From the IMG/VR virus record IMGVR_UViG_3300034073_001024, positions 1-55,227 of that record: a stretch of 55,227 nucleotides of DNA; one strand, 5' to 3'. How positions within the stretch are numbered: position 1 is the stretch's first letter; each line of letters starts with the position of its first letter. Source of the DNA: a virus. Taxonomy: Duplodnaviria > Caudoviricetes. Both the position numbers and the translations under genes were made by a program. Below, piece by piece: positions 1-55,227 of this stretch. Below the pieces are notes generated by a model. It made no database searches, was not told the DNA's origin, and saw only the letters and a list, made by a program, of their open reading frames with translations.

Positions 1-127
1 CGGCTTCTGCTGCTGCAGGGCGATGCGGGTTCGATTCCCGCCTGGGTGCTGCTTAGACTAGCGATATGACGATCGCCGATGACCTAGAGGCATTTTTCAG
101 CTTTGATGCTGTGACGGTGACGAATGG
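1..127. repeat. Terminal direct repeat (copy 1); circular-assembly overlap
   Basis: Bases 1-127 are identical to 55101-55227; 127 nt is a common assembler k-mer size. Confidence 0.95.
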
Positions 128-497
128 TATTGTCACCAGCACGGGACTGCTTGATATGCCGTCAGAAATCATCGCTGATGGTGCAGTGCTAACAACTGAT
201 TACAAGCTGACGGTAAGAGCAGGAGATTTCGGCGGACTGCTGTATGGCGATGGGCTGACTGTTAACGGCATCAACTACACAGTGCGTAATGTGATGCTGG
301 TAGATGATGGGCGGATTGCTGAAATCAGCTTGATGAAGATCGCGCCACCTGCTGAAGCACCTGGCGGCAGACCGCGTGAATTTGGACTGCAGGATTTGGC
401 GGATGTGAATTTAATCAATCCAAGCCAAGGTGACATGCTGATCAACGATGGCACTGATTTCGTCAATATACCAGAGATCAACGGTGGCAGTGCATGA
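66..497 (+). CDS. Head-tail joining protein (lambda gpFII-like) with C-terminal extension
   Basis: Follows the head genes across the circular junction; small beta-rich protein; extra tail LQDLADVNLINPSQGDMLINDG. Confidence 0.55.
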   Translation: MTIADDLEAFFSFDAVTVTNGIVTSTGLLDMPSEIIADGAVLTTDYKLTVRAGDFGGLLYGDGLTVNGINYTVRNVMLVDDGRIAEISLMKIAPPAEAPGGRPREFGLQDLADVNLINPSQGDMLINDGTDFVNIPEINGGSA

Positions 498-1423
498 GAC
501 GGTACGGCATCCAATTAGAGCAGGGGAAATATGTAATATTGACTGAAGAGGGATACGCGCTGATGCTGGACCCCGGCACCTCAACCGAACGGCAGTATAT
601 TCGGCACCGCTATGACACCGGCACTAGCTGGGGCGCATCAAATGCAGTGCTGCGTGCTGGTGAACTTGGCATTGAATATGACGCTATTAGCTTGCGAGGC
701 AAGATCGGCGATGGCGTGACGGCATGGAATGACCTGCCTTATACGGAACTAGGACAGCAGCCTGGATTTCAGGCAGTGCAGTTTGACACTGCTGCTGATA
801 TTGGGGTTGGCACCGGCCAGATTGCATGGAATGCCGATGAGCAGACGCTTGACCTTGGCAAGGGTGGTGGCGTCACGCTGCAGATCGGTAGTGAGCAGCT
901 GATGCTGGTTCGCAACAGCACTCCGAACACCATCCCAAATGGCACTGCGGTGCGCTTTGTTGGTACGCTCGGCAACAGCGGCCGGCTGCTGGTGGCGCCA
1001 ATGATCGCTGATGGCAGCTTGCCGGGATATGTGTTTTTTGGTGTCACCACGCAAGCGATTGCGCCGGGTGTTGATGGTTTCGTTACGACCTTCGGCAAGG
1101 TAAGGCAAGTTGACACACGCCCATTTGAGGAAGGTGATGTGCTTTGGTGTGACCCAGCAGTGCCGGGTGGATTCACGCGGACTGAGCCTCAAGCGCCAAA
1201 CCTGAAGCTGCCGGTTGCTGCGGTGATCAGCAAAGCCACTAACGGCATTTTGATGGTGCGTGCTGACACCGGCCGCAGGCTGCAGGATCTGCACGACGTA
1301 GAGGCCAATGGCGGCAAGGTTGATCAGGATGTGCTCGGATGGAATGCAACGGCAGGACGATGGGAGCCGACCGATAGGCTGACGCTACTGGAGGCGCGAG
1401 TCTCGGCACTGGAGGCGCCATGA
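494..1423 (+). CDS. Virion fibre/decoration protein with Mtd/hyaluronidase-type N-terminal domain
   Basis: RYDTGTSWGASNAVLRAGELGIEYD...KIGDGVTAWNDLPY matches the Mtd N-terminal motif; C-terminal LEARVSALE coiled coil. Confidence 0.6.
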   Translation: MRRYGIQLEQGKYVILTEEGYALMLDPGTSTERQYIRHRYDTGTSWGASNAVLRAGELGIEYDAISLRGKIGDGVTAWNDLPYTELGQQPGFQAVQFDTAADIGVGTGQIAWNADEQTLDLGKGGGVTLQIGSEQLMLVRNSTPNTIPNGTAVRFVGTLGNSGRLLVAPMIADGSLPGYVFFGVTTQAIAPGVDGFVTTFGKVRQVDTRPFEEGDVLWCDPAVPGGFTRTEPQAPNLKLPVAAVISKATNGILMVRADTGRRLQDLHDVEANGGKVDQDVLGWNATAGRWEPTDRLTLLEARVSALEAP

Positions 1424-1839
1424 CTAAACGTGAACGCATCTTGCAAGCTGTTGTTACAGCGCTCACGGGTACTGAGGAAGTCGGCAGCCGCATCTATCGC
1501 AGCCGCGTCGAGCCATTTGCGCGCGGCGAAAGCCCTGCAATTGTGGTGGAACCAATTGCAGATCAAGCGGAGCAGAACACCAGCCTGCCGACGCTGGACT
1601 GGAGCTTGGCAGTACGCGTTGCAATTATCGTTCGAGCAACGGTGCCAGATCAAGCGGCAGATCCAATCATTGAATCAGCACATGCCAAGATTATGGCTGA
1701 TTTAACACTCGGTGGTTATGCGATTGATGTGCAACCAAAACAAGTTGGTTTTGAGCTGATTGAAGCAGACCAGCCGGCTGGTGTGATCACGATGGATTAT
1801 CTTGTGAGGTATAGAACCGCTGTGGCAAGCCTACAATGA
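1420..1839 (+). CDS. Tail terminator (gpU-like)
   Basis: 139 aa; MTKRERILQAV...RIYRSRVEP; lies just upstream of the tail tube gene. Confidence 0.6.
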   Translation: MTKRERILQAVVTALTGTEEVGSRIYRSRVEPFARGESPAIVVEPIADQAEQNTSLPTLDWSLAVRVAIIVRATVPDQAADPIIESAHAKIMADLTLGGYAIDVQPKQVGFELIEADQPAGVITMDYLVRYRTAVASLQ

Positions 1840-2063
1840 TGGATGAATACCACGGGCAGGGTGGCTCCTACATCCTTGACCCTGAAACAGGCAAGCGCAC
1901 CTTAGTGGGGCGCACTCTACCTTCGGTGACAAACGATGCCACTCCTGACACGCAAACGCCTGATCCTGCTGGAATCAGAGACAACCTACGGAACCGACCC
2001 GACACCAACCGGCGCGGACGCCGTGCTGGTGCGCGATCTGAACATCACCCCGCTGCAGAGTGA
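1836..2063 (+). CDS. Small hypothetical protein
   Basis: ATGA-coupled start; GQGGSYILDPETGKR; 3' half overlaps the tail tube gene. Confidence 0.35.
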   Translation: MMDEYHGQGGSYILDPETGKRTLVGRTLPSVTNDATPDTQTPDPAGIRDNLRNRPDTNRRGRRAGARSEHHPAAE

Positions 2064-2871
2064 TGCAGTAAGCCGTGACCTTGTGCGGCCGTATCTTGGC
2101 GCATCGGAACAGCTGCTGGCCAATACCCGCGTCGAGGTTACCTTCAGCGTCGAACTTGCCGGCTCCGGCACTGCAGGCACTGCACCGCGCTACGGCAAGG
2201 CACTGCTGGCCTGCGGCCTGAGCGAAACCGTGGTGGCTAGCACTAGCGTCACCTACGGCCCGGTAAGCGCTAGCTTCGGCAGCTGCACCATCTATTACAA
2301 CATTGATGGTGTGCTGCATAAGGTAACTGGCGCACGCGGTACGTTCACGATCAATGGCACTGTTGGTGAAATTCCAACGATTGACTTTACCTTCACCGGT
2401 GTCTATAACGCACCGACTGATACGGCACTGCCTTCGGTGACGTATGCAGATCAAGCGACGCCTGTACTGTTCAAGGCTGGTAATACCAGCGGCTTCCAAC
2501 TTCTCGGCTACAGCGGATGCCTGCAATCCGTGAGCTTTGATATTGGCAATACGCTGATCTACCGCGAGCTTGTTGGATGCAGCAAAGAGGTGCTGCTGAC
2601 CGATCGCGCTGCTACTGGTAGCGCAACGATTGAAGCGCCGACCATCGCGCAGAAGGATTACTTCACTGCTGCGCAGGGAGATGGTGTGCTGGGCAACTTG
2701 CTGTTCCAGCATGGGCAGACTGCTGGCAATATCGTCAATTTCGCCTCTACGCGAGTCGATATTGGTGATGTCAGCTATGCTGACCAAGACGGCATCCACA
2801 TGCTGACCATCCCCTACACCTGCGTGCCAAGCACTGCGGGTAATGACGAGTTCTCGCTGATTTACACTTAA
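1936..2871 (+). CDS. Major tail tube protein
   Basis: 311 aa, Thr/Gly-rich, ESETTYGTDP N-terminus; directly upstream of chaperones and tape measure. Confidence 0.8.
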   Translation: MPLLTRKRLILLESETTYGTDPTPTGADAVLVRDLNITPLQSDAVSRDLVRPYLGASEQLLANTRVEVTFSVELAGSGTAGTAPRYGKALLACGLSETVVASTSVTYGPVSASFGSCTIYYNIDGVLHKVTGARGTFTINGTVGEIPTIDFTFTGVYNAPTDTALPSVTYADQATPVLFKAGNTSGFQLLGYSGCLQSVSFDIGNTLIYRELVGCSKEVLLTDRAATGSATIEAPTIAQKDYFTAAQGDGVLGNLLFQHGQTAGNIVNFASTRVDIGDVSYADQDGIHMLTIPYTCVPSTAGNDEFSLIYT

Positions 2872-2930
2872 TCGGCGACTGCGCAATCAAGGGGGCGATG
2901 CCCCCTTTCCTTCCCATTTTCACCTACGCG

Positions 2931-3278
2931 ATGTCTTTTGTCCTTTCTGTTTCCGCTACCTACAAGTGGCCCGTTACCGTTGAAATTGCCGCTGATGGTG
3001 GTGGACGTCACAAATTTACATTTGACGCAGAATTCAAACGCCTTCCATCTGATGAGGTAAAGCGACTCTTGAATCCAGAGGATGGAGATGACGCACCAAC
3101 CGACGAAGATTTTTGCCGCGATAACGTCGTGGGATGGTCGGGAGTCAAGGATGATGAAGGTTCTGATGTGCTTTTCAGTCAAGAGTCGCTGAATAAACTT
3201 CTTCAGATCCACCCAGTTCCTGCCATGATCGTTAAGGCATGGATTGATAGCATTTCCGGGGCAAAACAAAAAAACTAA
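2931..3278 (+). CDS. Tail assembly chaperone (gpG-like)
   Basis: YKWPVTV...FDAEFKRL...VVGWSGV; ends in slippery heptamer A AAA AAC before TAA. Confidence 0.75.
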   Translation: MSFVLSVSATYKWPVTVEIAADGGGRHKFTFDAEFKRLPSDEVKRLLNPEDGDDAPTDEDFCRDNVVGWSGVKDDEGSDVLFSQESLNKLLQIHPVPAMIVKAWIDSISGAKQKN

Positions 3279-3589
3279 TAGATGCCGCCAAGTACTGGTC
3301 AAATGGCGGCGTAATTGACGAATCAAATGATGACGCATCTGCTTTTGGTATTGAGCTACCAAAAGCAGATGACGTCATTAATTGCTTTGAAGTTTGGCCA
3401 GAGAATTGGGACATTGTAATGATGTGGTTGCGTGTTTCCACGCAATGGCGTGCTAGCGCTAGCGGAATCATTGGGCTTGATTACGGAGTGCTTCCATGGA
3501 TATTTAAGCTATATGAAGTTAGCGAAGAAAAGGAGATGTTAGAGGGATTGCGGCTGATGGAGCAGACGTGTTTAGAATGTATGTCATAG
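3275..3589 (+). CDS. gpT-like frameshift extension (DUF1799-like); absent from the ORF track
   Basis: The -1 frame reads LIDAAKYW...FEVWPENW...TQWR...GLDY...MS*; reachable by -1 slip at 3269-3275. Confidence 0.75.
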   Translation, partial: LIDAAKYWSNGGVIDESNDDASAFGIELPKADDVINCFEVWPENWDIVMMWLRVSTQWRASASGIIGLDYGVLPWIFKLYEVSEEKEMLEGLRLMEQTCLECMS

Positions 3590-3602
3590 GAGGCTGCGTG
3601 CA

Positions 3603-6600
3603 ATGGCAATGAACATGGATGCGGTGCTCCGCATTGCCGCAAAAGTCCAAGGTTTAAATGATTTTAAGGCGCTTTCTGATCAGCTTTTAAATGTCAACAA
3701 GGCATCTACAGATAGCCAAGCTGGCTTTCAGCGTTTATCAAGCGAGTCAAGCCGATTAGCACAAGAATCAGTCCGTGCGGCCAATAGCGCTAAAATTCAA
3801 TCCGCATCGCTTCGGGAGCTTGGAGCAAGTGCTCGCACAAATGCAACCGAAATACGACGTAGCAGCGGAGAAGCGCAATCATTTGGAGCCGTACTTCAAC
3901 GACTGCGCAGTCAATCAACTGGAGTTGTTGATGGAATCGTAAAGTCAGCATTTAATGCAGCAAGTGGAATTAATACGCTTTCCGCATCATTTACCCCAGT
4001 AAATGATCAAATCGACGCAAGCAAGGCAAATGTTAATCAATTTTCCGATTCGCTGCAGCAGTTAAGTGGTCAGTCCGCTAGCGCTTTGAGCGGTATTGGC
4101 AAGTCTGCAATCAATGCAGCCAATGGAATCCATGAGCTGCAGGTATCTTTAGATCCGACGGACCAGCAGATTGCATTGGTTCGACAAGAGCTAATTGAGT
4201 TTGAGGCAAGTTCCAAGAAAACAGAAAGGTCAATTGCGCAGCAAATTCAAGTATTTAAGAATTTGCGAAGTCAAGCAGAATTAAATGGTGAAATTTACAA
4301 ACAACTTACGGCAGATATTGACCGCTTGCGTGCAACAACATCGGCGATTGATGCCGCAGGATCCAAAGGCGCGCAAGGTATTGAAAAAGTAACTACCGCA
4401 AGTAAATCAAGCAGTGCGGCATTAAAGGATCAAATTAAAACACTGGAAAGATTGCGGCGCAAGCTAACAGAAAGCAGTGAAGGCTATAAGGTCATTGGCA
4501 GGGAAATTGATAACCTCAAGGCAAAATCTGCTGCGCTTGATTTACCAAAATTCACGGCCCCTAGTGCAGCCGCTGCTGCATCAGGCACAGTCGGAGCGAT
4601 CCGCCAGCTAGTTGACCTGCGGCGAGAGCTATCAAAAACAAATGCAGGTCGCGTTGTACTTGCTGGCGAGGGGACAGCAATTGCAGGCTTGACCGGAACT
4701 ATTGGTGCAGCTGGTGCAGCTGGTATTGGCGGTGCAGCCGGTGGGTTGAGCGGCATTGCTAGCCAGCTGGATGTTATTGCAAACAAGGCATCTGCTCTGC
4801 CGGGAGTGCTCAAGCCTCTAGGCGGGCTGCTGGCAACTCCTGCTGCTGCCGCTGGTGATGCTATTGCTAATTGGGGCGCAAGCCTAGCTGCGGCTCAGTC
4901 AAAACTTGCTGCGCTGTCTGGCCCGTTTGAGGCAATTGGCACAGCGATTCAATCAATTGGCCCAGAAACGACGTTAGCGGCTGGTGCGGCATCACTTGCG
5001 ATTGCATCTGTTTATGACGTATTAAAGCGTCGAGCAGATGAAGCTCAGCGCGATTTAGAGGAGTCTTTTAAAGGTATTTCAGATGACGTGCAAAGAACAC
5101 TGCAGCAGTTAGCGCGTGTTTTTGATGCGGTTCCAGCTGCTCGCCTTGCTGCTCAACGTGAATTACGTGATCGCAATTTAGCGCGACTTGGTGAAGCACA
5201 ACCCGGCTCAATTGAAGCGCGACGCGCTGCAAATGCTGTTGTATCGGCCGAACGTGAAATCACCAAAATTCAAGGGGAACAAAATAAGCTGCTTGATGCT
5301 GCACGCGCAAGGGAAAGCGAAAAGCTTAAACTTCAAAAAGAACAGCGCGATGCAGTAACGCAAAGGCTTAACCTTCAAAAAAGGTTAACGCAAGAAACGA
5401 TTAAGGAGCGCGAGGAATTACGGCAATCAAATGCAATAGCTAAATCAATCAGACGCAACCAAGAACGCACCGCGTCAGAGAAGCAGCGCCAAGCTGAGTT
5501 GGCAGAAACCATCAAACAGCAGCGCGATATCGCACGCAGCCGACTTGACATTCAACGCAAATTAACAGAAGAAGCTCGTAATGAGCGCAATGAATTAAGG
5601 CAATCAAACGCAATTGCCGGATCTATTCGCCGCAATCAAGAGCGTCAAGAGCGCGCCGCCGCTGCTCAAGAAAGGATTAGGCGTAATGCTGCCGCTGCGT
5701 TTCCGCGATCTACGATGCTTGCATTGCCGGCTGCTGGGCAGACGACGGCACCTGGCACCGGCCAAGCCATCAGCGGTGGCGCAAGGTTGTCACGGTCTAA
5801 CATTGAAACTGCTGGAACACGCGATGTAATTGGCACTGCAATGAGCAGCTTGCCAAAAGCGTTAGAACAGGCAAATGCAGCAGCAACAAAAACCAAAGGT
5901 GCGCTAAGGGATGTATTCATTGAAATCACAAAAGCAGAGCAGGCAAGCAATGGAAGTATTAACAGCTTGCAGAGGCAGCGTGCCGCATGGCAAGCATTGC
6001 AAAATGCCGTAAATCCAGCAGCTCCTGCTTATGAAAATGCACGACGCAATGTAGAGCGCCTTGATAATCAACTGCAGCGACTTACCAGGACCCAGCAAAA
6101 GGCGGCTGTAGCGCAGGAGCCTAGGGGCGGTATTGGAGTCGCCGGTAGCGCATTAGGATCACTTGCGCTTGGCGGCGGCTTGCAGGGTGCACTTGGCGCA
6201 GCAGCAGGTGAGCTGATGTTTTCTGGTGGCGCTGCCAAATTTGCAGCTGGCGCTGGCATTGCTGCGGTAGCGGCGGTTGGTGCATTGGCTGCAACTGTTG
6301 GCATTGAGGCAGAAAATGCTGAAGTTCGGCTAAAGTCGCTTACTGATCAATTTGGTGAATATACGCAAGCGCAAGCCGCCGCGGCGCGTATTGCAAAAAC
6401 ATTGAGAATGAGTCAAATAGAATCAGCTGATTCGTTCAGTCAGCTTTACGCTGCATTGAGGCCGACTGGTGTCACCATTAAAGAAATCGAGGATGCATTT
6501 ATTGGATTTACAGCAGCTGCAAGGGCAAGCGGCACAACTGCGCAAGAGTCCACAGCGGCGATGCTGCAACTGAAGCAAGCACTAGGATCTGGCGTGCTAC

Positions 6601-8483
6601 AGGGTGATGAATTACGTTCAATACGCGAACAAGCGCCACTTGCGGCGCAAGCTATAGCCAAGGAAATGAATGTTAGTGTTGGCGAATTAAAAAAACTAGG
6701 AGAACAAGGAAAAATTACAACAGATATTGTACTGCGAGCTTTGGCGGCGCTAAAGAACCAAAGCCTCGATAAGTTAAACAAACAACTAAACACAAGCGGT
6801 CAAGCATTGCAAGACCTAAGCAATGCAACAAACGACTTTGGCCGCACGATTGCAAGGGTTTTTGGCCCTACTTCTGTTGCAATTGTTCGCAGCCTTGGAA
6901 ATGCAATACGCGAAGTCAATGCAGTAATGGGCGCATTGACCGGCGACAATGGCGCCATGGGCAGAATTGAAGATATGCAACGTGCACGCGCGCAAGCTGA
7001 GCGTGATACAAATGCTCGTCAATTTGGATGGTTTGATTTCCAGGGAAGAGAGCAATTTTTTCGCCAACGAACTCAGCAACTATTTCGCCAGTACCAAGAA
7101 GAACGTGCTGCTGCAGCTGAGCGCTCCGCGCCACCACCGACAGCAGCGCAAGAAGCAGAAAGGCAAAGAGCTGCGCGCGACCGTGAGCAAGCACGTCAGA
7201 GTGCAAATGCCGACAAGCAAAATAAAGATAAGCGCGATGCAGAAAAAACGCAATCACGCATGAATGAATTGCTCAGCGATAATTTGCGCCTTAATACTGA
7301 GCTTGGCAACATTGGAAAAGATCGCCTCAGTCAAATCAGAGCCGAGCATGATCTAATTCCGCAATTACTGAAGCTAGAGCTTGCTGATCTTAATGCAACA
7401 CTAAAAGGCGATGAATTGAGGCAAGCTAGGATCAATACGATTCTAGAGGCTAGAACAAGGGCGCTTCAACTTGAGCAAGAGTTCAAAGATGTCACAAACG
7501 AAATTAACAATCTCCTTGGCCAATCAAAAGAATTAAGCTTTAAGGTTTTTAGTGGATTCAGGCCGGAGGAATCACCACTTAGCAAAGAACTGTTAGCTAT
7601 CAATCAGGAACTGGTTAATGCTGATAAAGCCGCTGAAGATTTACTTAAGCGCTTGTCTGAACTTGGCGGCACAAATCCAGAAACCGCCACTGCGCGCACA
7701 TCAATAGGAAACCTGCGCGGCGCAATTGCAGGAGTCAATCCAGTTGCGGTCGCAAGTCAGCGTATCACGCAGGGTGATGTAGATGCGCTGCAGCAAGAGA
7801 TACAAGGGCTTCAAAATTACGGCAGAGAGCTGTCCACTATTGAGCAGCTTGCGATTAAATATGGCGAAGAATGGAGCAAAATTGACCCATCTGTTCGATC
7901 GTCGTTAGAAACGCTTGCCAAGCAGCGCGACGCATTGCAAGCAAATGTAGATAAAACACGCGAGTGGAATAATGTTTTGAACCAAGCTGGAACCACAATC
8001 GGCGGGGTGCTGCAAGATTTAATTACAGGTACAAACGACTGGCGGTCTAGCCTTAATAGCGCATTGAAGTCACTTGCAAATCTTGTATTCCAGCAAGCAT
8101 TGGCGGGACTTGCCGGTAAAGACGGCATCGGTGTATTTAGCTTTTTGTCGGGAAGTTTAGGTGCTGGCACCAAAAAATTCGCCAATGGCGGAGTAGTCAA
8201 TAGCCCAACGATGTTTAGGTTCGCCGATGGCGGCACCATGCGCAATGGCTTGATGGGCGAAGCAGGCCCCGAGGCGATCATCCCACTCAAGCGCGGGCGT
8301 GATGGCAAGCTAGGTGTTGCCGGTGGCGGCAGCAGCACCAGCATTACAGTCAACGTAGACGCAAGCGGCAGCAGTGTTCAAGGCAGCGACCAGCAAGCTA
8401 GTCAGCTTGGCCGTGCTATCGCTGCTGCCGTGCAACAAGAGCTGATCAAGCAGAAACGACCTGGAGGGCTGCTGACGCGATGA
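3603..8483 (+). CDS. Tape measure protein
   Basis: 1626 aa, Ala/Gln-rich; QLKQALGSGVLQGDELRSIREQ tape-measure motif; lambda-type C-terminus FANGG...MGEAGPEAIIPL. Confidence 0.92.
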   Translation: MAMNMDAVLRIAAKVQGLNDFKALSDQLLNVNKASTDSQAGFQRLSSESSRLAQESVRAANSAKIQSASLRELGASARTNATEIRRSSGEAQSFGAVLQRLRSQSTGVVDGIVKSAFNAASGINTLSASFTPVNDQIDASKANVNQFSDSLQQLSGQSASALSGIGKSAINAANGIHELQVSLDPTDQQIALVRQELIEFEASSKKTERSIAQQIQVFKNLRSQAELNGEIYKQLTADIDRLRATTSAIDAAGSKGAQGIEKVTTASKSSSAALKDQIKTLERLRRKLTESSEGYKVIGREIDNLKAKSAALDLPKFTAPSAAAAASGTVGAIRQLVDLRRELSKTNAGRVVLAGEGTAIAGLTGTIGAAGAAGIGGAAGGLSGIASQLDVIANKASALPGVLKPLGGLLATPAAAAGDAIANWGASLAAAQSKLAALSGPFEAIGTAIQSIGPETTLAAGAASLAIASVYDVLKRRADEAQRDLEESFKGISDDVQRTLQQLARVFDAVPAARLAAQRELRDRNLARLGEAQPGSIEARRAANAVVSAEREITKIQGEQNKLLDAARARESEKLKLQKEQRDAVTQRLNLQKRLTQETIKEREELRQSNAIAKSIRRNQERTASEKQRQAELAETIKQQRDIARSRLDIQRKLTEEARNERNELRQSNAIAGSIRRNQERQERAAAAQERIRRNAAAAFPRSTMLALPAAGQTTAPGTGQAISGGARLSRSNIETAGTRDVIGTAMSSLPKALEQANAAATKTKGALRDVFIEITKAEQASNGSINSLQRQRAAWQALQNAVNPAAPAYENARRNVERLDNQLQRLTRTQQKAAVAQEPRGGIGVAGSALGSLALGGGLQGALGAAAGELMFSGGAAKFAAGAGIAAVAAVGALAATVGIEAENAEVRLKSLTDQFGEYTQAQAAAARIAKTLRMSQIESADSFSQLYAALRPTGVTIKEIEDAFIGFTAAARASGTTAQESTAAMLQLKQALGSGVLQGDELRSIREQAPLAAQAIAKEMNVSVGELKKLGEQGKITTDIVLRALAALKNQSLDKLNKQLNTSGQALQDLSNATNDFGRTIARVFGPTSVAIVRSLGNAIREVNAVMGALTGDNGAMGRIEDMQRARAQAERDTNARQFGWFDFQGREQFFRQRTQQLFRQYQEERAAAAERSAPPPTAAQEAERQRAARDREQARQSANADKQNKDKRDAEKTQSRMNELLSDNLRLNTELGNIGKDRLSQIRAEHDLIPQLLKLELADLNATLKGDELRQARINTILEARTRALQLEQEFKDVTNEINNLLGQSKELSFKVFSGFRPEESPLSKELLAINQELVNADKAAEDLLKRLSELGGTNPETATARTSIGNLRGAIAGVNPVAVASQRITQGDVDALQQEIQGLQNYGRELSTIEQLAIKYGEEWSKIDPSVRSSLETLAKQRDALQANVDKTREWNNVLNQAGTTIGGVLQDLITGTNDWRSSLNSALKSLANLVFQQALAGLAGKDGIGVFSFLSGSLGAGTKKFANGGVVNSPTMFRFADGGTMRNGLMGEAGPEAIIPLKRGRDGKLGVAGGGSSTSITVNVDASGSSVQGSDQQASQLGRAIAAAVQQELIKQKRPGGLLTR

Positions 8484-9181
8484 GTATCTTCACTTATACA
8501 CCAGATCGTCCGGCCACAGAAAGCTCTAGCCCGCGGACACGAATTACGCGATTTGGCACTGCAGAACACCGCGCAACATTTGGTATCAATCCATTTCGTG
8601 ATACATGGAACGTAAGTTTTAGCAATCGCAGCATTGATGACATCAGTGAAATACATGCATTTTTGAGCGATAGCGACGGCCGCGCATCATTTACGTGGAC
8701 GACACCATTTGATGAGACTGCACAGTTTGTATGCAGCGAATGGACAGCAAAGGTTGAATCTTGCAACTATCGCACGATAGAAGCTGAATTCGAACTGCGT
8801 TATGACGCAGGAACAGAAGGCATTGCGGCGCCAGCTGGTGATGCGATAACGTTTATTTGGATTCCAGATTTTACAGCCGACCTGCGATATAAAACCAATG
8901 CGCAAACGATGCAACTTGGTGATGGCTATACGCAACGCTTTAAGTTTGGCTTAAATGCACAAGAGGAAGGGTGGTCATTGCAATTCCGCAATCGCACCAA
9001 TGCTGAACGCAACGCGATTCGTGCATTCCTTAGGCAAGCATGTGGGCGCACTGCATTCAACTGGACTGATCCGCTGTCTGGTATTACTGGCAGATATGTA
9101 TGCGCTGAATGGAGCGCAACATACAATAACCATAACAACAATGACCTGCAGATGACGCTGCGGAGGGTATTTGAACCATGA
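8480..9181 (+). CDS. Distal tail protein (gpM-like), two tandem domains
   Basis: Two copies of F.W.PD...G.N...W...F.NR...I.AFL...G..F.WT.P...C.EW. Confidence 0.8.
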   Translation: MSIFTYTPDRPATESSSPRTRITRFGTAEHRATFGINPFRDTWNVSFSNRSIDDISEIHAFLSDSDGRASFTWTTPFDETAQFVCSEWTAKVESCNYRTIEAEFELRYDAGTEGIAAPAGDAITFIWIPDFTADLRYKTNAQTMQLGDGYTQRFKFGLNAQEEGWSLQFRNRTNAERNAIRAFLRQACGRTAFNWTDPLSGITGRYVCAEWSATYNNHNNNDLQMTLRRVFEP

Positions 9182-10398
9182 GCAGCGAGCTTCTGCGAGG
9201 CGAATCACTTGCATCGCCCGGCACGTTGTTAGCGCCGAGCGGGCACTATCGCCTGCAGATGCAAAACGATGGCAACCTTGTCATCTATGATCGCTTTGGT
9301 GTTGCAAGATGGGCAACAAATACAGACGGCAATGGGCCGAGCACGCTAACACACCAACTTGATTCAAACATTGTCGTTAGGCGCAATAGCGATAACTTAA
9401 TTACCTATGCGTCAAATACATATCTAGGAGGCGCCGGCAATCTTGGCAGCCTTGTTTCCAGCAGCCTAAAGCTACAGGATGACGGCAACCTTGTCCTGCG
9501 CACTGAAGATGGCGAAGCGATATGGGCGAGCAATACAGCATCGCCGTCGTTTATACCACCAATTGCGATCACATCAGAACTGCAAGAAGTTGCACCAAGT
9601 GCAATTATTGAGCTGTTTGAGATTGAGCTAAATGCTGCGCAGCATGGCGTTAATGACACCTACCGTTTCCATGCTGGCAGCAACCTTGAGCTGAATGGTG
9701 ATGTGATCTGGAACGGCAATAGCTATTTGCGGTTTCCAGTTGAAGCGGATGGTTTTGAATACAGCGGCAATGGCCAGTTGCCACGGCCGACAATTCGGAT
9801 CAGTAATATCCTCAGCACCATCACAGCGCTACTGCTGACGCTACCGGATGGACTGGAGGGTGCTAAGGTAACGCGGATCCGCACGTTAGCGCGATACCTT
9901 GATGCCGTCAATTTTCCGCCAATTGTTGATGGGCTGCTGACGCAAAACGATGACCAGATCATCACGCAAGCAGGCGACTTACTGCTATCAACAAGCCCCG
10001 GCACGATTAACCCGCTGAATACACAGCAGTTTGATCCGATTACAACGCAACTCGGCCAGTTGATTTTGATCTCCGACCCACCGGATGGTATTGAGGCATC
10101 ACCCGATCCAACGGCTGAATTTCCGCGCGAGATCTATTTCGTTGATCGTAAGGTTGTCGAGAATCGCGACCTAGTGGAATTTGAGCTAGCGGCTGCATTT
10201 GACCTTGCAGGCATCCGCGCACCAAAGCGTCAGTGCATCGCTAACGTCTGCCAGTGGGTGTATAAGTCGGCAGAGTGTGGATACACTGGTGGATTGCCAA
10301 CATGCGATAAGACATTGGATGCGTGCAAAGCGCATTTTGGCGACAATGCAGAGCTGCCGTATGGCAGCTTCCCAGGTATCGGAGCATATACGACATGA
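9178..10398 (+). CDS. Minor tail protein gpL-like with N-terminal bulb-type (B) lectin domain
   Basis: QNDGNLVIY / QDDGNLVLR repeats in aa 1-120; IELFEI...[19 protein letters not shown]; C-terminal 4-Cys CQWVY...CGY...CDK...C. Confidence 0.85.
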
Positions 10399-11114
10399 CC
10401 TGGAAAGACGCTGCAATGGATCATGCTCGTGGTGATGTACCACGCGAGGCATGTGGCCTTGTGGTGGTGGTCAAAGGCCGCGAACGTTACTGGCCGTGTC
10501 GCAACCTATCGCGTGGCAATGATCAGTTCATCCTTGACCCTGCCGATTATGCAGCCGCCGAAGATGCCGGCGAGGTCATCGCAGTGTTCCATTCCCACCC
10601 AAGCACGCCACCAGCTCCAAGCCAACCAGATTTGATGGGCTGCGAAGCCAGTGGGCTGCCGTGGTTCATCTTCAATCCGAATACCGGCATCTGGGGCGAA
10701 TGCAAACCAAGCGGCTTCAGGGCGCCGTTGATCGGTCGGCAGTGGACATGGGGCATCAGCGACTGCTGGACCTTGGCGCGTGACTGGTACGCCGAGCATG
10801 GCCTGCAGTTGCGGGACTGGAAGCGACCGCTGACACCAGAGCAGTTTGAAGCGGCACCGATGTTTGATGGCTGCTGGGCTGCGGCTGGATTCCATGAACT
10901 GAAGGAAAATCAAGAATTGCAGAAAGGCGACTTTTTGCTGATGAACATTTCAGGTATTGGCTTGAATCATTGCGCCGTTTACATTGGAGACAACATGGCG
11001 CTGCATCACATCCGAGGGCGATTGAGCAGCCGTGATCTATATGGCGGGTGGCTGCAGAAATGCACGGGTAGGCGGCTGCGACATCCTGATTTTCCTACAA
11101 TGGGAGGACGGTGA
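10395..11114 (+). CDS. Tail assembly protein gpK-like (JAB/MPN + NlpC/P60)
   Basis: PREACG, HSHP...PS..D JAB motif; DCWTL and NHCAVY NlpC/P60 motifs. Confidence 0.9.
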
Positions 11115-11119
11115 GGAAG

Positions 11120-11710
11120 ATGATGCTGCGCAAGATTCGCGTTTACGGTCAGCTCGCCAAGTTTCTCGGCCAGCGTGTGTTTGAGGCTGATGTGGCCAGC
11201 GCTGCTGAAGCTGTGCGGTTTCTTGTGGCGAATTTTCCGCAGCTTGAGAAGCACATGGCGAATCAGCATTATCGAGTCAGTGTTGGCAGCTATGACCTGA
11301 CGGTGGATGAGCTGCATGACCCTGCGGGGCGGCAAGAGATCAAGCTTGTGCCGGTGTTGACAGGTGCGGGCGCTGCTGGCCGGATTGTTGCGGGTGCGGC
11401 ATTGATTGCCCTTGCGTTCGCCAGTGGAGCAGGATTATTTGGCGCTGCTTTTGCCAAGAATATCGGCCTGTTTGCAGTTGTAAAAGGCGTTGGCGCCAGC
11501 CTTGTGCTCGGCGGCGTTGCCCAACTGCTGACCCCAGCACCACGAACACCAGACGGCCCTGATAGCGAGAAAGACCCACGCAAGAGCTATAGCTTCAGCG
11601 GCATCCAGCAAACCAGCCGGCAAGGCGTGCCAGTGCCTGTTGTTTATGGCGAGACCATTGTGGGCTCCGTTGTGATCAGCGCCGGTATTGACACCATGCA
11701 GGTGGCGTGA
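11120..11710 (+). CDS. Tail assembly protein gpI-like
   Basis: Ubiquitin-like N-terminus, Gly/Ala stretch, SYSFSG...QGVPVPVVYGE. Confidence 0.88.
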   Translation: MMLRKIRVYGQLAKFLGQRVFEADVASAAEAVRFLVANFPQLEKHMANQHYRVSVGSYDLTVDELHDPAGRQEIKLVPVLTGAGAAGRIVAGAALIALAFASGAGLFGAAFAKNIGLFAVVKGVGASLVLGGVAQLLTPAPRTPDGPDSEKDPRKSYSFSGIQQTSRQGVPVPVVYGETIVGSVVISAGIDTMQVA

Positions 11711-14700
11711 CGATGGCGGCGATCTACGGCTCTGGCGGTGGCGGTGGCAAAGCGGGTGGCGGCGGCCAGGCGCGGACACCGCGTGTTCGTGATGACAACC
11801 TTGACTCAAGGCAATACGCAAAAGTCCTTGACCTAATCTGTGAAGGTGAAATTCAAGGATTGAAAGATGGCCTGAAGTCAATCTTTCTTGACGACACACC
11901 GCTGCAAAATGCAGATGGATCGTTCAACTTTCAAGGCGTGTCAGTTGACACGAGGACCGGCACGCAAAATCAGTCGTACATTCCGGGGTTTGATAGCGTT
12001 GAAGACATCCGCCCTGTTGGTGTTACCGTCAACCGTGAAGCGCCGGTAACGCGCACGATCACAGATAGCAATGTGGATGCTGTTAGCGTCACCATCGGCG
12101 TGCCGCAACTACAGCAGCAAGAGGCAAAGACTGGTGACATCGGCGGCTTCAATTTTGAATTCAGGGTTGAGGTGCAATATAACGGTGGTGGCTTCAACAC
12201 CGTATTGCAGCAGACGATCAAGGGTCGCACGGCTGATTTATTTCAGCGGTCGTTTCTGATCAACCTTGACGGACCTGCGCCGTATGACATTCGCCTGGTG
12301 AGGCTATCACCGGATGATGATGAATACACCGGAAATAAGTACAGCAGTCGTGTTAGTACATTTAACTGGACAAGTTACACGGAGATCACATACGCAAAGC
12401 TGCGCTACCCAAATAGCGCACTGGTTGCGTTGCGTGTTGATGCAGAACAGTTCAATTCAATTCCATCACGCGCATATCACATCCGTGGCGCAAAAGTACG
12501 CATACCAAACAATGCAACCGTTGATCAAGCCAACGGCCGATTGATCTATAACGGCATTTGGAATGGTGGATTCACGGCTGCGCAATGGTGCAGTGATCCT
12601 GCATGGATCTTATGGGATCTACTGATCAGTGCACGCTATGGACTGGGCGATCACATCCAAGAATCGCAACTGGATAAGTGGGCATTCTTTTCTGCTAGTC
12701 GATACTGCTCTGAACTTGTACCGAATGGTTTTGGCGGATTAGAACCGCGCTTCTCTTGTAACGTCAACATTCAGACGGCAGAAGAAGCGTACAAGCTGAT
12801 CAATGATATGTGTTCAGTGTTCCGGGCGATGCCGTTTTGGAGCACTGGTGCATTAACGATCAGCCAAGATAAACCAGCGGATACAAGTTATCTGTTTACG
12901 CTGGCCAATGTCACAGAGGAAGGTTTCAGCTATCAAGGAGCTAGCCGCAAGACGCGCCCTACGGTTTGCGTTGTTAGTTACCTCGATCTCAATACGCGCG
13001 ACACCGCCTACGAGGTAGTTGAAGATCAAGAGGGTATTCAGAAATACGGCGTTATCAAGACCGAGATAGACGCCTTTGCCTGCACCAGCCAAGGCCAAGC
13101 GCATCGCATCGGCGAATGGCTGCTGTATTCAGAGCGGTACGAAAGTGAAGTAATCAGCTTCACTGCATCCATTGATGCTGGTGTAATCGTCAGGCCTGGG
13201 CAGATTATTGAAGTTGCTGATCCCGTAAAAGCTGGCGCACGCCGTGGTGGAAGAATCAGCGCTGCCACTGATACAACCATAACGGTAGATAATACTGATG
13301 GCCTTGTAGCAAGCAATGCACAGCTGTCGGTGATCATGCCGAACGGTAGCGTCGAGACACGTAATATCAGCGCCATCAGCGGCAATCAGATTACGGTAAG
13401 CGCTGCGTTTTCATTTGTTCCAAATGTTAATAGCGTTTGGGTTTACCAAACTAGCAATATCCAAACATCAACATGGCGTGTCCTTACGGTACAAGAGCAA
13501 GACGGGACCAACTATGCAATCAGCGCCATTGGCTACAATGCTAGCAAATACGACTACATCGAGCGCGGCGTAGCACTGCAGCAGCGTGATATTACTGACC
13601 TGAACATCTTGCCGCCGCCGCCGTCTAATTTAACGGCAGAGGAAGTTTTATATGACGCTGGCAATGTTGCACGCGCCAAGCTACTGACCAGCTGGCGGCA
13701 GGTGCCTAGTGTTACGTCGTATCGCATTGAATGGCGCAAGGATGACAACAACTGGACAACAGTAACGCAGTCTAGGCCGGACTTTGAGATTCTTGATACT
13801 ACGCCAGGCGTCTACGAAATTAGAGTGTTCAGCCTTAGCGCATTCTTAAGGTCATCAACGGATGCGGCAATCGTTACTGTTCAGACATTTGGCAAGACAG
13901 CGCCACCCGCTACGCCAACAGGCATCAGCATTATCCCCAATAGCGAAACAACTGCAATCCTGAGCTGGGATCGCAGCGAAGAACTTGATGTGATCATTGG
14001 CGGCAGGGTATTGATTCGCCATAGCGTGCAAACTGTTGGTGCGTTGTGGCATGAAAGCCAAGATATTGTTGCGGCCGCCGCTGGATCTCAAACGCAAAAG
14101 CAAGTGCCATTGCTTGAAGGCACGTATCTGATCAAGTTTGAAGATGACAGCGGCAACCGCTCTGCGGTGCCTGCAACAGCTGTTATTGACCTGCCAACAC
14201 CACAGCCGAGACTATTGGTGCGCAGCTACCGCGAAGATCAGGAATCGCCGCCATTTTCGGGCAATGTTACCAATATGGTCTATAGCCCAGTGCTAGATGG
14301 CTTGATCCTTGCGCTTGGCACTCCGGTTGATAGCTTGCCGGGGCTTTGGGATGACCTTGCTACAGACGGTGACTGGGATGGCCTAAGCAGTAGTCTCGGC
14401 AGTGGTGAATATGAATTCGGCAGCACCTATGACCTTGGCGGTGTCTTTGACCTAAACCTACGCCGCTACTTTGTGACGCGGCCGTACCTTGTCAGTGACT
14501 TGTGGGACGACAGGCAAGGTTTAATTGATGATTGGACAAGTGATATTGATGGCGACGCACCGGATCAAGTTAATGCAGTGCTGTATGTGCGTTCAACCAA
14601 TGATGACCCAGGTGTGTCGCCAACATGGAGCGAATGGCGCGAATTTGCAAATGCCATCACGCGCGGTCGTGCATTCCAGTTCAAAACCATCGCCACTAGC

Positions 14701-15003
14701 TATTCGGAATCGCAAAACATCATCATCGACGAACTTGGCGCTGAACTAGAGCTGCAGCAGCGCACTGAATCAGCTGGTGGCATCACAAGTGGCGCGGCAC
14801 CGTATGCGGTGACGTTTGATAACCCATTCTTTGCGGCACCTGCTGTAGGCGTCGGCGCTTACAATATGGAGGCAGGGGATTACTATGTGGTGACAGCGTT
14901 GGGCCGGACTGGCTTTACGGTCACCTTCTACGACAGCAGCAACACCGTGATCAGTCGAGACTTCACTTACTTCGCGACAGGCTACGGCCGGGAGATCGTC
15001 TGA
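11707..15003 (+). CDS. Tail tip / host specificity protein gpJ-like
   Basis: DLICEGEIQGL, YPNSALV, WCSDPAWILWDLL, EPRFSCN; FN3-like repeats. Confidence 0.92.
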   Translation: MTMAAIYGSGGGGGKAGGGGQARTPRVRDDNLDSRQYAKVLDLICEGEIQGLKDGLKSIFLDDTPLQNADGSFNFQGVSVDTRTGTQNQSYIPGFDSVEDIRPVGVTVNREAPVTRTITDSNVDAVSVTIGVPQLQQQEAKTGDIGGFNFEFRVEVQYNGGGFNTVLQQTIKGRTADLFQRSFLINLDGPAPYDIRLVRLSPDDDEYTGNKYSSRVSTFNWTSYTEITYAKLRYPNSALVALRVDAEQFNSIPSRAYHIRGAKVRIPNNATVDQANGRLIYNGIWNGGFTAAQWCSDPAWILWDLLISARYGLGDHIQESQLDKWAFFSASRYCSELVPNGFGGLEPRFSCNVNIQTAEEAYKLINDMCSVFRAMPFWSTGALTISQDKPADTSYLFTLANVTEEGFSYQGASRKTRPTVCVVSYLDLNTRDTAYEVVEDQEGIQKYGVIKTEIDAFACTSQGQAHRIGEWLLYSERYESEVISFTASIDAGVIVRPGQIIEVADPVKAGARRGGRISAATDTTITVDNTDGLVASNAQLSVIMPNGSVETRNISAISGNQITVSAAFSFVPNVNSVWVYQTSNIQTSTWRVLTVQEQDGTNYAISAIGYNASKYDYIERGVALQQRDITDLNILPPPPSNLTAEEVLYDAGNVARAKLLTSWRQVPSVTSYRIEWRKDDNNWTTVTQSRPDFEILDTTPGVYEIRVFSLSAFLRSSTDAAIVTVQTFGKTAPPATPTGISIIPNSETTAILSWDRSEELDVIIGGRVLIRHSVQTVGALWHESQDIVAAAAGSQTQKQVPLLEGTYLIKFEDDSGNRSAVPATAVIDLPTPQPRLLVRSYREDQESPPFSGNVTNMVYSPVLDGLILALGTPVDSLPGLWDDLATDGDWDGLSSSLGSGEYEFGSTYDLGGVFDLNLRRYFVTRPYLVSDLWDDRQGLIDDWTSDIDGDAPDQVNAVLYVRSTNDDPGVSPTWSEWREFANAITRGRAFQFKTIATSYSESQNIIIDELGAELELQQRTESAGGITSGAAPYAVTFDNPFFAAPAVGVGAYNMEAGDYYVVTALGRTGFTVTFYDSSNTVISRDFTYFATGYGREIV

Positions 15004-15941
15004 TGGCTCAACATGATTACGTTATTGCGAATCAGTCTGCGGCTGCATTTCGCGCTGATCTCAATAATGCGCTAGCTGCTGTTGTCACCCAAAACAGCGG
15101 GCCAGTTGAGCCCAGTGTCACCTACGCCTACATGCCGTGGGCGGATACGGCGACAGGGCTATACAAGATTCGCAATGCTGCAAATACCAGCTGGATCACG
15201 CTGTACCAGTTGAACGGCGAATTGATCTCAATTGCCGGGATGCGCAATCTGCTGATCAATGGCAACCCAACCATCAATCAACGCGGATATGTTTCCGGCA
15301 CTGCTACCAGCAGCGCTAATCAGTACACGCTAGACCGCTGGCGTGTTGTTGTATCCGGCCAAGCGCTTACATGGACCGATAGCAGCAACGTGCGCACTGT
15401 CACCGCACCGGCTGGAGGTGTTGAGCAGGTAATAGAAGGTGTAAGCATTCAAAATGGCACCTATACGCTGAGTTGGACTGGCACTGCGACAGCAACAGTG
15501 AACGGCAATTCTGTCGCCAATCGCGGCCAAGTGATCTTGACGGGCGGGGTCAATGCGATCGTGCGATTCAGTGGTGGCACTTTTTCGCTGCCGCAGCTGG
15601 AGGTTGGCGATTTTGCAACACCGTTTGAGCGCAGGAGCATTGGGCAAGAGCTGATGCTATGTCGCCGTTATTATCAGCAAGTTGACGCTGAATATAGATT
15701 TGATGGCATCTTGACCACTGGCGGCGGCAATATCAGCTACGGACAGACGTGGTTCTTTAACCCTGAAATGCGAGCAACGCCGACCCTGACAACAGTTGCT
15801 GAATCCGGGCAGAATTCCGGTTCGATCTCGTGGACGCCTAAAAGCAGCACCGGAGCGCTTGGCACTTGGGAATGGCAAGACACAAGCAGCACTCTTACTA
15901 GAACCAAGGCTGCAATTGTTGCAGCATCTGCGGAGCTTTGA
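15003..15941 (+). CDS. Tail fibre protein
   Basis: MAQHDYVIAN...RADLNNAL; RNLLING...INQRG...DRW; QLEVGD.ATPFERR...ELMLCRRYYQ. Confidence 0.75.
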   Translation: MAQHDYVIANQSAAAFRADLNNALAAVVTQNSGPVEPSVTYAYMPWADTATGLYKIRNAANTSWITLYQLNGELISIAGMRNLLINGNPTINQRGYVSGTATSSANQYTLDRWRVVVSGQALTWTDSSNVRTVTAPAGGVEQVIEGVSIQNGTYTLSWTGTATATVNGNSVANRGQVILTGGVNAIVRFSGGTFSLPQLEVGDFATPFERRSIGQELMLCRRYYQQVDAEYRFDGILTTGGGNISYGQTWFFNPEMRATPTLTTVAESGQNSGSISWTPKSSTGALGTWEWQDTSSTLTRTKAAIVAASAEL

Positions 15942-16189
15942 CCATGACGTATCAGCTGACTGATTCCGGCTGCATTCTGCGCATTGCGGATAATGCCTTC
16001 ATTCCGACTGACCCCGAAAACATTGATTACGCCGCATACCTTAAATGGGTTGATGCAGGCAACACACCGCTGCCTGCCCCTGAGCCGCCGCCGCCGCCTG
16101 CACCGCTCACCACTGAGCAGAAGCTGGAAGCCGCAGGACTGACCGTAGCGGAGCTGCGTGAGCTGTTCGGTCTGCCGGAGGTGGACTGA
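15938..16189 (+). CDS. Small tail-fibre-associated protein
   Basis: IPTDPENIDYAAYLKWVDAGNTP motif, typical of genes following tail fibres. Confidence 0.65.
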   Translation: MTMTYQLTDSGCILRIADNAFIPTDPENIDYAAYLKWVDAGNTPLPAPEPPPPPAPLTTEQKLEAAGLTVAELRELFGLPEVD

Positions 16190-16323
16190 TGGCCGTCAAA
16201 GCAAAGACCGGCACCGGTCGCATTGAACATCAGCCCGGTAAGCCGAAGCTCACTAGGCAAGGCAACAGTAAACGCAGCAAGCCACGTGGCTCGCGCAAAT
16301 TGCGTCACGGTCAAGGCCGTTAG
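16189..16323 (+). CDS. Small highly basic protein (44 aa); not in track
   Basis: TGATG-coupled ORF MAVKAKTGTGRIEHQPGKPKLTRQGNSKRSKPRGSRKLRHGQGR*. Confidence 0.6.
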   Translation: MAVKAKTGTGRIEHQPGKPKLTRQGNSKRSKPRGSRKLRHGQGR

Positions 16324-16346
16324 ACTCACCCTATAGGAGTGCAATC

Positions 16347-19214
16347 ATGGCAAACGTAAGGATCACCGATCTGCCGCCGTATTCGGATCCAGATCCCGGC
16401 GATGTTTTGCCGATCGTTGATCTTGCCAATAATGTAACCAAGAAGGTGCCTGTATCGGCACTTACTGGCAATGTGGATACGTCTGGCATTGCTGTCAATG
16501 CTGCTGCAATTGCCGTCAATACTGCCAACATTGCAACCAATACTGCCAACATTGCAACCAATACTGGCAGCATTGCTGGGTTGCTGTCTCGGCTGAACAA
16601 GCTGCAGTACGAGAACTGCATCTATGTTGCGCTGAACGGCAGCGACCTAACTGGCACTGGTACGGTTGATTCACCGCTGCGCACCATTCGCGCTGCTGCT
16701 GCTGCTGCGCAGCCGGGTGACGTGGTATTTATCGCGCCCGGTACATACGTTGAGCCGATCCTGCCAATCCGCTGGAGGTACGACGTAACCGTATTTGGCG
16801 CAGGCCTGCGTTCGACGATCGTGCAGCCTGCCGCAGGGCAAGAATTCAATGACGTCTTCAAGGTTGACTCCGGCTTCTGGTGTTGGGGCATCAGCTTTGC
16901 GGGGCATCAGGCTGATGAAACACGCCAAGCATGGGCGATCTCGTTTGATGAGCTAGCTGATAACACCGCACGCGGCGCAAGCAGCATTGGTGCTTATATC
17001 CTGAAGTCGCCTTATATCCAGAACTGCACCAGTATCACCGCTGAAGATGATGCTGGCACAGCTGGTTCAGTATCCACCGGCAACACAGGCGGCGGCATCT
17101 TGGTTGATGGCACTAAGTGTGCGCTCAATACACCGATCCGCTCGATGGTGGTTGATAGCTACACGCAAGTCAACCTTGGCGGCCCTGGTTGTCTTGTCAT
17201 CAATGATGGCTATGCGCAGTTGGTGTCGTTCTTTGGTACGTTCTGCACGTATCACGTCCGCACTGAATCTGGCGGCCAGGTCAACCTAAGCGGTGGCGGA
17301 ACCACTGACTTCGGCATCTATGGCTTGATGGCTGATGGCTATAGCCCGTCGCCGCTTTATACAGGCGATGCCCGCGTAGCAGCCTATGGTGCACCGCGGC
17401 TTGAGAAGGTCGTAACCATTGACGTAAGTGCTGATGTCTTTACGTCTGTAGCGCATGGATTGGCTGCAAATGATCGCCTGCAGTTCAGTGCCACGCAGGG
17501 TGACCTGCCAACCGGCCTTGAACCTAATACCAATTACTACGTGATCGCCAGTGGGTTGACTGCTGATGCGTTTAAGGTGTCAGCAACGCTAGGCGGCGCT
17601 GCGCTTGATATGAGCGGCACCGCTACTGGCACATATCAATTCCTGCGGCAAGGTGACACTGAACTTGATGTGATCAGCTTCACGTCAAACCGCCTCGGTA
17701 CTGCATCACGTCCTAATGCGGGACAGCTGATGTTCCCGCAGCTTGTATTCCCGCGTAATGCAACAACTGAGCTGCCGGAAGCTAAGACCTTTGCCTACAC
17801 GCGCATCTCGGACTATGTGCTGACTTACACCGAAGCCGCAGCGCCGAATGGCCCTGAGCATGAATACGTCAGCGGCGGTACTGCTGTCATCGGTGGCACC
17901 AACTATGGCGTTGCTGATGCGGTGTATGACAAGGATACGGGTGTCGTCACGCTGACCACGACCACGGTGCTGCCCGCGGGTAACGGTAATGTCACCGTCA
18001 GCGGGCTGGTATTCATCTGCCCCACTAGTGCGTATGTGGTCACTAGCAGCATCCCAATTGATGCAAGCGGTAACCCAGTCGCCAATGATTCGCCAAGCCG
18101 CGCTGGTTATCGCGTGGTGTTCTACTCGGGCGTCAACGGTGGATTGAAGGATGCGATCACTGCTGGCCAGAAACTTGACTTCAGGAATCGCTCGCAGATC
18201 AGCGCACCATCTCATACGTTTGAGTTCGTCGGCAGCGGCACCAACTATTCCGCATTGCCGTGGAATGGTGGCGTCCCGGTCCCGGCTAATGCGATCGTTG
18301 AAACCAACAACGGCCGCGTTTATAGCAGTAACACCAATGAAAAAGGTGATTTCGCTGTTGGCTCGCAATTCACAGTTGATGGCACCACTGGCAGCGTCAC
18401 GATCAACACCGATGAATTCAACCTCAGCGGCCTGAACTTCATCGGTCCCTTCAGCCGCAATGGTGGCATCAGCAGCGTTGGTGTGCAGCTGCGTGAGGTA
18501 AGCAACAATACATCACTGATTGCATCAACTGGCGCACCGGATGGCAATACTGTCCCAACGCAATTTGCGGTCAAGGCATACGCGGATGATGCGTTCCTGC
18601 AGGATGTAACCGTCACTGCTGGCCCGCTGTCTGTTACGGACACCAGCACGCAGGATGGCCAGGGTTATTGGACACGCACGCGCAATATAACGCTGGCGGT
18701 TGGCACCACAGCCGGCACCGTAGCTGCTGGTGATGACCCGCGATTTGACGCGATCACACCAGGAGACATTGGCCTCGGCACCACCGATACACCCCAGTTC
18801 GCTGGCCTTGGCCTTGGCACTGCTGCTGTCGCCGGGTGGGAGCTGACGGTCAACGGCGGCACCTGCCAACTGCGCAGCAGCGTCTCTGCAGTGAGCGGTG
18901 TCTACACGCTTGACGTGCAGGCGGCAAATGAATTTGTCACTGCTGCGACGATCAACGCAGCGACAACAATCAACCTGTCAAACCTAAACACCATCCCGAC
19001 GGGTTATGTATGGCGTGGTGTTTTGAGCTTTGCTTACACAAGCGGTATTATTGAATGGTTCCTTGCGAATCGCAACGCAACCCCTTCGTATGAGGTCAAA
19101 TGGGATGGCGGCACAGCGCCAACGCCGACTGCAAACGAAACAGAAAGCGTTGTGATCACTGTTGTCGGCGGCGGCAACACGATTGAAGTTGCTGCACTGC
19201 AAGGGAGGGCTTGA
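16347..19214 (+). CDS. Large tail fibre/spike protein with beta-helix-like region
   Basis: ITDLP N-terminus, NTANIAT heptads, IYVALNGSD...PLRTI (DUF1565-like), SPYIQNCTSI...SMVVDSYTQ...GYAQLVSFF. Confidence 0.75.
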   Translation: MANVRITDLPPYSDPDPGDVLPIVDLANNVTKKVPVSALTGNVDTSGIAVNAAAIAVNTANIATNTANIATNTGSIAGLLSRLNKLQYENCIYVALNGSDLTGTGTVDSPLRTIRAAAAAAQPGDVVFIAPGTYVEPILPIRWRYDVTVFGAGLRSTIVQPAAGQEFNDVFKVDSGFWCWGISFAGHQADETRQAWAISFDELADNTARGASSIGAYILKSPYIQNCTSITAEDDAGTAGSVSTGNTGGGILVDGTKCALNTPIRSMVVDSYTQVNLGGPGCLVINDGYAQLVSFFGTFCTYHVRTESGGQVNLSGGGTTDFGIYGLMADGYSPSPLYTGDARVAAYGAPRLEKVVTIDVSADVFTSVAHGLAANDRLQFSATQGDLPTGLEPNTNYYVIASGLTADAFKVSATLGGAALDMSGTATGTYQFLRQGDTELDVISFTSNRLGTASRPNAGQLMFPQLVFPRNATTELPEAKTFAYTRISDYVLTYTEAAAPNGPEHEYVSGGTAVIGGTNYGVADAVYDKDTGVVTLTTTTVLPAGNGNVTVSGLVFICPTSAYVVTSSIPIDASGNPVANDSPSRAGYRVVFYSGVNGGLKDAITAGQKLDFRNRSQISAPSHTFEFVGSGTNYSALPWNGGVPVPANAIVETNNGRVYSSNTNEKGDFAVGSQFTVDGTTGSVTINTDEFNLSGLNFIGPFSRNGGISSVGVQLREVSNNTSLIASTGAPDGNTVPTQFAVKAYADDAFLQDVTVTAGPLSVTDTSTQDGQGYWTRTRNITLAVGTTAGTVAAGDDPRFDAITPGDIGLGTTDTPQFAGLGLGTAAVAGWELTVNGGTCQLRSSVSAVSGVYTLDVQAANEFVTAATINAATTINLSNLNTIPTGYVWRGVLSFAYTSGIIEWFLANRNATPSYEVKWDGGTAPTPTANETESVVITVVGGGNTIEVAALQGRA
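16518..16566 (+). repeat. 21-bp tandem repeat (2.3 copies) encoding an NTANIAT coiled coil
   Basis: AATACTGCCAACATTGCAACC x2 plus a partial copy. Confidence 0.85.
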
Positions 19215-19216
19215 TC

Positions 19217-20659
19217 ATGATCGGCGGACGTAGTGCATTGTTGGCGGCTGGGGCTGGATTGGGATATGGAAACTGGACCGGGAATTACGAGGATGTCTCA
19301 TTACTACTTAGAGGCAACACCACGCCTGGGCAACTTGTTATAGCGGACGAAAGCTACGCCCCTAAATCGCTAACAATTGCTGGAAACGCATCTATCAGCT
19401 ACAATCCAGTTAAATACGGAAGTACATCAATTTCTTTTGATGGCACTGATGACTGGATTGAAACAAACGCAACTAATGACTTTTATTTTGCTAACGAACC
19501 ATTCACAATAGAAGCCTGGGTGTACTTGAATCAGTTAGGAGCGGACTATGGCATATTTAGCTACATGAACAATGGTGGCGCGACTACACTGCGTGGCTAT
19601 GTGCTGAACATAGGAACAGACGGAGCAGTAGGCTTTGTAGATTACAATGGATCTGTCCAATTTTTGTTAGTTACACCGTCCCCTGTGATCACTCAAGTAA
19701 ATCAATGGTATCACGTCGCAGTCTGCAAAGAGGGCACCGGCACTAACCAGGTTAGGTTGTTTGTAAACGGACAAATTGTTGCTAGTGCAACAAGAAACGC
19801 CAATATCCCGGTGGGGATATCAGGATTGCCTGGAAGGATTGGTGCTTGGAGGTATTCTCCAGCTAGGCGATCATTAAACGGATACATAGATGATCTGCGG
19901 ATTACAAAAGGCGTCGCGCGTTACGTAGCAAATTTCACACCTAGTGAACTGCCATCAAGCAATGATGATCCACTGTTTAGTAACGTTACTTTATTGATGA
20001 AAGATGCCATAGCTCCATTGCTTGCAGCAGATGAAAGCCCAACACCTAAAACAATAACGGATACTGGTGATGCAAGCATAAGCACAACTGTCTTCAAATA
20101 TGGGACTAGCTCATTGATGTTTGACGGAAATGGAGACTGGTTTGAAACAAACGCAACGACTGACTTTGATTTTGGCAACAACCCATTTACTATAGAAGCA
20201 TGGGTTTATGCCATTACATTGAATCATGTTGCAAGCCCGGCTATTTTTAGCAATATGAACAACGGAACCGCTGCAACTCTTGGCGGTTATGTGCTTGCGG
20301 TTGACTCCACAGGAAATTTACTTTTTAATGACTACAACCAAGCAGCCACTTCATTTAGCTTGACTTCGCCCGCGGGCGCAATTACGACAGGGCAATGGTA
20401 TCACGTCGCAATCTGCAAAGCAGGTACTGATACCAATCAAGTCAAATTATTCGTCAATGGACAAATTGTTGCTAGTGGAACAAGAAATGCAAATATCCCG
20501 GTAGCGGTATCAGGATTGCCTGGAAGGGTTGGAGCTTGGAGATATTCGGTAGAGCAGCGCCCGTGGAACGGTTACATCGACGACTTGCGCATAACAAAAG
20601 GCTTCGCACGCTACACCAAAAACTTCCTACCGCCTCCGGCGGAACTACCTGCCATCTAA
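19217..20659 (+). CDS. Receptor-binding protein with two tandem LamG/ConA-like domains
   Basis: Two copies of FDG.DW...FTIEAWVY...WYHVA...LFVNG...NGYIDDLRITKG.ARY. Confidence 0.85.
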   Translation: MIGGRSALLAAGAGLGYGNWTGNYEDVSLLLRGNTTPGQLVIADESYAPKSLTIAGNASISYNPVKYGSTSISFDGTDDWIETNATNDFYFANEPFTIEAWVYLNQLGADYGIFSYMNNGGATTLRGYVLNIGTDGAVGFVDYNGSVQFLLVTPSPVITQVNQWYHVAVCKEGTGTNQVRLFVNGQIVASATRNANIPVGISGLPGRIGAWRYSPARRSLNGYIDDLRITKGVARYVANFTPSELPSSNDDPLFSNVTLLMKDAIAPLLAADESPTPKTITDTGDASISTTVFKYGTSSLMFDGNGDWFETNATTDFDFGNNPFTIEAWVYAITLNHVASPAIFSNMNNGTAATLGGYVLAVDSTGNLLFNDYNQAATSFSLTSPAGAITTGQWYHVAICKAGTDTNQVKLFVNGQIVASGTRNANIPVAVSGLPGRVGAWRYSVEQRPWNGYIDDLRITKGFARYTKNFLPPPAELPAI

Positions 20660-20662
20660 GCC

Positions 20663-21199
20663 ATGTTGATTCACGCCATCGACGATCAAATCGTCACCTA
20701 TCCCGACTCCATGGATGCACTGCGCAAGGCGCATCCGAATGTGTCCTTCCCAGTGCAGCCCACTGACGAAGACCTCGCAGCCTTCAATCGCTACCGAGTT
20801 ACCAGCACACCGCAACCAGCGCATGATGCACGCACCGAGCGCGTAGACGAAGCTGATCCGGTACTGACCGAAGACGGCTGGCAGCAGGCGTGGACCGTAC
20901 GTGATGCCACGGAAAACGAGATCGCCGAATACGACGCTGCGCACGCACCCGAGCCTGACTGGATGGGGTTCGGCATTGAGCTGATCACCCACGAAGTGCT
21001 AGGCACCTGGTACAACACGCTGCCGATGGGTCTCGCCAACGGACTGAGCATTGGTCTCAAGGATGCCAGTCAGGGTGACCCCCGATTGTTTGTCGGCATC
21101 TGGCAGAAGCTCACGGTGCCAGCGGAGGTGACCGCTGCGCTGGGTGAACTGATGGTGTCGCACCACCTGCCGGCGGAATTTATCGCAGGGCTAGCATGA
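20663..21199 (+). CDS. Tail-fibre-associated/assembly protein
   Basis: YP...LRKAHPNVSFP...WQQAWTV motif; position after the LamG gene. Confidence 0.55.
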   Translation: MLIHAIDDQIVTYPDSMDALRKAHPNVSFPVQPTDEDLAAFNRYRVTSTPQPAHDARTERVDEADPVLTEDGWQQAWTVRDATENEIAEYDAAHAPEPDWMGFGIELITHEVLGTWYNTLPMGLANGLSIGLKDASQGDPRLFVGIWQKLTVPAEVTAALGELMVSHHLPAEFIAGLA

Positions 21200-21218
21200 A
21201 ACAAGCCAATCGTGCGTC

Positions 21219-21461
21219 ATGATTGAAATCGCAGCTGCCGCCACTGGTGCCGCCTTAACGGCAGCCGCGATGTGGGTAGGCAACGTCTCAAGCCGATCCA
21301 GAGATGGGCGTGATCACGTCGTACGGCTGACGGTCGCAGTGGAAACCGTCGCCACACGATTAGAGGAGATTCACGTTGATATGAAAGCCGACAAACAGCA
21401 GATGTATGAACTACTGAGCGGTCTTGATCGTAGGGTCACACGACTAGAGGCAAAAGAATGA
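21219..21461 (+). CDS. Holin-like membrane protein with coiled coil
   Basis: Hydrophobic N-terminus, C-terminal LDRRVTRLEA; lies in the lysis cluster. Confidence 0.45.
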   Translation: MIEIAAAATGAALTAAAMWVGNVSSRSRDGRDHVVRLTVAVETVATRLEEIHVDMKADKQQMYELLSGLDRRVTRLEAKE

Positions 21462-21700
21462 CGCCAACCGTAACTGCTATTGTCCTGCGCCTACTTGTTG
21501 GGTGTTACGGCTACATGCTGCTGATGGCGAGCGCTAATGTCATCAGTTGCGAATTGCGCAAGCCTGGGCAATGTGGCAATCAATGGACGCAAGCGTTCAC
21601 CGTAGCTGGTGGTGCTGCATCTACCATGTGGGCATATATCACAGACTCACCTAGCGCACAGCGCCCCAGTCGTAAGCGCAACGATCCACCTACCACCTAA
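21458..21700 (+). CDS. Small two-TM membrane protein (holin candidate)
   Basis: Two hydrophobic segments and a basic C-terminus; upstream of endolysin. Confidence 0.45.
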   Translation: MTPTVTAIVLRLLVGCYGYMLLMASANVISCELRKPGQCGNQWTQAFTVAGGAASTMWAYITDSPSAQRPSRKRNDPPTT

Positions 21701-21704
21701 GACT

Positions 21705-22004
21705 ATGTTCATCATTGATGCCGCCATTGCTTTTGTGATCCTTGGAATCACAGAGGTCTTCATCAAACCGCTGGCGATTGCTTTCATTCAACGCTCGACG
21801 CAGCGCTTCCTTCCGGCTGTGTTCAACCGTTTGGATGACGTGATGCCGAAGCTGCTCGCCGAAGCGACACCTGAACAGATGACAGGTGAGATCGCCTCTG
21901 CCATTGCTGCAGCTACGGGACAACCGGCCACTGCGCAGCAGATCAAGCAGGTGGTGAAGCTCTACAACCCGATCAAGGCTGCACTGCGTAATGTTGCTGA
22001 CTGA
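21705..22004 (+). CDS. Membrane-anchored hypothetical protein
   Basis: MFIIDAAIAFVILGITEVF hydrophobic N-terminus. Confidence 0.5.
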   Translation: MFIIDAAIAFVILGITEVFIKPLAIAFIQRSTQRFLPAVFNRLDDVMPKLLAEATPEQMTGEIASAIAAATGQPATAQQIKQVVKLYNPIKAALRNVAD

Positions 22005-22007
22005 GCG

Positions 22008-23174
22008 ATGACCGTACGCCTCACTGATCTGTTCAAGCATTACAAGCACGGCACACCGCATCAGATGGCGGCCGTCGCTGAACTTGAAGCAGCACTGCTA
22101 GCAGCTGCGCCGGAGGTATTCGACCGCAGCCAATCGTGGTATCGCACCTGGCAGCAGGCTGGCAAGCTGCATAATTATGCTTCAGCCATAAGTCTGATAA
22201 AAGAGTTTGAAGGTTGCCATCTCAGCGCATACCCAGACCCGCTGCATGGCTGGGATGTAGCAACCATCGGCTACGGCACCACACGCTACCCCGATGGTCG
22301 CAAGGTGCAGCGCGGCGACAAGATCACGGTGCTTGACGCGCAGGAGCTACTGGAGCTGGAAGTCGAGCGCATCGCCGCTAAGCTGCGCGCTTCGGTGCCA
22401 CATTGGGGCGCCATGCGGCAAGGGCAGCAGTGCGCATTGATCAGCTTCGCCTACAACCTCGGCGCTGGGTTCTATGGCTCCGCAGGATTTGAGACCATCA
22501 GCAAACGACTGCGCGAAAAGGATTGGGAGCAGGTGCCAGCGGCGCTTGAGTTGTACCGCAATCCCGGCAGCAACGTGGAGGCCGGCCTGCTTCGTCGTCG
22601 CCGTGCGGAAGGTGCACTGTGGCGCGATGGTCAACCGGAGGTGCAACAGCAGGGCGTGATGCTGCAGGTGCCGTATGAGCTGCAGCACGACAACCGCTCA
22701 GGTGCGGGTTACCGCGAATGCTTCAGTTCCAGTGCCGCGATGGTGGCGCGGTTCTACGGCGAGGCGGCGAACGATGATGCGTACAATGCCATCCGCCAGC
22801 GCTTCGGTGATACCACCGACGCAATGGCGCAGGTGAAGGCGCTCAACAGCCTTGGCCTAGTGGCGCAGTTCCGCACTAACGCAACTGTGGAGCTGCTGGA
22901 AGCTGAGCTAGAAGCCGGCCGGCCGGTGATGGTTGGTTGGTTGCATCATGGCCCCGCATCGCGACCTACAGGCGGCGGGCATTGGAGCGTAGTGGTCGGC
23001 ATGACGCCAAAGGCATTTATCCACAACGACCCCAACGGTGAGGCTGATCTGGTCAACGGCGGCTACATCAATACCACCGCCGGGCATAATGTTGCCTACA
23101 GCCGTCAGAACTGGCTGCGGCGATGGCTACCGGATGGACCATCCTCGGGATGGTGTATCACGGTGCGCAGTTAG
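22008..23174 (+). CDS. Endolysin: GH24 lysozyme plus C39-like peptidase
   Basis: IKEFEG...AYPDP...TIGYGTT and GLLRRRRAE (GH24); RECFSSSAAM, GHWSVVVG, HNDP (C39 Cys-His-Asp). Confidence 0.88.
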   Translation: MTVRLTDLFKHYKHGTPHQMAAVAELEAALLAAAPEVFDRSQSWYRTWQQAGKLHNYASAISLIKEFEGCHLSAYPDPLHGWDVATIGYGTTRYPDGRKVQRGDKITVLDAQELLELEVERIAAKLRASVPHWGAMRQGQQCALISFAYNLGAGFYGSAGFETISKRLREKDWEQVPAALELYRNPGSNVEAGLLRRRRAEGALWRDGQPEVQQQGVMLQVPYELQHDNRSGAGYRECFSSSAAMVARFYGEAANDDAYNAIRQRFGDTTDAMAQVKALNSLGLVAQFRTNATVELLEAELEAGRPVMVGWLHHGPASRPTGGGHWSVVVGMTPKAFIHNDPNGEADLVNGGYINTTAGHNVAYSRQNWLRRWLPDGPSSGWCITVRS

Positions 23175-23198
23175 CCTGTAACCAGCCGGCCACATTGA

Positions 23199-23516
23199 GT
23201 GGATCACTGCATTGATGGCTCTAACCTCATTCCAAAACGCAGTGCAAAGCAACGATTTAGGCAGCAGATCTTTGAGGCATGGAACTATCAATGTGCATAT
23301 TGTGGCATATCGGCGGATACATTAGATCACGTCAAACCAAGACATAAAGGCGGCGATACAATCACCACAAACCTTGTGCCGGCTTGTAGGGACTGCAATC
23401 GCCGCAAAGGTAGCGATGACTGGCAAGAATGGTTCAAGGCGCAGGAGTCGTACCTTCTGGATCGTGAGCAGGCTGTAATGCGCTGGATTCAATCATCTGG
23501 TGATAAAACACCCTAG
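23199..23516 (+). CDS. HNH endonuclease
   Basis: CAYCG...TLDHVKP..KGG....NLVPACRDCNRRKG. Confidence 0.9.
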   Translation: MDHCIDGSNLIPKRSAKQRFRQQIFEAWNYQCAYCGISADTLDHVKPRHKGGDTITTNLVPACRDCNRRKGSDDWQEWFKAQESYLLDREQAVMRWIQSSGDKTP

Positions 23517-23601
23517 CTTGCCATTCCTGGCGGTGATCTTTGCACATACCAGCCACGCAAACGCGCCATGCATCACCGCAGCGCTGGATAGTTGGTTCCA
23601 A
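23434..23601 (-). CDS. Small hypothetical protein (55 aa, TTG start)
   Basis: MEPTIQRCGDAWRVCVAGMCKDHRQEWQARVFYHQM...; overlaps the sigma 3' end and the HNH 3' end. Confidence 0.35.
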   Translation of the reverse strand: MEPTIQRCGDAWRVCVAGMCKDHRQEWQARVFYHQMIESSALQPAHDPEGTTPAP

Positions 23602-24475
23602 GTGGTGTGCCCTCCATCGGATCTTTTAAGAGCATCTTCAACCTATCAATGCCGCGCTTGCTTGCGCCTTCCAGCGTCTGCTTAGATACGTTGTACTGCT
23701 GCTCCAGTTCCCGCCACGGTACTGGGTTACGGCTATACCGTGCAGCGATCACATCACGCGTGCGTTCATCTAGGTAGGCATCGCAATATTGACGGATGAT
23801 GTCTAGTTGCCAGTCGTTCTCCGGATCATAGGTATTCGGATCAGCGATCAGATCCATCAGTGCCGAGTGATCCTCGCAGCCTTGCGCTGGTTTATCAAGG
23901 CTTGATACCTTATACGACTGCAACAACGTTTGCGATATTGCAGTGGGTTCCATATCAAGAATGCTCGCAAGATCTTGCAATGTTGCTGTGCGGCCATGTT
24001 CACGGCTGAATTGCTCAGCAGTCTTATGCAGTTTGATCAGTAGATCATGCACGCCAACTGGCAACCTGATGATCGGGTCATATTGCACCAATGCGCGGCC
24101 AATCGCCTGACGAATCCACCAGTAGGCATAAGTTGAAAACTTATAGCCGCGTGTGCAATCAAACAGCTCCACCGCACGCGCAAGGCCCATGTTGCCCTCC
24201 TGAATGATGTCCATCATCTCCAGCGTTTGCGTTGCGCGGCGGCGATATTTACGCGCGATATGCACTACCAGCTGCAGATTGGATTGAATAAACCGCTGCC
24301 GTGCGCGTTCACCACTGCGCAGCTCGCGGCGTTCTTCAGTGGTCAGTGGTCTGTCGTAATCCTTAAGTTCCCGCCAGCGTTGCACGCGGCGCCCAAGCTG
24401 TATTTCTTGCTGCGGTGTGAGCAGTGGATACCGGGCGATACTGTTGAGGTAGTCGCTAACGAGATCAGTTGACAT
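23573..24475 (-). CDS. RpoD/SigA-family sigma factor (cyanobacterial group-2-like)
   Basis: Region 1.2 YLNSIARYPLLTPQQEIQL; region 2 NLQLVV, DIIQEGNMGL.RAVELFD..RGYKFSTYAYWWIRQAI. Confidence 0.93.
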   Translation of the reverse strand: MSTDLVSDYLNSIARYPLLTPQQEIQLGRRVQRWRELKDYDRPLTTEERRELRSGERARQRFIQSNLQLVVHIARKYRRRATQTLEMMDIIQEGNMGLARAVELFDCTRGYKFSTYAYWWIRQAIGRALVQYDPIIRLPVGVHDLLIKLHKTAEQFSREHGRTATLQDLASILDMEPTAISQTLLQSYKVSSLDKPAQGCEDHSALMDLIADPNTYDPENDWQLDIIRQYCDAYLDERTRDVIAARYSRNPVPWRELEQQYNVSKQTLEGASKRGIDRLKMLLKDPMEGTPLGTNYPALR

Positions 24476-24722
24476 GGGTGAGAATCCGTTGGTTCATTCG
24501 ATTGAAGCACAATTCCACGGTGCAGCCAATGCTTCCATGTTGCGGCAGTTGCACGCTGATGGGCAATACACTGCACTACTGGAATATGCACTGCTGCTAG
24601 CGGAGCAAGAAGCAAGCCAGCGGTCACAAATCCAGTGGTTGATTCGTGAAGCCGCTAGCGGTGGTGTACCACCTGTGCAGCAGTGGCATCTGGAGGTTGC
24701 TAGGGAGTTGAGCGGTGGTTAA
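24474..24722 (+). CDS. Small hypothetical protein divergent from the sigma gene
   Basis: Helical 82-aa ORF filling the gap between sigma and dcd. Confidence 0.5.
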   Translation: MGENPLVHSIEAQFHGAANASMLRQLHADGQYTALLEYALLLAEQEASQRSQIQWLIREAASGGVPPVQQWHLEVARELSGG

Positions 24723-25225
24723 GTGACAGAACCCATCACACTGCCGTGGCCATTGTAGTGGCCTGTTACCGCATAGCTCAGCTCCGGCATGGCGCTCATG
24801 CGGATGAACACCATCTGGCCGATCTTCAAGCCTGGATACAACGGCAGCGGTAGGATCTGCCGTGCATTTTTCAGCTCCAACGTCAGCACACTACCGTGCC
24901 ACCCTGGATCGGCGTAACCAGCGTGGCTGTGCTCATACCCTTCGCGTGCACGGCTTGACTTCAAAAAGAACAAGCCGGCGATATCCTCGGGCATGTTGAA
25001 CCGCTCGATGGTTTCAGCCAAGATGAACTGCCCCGGTCGTAGCCAGTACGGGTCGTCAACAGTGCGATCTGCAATGCTGAGCGGCCGCATGTTCAAGTCC
25101 TCGGCCGATTCGATCATGATCGTGCCGCCAAGACGTAGGTCAAGGCTGGCGGGGTTGATCAATGCTGGATCGTAGCCTTCGACCATTCCGGCGTTGCGGA
25201 TTTCGTGATCGCAAAGAATCGACAT
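24719..25225 (-). CDS. dcd: dCTP deaminase
   Basis: INPASLDLRLG, LKSSRAREG, AGYADPGWHG.LTLEL, KIGQMVF, Y.GHY. Confidence 0.92.
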   Translation of the reverse strand: MSILCDHEIRNAGMVEGYDPALINPASLDLRLGGTIMIESAEDLNMRPLSIADRTVDDPYWLRPGQFILAETIERFNMPEDIAGLFFLKSSRAREGYEHSHAGYADPGWHGSVLTLELKNARQILPLPLYPGLKIGQMVFIRMSAMPELSYAVTGHYNGHGSVMGSVT

Positions 25226-25445
25226 TGAGCTTTAAGTGCAAAGTGAATGGTCCGCCGCTGAGATCACTAGCATCATCTGGTTCAGCTAGAAACTCAGCAA
25301 ATTGAATGGTCTTGTACCGATGCCCGCAGAATTCACATTCGCGATATCTAAGATAATCGCCACCTTCAGAGCGATATGTGCGCAGCACGCTGGTGATCAG
25401 TGCATTGCATTGCGGGCATGGACATGAGGCGCGATTGAATGGCAT
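25140..25445 (-). CDS. NrdR-N-like zinc-ribbon protein
   Basis: CPQC...TSVLRT...RYRECEFCGHRYKT; no ATP-cone follows. Confidence 0.65.
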   Translation of the reverse strand: MPFNRASCPCPQCNALITSVLRTYRSEGGDYLRYRECEFCGHRYKTIQFAEFLAEPDDASDLSGGPFTLHLKLNVDSLRSRNPQRRNGRRLRSSIDQPRQP

Positions 25446-25464
25446 CAGAAGGCTAAAATAAATC

Positions 25465-25556
25465 TGACCCTTTCTGGGCCATCGCGTAACCGCTGCGCCC
25501 GCCAGCGGTGAGACTGCCACCTCGGGAGGAGCAGTCAGCGGGCACCCTATTGGCGC
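25465..25556 (-). ncRNA. Putative structured leader RNA (three hairpins plus a pseudoknot)
   Basis: GACTGC/GCAGTC, CCGCTG/CAGCGG and TGGCCC/GGGTCA stems; loop GCGGGCG complementary to upstream TGCCCGC. Confidence 0.5.
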
Positions 25557-25570
25557 TTGCGGTAGAGGCC

Positions 25571-25630
25571 TCAGCCGACGAGGATGCCGAGCAAGTAGCC
25601 GAGCGTGAGGCCGATGATGTAGGCAGTCAT
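25571..25630 (-). CDS. 19-aa hydrophobic peptide
   Basis: MTAYIIGLTLGYLLGILVG*, GxxxG repeats. Confidence 0.35.
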   Translation of the reverse strand: MTAYIIGLTLGYLLGILVG

Positions 25631-25639
25631 TGGTTGCGC

Positions 25640-25819
25640 TCAGGGCTGGGTTTCAAGCTCGTTGGCGATGGCTGCCAGTCTCTGACGATCCACTGGGCAA
25701 TACGAGTAAATAGCAGCAGCACGAAGGGCGGCGGCAAGGGCGGTTGTCCGTTTAGTTGCCAATTCCCGCTGGTTGTACGCAGTAAGCACAGCTTGTGTAA
25801 TGGGTGAAAGCTCAGACAT
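25640..25819 (-). CDS. Small hypothetical protein
   Basis: MSELSPITQAVL...LAAALRAAA...LAAIANELE. Confidence 0.6.
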   Translation of the reverse strand: MSELSPITQAVLTAYNQRELATKRTTALAAALRAAAIYSYCPVDRQRLAAIANELETQP

Positions 25820-25868
25820 AGAAGTGGAAGCGACTTGTGGGCTTGAAGGGTCCATTTCGTCGTTGAAG

Positions 25869-26141
25869 CTAGAGGAAACGCAGGTCTTTGGTAAAGGATT
25901 CAATGACAACTCTTTGGGCTCGATCGATTGCATCTTCCCAGCCCTTTTTATAGGCAAGATCAAGCAAGGTGGCAAGCTTGGAACCTTGGGCAAATTCACC
26001 CAAGGCCACTGACATTTTGATACCATCGCATCGAAACGTTGCCACTCCCGAGGGATCGTTGGGATTGTCAGATCCTTCCCACGAAAAATTGACGAGGCTT
26101 TTGTTAGACATCAGAAAAACAGTCTTGAGATAATCAGTCAA
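25869..26141 (-). CDS. Hypothetical protein (AT-richer cassette)
   Basis: 90-aa ORF co-oriented with its neighbours. Confidence 0.5.
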   Translation of the reverse strand: MTDYLKTVFLMSNKSLVNFSWEGSDNPNDPSGVATFRCDGIKMSVALGEFAQGSKLATLLDLAYKKGWEDAIDRAQRVVIESFTKDLRFL

Positions 26142-26207
26142 GCGGTTCTTGTAATGCGTTGAAAGTCAGTATCTAAAGAAAGCCATGATTAGGGGAGGCG
26201 ATTACTC

Positions 26208-26426
26208 CTATGGATGTAGGCATTTTTCAATCGCATCGTCAATCGCGGATGAGTCGGTAACGGCGTCATCGAATTTGCCCCATACAGCCCAGCGAAAGGC
26301 GTCGTAAGACTTTTTGTCAGGGTTGTAAGTTATGGAAAAGACTTCGCAAGAGGCATTAGTCATACCCTGCGCTGTCATTAGAGCGTTGAACTCGCTCGTT
26401 GCACTTCGGTGGATGATTTGCTTCAT
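26208..26426 (-). CDS. Hypothetical protein (AT-richer cassette)
   Basis: 72-aa ORF flanked by GTAR-N9-CTAA motifs. Confidence 0.55.
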   Translation of the reverse strand: MKQIIHRSATSEFNALMTAQGMTNASCEVFSITYNPDKKSYDAFRWAVWGKFDDAVTDSSAIDDAIEKCLHP

Positions 26427-26445
26427 GGGTGATTAGAGGTAATGA

Positions 26446-26583
26446 CTACTTGCCCCATCGGGCGAGGACGGCGCGGGCGCGTAGACATAGCTCATCTTCG
26501 TCTGGAACCTTGACCCAGTTGGCATAGCCTTCGTTCTCAAGGGCTGCCAGAAGTTCAGCGCACAGTTGTTTGTAGTTGGCCAT
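26446..26583 (-). CDS. Small hypothetical protein (45 aa); not in track
   Basis: MANYKQLCAELLAALENEGYANWVKVPDEDELCLRARAVLARWGK*. Confidence 0.6.
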   Translation of the reverse strand: MANYKQLCAELLAALENEGYANWVKVPDEDELCLRARAVLARWGK

Positions 26584-26601
26584 GGTGGTTAGTGTGTAGA
26601 G

Positions 26602-26829
26602 TTACTGCCGCTCAGCGACCATCAGCAGCCGCCGCATATACCAATCAGCCTTAGCTAGATCTTCTGCGCGGTTGCCTTTGTGCTCAGCGCGCCATAGATA
26701 TTTGATGACGTTGCCTTTGCAATAGGCAATGAAACCATCATCACCAAGTGCAGCATGGATTGCATTGATGCACTCAATGCCGCCTCGTTTGTAATGTGGC
26801 GGGTGGTTTACGTTGTCCGGTGCAGTCAT
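26602..26829 (-). CDS. DUF3310 (T7 gp1.7 nucleotide-kinase-like) protein
   Basis: DNVNHPPHY...IECINAI...YCKGNVIKYLWR...K...EDLAKA.WY. Confidence 0.85.
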   Translation of the reverse strand: MTAPDNVNHPPHYKRGGIECINAIHAALGDDGFIAYCKGNVIKYLWRAEHKGNRAEDLAKADWYMRRLLMVAERQ

Positions 26830-27116
26830 TCAACCCAGCTCCATTGGTGGCGGTTACAAATGCGCCAGATTTGTTTGATGCTCATGCCGTAATGCTTGGC
26901 GAGTTGTGGATATGTACTGCCAGCTGCACGCATTGCACGCATCCGGCGCACATCATCCGGTGTCAGCACTGCAGCGGGGTTGCTTTCACCACGCTTGAAC
27001 TGGCCGGTGGTTGGTGCAGCAAGAGATCGCCGCGCAAAGCACAGCAGCTGGTGATCAGCTGGAACATGCTTCGCCAGCTCCGCTGCAAGTTCCATCGCTA
27101 GCGCATGATGATTCAT
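26826..27116 (-). CDS. HTH DNA-binding protein resembling homing-endonuclease C-terminal domains
   Basis: RGESNPAAVLTPDDVRRMR...YPQLAKHYGMSIKQIWRI. Confidence 0.6.
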   Translation of the reverse strand: MNHHALAMELAAELAKHVPADHQLLCFARRSLAAPTTGQFKRGESNPAAVLTPDDVRRMRAMRAAGSTYPQLAKHYGMSIKQIWRICNRHQWSWVE

Positions 27117-27237
27117 AGAGCCCGGTATAAGTCGCGTGCAGTGGATGGTTGGGATCATTCCGGCCGTCTTGTTCATACAGCCGGTCAAGCTCGTCCTGAC
27201 GTGCTTGCTGTTCAATCGGGTTGCAGTCCTTGTTCAT
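27055..27237 (-). CDS. Small hypothetical protein
   Basis: QARQDELDRLYEQDGRNDPNHPLHATYTGL. Confidence 0.5.
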   Translation of the reverse strand: MNKDCNPIEQQARQDELDRLYEQDGRNDPNHPLHATYTGLYESSCASDGTCSGAGEACSS

Positions 27238-27370
27238 CGGTCAATTTCAGTAGTTGAAGGATGTGCGCGGCAAATGCCGCATGGGTCATTACTGCATGGG
27301 TGCCGGGAGGACGCCCGTAGGACGCCTCCCACCACTCTTTGAATGCATCTTCAAGAGCGGCTTGGTTCAT
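27212..27370 (-). CDS. Small hypothetical protein (52 aa); not in track
   Basis: TGATG-coupled to ssb; MNQAALEDAFKEWWEASYGRPPGTHAVMTHAAFAAHIL. Confidence 0.55.
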   Translation of the reverse strand: MNQAALEDAFKEWWEASYGRPPGTHAVMTHAAFAAHILQLLKLTDEQGLQPD

Positions 27371-27774
27371 CAGAAGGGGATGTCTTCGTCGGCAGGGGTA
27401 GCGGCTGCGCCACCACTAGCGGGCGGGCGCGCAGTTGACGGCGCAGAGTTATCAGATTTGCTGCCAAGCAGTTGCAATCGCTCAACTTTTACGACGGGCT
27501 TGCTGCGTTTTTCTCCAGTGTTTCGATCAGTCCATTGCTCAATCGTCATTCGACCAACCACGCCAATCAGCGCGCCTTTGCGCACATAGTCGGCGGCCAC
27601 CTGAGCTTGCTTGCCCCAGACCTCCAGGTTGAACCAGTCGGGGTCTTCGTCGCGATTACTAGTGGCTTTGTTTACCGCAATGGTGAGGTTGGCCACCATG
27701 CTTCCGGATTCGAAGTAGCGCACCTCGGGATCGCGGCCGGCACGGCCGACGAGGGTGATGCAGTTGATGCTCAT
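27370..27774 (-). CDS. ssb: Single-stranded DNA-binding protein (cyanobacterial type)
   Basis: LVGRAGRDPEVRYFESG...DWFNLEVWGKQAQVAADYVRKG; C-terminal DEDIPF. Confidence 0.95.
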   Translation of the reverse strand: MSINCITLVGRAGRDPEVRYFESGSMVANLTIAVNKATSNRDEDPDWFNLEVWGKQAQVAADYVRKGALIGVVGRMTIEQWTDRNTGEKRSKPVVKVERLQLLGSKSDNSAPSTARPPASGGAAATPADEDIPF

Positions 27775-27778
27775 CAGT

Positions 27779-27991
27779 TCAAGGATTCAGTGGAATGATG
27801 CCGTGCGTCTGCTCAAAAGCAAGCACAGCGGATAGTGCATACCGCACACGCTTTTCACCAGCTGGTGTTGCAATGCGCGGTAGCTCATAATGCGGAGGAC
27901 CGTTCCCCCGCGAACGCTGGGATTTGATCGTGGATGGCTTGAGGCCCCAGCGCGCTGCAAGCTGTTCGGTGGTGAGATACGGTTCAGTCAT
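27779..27991 (-). CDS. Excisionase/AlpA-like HTH protein
   Basis: YLTTEQLAARWGLKPSTI...R.RG.GP...VRY. Confidence 0.75.
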   Translation of the reverse strand: MTEPYLTTEQLAARWGLKPSTIKSQRSRGNGPPHYELPRIATPAGEKRVRYALSAVLAFEQTHGIIPLNP

Positions 27992-28778
27992 CAGCAAATG
28001 GATCCTCCTCCGGCACTTCAGGATGCAGTGTTGCTTCGCGTTCCATCGCAAGCGTGCTCAGCTCGTCATATTGCTCAGGGCTGAGCTGCGACTGCCGCGC
28101 CCGCATCCGTTCGTTCACTTCCGCCAGCTTCTCCAGTGTGTCCGCCTTGGCGATAGCAGCCTTGCCGGCTTGGAACAGCTTGGCATCACCGGCCGGTTGG
28201 GCGGGCAATGCAGCGGGTGCAGGTGGCTGAGTGGTGACAGTGACGGGTTCTACCGTCTCGGATTGCTCCATCTCGTCGGTGGTGTAAACACCGCTGAGAT
28301 CAGCAGGGAACGCCTTACGTAGCGCCAATGCCTCGGAGCATTTGGCGATCATTGCGGCACCCATCTTGTTCCACAAGCCTTGACCGGCGTTGTAGTCAGC
28401 AAACCGCGCCACACCAACGAACGGGCGTGATGCACCACGGCGGTAGATGATGGTCTTGGCAGCTGCAGGTGGCTTGGAATCAAGCCATACATCACGCCAT
28501 TCGCCATCAGCGCCGCACCAGAATGTTTCGGAGCCATCAAGCTGGCCGGTGCGTTCAGCGATGCTGCGCAGGCCGTCGATGCCGGCTTGGATGGTCATCT
28601 TGCCGCCGTTGCCGCCGCGCTTGATGGCATAGATCTGTTTCGAGAACGGATCCAGCCCAGTGCGTTGGCACGCATAGGCAAACAGTCGCAGTTCATCCTG
28701 ACTGCAGCCCGGCGCAATGGTGCTGCTGATCAGTTGCGTTTGTTCTGGTGTCCAGTGGGTTAAAGCGGAGGAGGTCAT
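27984..28778 (-). CDS. bet: Single-strand annealing protein (Bet/RecT family)
   Basis: ELRLF...CQRTGLDPFSKQIY, IDGLRSIAERTG, MIAKCSEALALRKAFP...GVYTTDEM. Confidence 0.9.
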   Translation of the reverse strand: MTSSALTHWTPEQTQLISSTIAPGCSQDELRLFAYACQRTGLDPFSKQIYAIKRGGNGGKMTIQAGIDGLRSIAERTGQLDGSETFWCGADGEWRDVWLDSKPPAAAKTIIYRRGASRPFVGVARFADYNAGQGLWNKMGAAMIAKCSEALALRKAFPADLSGVYTTDEMEQSETVEPVTVTTQPPAPAALPAQPAGDAKLFQAGKAAIAKADTLEKLAEVNERMRARQSQLSPEQYDELSTLAMEREATLHPEVPEEDPFADD

Positions 28779-29573
28779 TTAGAAATCATCAGAGGTGAGA
28801 ACAGTGGAATTAGGGTTGAGCGCCCACTTCGGCAGGCTCAGCGTTTGCACGTCATCGCCATAGCCTGGCCACTCATTTGTGGCGCGGCAATCGGCGATCA
28901 CGCGCATATCACGCTGCCGCAGTTCATTGCCAAGCTGCAGCGCTTCGGCGTCAAGTTCATACACCGCAACCGGATGCGGGTATGCCTTCTCAACCGCAAT
29001 GAAAAAGAACCGCTCAGCGCCAAGGCCGCTCAGGTAGTGGGACGCCTGCACATGATAGCGGAAGGTTGCCACCGATTTGGCGAAGCCACGCGGTGATGCG
29101 TCGGTGGTGGTTTTGAGATCCACCACGGCGCTGCCATTGAGCCAGTCCGGCCGGCACTTGCAGCGCAGGCCGGTATCAAGATCATCCCACCAGAAGGACT
29201 GCTCAGCTTGCCCGTGGCGCAGCAGTTCCGCTGCTGCTTGGTGGCTGCGTACAGCGCCGGCCATTGCCAGCGCCAGCTCCATGTCGCTGCCGGTGACAGC
29301 TTCAATGCCAGCAGCAGCCATCTCGGCGGCTTGCTCCTTGCCGGCCTTGGTGTTACGCGGTGCGCAGATGCCATAGCGCTTGCTCAACTCATCGGGCTCC
29401 AGCACGGCGCAATGCACCAGTGAGCCCAGCCTCATCACAGCAGTCGGCTCCGGCCGCTGCCGCTGTGGATCCAGGAAGCGGCTCCAGTAGTGGTATGGGC
29501 TCTGCGCGACGGCGTGGAGGTGGCTAGCGCTGATCGCCGGATCAGCGTGATACTGCTCGTTGGTGATGGTCAT
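28779..29573 (-). CDS. RecE/ExoVIII-like PD-(D/E)XK exonuclease (DUF3799)
   Basis: YHA..AISAS.L, LGSLVH..VLEP, CKCRPDW...VDLKTT, YHVQ..HY. Confidence 0.88.
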   Translation of the reverse strand: MTITNEQYHADPAISASHLHAVAQSPYHYWSRFLDPQRQRPEPTAVMRLGSLVHCAVLEPDELSKRYGICAPRNTKAGKEQAAEMAAAGIEAVTGSDMELALAMAGAVRSHQAAAELLRHGQAEQSFWWDDLDTGLRCKCRPDWLNGSAVVDLKTTTDASPRGFAKSVATFRYHVQASHYLSGLGAERFFFIAVEKAYPHPVAVYELDAEALQLGNELRQRDMRVIADCRATNEWPGYGDDVQTLSLPKWALNPNSTVLTSDDF

Positions 29574-29776
29574 TCTTTCGGGCTCCATTCGTCGCACCAG
29601 TCAGTTGAGGCAACACTGGGCCAGTGGCTGCGATCCTCTCCAGTGGGTTGAGGTGGATGACAGTGGCACTCGTGGCGAGAAATTTCTCTTGCGAAATATG
29701 ATTGCTCAAAAGACTTGCGCAGCACGTGGTATCGACAGTTGCCGCACTGCTGTTCGTCAAGCGGGGGGTAGGTCAT
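29570..29776 (-). CDS. Small 4-Cys protein (HiPIP-like pattern)
   Basis: CGNCRY...ECHCHPP...WPSV...DWCDEW. Confidence 0.6.
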   Translation of the reverse strand: MTYPPLDEQQCGNCRYHVLRKSFEQSYFAREISRHECHCHPPQPTGEDRSHWPSVASTDWCDEWSPKE

Positions 29777-29930
29777 CGGTCCAATCAGGGGTAAGCGTGG
29801 GTGAGCTGATCAGCCAGCCGGGCATCAGCTCCATTGCGGCGCGGATCGCCGCTGCCGGTGACACCGCCACCAGCTGCAGCGTGCGTGGTTGCTTGCCGTG
29901 CTGGTAGGCGGTGATGGTGTAATGGCTCAC
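29757..29930 (-). CDS. Small hypothetical protein
   Basis: GTGA-coupled ORF VSHYTITAY...AVSPAAAIRAAMELMPG. Confidence 0.5.
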   Translation of the reverse strand: MSHYTITAYQHGKQPRTLQLVAVSPAAAIRAAMELMPGWLISSPTLTPDWTDDLPPA

Positions 29931-30106
29931 CGGTGATGCAGCGTCGTCTGTGGCCCGAAGCACTGCTCCAGCTGCGGGAACGCCTCCAGCAGCTTGCGGC
30001 GGTTATCGGGATCAGCCACCAGGCCAGCCTCTGCCAGCTTGGCCATGAAGCCACCGCCGTGGCGGATGGCGGTTTGGAGCGTTTGGAAGGTTTCGTTAGG
30101 GGTCAT
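29927..30106 (-). CDS. Small hypothetical protein (59 aa); not in track
   Basis: ATGA-coupled; RHGGGFMAKLAEAGLVADPDNRRKLLEAFP. Confidence 0.65.
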   Translation of the reverse strand: MTPNETFQTLQTAIRHGGGFMAKLAEAGLVADPDNRRKLLEAFPQLEQCFGPQTTLHHR

Positions 30107-30231
30107 TTCCGCACCACCTGCTGCGTGCCGCTATGGGTGGGCTTGTGGTGTGCGCCGGAATCGACGCCGATCATGGCGAATACTGCCGCTGCAATCAGCA
30201 GGCAGATCGCATTGTTGATGCGGTTGAGCAT
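30103..30231 (-). CDS. Small membrane peptide (42 aa)
   Basis: MLNRINNAICLLIAAAVFAMIGVDSG...; GGAG SD-like sequence just upstream. Confidence 0.55.
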   Translation of the reverse strand: MLNRINNAICLLIAAAVFAMIGVDSGAHHKPTHSGTQQVVRK

Positions 30232-30252
30232 GGCTCCGTGGTTGGGATTACT

Positions 30253-30284
30253 GCCGGCATTTGGTGCGGCTGCCGGTGGGCCGC
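30253..30284 (-). repeat. Intergenic pseudoknot repeat, copy A
   Basis: Minus strand GCGGC CC ACCGGCA GCCGC ACCAAA TGCCGGC. Confidence 0.75.
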
Positions 30285-30289
30285 GTGGA

Positions 30290-30595
30290 TCACGCCAGGC
30301 GTGCAGCCAGTGCCACCAGCTGTGCCTTCACAGCCTTACGCGGTGCGCTTGCCATAGCGCGCAGCTCCTTGCACGTGAGCTGTTCCAGCTCGCTGGCCAG
30401 ATCAAACAGCGGATGGACAGCAGGCGCCGGCATCTTCGGGCGTGGTGCCAGCACAGCAGTCACGTCATCATTCAGGCGGTGCAGCTGCTCGCCGCACCAG
30501 TAGCCAGCGGCATAGACCGCAGCGATGACAGCAGCAACCTGGCGGGCATAGCGCTCGATGTACGGCGCCCAGTCGGTGGTGATAACAGTGGTCAT
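30290..30595 (-). CDS. Hypothetical protein with C-terminal Rho-N/HEH-like motif
   Basis: LEQLTCKELRAMA...KAQLV; first gene after the promoter. Confidence 0.6.
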   Translation of the reverse strand: MTTVITTDWAPYIERYARQVAAVIAAVYAAGYWCGEQLHRLNDDVTAVLAPRPKMPAPAVHPLFDLASELEQLTCKELRAMASAPRKAVKAQLVALAARLA

Positions 30596-30633
30596 GGTTC
30601 CTTGCCGGGGTGAGGGATGGCCGGCTTGCGTTG

Positions 30634-30662
30634 ATGGTAGCACCCTAAGCGGCGGTGTGCAA
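30634..30662 (-). promoter_or_regulatory. sigma70-like early promoter
   Basis: TTGCAC-N17-TACCAT. Confidence 0.6.
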
Positions 30663-30665
30663 CCT

Positions 30666-31010
30666 CTAGTAGGAGATGAACACCCGAGCAATCCCGTCAA
30701 GCGGAACACCCAGGCGGTGAGCAGCGCCAGCGCTGAGATCCAGCGAGTTGCAATCGCAGCGGTCCAATACCGGCACCGTGAGCACACGCCCTTGGTGGCT
30801 GACGCGCACCGGCGTGCCGCAGGGGAGGTACCGATGCGCTGCGGATACGCCCCAGTGCTGGTATGTCTGGCCGCAATAGGTGGTGCGGCCGTGGTACCAG
30901 CTGTCGTACACCGTGGCCGTCACGTGCCGCCCGTGCGCGTGCACCGGCAGCGGCAGTAGCAGCATTGCAGCCAGCATTCGGCGGATCAGACCGCGTGGGT
31001 TTGTAGTCAT
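30666..31010 (-). CDS. RlpA-like (DPBB) lytic transglycosylase with signal peptide
   Basis: ATVY..WYHGRTTYCG..Y...SAAHRYLPCGT.VRV...V.VLDR...LDLSAGAAHRLG. Confidence 0.85.
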   Translation of the reverse strand: MTTNPRGLIRRMLAAMLLLPLPVHAHGRHVTATVYDSWYHGRTTYCGQTYQHWGVSAAHRYLPCGTPVRVSHQGRVLTVPVLDRCDCNSLDLSAGAAHRLGVPLDGIARVFISY

Positions 31011-31021
31011 GAGTTCAGTGC

Positions 31022-31108
31022 CTACTTGTGAGCAAAAGAAGCTACGGTCATGCCAAATAGGCAGCCGATGACAAAAGACATTCCGAGTAATTGAACAGGA
31101 ACCATCAT
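31022..31108 (-). CDS. 28-aa membrane peptide
   Basis: MMVPVQLLGMSFVIGCLFGMTVASFAHK*, coupled to the upstream stop. Confidence 0.4.
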   Translation of the reverse strand: MMVPVQLLGMSFVIGCLFGMTVASFAHK

Positions 31109-31302
31109 TCACGCCTCCTGCTGCGGTTTGGTGAGCAAGTGCCATAGCCATATCCATTGCCATATCCATCGCCATAGCCATCGCCATCGCCATCGCCATT
31201 GCCATCGCCATAGCCATCGCCATAGCCATTGCCATATCCATCGCCATAGCCATAGCCATAGCCATCGCCATAGCCATCGCCCACTGGCATCATGATATTC
31301 AT
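31105..31302 (-). CDS. Gly-Tyr/Asp/Asn repeat protein
   Basis: About 23 consecutive G-[YDN] dipeptides encoded by GGC-NAT hexamers. Confidence 0.7.
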   Translation of the reverse strand: MNIMMPVGDGYGDGYGYGYGDGYGNGYGDGYGDGNGDGDGDGYGDGYGNGYGYGTCSPNRSRRRE

Positions 31303-31604
31303 TTCAGCCCCCAGTTATCAGAGACTGGTACGCAAAAAATCTCTGCTCCGGCAGGCATGTCCACATCTGCAATAGGACGCAGATCTGCTTTCTCTGTTTC
31401 GATCATTTTGGCGAAACCAATAGATTCCCATTTGAACACATGTACGGCGCGGGATAGCTTGATTCGTCCATCTTCCCTGGTAACATCACCAGCAAAGATC
31501 CAGCCGCGATCAACTACCACTACGGCGCGGTTGCCTGTAGGAACGGAATCAGCGCGGACGTAAGTAACGCCGTTGATTTGAATTTGAGAGGCAGAAGTTC
31601 CCAT
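31299..31604 (-). CDS. Small beta-barrel protein (DUF6948/Sm-like)
   Basis: AVVVVDRGWIFAG...IKLSRAVHVFKW; ATGA-coupled to the Gly-repeat gene. Confidence 0.6.
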   Translation of the reverse strand: MGTSASQIQINGVTYVRADSVPTGNRAVVVVDRGWIFAGDVTREDGRIKLSRAVHVFKWESIGFAKMIETEKADLRPIADVDMPAGAEIFCVPVSDNWGLK

Positions 31605-31648
31605 GGTTAAGGAATGAAGAAATGCAAGGCATGGTTAGCGACTCAGCC

Positions 31649-31756
31649 TTAATCGTCGAAGCTGCGCCGTCTTTTATGGTCGGAGCGAGGCCAAGTAGCA
31701 GCGCACATCCACCAGCCGATTAAAAAGCCAGCTGCAAAAGACGGGGACCAATTCAT
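31649..31756 (-). CDS. 35-aa membrane peptide
   Basis: MNWSPSFAAGFLIGWWMCAATWPRSDHKRRRSFDD*. Confidence 0.4.
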   Translation of the reverse strand: MNWSPSFAAGFLIGWWMCAATWPRSDHKRRRSFDD

Positions 31757-31770
31757 TGCAGTGGTGAGGC

Positions 31771-31989
31771 TTATGGTCCAGTAATGCGGGGTGGTGGGAA
31801 TTGAGGCTTATCAGTGCGGCACCGAAACTTCCGCGGCGGTTCATCAAGCGGCCAATCAGCATCGCTGATGCTGGTCCGACGCGGCCGCAGAAACAGTGCA
31901 TCGAGGGTGCCCCGCAGCCACATGCCGAACGTGATCCCTAACGACAGGCCCCACGCCAGGCTGGCCGGGTCAAGGCGAGGGTCGCTCAT
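31771..31989 (-). CDS. Small membrane protein
   Basis: LAWGLSLGITFGMWL TM segment; Pro-rich tail. Confidence 0.5.
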   Translation of the reverse strand: MSDPRLDPASLAWGLSLGITFGMWLRGTLDALFLRPRRTSISDADWPLDEPPRKFRCRTDKPQFPPPRITGP

Positions 31990-32345
31990 CGCCCAGCCTC
32001 CCGCTCAAGCCCTCGGGCGCCCATTTCCCAGCCGCGCTCCCGCAACCACGCCGCCACCACGCGGATCACGGCGCGGGCTTCGGGTTTCCAGTTGATCGGT
32101 TCGTCGTCGTCGCCTGTAATTGCGTAAGCCACTCGCTCAACCAACGACCCATCGGGAACCATTTTGTTGACCTCCCCAATATGGTCAGATCGGTTGGTAT
32201 CACTGGCCTCCAGTGCCTCCACGCGGGAGCGGAGTTCCATGATGCAGCGAAAGGCGGAATTGCCATCCATTGCTTCAGTGTCAGCACGGGCCCAGTCGTA
32301 CCTGTCGGCACTCCACTGTCCAAGCGTTGCTTTGTGTTCAGTCAT
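31986..32345 (-). CDS. Hypothetical protein (paralogue 1)
   Basis: ELRSRVEALEA...SLVERVA...ARAVIRVVAAWL. Confidence 0.65.
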   Translation of the reverse strand: MTEHKATLGQWSADRYDWARADTEAMDGNSAFRCIMELRSRVEALEASDTNRSDHIGEVNKMVPDGSLVERVAYAITGDDDEPINWKPEARAVIRVVAAWLRERGWEMGARGLEREAGR

Positions 32346-32563
32346 TAGGGTTCCTCGCTACTGGGGTGGGTCATTTCCACGAGAGTGATGGTTTTGTGAC
32401 GACGAATAAATAGCTTGTGCGGCCCGTCCTCTGAGTAGGTGAGCAGATAGCGCACGCCTTCTTTGAGGACCGACTCAAGATCATTAGCGGATCCACCAGC
32501 GACCCATCTCTCAATGGAGTCTTGTAACTCCCATTCGTAATGTTCGTCGGAGAGCTGTGGATC
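32345..32563 (-). pseudogene. Start-less 72-codon reading frame (possible frameshifted gene)
   Basis: DPQLSDEHYEWELQD...AGGSANDLESVLKEGVRYLLTYSEDGPHKLFIRRH; its TAA overlaps the next ATG. Confidence 0.4.
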
Positions 32564-32984
32564 ATTGCTCCACCTCCATCCGCAACCGCGTTGCAGCGAC
32601 GTGCAGCTCTTGCTGGTCGAGCCAGTCGGCGATGGTGTGGATGACGGCGCGGGCTGGCTTATCTGCGGTCACATAGGGAGCAAAAGTCTCGGCGATGCCA
32701 TTAGCCACCTGCTCCACCAGCGAATCAGAAGATTCCGGCGCATTTTGAGTCAGGCCCAGGCGGGTCCGATTGCTGCTAGATAAGGCAATCGCTCGCAACG
32801 CAGCCTCCAGTGCCTCTACACGGGCGCGAAGTTCGAGGGCACAGTTCGCCGCGTTCGTCTCGTTCTTGCCGAGTTTTTCTACAGCAGCCCACACCTCGGG
32901 CTTGGCGCGGTGGCGCAGCCACTTATCCCGAAGGCCTTCGCATTGCTTATCGAAAGCATCAAAAGCGTGGTGTTGTTCAGTCAT
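32562..32984 (-). CDS. Hypothetical protein (paralogue 2)
   Basis: ELRARVEALEA...SLVEQVA...ARAVIHTIADWL. Confidence 0.65.
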   Translation of the reverse strand: MTEQHHAFDAFDKQCEGLRDKWLRHRAKPEVWAAVEKLGKNETNAANCALELRARVEALEAALRAIALSSSNRTRLGLTQNAPESSDSLVEQVANGIAETFAPYVTADKPARAVIHTIADWLDQQELHVAATRLRMEVEQ

Positions 32985-33181
32985 CTCATGCTCCGGTTAC
33001 GTTCTTCAACAGTCAGCGACGGGTGGCTGTCCCACGTGTCGGTGTCGGCGTCGTATTCAGTGACCACATCAATCACCGCAGCGATGGCGATGCGGCGCAT
33101 CTCAGGCAGTGCGTGCCCGTCAGTGGCGGCTTGCGCGTAGGCCTCGCTGTAGGCAGCGACGCACCGATTGAGCAGCGTCAT
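32981..33181 (-). CDS. Small hypothetical protein
   Basis: ATGA-coupled, MTLLNRCVAAY... Confidence 0.5.
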   Translation of the reverse strand: MTLLNRCVAAYSEAYAQAATDGHALPEMRRIAIAAVIDVVTEYDADTDTWDSHPSLTVEERNRSMR

Positions 33182-33363
33182 GCCGGCACTCCGATGCCTT
33201 CGCCATGCAAGCGGCGGCGGTACAGCTCGCGCAAGTTGGCGCATTCATGCGCCTCATCCATGCGGCCGAGCCGCTTGTAGTAATTCATGCGCACCGTCTC
33301 CCAGCGCCAGCCGCTGTAGAGCAGCTCAACGGGGACGGTTTCGGTTGGTTGTTTACGTGGCAT
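33178..33363 (-). CDS. Small hypothetical protein
   Basis: 61 aa; follows repeat copy B. Confidence 0.6.
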   Translation of the reverse strand: MPRKQPTETVPVELLYSGWRWETVRMNYYKRLGRMDEAHECANLRELYRRRLHGEGIGVPA

Positions 33364-33387
33364 GGGCTTGAGCGGTAGGGATTGGGT

Positions 33388-33417
33388 GCCGGATTGGGTG
33401 CGGCTCCGGCGGGCCGC
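33388..33417 (-). repeat. Intergenic pseudoknot repeat, copy B
   Basis: GCGGC CC GCCGGA GCCGC ACCCAA TCCGGC. Confidence 0.8.
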
Positions 33418-33463
33418 GGTGGGTCAGTCTTCCATTTCCTTCAGCTCATCCATCAGCTGTGAC

Positions 33464-33784
33464 TCACCCGCAATACTCCATCAGCGCCCAGCTGTAGCCG
33501 ATCTGTTCCAGCTGGGCGCTGTCGAGCACGACGCCCTCCGGTGGTCGGCTGTGCAGTCTCATGCACAGAAACTGATCACCCGGTTCCGGCTGCACGGTGA
33601 GCCGATTTGCGGCCACTGGGATCCTCAGCGCTGCGCTCATCGCGGCGGCGCTGGATTCGTGCCCCACGGCACTGGCGTGCTCACCAGCTGCAATCAGACG
33701 GGCGCGCTCAGCGCTAACGGTGCTCATCCTCCACTCGCCATCGGCGCCGTGAGGGATGACGGTTGTGCTCATCAAATAAAGCAT
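33464..33784 (-). CDS. STIV B116-like (DUF1874) protein
   Basis: MLYLMST...SAVGHESSA...NRLTV..EPGDQ...L..RPPEGVVL. Confidence 0.85.
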   Translation of the reverse strand: MLYLMSTTVIPHGADGEWRMSTVSAERARLIAAGEHASAVGHESSAAAMSAALRIPVAANRLTVQPEPGDQFLCMRLHSRPPEGVVLDSAQLEQIGYSWALMEYCG

Positions 33785-33805
33785 TGGTCTGTAGTGGTGA
33801 GGTGA

Positions 33806-34123
33806 TCAGTCGCGGTGGCCACCGATGCGGTTGCCGTCGCCAGCGCCGCCAGGGCGATACGGTGCTGGGTTGGCGGCCCGGTGAGCGCGCGCTTCCGCAA
33901 TGGCGGCACGCTCCTCTGGCGTGCGGCGCGCATCAAATGCAGCCACATGGGCGGCGTGCTCGGCTGCGCGCTGGGCGCGGATCTCGGGCGTGATCTGCCG
34001 GATGTAGGTGATCCGGCGTGGCGTCTTGGCGCCGCCCTGGGTGATGGCGATCACTGCGCCGTGATCGCGTGGTCCGCAATACTCCCAACCCCTCGGGAGT
34101 TTGCGGTTTGGGATGGACTTCAC
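33806..34123 (-). CDS. Hypothetical basic protein
   Basis: 105 aa, GTG start after repeat copy C. Confidence 0.55.
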   Translation of the reverse strand: MKSIPNRKLPRGWEYCGPRDHGAVIAITQGGAKTPRRITYIRQITPEIRAQRAAEHAAHVAAFDARRTPEERAAIAEARAHRAANPAPYRPGGAGDGNRIGGHRD

Positions 34124-34146
34124 GGTTGGTACGGCTTGGGTGAGGT

Positions 34147-34171
34147 GCCGGGATAGGCTCCCGGCGGGCCG
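34147..34171 (-). repeat. Intergenic pseudoknot repeat, copy C (compact)
   Basis: CGGC CC GCCGGGA GCC TA TCCCGGC. Confidence 0.7.
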
Positions 34172-34178
34172 TGGGGGA

Positions 34179-34352
34179 TCAGTCCTCTAGCAGGGACTGA
34201 TTAGCCCACCAGCAGGTTTTGAGGACCGCCTTGGCGCGCGCCTCTTCGGCTTCGCGCTCAAGTCGGTCCTCCTCCCTCCAGCGCTTTGCGCGAGCGATTT
34301 CCCACAGGTTGCGCTCGGCTTCGGTCTTGAAGCGTTTCTTGGTGCGGGGCAT
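34179..34352 (-). CDS. Small charged hypothetical protein
   Basis: MPRTKKRFKTEAERNLWEIAR...; first gene after the promoter. Confidence 0.55.
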   Translation of the reverse strand: MPRTKKRFKTEAERNLWEIARAKRWREEDRLEREAEEARAKAVLKTCWWANQSLLED

Positions 34353-34398
34353 GGTTCTCGGTTTGGGGTGAGGCGGCGACTGGTGCGCCGGTGAAAGA

Positions 34399-34426
34399 AT
34401 CATACACCATGCGCAACCCAGCGCAA
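34399..34426 (-). promoter_or_regulatory. sigma70-like early promoter
   Basis: TTGCGC-N16-TATGAT. Confidence 0.55.
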
Positions 34427-34726
34427 CCAATCACGCATCAGCGCCGATGCGTCTCGCCCGTTCACTTCAACATGGGCCAGCCAGCGGCCGAAGCTGTCTT
34501 GCTTGACGGTGGTGACGGCTAACGGTTGATCGGTCACCAATGCACGCAGCCGCTCCGTTGCTTCACGCCACAGCGGCTCACCGCGTTCCGGTGTATCCAG
34601 CTCCAGCAGTCGCAGCCGTTGGCGTGTCGTGAACCGGAAGCCGACGTCAATGATCACGTCGATCGTGTCACCGTCGATCACGCGGTCAAGCGTGACGTGC
34701 TCATACCGCCAGGATTTGCTCTGCAT
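34400..34726 (-). CDS. Thermonuclease (SNase-like)
   Basis: RVIDGDTIDV..DVGF...RLRL..LDTPE, QDSFGRWLA. Confidence 0.88.
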   Translation of the reverse strand: MQSKSWRYEHVTLDRVIDGDTIDVIIDVGFRFTTRQRLRLLELDTPERGEPLWREATERLRALVTDQPLAVTTVKQDSFGRWLAHVEVNGRDASALMRDWLRWVAHGV

Positions 34727-35045
34727 CTTCCACGCTCCTAGCCACACCAGCAATGCCACCAGCGGCTTGCACCGCTTCCATCCATTGTCGCTGTTCTGGG
34801 CGCAGGCGGCCGGTGGCGCTCTTGACTTCTATTGAGGTGAACACCGCCACCTGCTGGCCGATCATCTCGGGCGTGATGGTGATGGTGCGCCAGCCGATCA
34901 GGTCGCCGCTGCCTGGTTGTAAGCCATACCGCACCGGCACACCGCGTTGATCACGCAAGACGCCACAGTTATTCCTGTAGAGGCGGCAGTCACCGCGGCT
35001 GCACGCTACGCGGATGTGTTGCTGGATTGATTGTTCGCTGGGCAC
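34701..35045 (-). CDS. VRR-NUC nuclease
   Basis: EQSIQQHI, GSGDLIG, IEVKS..GRLRPEQRQW...GG.AGVARSVEDA. Confidence 0.88.
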   Translation of the reverse strand: MPSEQSIQQHIRVACSRGDCRLYRNNCGVLRDQRGVPVRYGLQPGSGDLIGWRTITITPEMIGQQVAVFTSIEVKSATGRLRPEQRQWMEAVQAAGGIAGVARSVEDAEQILAV

Positions 35046-35069
35046 TGCGGGGATGCGACTGGCGGCAGG

Positions 35070-35384
35070 CTACGCACTCCTCCGTTGCCAATTGGCAACC
35101 AAGTCAACCAGCTTGCCGTGTTTATCCGCCAAGTCGTCGTGCGCCGTTTCGAGTTGATCAATCCTGTCGCACAAGGAGATCACAAGATCCGACAGATCAT
35201 TGTGCTTGCTATGGATGTCTAGTCCGCCGGACTGTTGAGCCAGCCCGGCTTCAATCCATCCGCGCAACAGTGCGGCAACAGTGCGGCGTTCGGACTGAGC
35301 GTAGGCCCGAAGCTGTTCCAAGAGTTCAGACGGCAGCTCAAAGCTCAGCTGGCTGCCCTTGCGATTGCGAATTGATGCAGTCAT
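35070..35384 (-). CDS. Ribbon-helix-helix protein with coiled coil
   Basis: QLSFELPSELLEQLRAYAQSERRTVAALLRGWIE. Confidence 0.65.
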   Translation of the reverse strand: MTASIRNRKGSQLSFELPSELLEQLRAYAQSERRTVAALLRGWIEAGLAQQSGGLDIHSKHNDLSDLVISLCDRIDQLETAHDDLADKHGKLVDLVANWQRRSA

Positions 35385-36760
35385 CCAACTTGCCTCCGTT
35401 GTTGTTTGTGTTGACGTGCCGCGTAGACATGCTTCGCCCATGCGGTGGGGTTTTTGTAGCCGCGTTGGTGGCCGAGGGCGATCAGATCCTGGAGGCTCTG
35501 CGCGCTGCCTTGTTCGCGGCGCTGCTCACGGCGTTGCAACTCCACCAGCTCGCCATCAACCACCTTCAGCTCACGCGCCTCCTGCGGTGCAAACACATGC
35601 CCGCATTCGCGGCAGATCTGTGCAGTGCTGGCGCTAGTGGCGAAGCACTTGGGGCATACCTTCACGCTGGGTGCGGTTTCGCGGTCGCGTTTCTTGATGC
35701 CATCCAAGCTCCATTCACGCTCCTCTAGGTGGTGGCCAAGGCGAAGCGTATTGCCGACGTGATCGAGCACCACCGCAGCAGGCTTGCCCGGTGCTGGCCG
35801 CAGGCATCGGCCGATCATCTGCAGGTGCAGGCTGACGCTCTGCGTTGGCCGCAGCAGGATGCAGCCGCCGACGCTTGGCACGTCCACGCCTTCACCGATC
35901 AATGCGCAGCTGGTGAGCACCTTCAACCGGCCGGTTTCCAGCGCCTGCAGCAGATCGCGCCGCTGCTCGCCGGTCATGCTGCCGTCGATGCTGGCGGCTG
36001 GCACGCCTTGGCTGATAAACAGCTGCGCCACTGCTTCGGCATGGGCCACTGAGCAGCAGAACGCAATCGCCGTCCGCCCGCTCAGGTGTTTGCGGTAGTG
36101 GCTGCAGCAGTCGCCCATGATCGTCGTCACCCGCTGCTCCGCTTGCTTGGCATCGAAGTCGCCCATCCGCTTACGCAGCCCGGCAGCATCAAACCCAGGT
36201 GGTGCCAGCACACGGGCAGCCGCTAGGTAGCCGTTGTCCGTGAGCCATTTGGCAGTTGGCCCTTGCACCATCACCTCATACCACTCGCCGAGGCCGCGGC
36301 CGTCACCGCGAATTGGAGTCGCAGTAACGCCCATCAGCTTGGCGGCAGAGAAGTGGCTGATCACATTGGCCCATGTGCCCGCATTGCTGTGGTGGCACTC
36401 ATCAACCACCAGCAGCTGGAAGAAATCACGCGGCAGCTTGTGCAGCCTGCGGGCCAGTGTCTGCACGCTGGCAACCTGCACGGCATGGCTTAGGTCCATG
36501 CTTCGGCCGGCGGCGATGCGACCATGCCTGACGCACATACGCTGCAGGCTGCGGCTGGCTTGATCCAGCAGTTCCGCGCGATGTACCAAGATGCACACGC
36601 GGTTGCCTTTCTTGGCGGCTGATTGGGCAATGTGGCTGAAAATAACCGTCTTGCCGCCACCGGTGGGCAGCACGGCCAGAACGCTGCGCTTGCCCAGTTG
36701 GTACTGCCCGCGTATCTCTGTGACCAGCTGTTGCTGGTAGGGGCGGAGTTGAATAGACAT
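35381..36760 (-). CDS. SF2 (DExH, RadD/YejH-like) helicase with C-terminal Zn finger
   Basis: LRPYQ, PTGGGKT, DECHH, TATP, EGVDVP, QMIGRCLR, CPKC..CREC. Confidence 0.93.
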   Translation of the reverse strand: MSIQLRPYQQQLVTEIRGQYQLGKRSVLAVLPTGGGKTVIFSHIAQSAAKKGNRVCILVHRAELLDQASRSLQRMCVRHGRIAAGRSMDLSHAVQVASVQTLARRLHKLPRDFFQLLVVDECHHSNAGTWANVISHFSAAKLMGVTATPIRGDGRGLGEWYEVMVQGPTAKWLTDNGYLAAARVLAPPGFDAAGLRKRMGDFDAKQAEQRVTTIMGDCCSHYRKHLSGRTAIAFCCSVAHAEAVAQLFISQGVPAASIDGSMTGEQRRDLLQALETGRLKVLTSCALIGEGVDVPSVGGCILLRPTQSVSLHLQMIGRCLRPAPGKPAAVVLDHVGNTLRLGHHLEEREWSLDGIKKRDRETAPSVKVCPKCFATSASTAQICRECGHVFAPQEARELKVVDGELVELQRREQRREQGSAQSLQDLIALGHQRGYKNPTAWAKHVYAARQHKQQRRQVG

Positions 36761-37414
36761 CTACCAGGCTCGCTGCTTTTGCGTGGCAATGCGATCCATT
36801 GGCCATTGGCGGTCAATTCGATGTTTCATTGCCGAATAAGAAAGATTGAACTCTCTAGCCCAGTCCGCGATGCTCATTGTCATTCCGCGCCAAGTGATCA
36901 TGTGATTTCTGGTTGTGTTATTCATCTGCATCAGTGGCGTAACGATACGGCAATTCGACGGCGAATAATTACCATCAACATTGATTCGATCAAGTTGCAT
37001 TCCTTTTTGATAGCCAGCCGCCAAAGCCCATCGGTAGAAATTATGGCGACCTTCAATGTTTAGCCATTCATCGCAGACCTTGATGCCGCGTGCGCCGTAG
37101 CAGTACCATCTGTCACTTCGCGGATCGGTGCATCGCTTGATCATGTTTTGATAGCAGTCTTTAAGTGGCCGGCGAAGCTCAAGAGGGATGTATTTGTTTT
37201 CTTTGCGACCCTTATTGCAGTTGTTGATTGCAGCTTCAATAGAGCCACAGCCGCAACTTGCAACTGTTCCATTGCGCAGCAATGCTGTTCTGACTATGTT
37301 TTCGCCACCGCAATCGCATTTGCAGTACCAATGAGCGCCATTTTTGCTGTAAGCAAAGCGCTCAACAACAAGTCGTCCAAAGCGCTGCCCGGTCAGCTCG
37401 ATTCTTTGGCCCAT
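36761..37414 (-). CDS. Free-standing HNH-type homing endonuclease
   Basis: LTGQRFGRLVV, WYCKCDCG, SCGC, YGARGIKVCDEW, LDRINVDGNYSPSNCR. Confidence 0.85.
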   Translation of the reverse strand: MGQRIELTGQRFGRLVVERFAYSKNGAHWYCKCDCGGENIVRTALLRNGTVASCGCGSIEAAINNCNKGRKENKYIPLELRRPLKDCYQNMIKRCTDPRSDRWYCYGARGIKVCDEWLNIEGRHNFYRWALAAGYQKGMQLDRINVDGNYSPSNCRIVTPLMQMNNTTRNHMITWRGMTMSIADWAREFNLSYSAMKHRIDRQWPMDRIATQKQRAW

Positions 37415-37450
37415 ACAGCCTACGTTGCAGGATTGATGGATCCTAGCACA

Positions 37451-37528
37451 AGCCCGCGCGCCAGACGCATAGGCCTGGTGCAGATCAGTGAGTGCCTTCT
37501 GCTGGCGTGGTCGGAGTTGGATTGTCAT
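37451..37528 (-). pseudogene. Orphan helicase N-terminal stub (26 codons)
   Basis: MTIQLRPRQQKALTDLHQAYASGAR aligns with helicase start MSIQLRPYQQQLVTEIRGQYQLGKR. Confidence 0.65.
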
Positions 37529-38487
37529 ATCATCAGCTCCGCTTGCTCGGTGTCACCTTCGGCCACGGCGGAAGCCTCAAGGTTGCGCACCGCTTGGCGG
37601 TAGTAGCTGGGTTTCAGTTCAATGCCAACGCCGCGCCGGCCGGCTTGAACTGCGCCGTAAACCTCAGAGCCGACGCCCATAAACGGGGTGAGCACTGTCT
37701 CGCCCGGGTTGCTCCACATCACTACAGCGCGATCAATCACATCCAATTGCAGCGGGTGCACGTGCTTCTCGTCTTCGCCATCCTTGGCAGAGCGAAATGG
37801 AAGCACATTGTCGATCCTGATGTCATCCCACACGCTTGAGGCGTATTGGCGCCAAATCCACTGGCTGTACTGATTCTTCTTTTGATCGCCACTCATGCCG
37901 CGATAGGGCATCACATCAGCTGGAATGTTGCGCTCGCCGCTGTAATGCAGCAATCCGACATCATGAGTAACCGGCACAGGATTTTCGCCCTTGCGGCGGA
38001 ACATCAGCAAGTAATCAGCGTTTGCGATGCTGTTGCGCGTTGAGTCTTCGCAGAGAGTCTTATGGTGCAAACTCTTCATCATGGTTCGATTGCGCACCAT
38101 TAGCGGTTCTTTCCAGATCACGCGGCGGCCGCCGTAGGCAAACCCTCGGGCCTCATGCTCGCGAATGATGCGACCGGGTAAGTCAAACATCGAATCGCAG
38201 CCTGCATTGCTCAGTGGGATGTCCATGCAATGCACAGCTGAAATGCGGCCAGGCATTGTGATCCGCTTGATTTCATCAATGCAAAAACCGTAGTGATCAA
38301 AAAACTCGTCATAGTTAATGCAGTTCGACATATCGCGATCATCGCTGCTGTATTGATACAGGCCAGCAAACGGCGGTGAGTACACCGTGAGATGCACCGA
38401 CGCATCGCGCAGTTCCTTCATCACCTCGATGCAGTCGCCGTTGTAGATCGCGTAACGATCAGTCAGCAGTTGATCTTTTACAGCCAT
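37525..38487 (-). CDS. DNA methyltransferase, beta class (N4-C/N6-A)
   Basis: Motif IV YSPPF near the N-terminus; motif I VLTPFMGVGS near the C-terminus; GIELK. Confidence 0.9.
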   Translation of the reverse strand: MAVKDQLLTDRYAIYNGDCIEVMKELRDASVHLTVYSPPFAGLYQYSSDDRDMSNCINYDEFFDHYGFCIDEIKRITMPGRISAVHCMDIPLSNAGCDSMFDLPGRIIREHEARGFAYGGRRVIWKEPLMVRNRTMMKSLHHKTLCEDSTRNSIANADYLLMFRRKGENPVPVTHDVGLLHYSGERNIPADVMPYRGMSGDQKKNQYSQWIWRQYASSVWDDIRIDNVLPFRSAKDGEDEKHVHPLQLDVIDRAVVMWSNPGETVLTPFMGVGSEVYGAVQAGRRGVGIELKPSYYRQAVRNLEASAVAEGDTEQAELMI

Positions 38488-39911
38488 TGGGGAACCTTGG
38501 TGTTGTTGGTGTAGAGATTGGTGCGATTGACTGTTGTGGCATCATTCATCTGAGCCACCAGCTGCTCAAACATTTGTGCGGCGCGGTCAGCCTTGGAGCG
38601 CATATTGGCCAAAACTCGCGCTTCGCCTTCGGTTGCAATTACATCAACCACAACAGGACGCTTCTGGCCAAATCGCCAGCAACGCCTCACGGATTGATAA
38701 TGCTGCTCATAGCTATGGCTAGCGAAAGTGACAACATGGGCGCAATGCTGCCAGTTAAGGCCCCATGCGCCAATCTTTGGCTTGATCACCAAAACACGCT
38801 GGCGGCCATCAGCAAAAGCGTCGTACAGCTCAATCTTTCGCGCATCCGGTGTTCGGCCGGCGATCTGAGCGGCGTCGGGAATCAGCTGCTCCAGTAGGTC
38901 ACCTTCTGCGTTGGTGTGGCACCAAATCACAGCCGGCTGGTCATGGTCAACCAGCTGGGCGGCAAACTCGCAGCGTTCGTTGATCGTGCGCTTTCGTTCT
39001 TCGCGTTCCTCGCCAAGGCCGAATGCTGGAATCGAGAACAGCATCCCTTCTGGCGGTGGCGCAGCGATCACGTGATCACGTTCGGTCAAGGCAGGCAGAA
39101 TGAACCGCTCATCACTGAAGCCAAGGTCTGACGGATACCGGCACGCTCTTGCCCAGCTAGCAACCCAGCGCCAGAAGTGCTCGCGCGCGTGATGTTTCAG
39201 TCGCCACTGGCCAATGGTTTGCGATACGCGAAAGGCAAGCTTTTTGTAATAGTTTGCATTTGCCTCAAGCATTGCCTCGGCTTGCTGTTGCAATCGCTCC
39301 TCACGTTTCTGTCCCTTGTCGTCAAGCTGCGCAAAAAATCGCCGCAGCATATCGCTATAGGACAGCTCGCCAAGCGCCTCAGATGAGTTGCCTAGCTCGG
39401 TGTAGTCATTCGGCGCCGCTGTTGCTGTCGCCAGCAAGCGATACGGCATCTTGGACATAAACCGAGTGATCGCTTTCCGCGTTGATCCATTGAATGACTT
39501 AAGGATGCTGCTCTCATCGCAAACGACAGCGCCGAAATCATCTGCATTGAACAGATGCAACTTGTCGTAATTAGTAACCACAATCCGGCCCGGCACGCTG
39601 CCGTCGCTGCTGCGGTGGCATTCGATGCCGAACTTTTCGCCTTCGCGGATGGTTTGCGCTGCTACAGCCAATGGCGTCAAGATCAGCACTGGCCGATCGG
39701 TGTAGCGAGCCACGTTTTCGGCCCAGGTGAGCTGCATGGCCGACTTGCCGAGTCCGCAATCAGCGAAGATCGCCGCGCGGCCTTTGCGTACCGCCCACTC
39801 CACCAGCGATCGCTGAAAATCAAACAGCTGGTCAGGCATGAACACCGGCTCAAAGCCATGCTCAGCGCCGACCTGTAGCTTTCGATCTAGGAACTCCTCG
39901 TAGCTCGCCAT
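38478..39911 (-). CDS. SNF2-like helicase
   Basis: FDFQ, ADCGLGKS, DESSILK, TATAAPND, GLNWQH, QSVRRCWRFGQ. Confidence 0.9.
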   Translation of the reverse strand: MASYEEFLDRKLQVGAEHGFEPVFMPDQLFDFQRSLVEWAVRKGRAAIFADCGLGKSAMQLTWAENVARYTDRPVLILTPLAVAAQTIREGEKFGIECHRSSDGSVPGRIVVTNYDKLHLFNADDFGAVVCDESSILKSFNGSTRKAITRFMSKMPYRLLATATAAPNDYTELGNSSEALGELSYSDMLRRFFAQLDDKGQKREERLQQQAEAMLEANANYYKKLAFRVSQTIGQWRLKHHAREHFWRWVASWARACRYPSDLGFSDERFILPALTERDHVIAAPPPEGMLFSIPAFGLGEEREERKRTINERCEFAAQLVDHDQPAVIWCHTNAEGDLLEQLIPDAAQIAGRTPDARKIELYDAFADGRQRVLVIKPKIGAWGLNWQHCAHVVTFASHSYEQHYQSVRRCWRFGQKRPVVVDVIATEGEARVLANMRSKADRAAQMFEQLVAQMNDATTVNRTNLYTNNTKVPQWL

Positions 39912-40183
39912 CAAACCTCCGGGCAGCGCTTACGGGCAGCATCCATCGCAGCAGCGCCATCAATGCGGACGGTTTCACCGTGGCGCGTGACGGTTGCAGT
40001 CGGTGATGGCAGCTCCGAATCCCAGGCGTATTCGACGGCCTGGCGGATGGAATCACGCAGGCTGGTGCCTTGCAGCCGCAGCAGGCAGAACCGTGCCGCA
40101 TACAGCTCAGGGTCAATCGCACCGGCATGAGCGGCCGGTAGCAGCAGTGCCGCCGCAGCGGCAGCGAGGGTGAATCGTCTCAT
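39911..40183 (-). CDS. Secreted hypothetical protein
   Basis: Signal peptide MRRFTLAAAAAALLLPAAHA; two Cys. Confidence 0.65.
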   Translation of the reverse strand: MRRFTLAAAAAALLLPAAHAGAIDPELYAARFCLLRLQGTSLRDSIRQAVEYAWDSELPSPTATVTRHGETVRIDGAAAMDAARKRCPEV

Positions 40184-40203
40184 TGGTTGAGCAGTTGGGA
40201 TTA

Positions 40204-40234
40204 GCCGGGATTGGGTGCGGCTCCGGCGGGCCGC
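40204..40234 (-). repeat. Intergenic pseudoknot repeat, copy D
   Basis: GCGGC CC GCCGGA GCCGC ACCCAA TCCCGGC; about 32 nt identical to copy B. Confidence 0.8.
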
Positions 40235-40242
40235 GGTGGAGG

Positions 40243-40608
40243 TCAATCCACCAGTTCGGTGATGATGCCCAGTCGCTTGGCATTGCGCCAGATCTCGCGG
40301 GCTTCTTCCACGTTGTCGATCGCGCGGTAGTAGCTGTCGCGGCCCCACTCCTTGTATTGACCGCTGATTTTCCAAGTCCGGCGGCGCAGCTCAGCGCCGC
40401 TAAACCGGCCGTTGTTGACCCATACGGTCAGCACGACATCTGAGCAGTTGCCGATGAAGGCGTTCAGATCACGCAGGTTGCCGCTGGCGCCACAGGCGAA
40501 GCAGTCGCCGTTCTGCACGTGGCTGTAATGCGGCAGTTTGCCGGTGCCATTGCAAAACGGGCAAGTGACCGTTGCGTTATGGAGCTTGCGGGGTGCGGTG
40601 GCGGTCAT
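40243..40608 (-). CDS. DnaJ-type Zn-finger protein
   Basis: CPFCNGTG...GDCFACGASG. Confidence 0.65.
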   Translation of the reverse strand: MTATAPRKLHNATVTCPFCNGTGKLPHYSHVQNGDCFACGASGNLRDLNAFIGNCSDVVLTVWVNNGRFSGAELRRRTWKISGQYKEWGRDSYYRAIDNVEEAREIWRNAKRLGIITELVD

Positions 40609-40631
40609 GACTCTCGGTTCGGGATGTGCAA

Positions 40632-40660
40632 AGCATACCACCCTAGGCAGCCGTGCGCAA
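40632..40660 (-). promoter_or_regulatory. sigma70-like early promoter
   Basis: TTGCGC-N17-TATGCT, with TG at the extended -10 position. Confidence 0.65.
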
Positions 40661-40730
40661 CCGGGGTCGGCGGATGCTGTGCGGTTCAGCTCGCCGCAGC
40701 CGGTTAGGTGGCCGATGATCTTGGGGTGGG

Positions 40731-41033
40731 TCATTGGCACAGATGGCGGCGATGCAGGTTTGCGCTAAGGCTGAATTGAACCGGATCCCTGCCCTCGTAC
40801 CGATCAAACAAGACCTCTTGATTGGTTTCGTAGCAAGCCAGCAGCCGGTTACGCCCATCGAGCAACTCACCGTTGCGCCACAAGGTGATGGGCTGGGCAA
40901 GACCGCGCTCTTTGATGTCGGCGCACAGCTCTAAGAACTCTTGCTCCGGCAGCATGGGAAAGATGTCGGCCGCCGGGTGAATGCTGGTGATCTCTGGATA
41001 ATGCTCAAGGATCTCCCTCAGCTCAGGTGCCAT
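40731..41033 (-). CDS. ParB/Srx N-terminal-like domain protein, apparently truncated
   Basis: HPAADIFPML...DIKERGL..PI...LLDGRNRL.AC...SANLHRRHL, then stop. Confidence 0.7.
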   Translation of the reverse strand: MAPELREILEHYPEITSIHPAADIFPMLPEQEFLELCADIKERGLAQPITLWRNGELLDGRNRLLACYETNQEVLFDRYEGRDPVQFSLSANLHRRHLCQ

Positions 41034-41058
41034 AGGGCATTGCGTCAAGTGCCTGCTG

Positions 41059-41081
41059 AGCCTAGCAGCGACCGCTAGGCT
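41059..41081. promoter_or_regulatory. Divergent control region: inverted repeat with back-to-back TAGGCT boxes
   Basis: AGCCTAGC-N7-GCTAGGCT at the strand switch. Confidence 0.55.
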
Positions 41082-41104
41082 GTGCAAGCCCACCGCTACT
41101 GCCA

Positions 41105-41266
41105 ATGGAGCTAGCGCACCCGTTATCGGTTCAGTTCACACCAGAGCAGCTGGCATGGCTGGACAGTCGCCGCGTCGCCGGCTTGTCGCGTAGTGCCGTC
41201 TTGCGCCTTGTAGTCGAGGAGGCCATGCGCCACGAGCAAGCGGCGACGCGGAGCGTCAAGCGATGA
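41105..41266 (+). CDS. CopG-like ribbon-helix-helix regulator (53 aa); not in track
   Basis: PLSVQFTPEQLAWLDSRRVAGLSRSAVLRLVVEEAM; ATGA-coupled to primase. Confidence 0.7.
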   Translation: MELAHPLSVQFTPEQLAWLDSRRVAGLSRSAVLRLVVEEAMRHEQAATRSVKR

Positions 41267-43782
41267 GCGACATCAAAGACCTCGCCCGCGGCAAGTGGCC
41301 TGATCTGCTGGCGCAGCTGGGTGGCCTGACCGCAGAGCAGCTGACCGACACCCACCAGCCGTGCCCGTGTTGTGGTGGCACCGACCGTTACCGCTTTGAT
41401 GACATCGACGGCAGCGGCTCTTGGTACTGCAATCAATGCGGCGGGAAGGATGGCGCCGGCGGTGGTGGCACCGGCATGGATCTGCTGATGCGCCGCAATG
41501 GCTGGAGTTTTGCCGAGGCTGCTAAGCGGGTTGAGCAGCACCTTGGTATTGCCAGGCCGAAACCAGCTCCACCGCTGCCGCGCGGCAAGCAGTTTTGGCA
41601 ATACAGCAGTGACTTCTATGTTGTCCGCAAAGACAAGCCGGACGGAGACAAAGACATCCTCCCACTTTGGTGGGATGGCAGCAGCTGGAAGTGGAAGGCG
41701 CCGCCTGCGCCGCGTCCGTTGTACGGCAAGCGTCAGCTGACGCTCAAGCCCAATGCGCCGGTGCTGGTGGTTGAAGGCGAAAAGGCCGCTGATGCTGCCG
41801 CATCGCTGTTCCCGCAGGCAGTGGTGATCACATGGCCCAGTGGTTGCAAGGCAGCCGGCAAAGCTGACTGGTCGCCGTTGGCCGGGAGGAAGGTAACCCT
41901 ATGGCCTGATGCGGATGCTGTTGGCCGTGATGCAATGGCCAAGCTGGCCATCCGCTTGCTCAAACTTGGTGCTACGCAGGTGCGGATCGTGCAGCCGCCA
42001 GCTGATGTGCCCGAAGGCTGGGATCTAGCCGATGCCACATGGTCACCGGCCGAAGCTGCCGCCTACCTGCGCGCCAATCGCTCCGCACCAATCGAGCTGC
42101 CGGCGCTTGCGGCGCCTGATACCGAGTCCGACCGCGATCCAATACCGGAGCCGGCGCCGCTGCCAAAGCAAGGCGAAGCCTTTACGTGCCTTGGCTTTGA
42201 CAATGACGCCTACTTCTACCAGCCCAACAGCACCGGCCAGGTGATCCGGCTCGGTCGCGCCAGTCACACCGGCACCAACCTATGCGCCATTGCGCCAATC
42301 GAATACTGGCAGGCGCTCTACCCATCCAGGACCGGCACCGACTGGACATCAGCGGCATCCAGCTTGTTTGAGCTGCAGTCCCGCATCGGCATCTACGATC
42401 CGCATCGCATTCGCGGCCGCGGCGCATGGCGCGATCAAGGTCAGTCCGTACTGCACCTCGGTGATCGACTCATCATCGGCGACCGCTCCGTACCATCATC
42501 TACCGGCATTGACGGCAGCGCTTACATCTATCAGCGTCTTGCGCGCTTGACCGGGCCAGGTACAGCAAAGCCGCTCAGCCGTGACGACGCCTACATCCTT
42601 TGCGGTATCGCCGAGCGCTTCCGCTGGGAAGTGCCCGTATCAGGACTGTTGCTTGCTGGCTGGGTTGTGCTCGCGCCGGTCTGCGGTGCACTCGACTGGC
42701 GGCCGCATATCTGGATCACAGCCGGCGCCGGTTCCGGCAAATCCGCCATCCTTGAGCGCTACATCGCGCCATTGCTCGGTGACTTGTCGTTGCACGTATC
42801 CGGCAACACTTCAGAAGCTGGTCTCCGCCAGACGTTACGGGCCGATGCGCTGCCGGTGGTATTTGATGAGGCTGAATCCAACGAAAAGACCGATCAGCAG
42901 CGGATGCAGAACGTACTATCCCTAGCACGTGTCGCCAGTAGTGAATCACGCGCGCAAACAATCAAAGGCAGCGCCGATGGTGACGCACAGCGTTATGCCA
43001 TCCGAAGCATGTTTTGCATGTCGTCGATTGCAACAGCACTCAAGCAAGGTGCCGACAAATCACGTTTTGCGCAGCTCACATTACGCAATCCAGGAGATAT
43101 ACCAAAGGCGGAACGCATCGCCCATTGGGAACAGCTAGACCGTGATCTTGATCGCTACGTCACTGATCGCGTCGGGCAGCGATTGCAGGCGCGGACTGTA
43201 GCGATGATTCCAACAATACGCGAGTCAATTAAAGTCTTCACCCGTGCAGCTGCTGAAATCTTTGATAGCCAACGCCTTGGCGATCAATACGGCGCACTCC
43301 TCGGCGGCGCGTGGTCTTTGTACTCCGATGATGTAGCAACCCGCGATGAAGCGTATCAGCTGATTGAGCAGAACAGCTGGGAATCGTATTCGCAATCCAC
43401 TGAGTTGCCGGATGAAAAACGGTGTATTCAGATGATCCTTCAGCATCAAGTGCGCGTTGAATCTGATGATCGTATCTGCACCAGAACGCTTGGCGAATTG
43501 GTAGAGATCGCCGCATCGCGTCGCGTTGACCGTGAAGTGACTGCCACGCAGGCGCAAGACAGCATGTCTCGGGTTGGTCTCAAGGTGGACAACCAGCGGC
43601 AAGCGTTGCTGGTAAGCAACACCGCAGGCGCTATCGCCGCCATCCTTCGCGATACCGCATGGGCGCAGTGCTGGGCAACAGTGCTCGCGAGGCTGCCAGG
43701 TGCGCAGCGTGTCGGCTCCACTCGATTCAGTGGCGCTGGCACCGTCAGCCGCGCCATAGCGTTACAGATCGATGGTTTGTAA
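41263..43782 (+). CDS. P4-alpha-like primase-helicase (Zn ribbon, TOPRIM, NTPase)
   Basis: HQPCPCCGGTDRYRFDD...CNQCG; VVEGEK, WPDAD; Walker A AGAGSGKS; Walker B VFDEAE. Confidence 0.9.
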   Translation: MSDIKDLARGKWPDLLAQLGGLTAEQLTDTHQPCPCCGGTDRYRFDDIDGSGSWYCNQCGGKDGAGGGGTGMDLLMRRNGWSFAEAAKRVEQHLGIARPKPAPPLPRGKQFWQYSSDFYVVRKDKPDGDKDILPLWWDGSSWKWKAPPAPRPLYGKRQLTLKPNAPVLVVEGEKAADAAASLFPQAVVITWPSGCKAAGKADWSPLAGRKVTLWPDADAVGRDAMAKLAIRLLKLGATQVRIVQPPADVPEGWDLADATWSPAEAAAYLRANRSAPIELPALAAPDTESDRDPIPEPAPLPKQGEAFTCLGFDNDAYFYQPNSTGQVIRLGRASHTGTNLCAIAPIEYWQALYPSRTGTDWTSAASSLFELQSRIGIYDPHRIRGRGAWRDQGQSVLHLGDRLIIGDRSVPSSTGIDGSAYIYQRLARLTGPGTAKPLSRDDAYILCGIAERFRWEVPVSGLLLAGWVVLAPVCGALDWRPHIWITAGAGSGKSAILERYIAPLLGDLSLHVSGNTSEAGLRQTLRADALPVVFDEAESNEKTDQQRMQNVLSLARVASSESRAQTIKGSADGDAQRYAIRSMFCMSSIATALKQGADKSRFAQLTLRNPGDIPKAERIAHWEQLDRDLDRYVTDRVGQRLQARTVAMIPTIRESIKVFTRAAAEIFDSQRLGDQYGALLGGAWSLYSDDVATRDEAYQLIEQNSWESYSQSTELPDEKRCIQMILQHQVRVESDDRICTRTLGELVEIAASRRVDREVTATQAQDSMSRVGLKVDNQRQALLVSNTAGAIAAILRDTAWAQCWATVLARLPGAQRVGSTRFSGAGTVSRAIALQIDGL

Positions 43783-44052
43783 CGCTTCGCCAGAGGTGCG
43801 TTACAGGGCAAACCCACTGCGCCGCAGCACTTGTAACGGTTCAGGGGCTTGTAACGCTTTTCAGATATATATCCCCCTAGAGATAAGGAGCACTACCTAC
43901 CCACTTACTAAGGTTGCAAGGGTAGGCCCCAATCTTTTATATATATTTCTCTGTTACATGATACAAACAACAAGACAGGCCCTGAGACTGCCTGCGCTGG
44001 TGTGGATCTCGGCGTAACGCTTTTTGTAACGCTCCGGCCCCAAACCGTTACA
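43760..44052. other. Putative replication origin (iterons plus AT-rich tracts)
   Basis: Nine TGTAACG-like heptamers in both orientations around TATATA tracts, directly after primase. Confidence 0.65.
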
Positions 44053-44098
44053 ACCCAGTCCACCACTAGAAACAGCACCGTTGCACCGCGATTCTCAA

Positions 44099-44407
44099 AT
44101 GAGACTCACCAATCACGCACGAGACCGATTCATCCGCGAGATGGAGGACCGGCTGACGCCGGACCTCCTGTACCATTGCTTCACCGGTGAAGGCGATGCC
44201 AATCGCCTCGCTCGTGTCGCTTCACTCGATCACGTACTGCAATCGGCACTACTTGAGAAGGTGGAACGGCAATGGCCTGAAAGGCTGCAATCCATCGCCG
44301 CCGAGCGTCGCGCCGAATGGCTGCGCTCCAAGGCCATCACATCTGCGTACGTGACCCAATGCCTGAAATCAAGTTCAACCTCACCGACGACCAGCTGGCG
44401 CACCTGA
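44099..44407 (+). CDS. Hypothetical protein
   Basis: MRLTNHARDRF...; co-oriented operon. Confidence 0.55.
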   Translation: MRLTNHARDRFIREMEDRLTPDLLYHCFTGEGDANRLARVASLDHVLQSALLEKVERQWPERLQSIAAERRAEWLRSKAITSAYVTQCLKSSSTSPTTSWRT

Positions 44408-44649
44408 ACCAGCAGGCTGCTGCCGCTGGCATCCCACGCGCGCACCTGATCCGTGATCGCGCATTGGCGCCCGCTGCTGGTGTTGCAAGGTTGCGGACGG
44501 TTGAGTATCATTCCCTCGTTGCTGATGCCTGCCGCTTCATGCGCGGCGACCTCTCGCGGCAACACGTGGAAACACTCGTCGCTTATGTCCTCACCCAACT
44601 CGACAAGCGTCAGCGTGAAGCAGCAGCCGATCGTAACCCGGTTGCATGA
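44359..44649 (+). CDS. Ribbon-helix-helix-like protein
   Basis: EIKFNLTDDQLAHLNQQAAAAGIPRAHLIRDRAL. Confidence 0.6.
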   Translation: MPEIKFNLTDDQLAHLNQQAAAAGIPRAHLIRDRALAPAAGVARLRTVEYHSLVADACRFMRGDLSRQHVETLVAYVLTQLDKRQREAAADRNPVA

Positions 44650-44797
44650 CACGCTGGAGCAGGCTGCGGCCTATGCCGCTGCCATTGCAGACAATGCAAC
44701 CGATGACCAGCAACCGATACCACTGGAGCTGGTTGAAGACTTCTCATCTCAATGCTCTGATCTGATCGCTGTCCTCGCCTCTGTCGCCACACGATGA
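44615..44797 (+). CDS. Small hypothetical protein
   Basis: GTG start; stop coupled to the dnaN ATG. Confidence 0.45.
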   Translation: MKQQPIVTRLHDTLEQAAAYAAAIADNATDDQQPIPLELVEDFSSQCSDLIAVLASVATR

Positions 44798-45837
44798 AAT
44801 TCACCACCTGCACCGCTGACCTCGACCATGCGCTGCGTGCTATTGCGCCGGCCATTGGTGTGCGCAGCTCGCATCCGATCCTGGATTGCTGCTTGATCCA
44901 AGCCAACGCCGATGGCACTGCTGTGGTTACCGGCTTCAACCTGGACCTTGGCATCACCTGCACCATCCCGGCTACTGTCACCACTGCCGGCGCCGTAGCG
45001 CTGCCGTATCGCCTGCTGGCTGGCCTCGTGAGCCGACTGGAGGGCGATGAGGCTGTAACCCTCGCAGATGGCGCCCTGAGCGCTTCCAGCGGCTCCTACA
45101 GCCTCGCAGCGCAGTCAGCCGAGGATTACCCCGCTCTGCCGGCTGTAGAGGCCGCAGAGACGCAACTGGAGCTGGCTGGTGCTGTACGTGCTTGCATGGT
45201 GGCTGTCAGCACCGACGCGGCAAAGCAGATGCTCACCGGCATCCACCTCGGCGATGGTCACCTGAGCGCAACTGATGGCCACAGGCTGATGCGTTGCGCT
45301 GTTGACCTGCCGGATGGGTTGGCCATGACGCTGCCGGCCACCACCATGAAGCTGCTGGCGGATCACAGCTGCAGCGTGGTAGCAGCCAAAGGTCAAGCCG
45401 TGATCACCACCGATGAAGGCATCCGCGTTTACAGCCGCGTGCTCGATGGCACCTACCCGAACGTGGCGCAGCTGATCCCAGCCAGCTTTGAGCACACGAT
45501 GATCTTCAACCGGCACCGGCTGACGCGGGCGCTGGAGCGGGTTGCCATCATCGCAGAGGCCACCAACGGCGTGGTGAAGCTGACCGCAGCGGATGGGAAG
45601 CTCACTATCACCGCCGAAGCTGATGCCAATAATGGCCGCGAGTCGTTGGCATACGATGGCACCGGCAATGGCATGTGGGCATTCAATGTGGCCTACTTGC
45701 TTGATGGACTCAAGGCATTCCGCTCGGCGGAGTCGGTTGAGCTGAACTGCAATGCGGCTACTACGCCGGTGGTATTGCGGCCCGCGGGTGACGATGGGCG
45801 CACCTACCTCGTGATGCCCGTGCAAGTGCGCAGCTAA
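44794..45837 (+). CDS. dnaN: DNA polymerase III beta sliding clamp
   Basis: HPILDC, EDYPALP, LTGIH...ATDGHRL, SRVLDGTYPN..QLIP, AFNVAYLLDGL, YLVMPVQ. Confidence 0.92.
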   Translation: MKFTTCTADLDHALRAIAPAIGVRSSHPILDCCLIQANADGTAVVTGFNLDLGITCTIPATVTTAGAVALPYRLLAGLVSRLEGDEAVTLADGALSASSGSYSLAAQSAEDYPALPAVEAAETQLELAGAVRACMVAVSTDAAKQMLTGIHLGDGHLSATDGHRLMRCAVDLPDGLAMTLPATTMKLLADHSCSVVAAKGQAVITTDEGIRVYSRVLDGTYPNVAQLIPASFEHTMIFNRHRLTRALERVAIIAEATNGVVKLTAADGKLTITAEADANNGRESLAYDGTGNGMWAFNVAYLLDGLKAFRSAESVELNCNAATTPVVLRPAGDDGRTYLVMPVQVRS

Positions 45838-45846
45838 CCTATAGGC

Positions 45847-46668
45847 ATGGCTGGACTGTCCGTTGACATTGCTTCTGAGCTGCCGAACATGATTCGGTGG
45901 ACAGATGCAATGTCACGGCAGTTGCCTTGGATGGTGGCCAAGGCAATGACAGAAAGCAGCAAAAAGGCGCAAAATGCGATCAAGGCGCAAGCGCCGCAGA
46001 AAATTGATCGGCCGACGCCTTTTACGCTGAATAGCACATTCGTTAAGTTTGCATCACCTCGCAAACTTGAATCATCCGTTGGCTTTAAGGACTTCGCTAG
46101 CAAGGGCACGCCTGCCGCGAAATATCTACAGCCAATCGTCAAGGGCCAACCGCGTAATGCCAAGCGTTCTGAGGTGTCGTTACGCCGAGCTGGTGTTTTG
46201 CGCGGTAATGAATTCATTGTGCCCACCGGGGTTCATCCGCTACGACTTAACCAGTACGGCAACCTCAGCGGCGGTAAATACACTCAAGTGCTTAGCCGCC
46301 TCCGTGCGCTAGGTGAGCAGGGCTACTTCGGTAACGTCTCACAGTCCGGCCGCAGTCAACGCAAACGCTCCGCTCGTGATTACTTCGTCGGTCGGCCTGG
46401 TGGCCTGCCACGCGGCATTTATGCCCGTGTCGGTCGCCGGCCATCAGGCAAGGGCGGCAAGGGCAGCAAGAAGGGCGGGCGCCCCGCCGCCACCCGCCTC
46501 CCGTCAGGCTTCCACACGGTCTTCTACATCACTAAACAGCCCAACTACCAAGTCACCTTCCCTGTTGACAGGATCTTGATGAATACATGGCAAAACAACT
46601 TCCCCGTGCAGATGCGTAAGGCGATCGAAGCTGAGCTGCAATATCAGGCGATGCGTGGGCGGCGGTGA
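45847..46668 (+). CDS. Basic morphogenesis protein (gpZ-like tail completion)
   Basis: QLPW..AKAMT...IDRPTPFTLNS; Arg/Lys-rich; upstream of cos. Confidence 0.45.
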   Translation: MAGLSVDIASELPNMIRWTDAMSRQLPWMVAKAMTESSKKAQNAIKAQAPQKIDRPTPFTLNSTFVKFASPRKLESSVGFKDFASKGTPAAKYLQPIVKGQPRNAKRSEVSLRRAGVLRGNEFIVPTGVHPLRLNQYGNLSGGKYTQVLSRLRALGEQGYFGNVSQSGRSQRKRSARDYFVGRPGGLPRGIYARVGRRPSGKGGKGSKKGGRPAATRLPSGFHTVFYITKQPNYQVTFPVDRILMNTWQNNFPVQMRKAIEAELQYQAMRGRR

Positions 46669-46746
46669 TCACTGCCGCGTCAGCTGTCGCTTCTGCTGGC
46701 ATGACCACAAGACAAGGGTATCACGGCATCGTTGTATGACGATAGC

Positions 46747-46787
46747 GGGTCCCTCCCCATCTAGGGTTTACGGGTATATGCGATCGT
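46747..46787 (+). other. Putative cos site (cosQ-like plus cosN-like)
   Basis: GGGTCCC, then TTACG-GGTATATGCGAT-CGT; compare lambda GGGTCCT...TTACG-GGGCGGCGACCT-CG. Confidence 0.6.
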
Positions 46788-46918
46788 CGTCCAGAATCCA
46801 GCGCCAGCCCCGAAACCTCCTAAACCACTGCGCCGCAGCGAGTCTCAGTTAGACCAACCCTAAGACGGTTTAGGAGAGTTTAGCAGTGATTAAACTACCA
46901 CTAAACCCATTCAACTCT

Positions 46919-47455
46919 GTGCTGGTTACGTTCGCTGAGTTTGCAGCAATTCGCGGCTGCTCAAAAGGTGCCGTGACCCATGCAACCAAAAGCCGGATCG
47001 CTGATGCGGTGGTGGTCAAGGATGGCCGCAAGTGGCTTGATCGAGACAAGGCACTAGAGCTGTGGAATAAGAACACTGCCGCCACGCACGCCAGCAAGGT
47101 GTCTGTTGCTGACCCAGTGGACGACCCGCCACCGCGTGATGCAGCGGAGCTGAAGCGCCGCGTGAAGGGATTGCCGGATGATGCAATCCCAGATCTCAAT
47201 GAAAGCCGTGCAAGGCGCGAGCACTACCAAGCTGAGCTGGCGAAGCTGCAAGTATCACAACAACGCGGCGACCTTGTACCTGCTGATCAAGTGCGGAAGG
47301 ATGCGTTTCAGATGGGCCGTGCAGTACGTGAAGCGCTGAGCAACTTGGCGGATCGACTCAGCCATCAACTTGCCGGCGAGACCGACCCTGCACGCATCCA
47401 TGATGCACTGACGCAAGAGCACCGTGCTGCACTGCTGGAGTTGTGCAATGAGTGA
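46919..47455 (+). CDS. Terminase small subunit (Nu1-like)
   Basis: N-terminal HTH (FAEFAAIRGCSKGAV), coiled coil ARREHYQAELAKL...GDLVP. Confidence 0.85.
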   Translation: MLVTFAEFAAIRGCSKGAVTHATKSRIADAVVVKDGRKWLDRDKALELWNKNTAATHASKVSVADPVDDPPPRDAAELKRRVKGLPDDAIPDLNESRARREHYQAELAKLQVSQQRGDLVPADQVRKDAFQMGRAVREALSNLADRLSHQLAGETDPARIHDALTQEHRAALLELCNE

Positions 47456-49298
47456 AGCATGGCGCGAAGGGTTCCTGCATGGCTTGCGACCCGAGGAACC
47501 GCTGACCGTATCGCAGTGGGCGGATAAGTATCGCAAGCTAAGCAGCAAGGCAAGCGCTGAACCGGGACCGTGGCGCACCAGCCGTACGCCGTATCTGCGT
47601 GAACCGATGGATTGCTTGAGCAGCGACAGCCCAATTCAGCGTGTTGTGATGATGTTTGCGGCCCAGACCGGCAAAACTGAAGCAGGGAGCAATTGGCTTG
47701 GTTATGTCATTGATCATGCCCCTGGCCCGATGCTATGCGTTCAGCCAACAGTGGAAATGGCAAAACGCCTTAGCAAGCAACGACTAGAAAGCATGATCAC
47801 TGAAACGCCATGCTTGTCCGACAAGATTGCGCCACCACGCAGCAGGGACAGCGGAAACACAATGTTCAGTAAGGAGTTTCCAGGCGGGATCATGCTGCTC
47901 ACCGGCGCCAATAGCGCTACGGGTTTGCGTTCTGCACCGTGCCGTTATTTGTTTGCTGATGAGGTTGATGCATTTCCAAGTGATGTTGACGGTGAAGGCG
48001 ACCCGGTAGCACTGGCCGAACGCCGTACGACAACATTTGCAAGGCGGAAGATACTGCTTACCAGTACGCCAACTGTAAAAGACTTCAGTCGCATTGAAGC
48101 CGAATACGACCGCAGTGACCAGCGGCGTTATTTTGTGCCGTGCCCATCATGCGGCGAGATGCAATGGTTGAAATGGCAACAGTTGAAATGGACTGAAGGT
48201 AAGCCGAGCAGTGTGCGGTATCAATGTGAGCATTGCGGCGAACGATTTGAGGAGGTGAATAAACCGCGAATGCTGGCGAATGGCGAATGGCGCGCTACAG
48301 CACCAAGTGACGGCAAGACCGCTGGCTTCCATTTAAGCGGCCTTTATAGCCCACTTGGATGGTGCAGCTGGGAGCAGCTGGTGGATGACTTCTTGCGCGC
48401 TAAAGGCGATGCACCAGCGCTTAAAGCGTTTGTCAATACAAGACTGAGCGAAACATGGCAAGAGGATTATGCGGCATCTGTCAGCGCCGATGGATTGATG
48501 GCCAAACGATTGGCGTATGAACCCGCTACCTGCCCTGATGGAGTGGTGCTGCTCACCAGCGGCGTTGACGTGCAGGACAACCGATTGGCAGTCAGTGTAT
48601 GGGGATGGAGCGAAGGCGAAACGGGCTGGTTGATTTGGCACCAAGAGTTAATGGGCGATCCAACGCAAGGTGAAGTGTGGCAGCAATTGGATCAGGTGCT
48701 GGCAACGGAATGGGCAGCGCCAAATGGTAAACATCTGAAGATTACGCAGATGGCAATTGACAGCGGCGGCCATTGTACGCATGAGGTTTACAACTATGCG
48801 CGTGAACGTACAGCCAGCGGAGTTGTGGTGATCAAGGGCAGCAGCCGCCGCAATAGTGCAGCGGTCGGCAAGGGCAGCAAGGTGGACGTGAATTGGAAAG
48901 GTCGTGTACTTAAAAAGGGCGTGACGTTGTATATGCTCGGCACTGACACGATCAAGACGACACTGTTCGGCCGAATGAAGCACGACGATGGACCAAGCCA
49001 ACTGCGGTTTGGTATGGCAGCGGATGAGGAGTATTTCAGGCAACTCACAGCTGAACGGCAAACGCTGCGCTACCACCGCGGATTTCCGATTCGTGAGTGG
49101 ACAAAGAAATCTGGCGACCGCAATGAGGCGCTGGACTGTGCGGTGTATGCCTATGCGGCGATGTTGATCTTCAGCCGTAAGATGAACCGTGCAACGATGT
49201 GGGAACAGCTGCGCCGTCAGATGGAAGACGGTAAACCAGCACCACGGCGCCGTACGCAGCAACCACAAGCCGCCAGCGGCTTCGTCACCAATTGGTAG
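47448..49298 (+). CDS. Terminase large subunit (lambda gpA family)
   Basis: TVSQWAD, RTPYLREPM, AQTGKTE, ADEVD, STPT, GVDVQ, IDSGG, RNEALDC.VYA. Confidence 0.95.
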   Translation: MSEAWREGFLHGLRPEEPLTVSQWADKYRKLSSKASAEPGPWRTSRTPYLREPMDCLSSDSPIQRVVMMFAAQTGKTEAGSNWLGYVIDHAPGPMLCVQPTVEMAKRLSKQRLESMITETPCLSDKIAPPRSRDSGNTMFSKEFPGGIMLLTGANSATGLRSAPCRYLFADEVDAFPSDVDGEGDPVALAERRTTTFARRKILLTSTPTVKDFSRIEAEYDRSDQRRYFVPCPSCGEMQWLKWQQLKWTEGKPSSVRYQCEHCGERFEEVNKPRMLANGEWRATAPSDGKTAGFHLSGLYSPLGWCSWEQLVDDFLRAKGDAPALKAFVNTRLSETWQEDYAASVSADGLMAKRLAYEPATCPDGVVLLTSGVDVQDNRLAVSVWGWSEGETGWLIWHQELMGDPTQGEVWQQLDQVLATEWAAPNGKHLKITQMAIDSGGHCTHEVYNYARERTASGVVVIKGSSRRNSAAVGKGSKVDVNWKGRVLKKGVTLYMLGTDTIKTTLFGRMKHDDGPSQLRFGMAADEEYFRQLTAERQTLRYHRGFPIREWTKKSGDRNEALDCAVYAYAAMLIFSRKMNRATMWEQLRRQMEDGKPAPRRRTQQPQAASGFVTNW

Positions 49299-49330
49299 CG
49301 TTTAGACTGTTGATAACAACAGGCACCGCC

Positions 49331-49903
49331 GTGATTGCGCCGCCTTCAAAAATCAGGGCAGGCGATACCGTGCGGTGGCGTGCGGATGAAACTGTTGATA
49401 ATCTCGGCAATGCTGTCACCAGCACCAACTGGAGCCTGCAGTATTTCTTCCGCAGTAACACCGCAGGGGAAGGTGCGACTATAACTGCCACTGCTGCGGC
49501 AACAGGATGGGAGGCGGCGATACCTGCTGCCACCAGCGCTGCATTTGATGCTGGGCAGTGGTTTTGGCAGGCAATTGCCACTAGCGGCGACGATCGCCTT
49601 ACGCTCGGCGCTGGGCAGATCACGGTGCTGGCGGCACTGGATTACGCTGGTACGCCAGATGCGTTTGATGGCCGCACACAAGCTGAGCAAGACTTGGCGG
49701 CAGTGCAGGCTGCAATCCGTGCATTGATCAGCGGCGGTGGCGTCAAGGAATACACCATTGGCAGTCGAAGCATCAAGAAATATGAGCTGAAGGATCTTGT
49801 GGTGATTGAAAGCCAGCTGAAGGCGCAAGTCAAACGTGAACAAGCGGCGCAGCTGATGGCAAATGGACTTGGCAACCCTCATAACTTGTTTGTAAGATTC
49901 TGA
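49331..49903 (+). CDS. Head completion protein (gpW-like C-terminus)
   Basis: Between terminase and portal; LAAVQAAI...VKEYTIGSRSIKK. Confidence 0.7.
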   Translation: MIAPPSKIRAGDTVRWRADETVDNLGNAVTSTNWSLQYFFRSNTAGEGATITATAAATGWEAAIPAATSAAFDAGQWFWQAIATSGDDRLTLGAGQITVLAALDYAGTPDAFDGRTQAEQDLAAVQAAIRALISGGGVKEYTIGSRSIKKYELKDLVVIESQLKAQVKREQAAQLMANGLGNPHNLFVRF

Positions 49904-49904
49904 T

Positions 49905-51431
49905 ATGGGACTCCGCACGCGACTGTTTAAGGCACTGGGCTTTGAGCCAATCCGCAGGCAGCGGCGCGCGTATCAAGGTGCACGCGTCAGTCGGCTGACC
50001 GCTGATTGGGTCACCAGTGGCACCAGCGCTGATGCGGAGATCAAGTCAAGCATTAAGACACTGCGCAACCGCGCAAGACAGCTGTGCAGGGACAATGATT
50101 ACGCCCGCCAAGCATTACGCAGCATTCAGAATAATGTGATCGGCCAAGGCATCAAGCACCAACCGCAGGTGCGGATGCAACGCGGTGGTAAGTTGGATGA
50201 AGCGCTCAATGCGCGCATCACTGATGCATGGCGCAAGTGGAGCCACAAGAGCCGGTGTGATGTACGCGGGATTCTTGGCTTCCATGATATGGAACGCCTG
50301 CTGTGCCGCAGCCTGGCGGAGTCTGGCGAGGTATTTGTACGACTGATCCGCAGGCCATTTGGCGATTCACGCGTGCCATTTGCACTGCAGGTGCTTGAGG
50401 CTGATTATTTAATCGATGATGATGTGCCGATGGCAGCAGCTGGTAATACAGTGCGTATGGGCATTGAAGTAGATGAATTTGAGCGGCCTGCTGCTTACCA
50501 CTTTTATACAACCCACCCCGGCGACACCCACCAAGGCTATCAACGCAATAATCGCAACCGCATTCGTGTGCCGGCCGAGGATGTTATCCACTTGTTCCTA
50601 CCCGAACGTCCTGGGCAGTCGCGCGGTGTGACGTGGTTTGCGTCGGCTTTGATGCGGCTGCACATGCTGCAGGGTTACGAGGAAGCCGAGGTAGTGCGCG
50701 CTCGCGCCAGTAGTGCACTGATGGGTTTCATCCAATCACCCGAAGGTGAACTGGTTGGTGATGAGGTATATGAAGGTGACCGCGTTAGTGAGTTTACGCC
50801 TGGTGTATTCAAGTACCTTGCACCTGGTGAATCTGTCACAGTACCGGATCTCAACGCACCAGACGGGCAACTGGAACCGTTCACGCGATCAATGTTGCGC
50901 GCTGTTGCAGCTGGCATTGGCACCAGCTTTGAAAGCATCAGCAAGAACTTCTCCGAAAGTAACTACAGCAGCAGCCGACTCAGCCTGCTTGAGGAGCGTG
51001 ATACGTATCGGGTGCTGCAGCGGTATTTTGTTGAGAATTTCCATCAGCAAGTCTTTGAAGCATGGCTTGAGATGGCAGTGCTGAGCGGTGAACTCGACCT
51101 GCCGGGGTATGAGATGAATCCAGACCGCTACCGCGCCAGCAGATGGATACCACGCAGCTGGGAGTGGGTGGACCCGCAGAAGGAGGTCGGAGCGTATAAA
51201 GATGCTGTGCGGTGCGGGTTTAAGACACTTGGTGATGTGATCAGCGCGCAAGGCGGCGATCTTGAAGAAACACTGACTGCCAGACAGGCTGAACTTGCAA
51301 TGCTGGATGAGCGTAATATTGTGACAGATACTGACCCGAGTGAGGTGAGCGTCAATGGCTCGGCGCAGCCGGACCCTGTGCCGTTTCCTGATACGCAACC
51401 ACCGGAGGTGAGCGATGGACAGCAATCGTGA
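49905..51431 (+). CDS. Portal protein (lambda gpB family)
   Basis: LRNRARQL.RDN, RPGQSRGV, NYSSSRLSLLE, WVDPQKE. Confidence 0.95.
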   Translation: MGLRTRLFKALGFEPIRRQRRAYQGARVSRLTADWVTSGTSADAEIKSSIKTLRNRARQLCRDNDYARQALRSIQNNVIGQGIKHQPQVRMQRGGKLDEALNARITDAWRKWSHKSRCDVRGILGFHDMERLLCRSLAESGEVFVRLIRRPFGDSRVPFALQVLEADYLIDDDVPMAAAGNTVRMGIEVDEFERPAAYHFYTTHPGDTHQGYQRNNRNRIRVPAEDVIHLFLPERPGQSRGVTWFASALMRLHMLQGYEEAEVVRARASSALMGFIQSPEGELVGDEVYEGDRVSEFTPGVFKYLAPGESVTVPDLNAPDGQLEPFTRSMLRAVAAGIGTSFESISKNFSESNYSSSRLSLLEERDTYRVLQRYFVENFHQQVFEAWLEMAVLSGELDLPGYEMNPDRYRASRWIPRSWEWVDPQKEVGAYKDAVRCGFKTLGDVISAQGGDLEETLTARQAELAMLDERNIVTDTDPSEVSVNGSAQPDPVPFPDTQPPEVSDGQQS

Positions 51432-53979
51432 ATTGACGCCTGACTTAAGTGCAACACAAGCACTCGTGTATGAGGCGCTTGAAGATGTAACCGATGACAT
51501 CGGTCAGTTTGGGCAAGATGCCGGCCCGCATGGCGCGCATTATATGGATGCAAGTCCATTCGCCGATAAGGGTGTGGTGTGCTCAAATTGTGCGTTTTAC
51601 GCCGGACCGCGTGCGTGTGAAATCGTCAGCGGCGACATCGCACCGGAAGGCATTTGTAAGTTCTGGATCATCCCGGAACGGCTGATGATTGAATCACCGG
51701 AGGCTGCAACCGGCCGGCCGTATCCAAATGAACATGCCGCACGGCTGAAAGATCCAGCGCAGTATGACCGCTTGCGGCGACGCAACGATGCTGGCGGCAA
51801 AGGCGTTGACTTTATCTTTGGCATCAAGGCCGGCCAGCCGGTTGAATTGCAAGCTGTTCGATTCCGCTCTGCGCAGTTCACTGCAGCCGAGGCACGCAAA
51901 TGGCTGAGTGATCGTGATTACAGCCCAATTGAGTTTGAAGAAGCTACGGGTGATCGTAGACTTGTGGAAAATGTAAGCAGACAAATGGAGGCCGGTGATT
52001 TTGTCGAATGGGATTCATCTGGTGGTATGGCACGCGGCCGGATTGATCGCATCGTGACGGAGGGCAGCATTGATGTACCGGGATCCAGCGTAACGATCAA
52101 CGCTAGCGAAGATGATCCTGCTGCATTGATCACGGTGTACCAGGAATCTGACAACGGGTGGGAAGCTTCTGATGTAAAGGTTGGCCATCGCGTATCAACG
52201 CTGAAAAAGATCCCAGCGCTGCGTTTCATGGAAGGCAAGCGGTATCACCGCAGCGAGGCAACGCGGTTTGATGCGGTCGAGGATCGAATTTACGAATTTC
52301 CATTCAGCTCTGAATATCCCGTGCAGCGGTACTTCGGCAATGAAGTGCTGAACCATGATGCACAAGCTGCTGATCTTAGCCGCTTGAATGATGGTGCACC
52401 GCTGCTGTTTAACCATGATCCCGATAAGGTGATTGGTGTTGTTGAGCGCGCGTATATTGATGACAAGAAACGTCGCGGTTACGCGCGTGTGCGGTTCAGC
52501 CGCAATGCATTTGCGCAGGAAATCCTGAGCGATGTTAAGGATGGCATTCTCAGGAATGTCTCCTTTGGTTATTCCATCGACAAGATGGAAGAACGCAGCG
52601 GTGATTTTATTGCTACTGCGTGGTCACCTTTTGAGGTGTCGCTGGTTTCAATCCCGGCCGATCCGGGTGTCGGAATCGGCCGGTCTCTTGAGACCGAACA
52701 AGCTGCTCCGGCAGCACCAAACCCTGATCCCATTTCTGAAATGGAAAACGCTACCCCTGATCTGGCGGTGGTGCGAGCCGAAGCCGCTGAGGCCGAACGC
52801 TCCCGCATCGCTGGTATCAATGCACTGTGCGATAAGCACAACATGGCTGATCTTGGCCGCCAGCTGATTGAATCCGGCCGTTCAATCGATGAGGCTCGCG
52901 CGGCAGTTCTGGAGCAAATCTCTGCCAAACCCATGGAACAGATCAAGACTGCCGACATCACCTCTAACGATGTTGGCCTTTCCGATAAGGAAACCCGTTC
53001 GTTCAGCTTCGCTCGTGCGCTGAACTATCTGGCTAACCCCAGTGATGCTAATGCACGCCGCGCCGCTGAATTTGAGATTGAAGTCGGCAAGGCTGCTGCT
53101 CAAAAATACGAGCGCTCCTCGAATGGCATCGTGATCCCTAACGAGGTGCTGCGTCGTGATCTGGTGGTTGGTACGCCGACCGCTGGCGGCAACCTTGTGG
53201 CTGATGAACTGCTCGCTGGTAGCTTCATCGACCTGCTGCGCAACCGCCTGGCGCTGGCCCAGGCTGGAGTGACCATGCTGACCGGCCTGCAAGGCAACAT
53301 CAGCATCCCCCGTCAGACTTCTGCCGCTACTGCTTACTGGGTTGGTGAAAACACTTCCCCGACCGAAAGCCAGCAGGCGATCGACCAGGTGAACATGACG
53401 CCAAAGACTGTGGGCGCCTATGTGGATTACAGCCGTCGACTGCTGCTGCAGTCCAGCATCGACGTGGAAGGCATGATCCGCAGTGATCTTGCTCGCGTGA
53501 TTGCTCTTGAACTTGACCGCGCTGCGATCTACGGCACTGGCTCCAGCAATCAACCGCTTGGACTTGCCAATACCACCGGCATCGGCAGCCAGACCATTAC
53601 CAGCTTCGGCACCTTTGCTGAATATATCGGCATGGAAACCGATGTGGCAGCCGCTAATGCCGATGCTGGCAGCCTGCGTTATATCATCAACGCATCCGCC
53701 CGCGGTGCACTGAAGAGCACCGAGAAAGCTGCCAACACCGGCATGTTTGTGTTTGAGGATGGTGAAATCAATGGCTACCCTGCCATTGTTTCCAACCAGC
53801 TGCAGAACAATGATGCCCTGTTTGGCGACTTCTCCATGCTGATCATGGGCATGTGGTCGGGCCTGGATCTGACCGTTGATCCGTATGCTGGCGCTACCGC
53901 CGGCACCGTCCGCGTGATTGCTCTGCAGGATGTGGATGTTGCCGTGAAGCAACCTAGCGCCTTCTGCCTGGGCACCTGA
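51415..53979 (+). CDS. Polyprotein: HiPIP-like, unknown, TUDOR/DUF2945-like, HK97 prohead protease and HK97-fold major capsid domains
   Basis: CSNC..C..GIC.FW; GDFVEWDSSGG; LLFNHD, VSFGY, EVSLVSIPAD; AGGNLV, AYWVGE, FGDFS. Confidence 0.9.
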   Translation: MDSNRELTPDLSATQALVYEALEDVTDDIGQFGQDAGPHGAHYMDASPFADKGVVCSNCAFYAGPRACEIVSGDIAPEGICKFWIIPERLMIESPEAATGRPYPNEHAARLKDPAQYDRLRRRNDAGGKGVDFIFGIKAGQPVELQAVRFRSAQFTAAEARKWLSDRDYSPIEFEEATGDRRLVENVSRQMEAGDFVEWDSSGGMARGRIDRIVTEGSIDVPGSSVTINASEDDPAALITVYQESDNGWEASDVKVGHRVSTLKKIPALRFMEGKRYHRSEATRFDAVEDRIYEFPFSSEYPVQRYFGNEVLNHDAQAADLSRLNDGAPLLFNHDPDKVIGVVERAYIDDKKRRGYARVRFSRNAFAQEILSDVKDGILRNVSFGYSIDKMEERSGDFIATAWSPFEVSLVSIPADPGVGIGRSLETEQAAPAAPNPDPISEMENATPDLAVVRAEAAEAERSRIAGINALCDKHNMADLGRQLIESGRSIDEARAAVLEQISAKPMEQIKTADITSNDVGLSDKETRSFSFARALNYLANPSDANARRAAEFEIEVGKAAAQKYERSSNGIVIPNEVLRRDLVVGTPTAGGNLVADELLAGSFIDLLRNRLALAQAGVTMLTGLQGNISIPRQTSAATAYWVGENTSPTESQQAIDQVNMTPKTVGAYVDYSRRLLLQSSIDVEGMIRSDLARVIALELDRAAIYGTGSSNQPLGLANTTGIGSQTITSFGTFAEYIGMETDVAAANADAGSLRYIINASARGALKSTEKAANTGMFVFEDGEINGYPAIVSNQLQNNDALFGDFSMLIMGMWSGLDLTVDPYAGATAGTVRVIALQDVDVAVKQPSAFCLGT

Positions 53980-53981
53980 TC

Positions 53982-54200
53982 ATGAAGGTTGAGATCCTGC
54001 GACCCGTCATGATCTCAGGGGAGCCGGTTTCGGCCGGCTCTTTCGTTGAGGTCAGCCAAGCTGACGGCAATTTGTTGATCGGCAGCCATAAGGCTATTGC
54101 CGTTGCTGCTAAACCTGTCCCTGTTGAGGTGACAGAAGAACCGAAGCCAAAGCGTCGCGCGAAGGCTGCGGTTGAATGCACACTTCCCAGTGAGGATTGA
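53982..54200 (+). CDS. Small head-associated protein
   Basis: MKVEILRPVMISGE; directly after capsid. Confidence 0.65.
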   Translation: MKVEILRPVMISGEPVSAGSFVEVSQADGNLLIGSHKAIAVAAKPVPVEVTEEPKPKRRAKAAVECTLPSED

Positions 54201-54202
54201 TC

Positions 54203-54583
54203 ATGGCAATTCCTCAGCAAGGCTTAGAAAAGCTTGATTTGATCGCCGGCCATCCTACTGCCACTCGCACTGCTACTGGTCAAACCAGTGGCATTGATCT
54301 GCGGTTGTATGACGGTGATGTGATGCTCCTGCTGGATTCTGCGGCCGGCACCGGCACCAGCCCAACGCTGGATGTAACTATCGAGGATTCTGCTGATAAC
54401 AGCAGCTTTGCTGCGATCAGCGGCGCTGCTTTTGCGCAGGTTGGCGCCGCAGCATCAGCGCAGAAGTTGGTGATTAGCAAGGACAGCGCACGTCGCTATG
54501 TGCGGATCAAGTACACCATCGGCGGCACCACGCCAAGTTTTACCTTTTCCGTAAATGCCTTCGGCGCACGGAAGTACGGCTAG
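54203..54583 (+). CDS. Capsid decoration/cement-like protein
   Basis: GIDLRLYDG...LDVTIEDSADNSSF...RRYVRI beta-sandwich. Confidence 0.65.
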   Translation: MAIPQQGLEKLDLIAGHPTATRTATGQTSGIDLRLYDGDVMLLLDSAAGTGTSPTLDVTIEDSADNSSFAAISGAAFAQVGAAASAQKLVISKDSARRYVRIKYTIGGTTPSFTFSVNAFGARKYG

Positions 54584-54607
54584 ACTGTAAGCGGTGAGGA
54601 CACTGGT

Positions 54608-54640
54608 GCCCTGGGCTATGGTGACGGCTCAGGGCTTTTT
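54608..54640 (+). terminator. Rho-independent terminator
   Basis: GCCCTGGGC-loop-GCTCAGGGC-TTTTT. Confidence 0.75.
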
Positions 54641-54678
54641 CATGTATACTTTGCTGGTCCCGTTATTTACCCTACCTA

Positions 54679-55011
54679 ATGCTCAAGGGATCTGAACTGC
54701 TCGCCAAGGTGAAGGAGCTTGGCGATGCGCCTAAGTCTGAGATGGTACGCAGCTGTGGCTATGTAAGCACCAATAAGGACGGCAGCGAGCGGCTGAATTT
54801 CACTGCGTTCTATGAAGCACTGCTGCAAGCCGAGGGGGTTGAACTGACCAGCGGTAAGAAGCCTGGCCGCAAGTTGCCGTATCGCGCGAAGGTGCAATTT
54901 AACGGTGCACTGCAAGTTGGTGAAGCGTACCTTAAGCAGATAGGTGCTGCGCCTGGCGCTGAGTTTGAGATCAAAGTGAGCCGGAACAGTATTACGCTGA
55001 CTGCCGCATAG
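54679..55011 (+). CDS. abrB: Cyanobacterial AbrB-like (cyAbrB) regulator
   Basis: LKGSELLAKVKEL...CGYV...RLNFTAFYEALL.A.G; GRKLPY...VQFNG.L.VG.AY...PG.EFEIK. Confidence 0.9.
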   Translation: MLKGSELLAKVKELGDAPKSEMVRSCGYVSTNKDGSERLNFTAFYEALLQAEGVELTSGKKPGRKLPYRAKVQFNGALQVGEAYLKQIGAAPGAEFEIKVSRNSITLTAA

Positions 55012-55074
55012 ACTGCAACGACCGCCGCTCTGCCTCATCTGAGGCATCGGATCTCGCCGGACTGATCACCCGGC

Positions 55075-55149
55075 CACCCAGTCCGAGCCAATGGATAGGA
55101 CGGCTTCTGCTGCTGCAGGGCGATGCGGGTTCGATTCCCGCCTGGGTGC
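55075..55149 (+). ncRNA. tRNA-like element (non-canonical D and anticodon arms)
   Basis: Acceptor CACCCAG/CTGGGTG; T-arm GCGGG-TTCGATT-CCCGC; 75 nt; spans the circular junction. Confidence 0.6.
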
Positions 55150-55227
55150 TGCTTAGACTAGCGATATGACGATCGCCGATGACCTAGAGGCATTTTTCAG
55201 CTTTGATGCTGTGACGGTGACGAATGG
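55101..55227. repeat. Terminal direct repeat (copy 2)
   Basis: Identical to 1-127. Confidence 0.95.

Follow-up and report, generated by a model that had tools for sequence, protein, structure and literature searches.

A conserved two-helix element between genes is an unnamed punctuation signal in phages

The window analysed here is the whole 55,227-nucleotide stretch of DNA, the complete 55-kb genome of a cyanobacterial phage whose virion genes are lambda-like and whose early operon is long and runs leftward. Four co-oriented copies of a short module lie between genes on its minus strand, where the sequence-only reading had placed them, and none was found elsewhere in the genome. The phage also encodes the following proteins, which bear on the interpretation of the modules:

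23573-24475: sigma-70 family protein
27370-27774: SSB
27984-28778: RecT, a phage recombination gene
28779-29597: PD-(D/E)XK/DUF3799 exonuclease (RecE-like), a phage recombination gene
33464-33784: actual gene upstream of copy B, matching phrog_5063 over residues 2-103 of 106

The modules are built from two helices (S1 and S2) and two loops (L1 and L3), followed by a leader, and are laid out as follows:

40184..40245, minus strand: copy D, long form (52.5 bits, E = 4e-7, model search). TGA 40245-40243; flank 40242-40235; S1 5′ arm GCGGC 40234-40230; L1 CC 40229-40228; S2 5′ arm 40227-40222; S1 3′ arm GCCGC 40221-40217; L3 ACCCAA 40216-40211; S2 3′ arm 40210-40204; leader 40203-40184; next start ATG 40183-40181, opening a 90-aa gene with a signal-peptide-like N-terminus. 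Exact core 40223-40233
34124..34181, minus strand: copy C, short form (64.9 bits, short-form model). TGA 34181-34179; flank 34178-34173; S1 5′ arm (AC)GGC 34172-34168; L1 CC 34167-34166; S2 5′ arm GCCGGGA 34165-34159; S1 3′ arm GCC 34158-34156; L3 TA 34155-34154; S2 3′ arm TCCCGGC 34153-34147; leader 34146-34124; next start GTG 34123-34121. Exact core 34161-34171
33364..33426, minus strand: copy B, long form (67.3 bits, model search). TGA 33426-33424; flank 33423-33418; S1 5′ arm 33417-33413; L1 33412-33411; S2 5′ arm GCCGGA 33410-33405; S1 3′ arm 33404-33400; L3 33399-33394; S2 3′ arm TCCGGC 33393-33388; leader 33387-33364; next start ATG 33363-33361. Exact core 33406-33416
30232..30292, minus strand: copy A, long form (46.8 bits, model search). 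TGA 30292-30290; flank 30289-30285; S1 5′ arm 30284-30280; L1 30279-30278; S2 5′ arm (A)CCGGCA 30277-30271; S1 3′ arm 30270-30266; L3 ACCAAA 30265-30260; S2 3′ arm TGCCGG(C) 30259-30253; leader 30252-30232; next start ATG 30231-30229, opening a 42-aa gene with a hydrophobic stretch. Exact core 30273-30283

The copies share an 11-nt core, CGGCCCRCCGG, which matches exactly four times on the reverse strand of the whole genome and never on the forward strand; read backwards as a control, the core gave no match on either strand. With up to one mismatch allowed, the genome holds 12 matches compared with 3.03 ± 1.64 in shuffled sequence, and none of 100 shuffles reached 12. All four copies run in the same order, from a stop codon through a C-rich flank (5-8 nt), the S1 5′ arm, CC, the S2 5′ arm, the S1 3′ arm, a loop, the S2 3′ arm and a CA-rich, G-poor leader (20-24 nt) to a start codon, in spacers of 58, 60, 55 and 59 nt for copies A, B, C and D. 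The common layout proposed by the sequence-only reading therefore stands in all four spacers, as does the AATCCC tail that it saw in three leaders (copies A, B and D), although its uniform GCGGC/GCCGC S1 does not extend to copy C, in which S1 is cut down to GGC/GCC with a loop of 2 nt. Two of the S2 helices also depart from full pairing: in copy D, GCCGGA faces TCCCGGC, which leaves either 5 bp or a bulge, and in copy A the helix has an A.C at its base.

The supposed orphan gene tail before copy B is an 18-codon open stretch that does end at the TGA, at the canonical 6-nt distance, and no homologue of it was found among the loci examined; this TGA is not the stop of the actual upstream gene, which ends 40 nt earlier, at 33464. 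The earlier placement of copies behind the first genes of three early promoters was not borne out, as promoter-like sites over 23-42 kb numbered 6 compared with 7.9 ± 2.5 in shuffled sequence, with none at any module. Other genes of the phage have similar CA-rich leaders that lack both a Shine-Dalgarno sequence and a pseudoknot, and the element is therefore not required for initiation as such.

Both helices are supported by compensatory change among relatives. Across 84 distinct parsed copies, S1 is fully paired in 81 and S2 in 76, and the S2 variants include GCUGGA/UCCAGC, GCCAGA/UCUGGC, GCCGAGA/UCUCGGC, GCCGGCA/UGCCGGC, GCCGGGG/CCCCGGC, GCAGGGA/UCCCUGC and GCGGGGA/UCCCCGC. For S1, absence of covariation in homologues had been set beforehand as a reason to abandon the fold, and we used a sample in which only S2 and L1 were fixed in the search and S1 was left free. 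All three S1 pairs were present in 90 of 111 distinct matches from this sample. Pair 6-20 in S1 was GC in 61, CG in 24, AU in 6, GU in 3 and other in 10 of 104 aligned rows, which include chance matches. Double-change cells numbered 54 compared with 20.9 ± 3.4 after shuffling (0 of 500 shuffles as high), and the S1 covariation score of 0.127 exceeded that of any slid register (≤0.054). Long-form S1 is GCGGC/GCCGC, with ACGGC/GCCGU in three copies and a G.U and an A.C intermediate in one copy each.

The arms follow the order S1-5′, S2-5′, S1-3′, S2-3′, which is that of an H-type pseudoknot. S1 spans 3-5 bp and S2 6-7 bp, L1 is 2 nt long and starts with C, L3 is 2-6 nt long, and no nucleotide separates the two helices, such that S2 would stack directly on S1. 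An H-type fold predicts that L3, which crosses S1, should lengthen with it, and the observed trend (3 bp with 2 nt, 4 bp with 3 nt and 5 bp with 6 nt, with exceptions) agrees. These loops would be sterically compatible in the main forms, with L1 spanning 6-7 bp in 2 nt and L3 spanning 3, 4 and 5 bp in 2, 3 and 6 nt. In L264, L232, L218:7431 and L049:3512, S1 could pair over 4-6 nt yet the second loop has only 1-2 nt, and the two full helices would then not fit together; S1 would have to be partly open in these copies, or the helices would alternate, and alternation would favour a switch over a static barrier. S1 is missing altogether in a few copies (L185:10244 and L050:4699). Nested folding energies were unremarkable (z from -0.09 to -1.34), computed with a program that is blind to pseudoknots.

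The strand-specific, RNA-type structure suggested earlier is upheld, and the element probably acts as RNA rather than single-stranded DNA, with both helices formed at once. A DNA-level site, such as a promoter for a phage sigma factor, a repressor 'stoperator' or an attC-like single-strand recombination site, would fit the fixed orientation relative to genes, the high sequence conservation, the arrays between cassettes and the presence of a sigma-70 family gene in the phage. However, compensatory changes preserve pairing rather than sequence in two interleaved helices, and G.U intermediates such as that in UCUGGC are tolerable on the coding-sense strand only, being A.C on the other. There is also no -35/-10 layout inside the element, and no integrase-like partner was seen in the annotated parts of the phage; a DNA site is highly improbable.

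Placement between the flanking genes is nearly invariant across the broader family, which has the architecture of the 84 parsed copies. The gap from stop codon to S1 measures 4-9 nt in 76 of these 84, and S2 ends 20-28 nt ahead of the next start in 75 of them, with leaders that are unrelated in sequence and average 30% A, 46% C, 10% G and 14% T. The distance from the stop equals the classical 5-9-nt spacer of recoding pseudoknots, and the fold class is shared with several small riboswitches. Neither a recoding stimulator (read-through or frameshift) nor a ligand-binding riboswitch for the downstream gene is, however, at all probable. Of 83 copies, 28 have the next start in the frame of the stop and 31 and 24 have it in the other two frames, the third expected by chance; in this genome only copy B is in frame, as had been noted, and the frames of copies B and D differ although the two are nearly identical. 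Each of the three stop codons is used upstream of the element, with no slippery heptamer in the flanks listed. These frames bear out the earlier judgement that read-through is unlikely. Against a riboswitch, 65 downstream proteins fall into 56 PHROG families with incoherent functions, and no Rfam riboswitch family matches. Read-through, riboswitch and promoter readings are accordingly disfavoured, the last for its missing -35/-10 layout.

Beyond this genome, at least about 130 other uncultivated phage sequences carry the element in spacers between genes. A model search gave 64 matches in 50 sources, and a set of 67 loci collected through a neighbouring helicase, without reference to the element, gave 41 matches in 34 of the loci. 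One cultured phage, Synechococcus phage S-H1, carries the core, with a syntenic counterpart of copy D, and none of the cellular genomes searched does, apart from one 3.6-kb contig. Viral contigs with a GC content of 40-69% contain the same core, and Shine-Dalgarno leaders are present in many of them, so that confinement to cyanophage-like early operons, as first supposed, is too narrow. The downstream genes are unrelated and mostly of early or replication type, and a locus often holds several copies, with arrays ahead of consecutive small genes: five copies lie within 1.5 kb of one complete 66-kb genome, and locus L310 has seven matches.

No Rfam family accounts for the element. Rfam 15, in which membership means a covariance score at or above the family gathering threshold, gave no match in the whole window at those thresholds, and at E up to 10 no sense-strand match fell on any module in 33340-34200 and 40150-40270. 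The sole overlap was with a eukaryotic lncRNA model (E = 7.9) on the opposite strand of copy B. The element is a real, unnamed gene-punctuation signal in phages, and the roles considered below would explain how it punctuates. The RNase J block, antitermination and re-initiation put forward by the sequence-only reading stand as candidate roles.

One such role is that of an operator for a trans-acting phage or host RNA-binding protein that controls translation of the downstream cistron, making the marked early genes one regulon. The architecture of H-type pseudoknot, unstructured leader and start is that of the gene 32 operator, the phage encodes an SSB, and the element precedes SSB-like genes in a few contigs. 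In contigs of 40-69% GC, the sequence of L1 and of the junction-proximal pairs is more conserved than pairing alone would demand, and the strong conservation of L1 and the outer S2 pairs could equally mean recognition by a factor. An operator is nevertheless unlikely: no protein family is common to more than 14 of 84 element-bearing loci (the loci being fragments), the SSB gene of this window has no element upstream, and S1 and S2 vary freely in sequence while pairing is kept.

A cis-acting processive antitermination RNA in the style of HK022 put or lambda nut, which would bind the transcribing RNA polymerase, either by itself or by way of a factor, and let it pass downstream terminators of the early operon, is improbable. 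Translation through lambda nutR-type sites inactivates them, and on this reading the element would lie in untranslated spacers, just after stop codons and outside ribosome footprints, because translation would inactivate it. The lambda-like virion genes and long leftward early operon fit, as do some low-GC contigs (L285, L227, L243 and L296) in which a sigma-70-like promoter precedes the element by about 10-22 nt and two relatives with a hairpin directly 3′ of it (L153 and L198). Conversely, five to seven copies ahead of consecutive small genes exceed the need, tight spacing to the next start is unexpected, there is no boxA/boxB or two-hairpin put layout in the four copies when compared with the consensus, and terminator-like sites in the operon are not enriched (17 compared with 16.5 ± 3.9 shuffled).

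The host-independent distribution, conserved shape and position between cistrons would also suit a processing site, either self-cutting or cut by a universal nuclease that recognises the shape of the helix, for example RNase P acting on a stacked helix like the acceptor/T arm of tRNA. Cutting would divide the polycistronic RNA, and S2 would remain as a 5′ hairpin protecting the downstream message; stacked S1 and S2 total 10-12 bp, and the 6-7-bp S2 starts with G-C. Yet Rfam searches up to E = 10 matched no ribozyme family, a CCA-like motif is not conserved in the 3′ flanks listed and, at 27-35 nt, the element is short for a catalytic core, leaving this a distinctly improbable role.

Comparison with relatives suggests that the modules are also junctions. 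Alignments to relatives end at 40245, 33391 and 30288, and metagenome contigs diverge at 33391, 33418, 34147, 34176 and 30276. L171 and L049 share 93-95% identity with the block comprising a module and the 42-aa gene (30102-30288/30295), compared with 78-83% for the adjoining shared DNA on the one aligned side. In L140, L142 and L171, the gene that follows copy B is the same but carries another variant of the element (CUGC/GCAG; GCCGAGA/UCUCGGC). Breakpoints at or inside modules fit the cassette swapping and homology anchor proposed by the sequence-only reading, although they are not specific evidence, because gene boundaries are breakpoints throughout mosaic phages. As a secondary role, homologous exchange by RecT and the RecE-like exonuclease may join gene cassettes at the element, because no other long stretch of identity lies between genes that are otherwise unrelated.

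Overall, we tentatively favour a conserved cis-acting RNA element that serves as a folded barrier or insulator and as a cassette junction. The four copies would be transcribed within leftward early or replication mRNAs. Given its distances from the flanking stop (4-9 nt) and start (20-28 nt), terminating and initiating ribosomes could both sit beside the element without unwinding it, leaving a permanently folded barrier on the mRNA in cis. As to exact mechanism, the barrier may, though this is more doubtful, protect the cistron that follows, together with its unstructured, G-poor leader, against 5′-end-dependent RNase attack or scanning; it would also block pairing of the leader with upstream RNA, and each small gene would become an independent, portable expression unit. 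A bolder and rather unlikely version is a phage-specific, host-independent, hyper-stable mini-pseudoknot that needs no phage protein, punctuates early operons across many hosts and provides a crossover point for ready-to-express small-gene cassettes, acting as a stop to 5′-end-dependent RNases, by put-like modification of RNA polymerase or through a cut by a universal nuclease. If true, the RNase-stop route would be a bacterial counterpart of viral exonuclease-resistant RNAs, and small early genes would move between phages as ready-to-express cassettes.

Several known systems resemble the element in part. Luteovirus (BWYV-like) frameshifting and MuLV read-through pseudoknots combine a GC-rich S1 of about 5 bp, a 2-nt C-first loop and an A/C-rich second loop. 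The element shares this S1, these loops and a position 5-9 nt downstream of the decoded site, but has an S2 of 6-7 bp rather than 3, follows true gene ends, precedes independent starts in random frames and has no slippery site, nor a leaky stop with a conserved extended frame. For pseudoknot riboswitches (preQ1, SAM-II/V, guanidine-III and others), both a model match and coherent genes are lacking. HK022 put and lambda nut are structured RNAs in untranslated spacers of early operons; like them, the element lies in the early operon of a lambda-like phage, immediately behind the stop codon that ends the preceding early gene, but it differs in fold, in its many more copies and in its tight coupling to the next start.

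T-even gene 32 mRNA carries a pseudoknot where its unstructured leader begins, and the single-strand-binding protein nucleates there. Both are compact H-type folds in which the stems stack and the first loop is very short, and both stand at the 5′ end of an unstructured leader to an early-gene start, but that operator is tied to one SSB gene and its own product, whereas the element stands ahead of dozens of unrelated genes, several per genome, and not ahead of the SSB gene at 27370-27774. This autoregulatory pseudoknot is mentioned in PMC10690425, a source that predicts more than 10,000 unnamed candidate structured RNAs in IMG/VR intergenic regions. These are the same kind of object from the same data source; the element is not described in the main-text passages of that paper on candidate RNAs, and may be among them.

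The promoter-early stem-loop (PeSL) elements of T4-type phages (PMC2839356, PMC4122927) are mobile regulatory cassettes consisting of a promoter and a terminator-like stem-loop. The element has neither an early sigma-70 promoter layout nor a U-tract, and is instead a covarying two-helix pseudoknot found in contigs of very different base composition. What it shares with PeSLs is that a short, conserved motif recurs in the spacers between small early ORFs of variable content, at insertion or replacement borders between relatives, where PeSLs have been proposed to mediate modular shuffling by homologous recombination.

Each of the four intergenic spacers singled out by the sequence-only reading contains the same order of parts on the minus strand: a TGA, 5-8 C-rich nt, the 5' arm of a first helix (S1), CC, the 5' arm of a second helix (S2), the 3' arm of S1, a loop, the 3' arm of S2, a C/A-rich leader of 20-24 nt and a start codon. 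The layout is that of an H-type pseudoknot, with a first loop (L1) and a second loop that crosses S1 (L3). The copies are as follows.

30232-30292, minus strand: copy A, long form
33364-33426, minus strand: copy B, long form
34124-34181, minus strand: copy C, short form
40184-40245, minus strand: copy D, long form

The shared layout claimed for these spacers held in all four, but copy C is a short form in which S1 is only GGC/GCC and the second loop 2 nt. The S2 pairing likewise stood overall, although it is imperfect in copy D and the basal S2 position of copy A is A.C. The genome contains four occurrences of the 11-mer CGGCCCRCCGG, one per copy and all on the minus strand; with one mismatch allowed, there are 12 matches compared with 3.03 ± 1.64 in shuffles. 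Nested folding gave z values of -0.67, -0.09, -1.06 and -1.34 for the four copies, which are uninformative because the program cannot score pseudoknots.

Homologues of the element were collected in several ways. A viral-contig scan with a pattern for S1 and the 5' part of S2 returned at least 120 loci and, among the matches listed, about 44 distinct ones were complete modules, with the S2 3' arm that the pattern left unconstrained and with a start codon ~25 nt further on. A covariance model with S2 as its sole structure gave 64 hits in these loci and the window, and 41 hits in 34 of 67 loci fetched via the neighbouring helicase, a sample independent of the element's sequence. Homologues comprise both the long and the short form, and among 84 distinct copies parsed, S1 was fully paired in 81 and S2 in 76. 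The compensatory variation noted in S2 recurs across homologues at several positions, together with inserted pairs matched on both arms and G.U intermediates. On the opposite strand, each such intermediate would read A.C, so the sense strand is the one that folds; that the element instead works as a site at the DNA level is very unlikely.

Covariation also extends to S1. In the long form, S1 reads GCGGC/GCCGC, but three copies have ACGGC/GCCGU, one a G.U intermediate and one an A.C intermediate, and the third S1 pair of the short form (n = 15) is GC in 10, AU in 2, CG in 2 and other in 1. The decisive test used a short-form pattern in which L1 and S2 alone were fixed and S1 was free, which again returned at least 120 loci. 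Among the matches listed, all three S1 pairs were present in 90 of 111 distinct hits, as GGC/GCC (60), CGC/GCG (18), AGC/GCU (5), CCG/CGG (4) and wobble variants. In a gapless alignment of the 104 rows that allowed trimming to one common length, chance hits kept in, the three pairs formed in 94, 91 and 98 rows, and one position was GC in 61, CG in 24, AU in 6 and GU in 3. Double-change cells numbered 54 compared with 20.9 ± 3.4 in shuffles (0 of 500 as high), and the S1 covariation score was 0.127, with slid registers reaching at most 0.054. The positions of a potential fourth pair do not match in 72 of the 104 rows, and they lie outside the core.

The S1-crossing loop is mostly longer where S1 is longer (2 nt with 3 bp, 3 nt with 4 bp and 6 nt with 5 bp), as expected of an H-type fold. 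In a third form of the element, an inserted hairpin of 4 bp, conserved and 17 nt long overall, lies in this loop, and S2 of this form differs by compensatory changes among five copies in loci of the viral-contig collection.

L071:1803-1860: third-form copy
L022:5314-5371: third-form copy
L185:9980-10037: third-form copy
L213:401-460: third-form copy
L233:3937-3994: third-form copy

A few exceptional copies lack S1, and a few others could pair 4-6 nt of S1 across a loop of 1-2 nt, so that the two helices may not fully coexist there. The element had been put forward as undescribed, and no Rfam 15 family matched it, either at gathering thresholds or at E values up to 10; literature searches found no description of it. 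A 2023 survey reports more than 10,000 unnamed structured-RNA candidates predicted in IMG/VR intergenic regions (PMC10690425), and the element may figure among them. Collectively, these results establish a strongly covarying, uncatalogued pseudoknot family that punctuates the early operons of many uncultivated phages; the finding is real, and stronger than a first reading of one sequence could tell.

The window is a complete virus record of 55,227 bp with direct terminal repeats. Virion and lysis genes lie on the plus strand; the minus strand, between about 41.1 and 23.6 kb, holds a long block of early, replication and recombination genes with many small ORFs.

3603-8483, plus strand: tape measure
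11707-15003, plus strand: J-like tail protein
22008-23174, plus strand: endolysin
23573-24475, minus strand: sigma-70 family protein of 300 aa, with regions 1.2, 2 and 3 and a weak region 4
24719-25225, minus strand: dCTP-deaminase-like protein
27370-27774, minus strand: SSB
27984-28778, minus strand: RecT
28779-29597, minus strand: PD-(D/E)XK/DUF3799 exonuclease
30666-31277, minus strand: DPBB lytic-transglycosylase-like protein
34701-35045, minus strand: VRR-NUC
35381-36760, minus strand: helicase-like gene
37525-38487, minus strand: DNA methylase
38478-39914, minus strand: second helicase-like gene
41263-43782, plus strand: primase-like gene
47424-49298, plus strand: terminase large subunit
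49905-51431, plus strand: portal
51415-53979, plus strand: fused protease/major-head gene, one ORF of 854 aa with the protease-like region N-terminal to the major head protein

No phage RNA polymerase was seen among the window proteins scanned, and the sigma-70 family gene at the distal end of the leftward block suggests that host RNA polymerase is probably redirected to phage-specific promoters. Consensus scans of 23-42 kb showed no enrichment of promoters or terminators, and did not bear out the three early promoters proposed from the sequence. The largest non-coding gap of the block, 335 nt without a convincing ORF between the helicase and VRR-NUC genes (35046-35380), is a candidate internal regulatory region. 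Separately, the phrog_5063 gene contains within its 3' end a near-perfect hairpin of about 17 bp (33482-33521, minus strand), 60-100 nt ahead of copy B, which surfaced only as a spurious match to a microRNA model.

The position of the element relative to genes is tightly constrained. In the first harvest of 84 copies, the upstream stop, which can be any of the three codons, lies 4-9 nt before S1 in 76 and the next start 20-28 nt past S2 in 75. The wider family keeps this architecture, with a stop 5-10 nt before a 3-nt S1 and a start mostly 17-34 nt past S2. In the first harvest, the leaders that run from S2 to the start share no sequence and are G-poor (A 30, C 46, G 10 and T 14%); in the wider family, the leader has a Shine-Dalgarno-like motif in 24 of 39 low-GC cases and 11 of 46 high-GC ones. 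A few low-GC copies stand 10-22 nt behind a good sigma-70-type promoter rather than behind a gene end. Arrays occur: a complete genome of 66 kb has five copies within 1.5 kb, each followed by a small ORF, and a single locus (L310) gave seven model hits.

The judgement that read-through is unlikely was borne out: stop and next start fall in the three frames at chance (28 : 31 : 24 in the first harvest) and copies B and D are read in different frames, which removes a read-through fusion. The genes that follow the element are small, with a median of 66 aa in the first harvest, and, in the wider family, 65 downstream proteins fall into 56 PHROG families, including helicases, Arc-like and other regulators, SSB, RecE-like and Cas4-like nucleases and NinB, a functional diversity that argues against a riboswitch. 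A recoding signal or riboswitch, despite a pseudoknot geometry and a spacing from the decoded codon like those of recoding pseudoknots, is therefore extremely improbable.

Several further features of the flanks were observed. Hydrophobic N-termini are common downstream, and those resembling signal peptides or membrane helices are of at least seven apparently different types (84 copies; in the window, 39911-40183 and 30103-30231). Alanine, often as Ala-Ala, is the last residue of the upstream protein in 42 of 83 cases, partly through shared ancestry of one upstream family. Upstream GCCGCC codons can pair with the S1 5' arm in 16 of 84 copies compared with 5.8 expected (maximum of 13 in 500 shuffles), but a general alternative hairpin of this kind was rejected because these are mostly homologous upstream genes ending in Ala-Ala. 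No tRNA-like 3' CCA is conserved after S2 among parsed copies. In two relatives (L153:11952-12050 and L198:1858-1950), an A-run and GC-rich hairpin directly follow the element; on the opposite strand this is a canonical intrinsic terminator, so that the element adjoins a transcript end there.

Given the spacing of stop and start, a ribosome terminating upstream and a 30S subunit on the downstream start could both fit beside the element without melting it. Its single-stranded parts contain almost no G to compete with the stems, and conservation falls on a first loop of 2 nt that begins with C, on stems rich in G-C and on their direct stacking. Such features confer mechanical stability on small pseudoknots, including the luteoviral and gene 32 ones. 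Together, they read as a structure selected for permanent folding. We tentatively propose that the element, always folded, acts as a roadblock or insulator that borders each downstream ribosome-binding region on its 5' side, where it would curb 5'-end-dependent RNase attack or scanning and prevent upstream RNA from pairing with the leader. Other genes of the phage start from similar CA-rich leaders without it, suggesting that it adds to the start site rather than substituting for it. Sequence conservation beyond pairing would also suit an operator bound by a trans-acting protein, which we consider possible but unlikely; no partner protein is common to more than 14 of the 84 loci, a lack that counts weakly because the loci are fragments.

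In the long form, 9-10 nt of the S1 3' arm and the start of L3 (AGCCGCACC) are perfectly complementary to the 3' strand of 16S rRNA helix 45, adjoining the anti-Shine-Dalgarno end, in the Cyanobium-group genomes sampled (positions 1463-1472 of the L210 16S rRNA). The copy C leader contains AGCCGTACC, which is identical to the helix 45 5' strand and pairs with the same stretch with one G.U. A role for this pairing was rejected, as equal-length matches occur elsewhere in rRNA, the short form has no match and the helix 45 strand is paired in ribosomes.

The modules also coincide with borders of exchange. Homology with close relatives breaks off at 40245 (the 5' edge of D), 33391 (inside B) and 30288 (the 5' edge of A), and metagenome contigs part from the window at the same points. 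The divergence of relatives at the modules is seen in contigs assembled from two public sequencing runs, one of RNA (5% of words) and one of unrecorded kind. The ends of RNA-run contigs 17-19 nt inside the genes that follow C and D are not interpretable. That the element is a processing site we regard as quite improbable. The block of element A and a 42-aa gene is 93-95% identical to two relatives, with 78-83% in adjoining shared DNA (one aligned side), and in one relative the gene upstream of D and the 5' part of an element are found at a different place. The orphan gene tail reported before copy B is real as sequence, an 18-codon open stretch with its TGA at the canonical distance, but it is not a true gene end: this TGA falls 40 nt past the end of the phrog_5063 gene, and a search for a homologue of the tail found none. 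Because the phage encodes RecT and a RecE-like exonuclease, the 30-35-nt identical stretch is a plausible annealing site at which gene cassettes could be exchanged by homology. The proposed cassette swapping is thus consistent with relatives' alignments breaking at or in modules, but these are no proof, as gene borders are breakpoints throughout mosaic phages. The breakpoint property is nevertheless better documented than any action on mRNA.

To assess distribution, we searched one genome per species for 185,579 species of bacteria and archaea. The long form appeared in one record, a 3.6-kb contig binned with a Cyanobium MAG and holding both copies of that genome. Of 401 cyanobacterial genomes, one had the short-form core, and this lay on that contig too. 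In a set of 50,697 named phage records, the only carrier of the element, and of its long form, is Synechococcus phage S-H1 (stated host Synechococcus sp. WH 7803), the sole named phage similar to the window; it has two copies, one syntenic with copy D. No record in the set holds a whole short-form core, with only 15 partial matches of at most 74% coverage. One cellular contig against many viral ones indicates a phage element, not one borrowed from the host chromosomes searched, and as two scans of the viral collection each gave at least 120 loci, the true number is larger. Element-bearing contigs range from 40 to 69% GC, with arrays before small 'dark-matter' early genes, and a helicase used to assign hosts to low-GC contigs matched phages of many hosts, only at 42% identity or less. 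Thus, the element is not limited to cyanophage-like contigs.

If our reading is right, the element would rank among the most widespread unnamed cis-RNA signals of tailed phages and give a handle on how cistrons of long early transcripts are kept expressed or stable, also in hosts with few Shine-Dalgarno sequences. It would likewise mark early-gene cassettes and their exchange, and offer a compact, portable insulator part for synthetic operons. The cultured pair of S-H1 and WH 7803 is a testable system, and the family merits an Rfam entry even if its function is ordinary mRNA stabilization.

Known systems resemble the element in part. Nut and put sites share its placement after an early gene's stop but differ in fold and copy number, and a put-like antiterminator is an improbable reading. 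Recoding pseudoknots differ in their function, which is excluded here. T4-type PeSL cassettes are likewise motifs that recur at the edges of small early genes that have been shuffled, though each is a promoter plus stem-loop. The T-even gene 32 operator shares both the fold class and the layout of a pseudoknot followed by an unstructured leader, but is tied to one gene.

What the first reader, a model, noticed from the sequence alone, without database searches (positions are those of the whole stretch)
51415..52230. HiPIP-like Fe-S domain and other accessory domains fused ahead of the protease-capsid polyprotein
Seen: one 854-aa ORF. Residues ~40-85 read AHYMDASP...CSNCAFY....ACEIVSGDIAPEGICKFW, followed by a PYPNEHAARL domain, a TUDOR/DUF2945-like domain, the HK97 protease, a scaffold-like helix (possible internal ATG at 52741) and the capsid. 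Established: small HiPIPs follow Y...CxxC..F...C..V.G.I...G.C..(F/W) and bind 4Fe-4S. Inference: if every capsid precursor carries it, assembly would sequester much iron or be redox-gated in a photosynthetic host; if an internal start makes most capsid protein, only protease-bearing copies carry it.
Basis: partly seen in the sequence, partly recalled or inferred. Interest (0 to 1): 0.75.

Follow-up and report, generated by a model that had tools for sequence, protein, structure and literature searches.

The report
HiPIP-fold four-cysteine module in phage head polyprotein
The capsid gene of this uncultivated aquatic phage begins with a small domain that looks like a bacterial iron-sulfur electron carrier, and the same portable domain is attached to head-building and toxin-like proteins in hundreds of other uncultivated phages, which suggests that phage heads carry an unrecognised metal-cluster cargo.

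Summary
One 854-aa ORF (51415..53979, +) reads: helix plus four-Cys module (aa ~10-95), PYPNEHAARL module, Hva1/Tudor barrel, S78 prohead protease, linker and scaffold-like helix, HK97-type capsid protein.

The four-Cys module scores below Pfam's HIPIP threshold (13.9 and 16.7 bits against 22). Other evidence supports a HiPIP fold:
- It matches Rhodothermus HiPIP 3h31 with all four Cys and a Tyr aligned (E 1.5e-4).
- It folds confidently (pLDDT 91).

The module is portable. There are 518 cluster representatives, and 150 of the best 150 keep the four Cys. At least 591 IMG/VR contigs encode it, but only one record in the phage GenBank collection does. By my count, 47 of 123 scanned representatives join it to prohead proteases. 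Others join it to capsid, portal, ADP-ribosyltransferase or zeta-toxin domains.

Best reading: a probable [4Fe-4S] head-interior cargo module, tethered to the protease-scaffold-capsid precursor. Cofactor binding, the module's fate after maturation and the proposed internal start remain untested. The "photosynthetic host" claim has no direct support. I found no paper describing the module.

The parts
51404..51410 (+). Shine-Dalgarno-like GGAGGTG ahead of the full-length start codon at 51415
   Evidence: Read directly from the upstream sequence printed.
51415..53979 (+). One 854-aa ORF: accessory modules, prohead protease, scaffold-like segment and major capsid protein
   Evidence: phrog_617 'major head protein' covers aa 286-854 (E 1.8e-164). 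NCBIfam scaf_prot_MCP2 covers 289-553 at 185 bits, below its 525-bit cut-off.
51442..51699 (+). Mobile module of about 85 aa (aa 10-95): helix 13-29 plus a HiPIP-fold four-Cys core (C56, C59, C68, C81; invariant H42, Y43, P48, V71, K82, W84)
51703..51969 (+). PYPNEHAARL module (aa ~97-185), a small alpha/beta domain of unknown function
   Evidence: AF2 model 2 shows strands and helix at high pLDDT. Weak BRX likeness only: Pfam E 0.0017 below cut-off, and Foldseek 6l0v TMt 0.66 at E 0.11. The same module is found in 'major capsid protein' genes of Synechococcus phages S-CBS1/S-CBS3 and Roseobacter phages CRP-8xx.
51994..52212 (+). Hva1/DUF2945 Tudor-like beta-barrel (aa ~194-266)
   Evidence: Pfam PF11160 at 34.6 bits, over its cut-off of 24.1. 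AF2 gives an all-beta barrel. Weak Foldseek rows point to BAH, SAWADEE and KOW barrels.
52342..52671 (+). HK97-type prohead serine protease (Peptidase_S78) domain
   Evidence: Pfam PF04586 at aa 310-419, E 2.7e-10. TIGR01543 scores 39.1 bits, below its cut-off of 59.
52741..53094 (+). Conserved Met443 followed by a scaffold/delta-domain-like helical segment; possible but unproven internal start
   Evidence: ATG at 52741 with no SD-like word upstream. The Met is kept in 100 of 100 relatives with the motif. None of 21 upstream contexts has an SD-like word.
53185..53976 (+). HK97-fold major capsid protein domain
   Evidence: Pfam PF05065 at aa 591-853, E 2e-45. TIGR01554 at 540-853, 129 bits.
49905..51431 (+). 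Lambda-family portal gene, overlapping the start of the polyprotein ORF
   Evidence: Pfam Phage_portal_2, E 9.7e-111.

Best explanation
Residues ~10-95 are a phage-specific, divergent branch of the HiPIP fold. Four invariant cysteines sit in a hydrophobic, aromatic-rich core and most likely hold a [4Fe-4S] cluster. The module is a portable 'head cargo' domain. In this phage it sits with two other small modules (PYPNEHAARL and Tudor-like) on the N-terminal side of the prohead protease, which is itself fused to the scaffold-like segment and the capsid protein.

The N-terminal parts of HK97-type capsid precursors face the inside of the procapsid. The modules are therefore carried into the head interior by the assembling shell and should be cut free when the protease fires.

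Shown: the fold likeness, the conservation of the four Cys, the mobility of the module and its partners, and the intact reading frame.

Inferred: cluster binding, interior location, release by the protease, and what the freed module then does. It may stay as an internal or ejected protein, or act only during assembly.
For: Sequence: phmmer of aa 1-100 against PDB gives R. marinus HiPIP 3h31 at E 1.5e-4, with Y43 and all four Cys aligned. The A1 profile gives 3h31 at 7.4e-5, then HiPIP 1hpi (0.1) and PioC (0.17). Of the 30 A1 members, 16 hit Pfam HIPIP at E<=0.1, and no other family is hit by more than 2. Two of 123 relatives pass the HIPIP cut-off.

Conservation: the four Cys are kept in 150 of 150 best representatives. 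C56, C59, C68, C81, H42, Y43, K82 and W84 are invariant in A1.

Mobility and partners (my count over 123 scanned): 34 Peptidase_S78, 9 ClpP/S49 and 4 XkdF-type proteases, 3 capsid, 1 portal, 5 ADP-ribosyltransferase, 5 zeta toxin. The module lies on either side of the protease. A free-standing 89-aa copy lies between neck and major tail genes.

Precedents: proteins packaged in phage heads and injected, such as T4 Alt and MuF fusions (PMC5512222, passages seen). A [4Fe-4S] cluster in a virion protein, lambda gpL (PMC10721106, passages seen).

Against: No experiment shows any metal. A four-Cys site could bind zinc instead.

This protein carries no effector enzyme, so the 'cargo' reading rests on relatives.

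A cluster-bearing domain would have to unfold to pass through a tail tube, which argues against ejection in the holo form (inference).

If all capsid subunits were made full length, the roughly 590 N-terminal residues per subunit would crowd the head (inference from general capsid geometry, recalled). So either most copies start internally or the modules are degraded or leave. Neither is shown.
Confidence: 0.55

Rival explanations
1. One reading: every capsid subunit is made with the Fe-S domain, so head assembly consumes a large share of host iron or is gated by redox state, in a photosynthetic host.
For: The phage has a single capsid gene, and its full-length start has a strong GGAGGTG ribosome-binding word. 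The ATG at 52741 has none, nor do 21 of 21 related upstream contexts. TerL is closest to Synechococcus siphoviruses S-CBS1 and S-CBS3.
Against: The host is unknown. TerL identity is only 50%. The virus is an uncultivated record seen in many habitats, including subsurface and soil. The module occurs mostly on stand-alone proteases, which are present in far fewer copies than capsid protein, and on toxin-type proteins. Its role therefore cannot depend on being part of every capsid subunit. Many genes of this phage lack an SD word, so its absence at 52741 says little.
Confidence: 0.15
2. The module has a HiPIP-like shape but binds zinc or forms disulfides. It would then serve only as a rigid structural or protein-binding knob, for example to anchor cargo to the head interior or portal.
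For: Four-Cys sites often bind zinc. The score is below the Pfam HIPIP cut-off. Single A1 members gave faint hits to zinc-finger families: 1 of 30 each for zf-RING_13 and Znf_XAF1_N. The module is joined to very different partners, as an adaptor would be.
Confidence: 0.2
3. It is an auxiliary metabolic gene. After cleavage, the free HiPIP-like protein acts as a soluble electron carrier in host photosynthetic, respiratory or iron-oxidation chains.
For: The closest solved relatives (HiPIPs, PioC) are electron carriers. NCBIfam gave a faint hit to iron oxidase Iro at 23 bits against a cut-off of 100.
Against: The N-terminus is acidic and shows no twin-arginine or hydrophobic export signal (sequence), whereas HiPIPs work in the periplasm (established knowledge, recalled). 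The module is nearly always part of virion-module proteins. It was found only on MAG contigs, never in isolate genomes: 11 loci among one genome per 185,579 species.
Confidence: 0.05

Closest known systems
High-potential iron-sulfur proteins (Pfam PF01355), especially R. marinus HiPIP (3h31) and the short HiPIP PioC (6xyv)
   Same: The order and spacing of the four Cys, the Tyr before the first Cys, the aromatic residue after the last Cys, and the predicted fold.
   Different: The score is below the family cut-off. There is an extra N-terminal helix (aa 13-29) that belongs to the conserved unit. The module has no export signal. It is a domain inside phage structural polyproteins and is not a free periplasmic carrier. 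Its cofactor is unverified.
Prohead protease / major capsid protein fusion proteins (NCBIfam NF045541; phrog_617, phrog_4523)
   Same: An S78 protease, a scaffold-like segment and an HK97-type capsid domain in one ORF, placed after a lambda-type portal gene.
   Different: About 285 extra N-terminal residues form three modules. NF045541 matched only aa 289-553, at 185 bits against a cut-off of 525. Of the 120 listed relatives, 101 carry a further ~100-aa N-terminal module that this phage lacks.
Polyvalent proteins and packaged head proteins of phages (Iyer et al. 2017, PMC5512222; T4 Alt, MuF fusions)
   Same: Strings of unrelated small domains encoded among virion genes. Relatives of the module are joined to ADP-ribosyltransferase and zeta-toxin domains, the kinds of effector that paper describes (passages seen).
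   Different: That paper does not contain the words iron, HiPIP, Fe-S or Tudor (0 occurrences each). Here the carrier is the protease-capsid precursor, not MuF. This protein has no effector enzyme.
Lambda gpL tail-tip [4Fe-4S] domain
   Same: It is a precedent for an iron-sulfur cluster built into a virion protein whose function is still unknown (PMC10721106, passages seen). This phage also has a gpL-like gene with a Cys-rich C-terminus.
   Different: It is a different protein in a different part of the virion (tail tip versus head precursor). No similarity between the two was seen or tested directly.

Membership tests
HiPIP (Pfam PF01355) | Four cluster-ligand cysteines in the order C-x2-C ... 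C ... C, followed by an aromatic residue | tested here: met
   C56, C59, C68 and C81 align with the four Cys of 3h31. They are kept in 150 of 150 representatives.
HiPIP (Pfam PF01355) | Score over the curated family threshold (22 bits) | tested here: not met
   13.9 bits in the whole protein and 16.7 bits for aa 1-100. 2 of 123 relatives pass. 16 of 30 A1 members hit at E<=0.1, all below the cut-off.
HiPIP (Pfam PF01355) | HiPIP fold | tested here: met
HiPIP (Pfam PF01355) | Conserved Tyr shielding the cluster, N-terminal to the first Cys | tested here: met
   Y43 aligns with the Tyr of 3h31 and is invariant in A1. Its role as a shield is recalled knowledge.
HiPIP (Pfam PF01355) | Small free protein exported to the periplasm as an electron carrier | tested here: not met
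   The module is part of an 854-aa cytoplasmic structural polyprotein. Its N-terminus is acidic, with no twin-arginine or hydrophobic signal (read directly).
HiPIP (Pfam PF01355) | Binds [4Fe-4S] cycling 3+/2+ at high potential | not testable with these tools
   This needs expression followed by UV-vis, EPR and metal analysis.
Prohead protease / MCP fusion (NF045541) | S78 protease and HK97 capsid domains in one ORF | tested here: met
   Pfam PF04586 at 310-419 and PF05065 at 591-853. phrog_617 covers 286-854.
Prohead protease / MCP fusion (NF045541) | Score over the NCBIfam cut-off (525 bits) | tested here: not met
   185.1 bits, covering aa 289-553 only.
Phage polyvalent proteins (Iyer et al. 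2017) | Several unrelated domains in one polypeptide encoded among virion or packaging genes | tested here: met
   At least six modules lie between the portal and head-tail genes.
Phage polyvalent proteins (Iyer et al. 2017) | Carries effector enzyme domains aimed at the host | tested here: not met
   No such domain is present in this protein. Relatives of the module carry ART (5) or zeta toxin (5) among the 123 scanned.
Phage polyvalent proteins (Iyer et al. 2017) | Packaged in the head and delivered with the DNA | not testable with these tools
   This needs virion proteomics and infection assays.

The most novel reading that the evidence does not exclude
A HiPIP-type, oxygen-tolerant [4Fe-4S] module is a widespread and so far undescribed class of phage head cargo. 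It would be loaded into procapsids by fusion to proteases, capsid or portal proteins, and linked in relatives to ADP-ribosyltransferase and zeta-toxin effectors. Many aquatic phage heads would then carry redox-active iron, tens to hundreds of clusters per particle. That would bear on virion iron quotas and would point to a redox or iron checkpoint in head maturation or early infection.
Probability: 0.3. Interest if true: 0.8.

Novelty: new variant of a known kind. Interest (0 to 1): 0.62.

Why it matters
Iron-sulfur clusters in virions are known only from tail-tip proteins such as lambda gpL, and their role there is still unexplained (PMC10721106, passages seen). A HiPIP-fold module inside head precursors would be a second, independent case.

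The module is abundant in uncultivated aquatic phages. There are 518 cluster representatives, at least 591 IMG/VR contigs, and one ESM Atlas cluster of 2,078 mostly viral members that was named automatically after the HiPIP profile. It was found in only one of 50,697 phage GenBank records, which may explain why it has gone unnoticed.

If it binds iron, it adds a head-borne term to the iron budget of phage particles. The 'Ferrojan Horse' idea raises that budget for tails (I saw only the search listing and abstract start of 10.1101/674382; the original paper is recalled).

The module also marks a set of modules shared between capsid precursors and toxin-bearing phage proteins. That gives a handle on how cargo is loaded into heads.

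Tried and rejected

PHROGs found no family for aa 1-100.

The earlier-findings index had nothing by place or by sequence.

Literature searches found no description of the module:
- 'polyvalent proteins' + HiPIP: 0 papers.
- 'high potential iron-sulfur protein' + 'prohead protease': 0 papers.
- HiPIP + phage + capsid: 1 unrelated NMR review.
- HiPIP + bacteriophage: 16 papers, 15 listed, none on this topic by title or abstract start.
- A search for work on protease-capsid fusions and delta domains gave nothing usable.

The library lacks most subscription journals, so 'not in print' holds only for these searches.

Foldseek on the PYPNEHAARL plus Tudor model gave only weak rows, with a best E of 0.019. 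I name no fold for the first of these modules beyond a faint BRX likeness.

A look for the ~100-aa N-terminal module of relatives elsewhere in the window found nothing better than E 3.5.

I considered a complex prediction (module against protease, delta segment or portal). I did not run it, because I do not claim a specific binding partner.

Host assignment could not be tested.
Full report
**What is there**

The window is a complete, uncultivated virus record of 55,227 bases with direct terminal repeats. It is organised like a lambda-type siphovirus. The head genes run small terminase, gpA-type large terminase, head-tail joining protein, lambda-family portal, then the ORF in question. Tail genes follow across the record's ends.

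The ORF 51415..53979 (+) encodes 854 residues.

Pfam places three domains over their cut-offs:
- Hva1_TUDOR at aa 194-240 (34.6 bits).
- Peptidase_S78 at 310-419.
- Phage_capsid at 591-853.

PHROG 617 ('major head protein') covers aa 286-854. Everything before about residue 285 is therefore extra to the usual protease-capsid fusion.

**Is the four-Cys stretch a HiPIP?**

By Pfam's own rule it is not. It scores 13.9 bits in the whole protein and 16.7 bits for aa 1-100, against a cut-off of 22. Other evidence agrees in pointing to a HiPIP.

Sequence evidence:
- phmmer of aa 1-100 against all PDB sequences finds Rhodothermus marinus HiPIP 3h31 at E 1.5e-4. Y43 and all four cysteines (C56, C59, C68, C81) are aligned.
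- A profile of 30 family members (A1) gives 3h31 at 7.4e-5. The next two hits are also HiPIPs, though not significant: 1hpi at 0.1 and PioC at 0.17. PioC aligns without a gap between the second and third Cys.
- 16 of the 30 A1 members hit Pfam HIPIP at E<=0.1. No other family is hit by more than two members.

Fold evidence:
- AlphaFold2 with A1 gives a confident model (pLDDT 91.0, pTM 0.80). It has one helix (aa 13-29) packed on a coil-rich core.
- The first 18 Foldseek rows against PDB are all HiPIP entries. The E-values are weak (best 1.3e-3), as expected for a 60-residue core with little secondary structure.

**Conservation and spread**

A full HMMER scan of 1.84 billion cluster representatives with aa 1-100 found 518 proteins at E<=1e-3 and 279 at E<=1e-10. 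The match covers query residues ~10-95 in proteins of 76 to 1,203 residues. All 150 listed hits keep C-x2-C, then Cys3, then Cys4 followed by two residues and an aromatic, almost always C-K-[F/L]-W.

In A1 the invariant columns are G30, G40, H42, Y43, P48, C56, C59, C68, V71, C81, K82 and W84.

Occurrence in sequence collections:
- It found only 11 loci in one genome per 185,579 prokaryote species. All 11 are on MAG contigs, and one of them is a weak partial match.
- In 50,697 GenBank phage records the module was found once. It lies at the C-terminus of an 851-aa 'capsid maturation protease' of Actinomycetia phage DSL-LC01, with the same Cys spacing.
- The ESM Atlas holds a cluster of 2,078 members, 90% viral, that was automatically named after the HiPIP profile. 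Automatic pipelines have therefore flagged it.
- My searches found no paper that describes it. The main survey of multi-domain phage cargo proteins does not contain the words iron, HiPIP, Fe-S or Tudor.

**What it is attached to**

I scanned 123 of the 150 representatives against Pfam; the other 27 were left out for the size limit. By my count:

| Partner domain | Representatives (of 123) |
|---|---|
| Peptidase_S78 | 34 |
| ClpP or S49 protease | 9 |
| XkdF-type protease | 4 |
| Capsid domain | 3 |
| Portal | 1 |
| ADP-ribosyltransferase | 5 |
| Zeta-toxin kinase | 5 |
| DUF5824 | 9 |
| DUF3721 | 6 |
| Tudor | 4 |
| No Pfam family | 46 |

Some representatives are probably fragments of longer genes.

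The module lies before or after the protease. A free-standing 89-aa version sits between neck genes and the major tail protein.

Among the 120 listed full-length relatives of this ORF, 65 carry the module. The other 55 lack the four-Cys motif, and most of them keep the PYPNEHAARL motif. In two relatives the order of the modules is swapped. A further ~100-aa N-terminal module is present in 101 of the 120 but is absent from this phage. It also occurs in two zeta-toxin proteins.

The N-terminal region is thus a cassette of shuffled modules. It is shared with toxin-bearing proteins of the kind described as packaged 'polyvalent' proteins (PMC5512222, passages seen).

**Frame and start**

The full-length start has a strong GGAGGTG word.

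Independent assemblies keep one frame:
- An 854-aa cluster at 98% identity is seen on 8 contigs.
- Contigs from two other studies bridge the accessory modules, the protease and part of the capsid domain with substitutions only and 0 gaps.
- One low-depth contig in a third run has a +1/-1 pair four bases apart.

The proposed internal start is undecided. M443 is kept in 100 of the 100 relatives that have the following PDL...VVRA motif; 21 of the 121 proteins examined (the query and its 120 listed relatives) lack that motif. However, none of 21 distinct upstream contexts has an SD-like word, and this phage often does without one.

**The other modules**

A second model (aa 95-290, pLDDT 82) shows two separate folded units joined by low-confidence linkers.
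- The second unit is an SH3/Tudor-like barrel, in line with Pfam.
- The first unit (PYPNEHAARL) has only a faint BRX likeness. It recurs in the capsid genes of Synechococcus phages S-CBS1 and S-CBS3 and of Roseobacter phages CRP-8xx.

**How it most likely works**

In HK97-type assembly, the N-terminal delta domain and the protease lie inside the procapsid and are removed by the protease (established knowledge, recalled). A cassette placed N-terminal to the protease in the same chain must therefore be drawn inside the shell, and it can be freed by cleavage.

I read the HiPIP-like module as head-interior cargo that probably holds a [4Fe-4S] cluster. A HiPIP-type pocket would suit a cluster that has to survive outside cells in oxic water (inference).

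What the module does afterwards is open. It could be an internal protein, an ejected protein that must refold, or a cofactor that acts only during assembly.

If every subunit were full length, a T=7 shell would enclose about 415 copies of roughly 590 extra residues (recalled geometry, inference). That is hard to reconcile with a 55-kb genome. I therefore expect either an internal start or degradation of the extra residues.

**Host and habitat**

TerL is closest to Synechococcus siphoviruses, at only 50% identity. Near-identical DNA is held by runs labelled subsurface, soil, freshwater, estuary, lagoon and marine, from 10 studies. I laid four of these runs. A photosynthetic host is possible but not shown.

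**Verdict**

The HiPIP reading is well supported at the level of fold and ligand pattern, but it fails the curated family threshold and the cofactor is untested.

The wider finding is that this is a mobile module of uncultivated phage head proteins. It is a new variant of a known fold in a new setting.

Noticed in passing
window 9178-10398 (+): The gpL-like minor tail protein (phrog_18) ends in a Cys-rich stretch with five Cys in about 35 residues. This resembles the iron-binding C-terminal domain described for lambda gpL, so the virion may carry a second metal cluster in its tail tip. Its N-terminal half shows repeated Q-x-D-G-N-L-V motifs that I recall from bulb-type lectins.
   Followed up: partly
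relatives P0003-P0121, first ~105 residues; absent from the window: A conserved ~100-aa N-terminal module (motif AWFARHEVDK ... GYPSPGRVAWAAWGG) heads 101 of 120 listed relatives. It also occurs in two zeta-toxin proteins, P0222 and P0238. This phage lacks it, and tblastn finds nothing in the window. No Pfam family was listed for it.
   Followed up: partly
P0139, P0144, P0162, P0195 (and P0218), N-termini: The ADP-ribosyltransferase proteins that carry the four-Cys module share another short N-terminal module (MPYTV...GC.GFAVVK...GGCH...AIAHM). The zeta-toxin proteins share a different one (LSDAELE.LHKSLH...AHH). Both are unnamed.
   Followed up: no
window 51300-54000: Near-identical sequence is held by metagenome runs from 10 studies labelled subsurface, soil, freshwater, estuary, lagoon and marine. 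This is an unusually wide spread for one phage lineage (four runs laid).
   Followed up: partly
window 52322-52326: One low-depth contig of run X8 has a 1-base insertion and a 1-base deletion four bases apart inside the protease region. It is either a local frame-restoring pair or an assembly error (table 4).
   Followed up: no
window 23573-24475 (-), 27984-29597 (-): The phage encodes an RNA polymerase sigma factor (phrog_351) and a RecT / exonuclease VIII recombination pair.
   Followed up: no
L002 (Actinomycetia phage DSL-LC01) 1-4814: Three consecutive genes are annotated 'capsid maturation protease'. The middle one (851 aa) has only a weak S78 match (19.9 bits) and ends with the four-Cys module.
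   Followed up: partly
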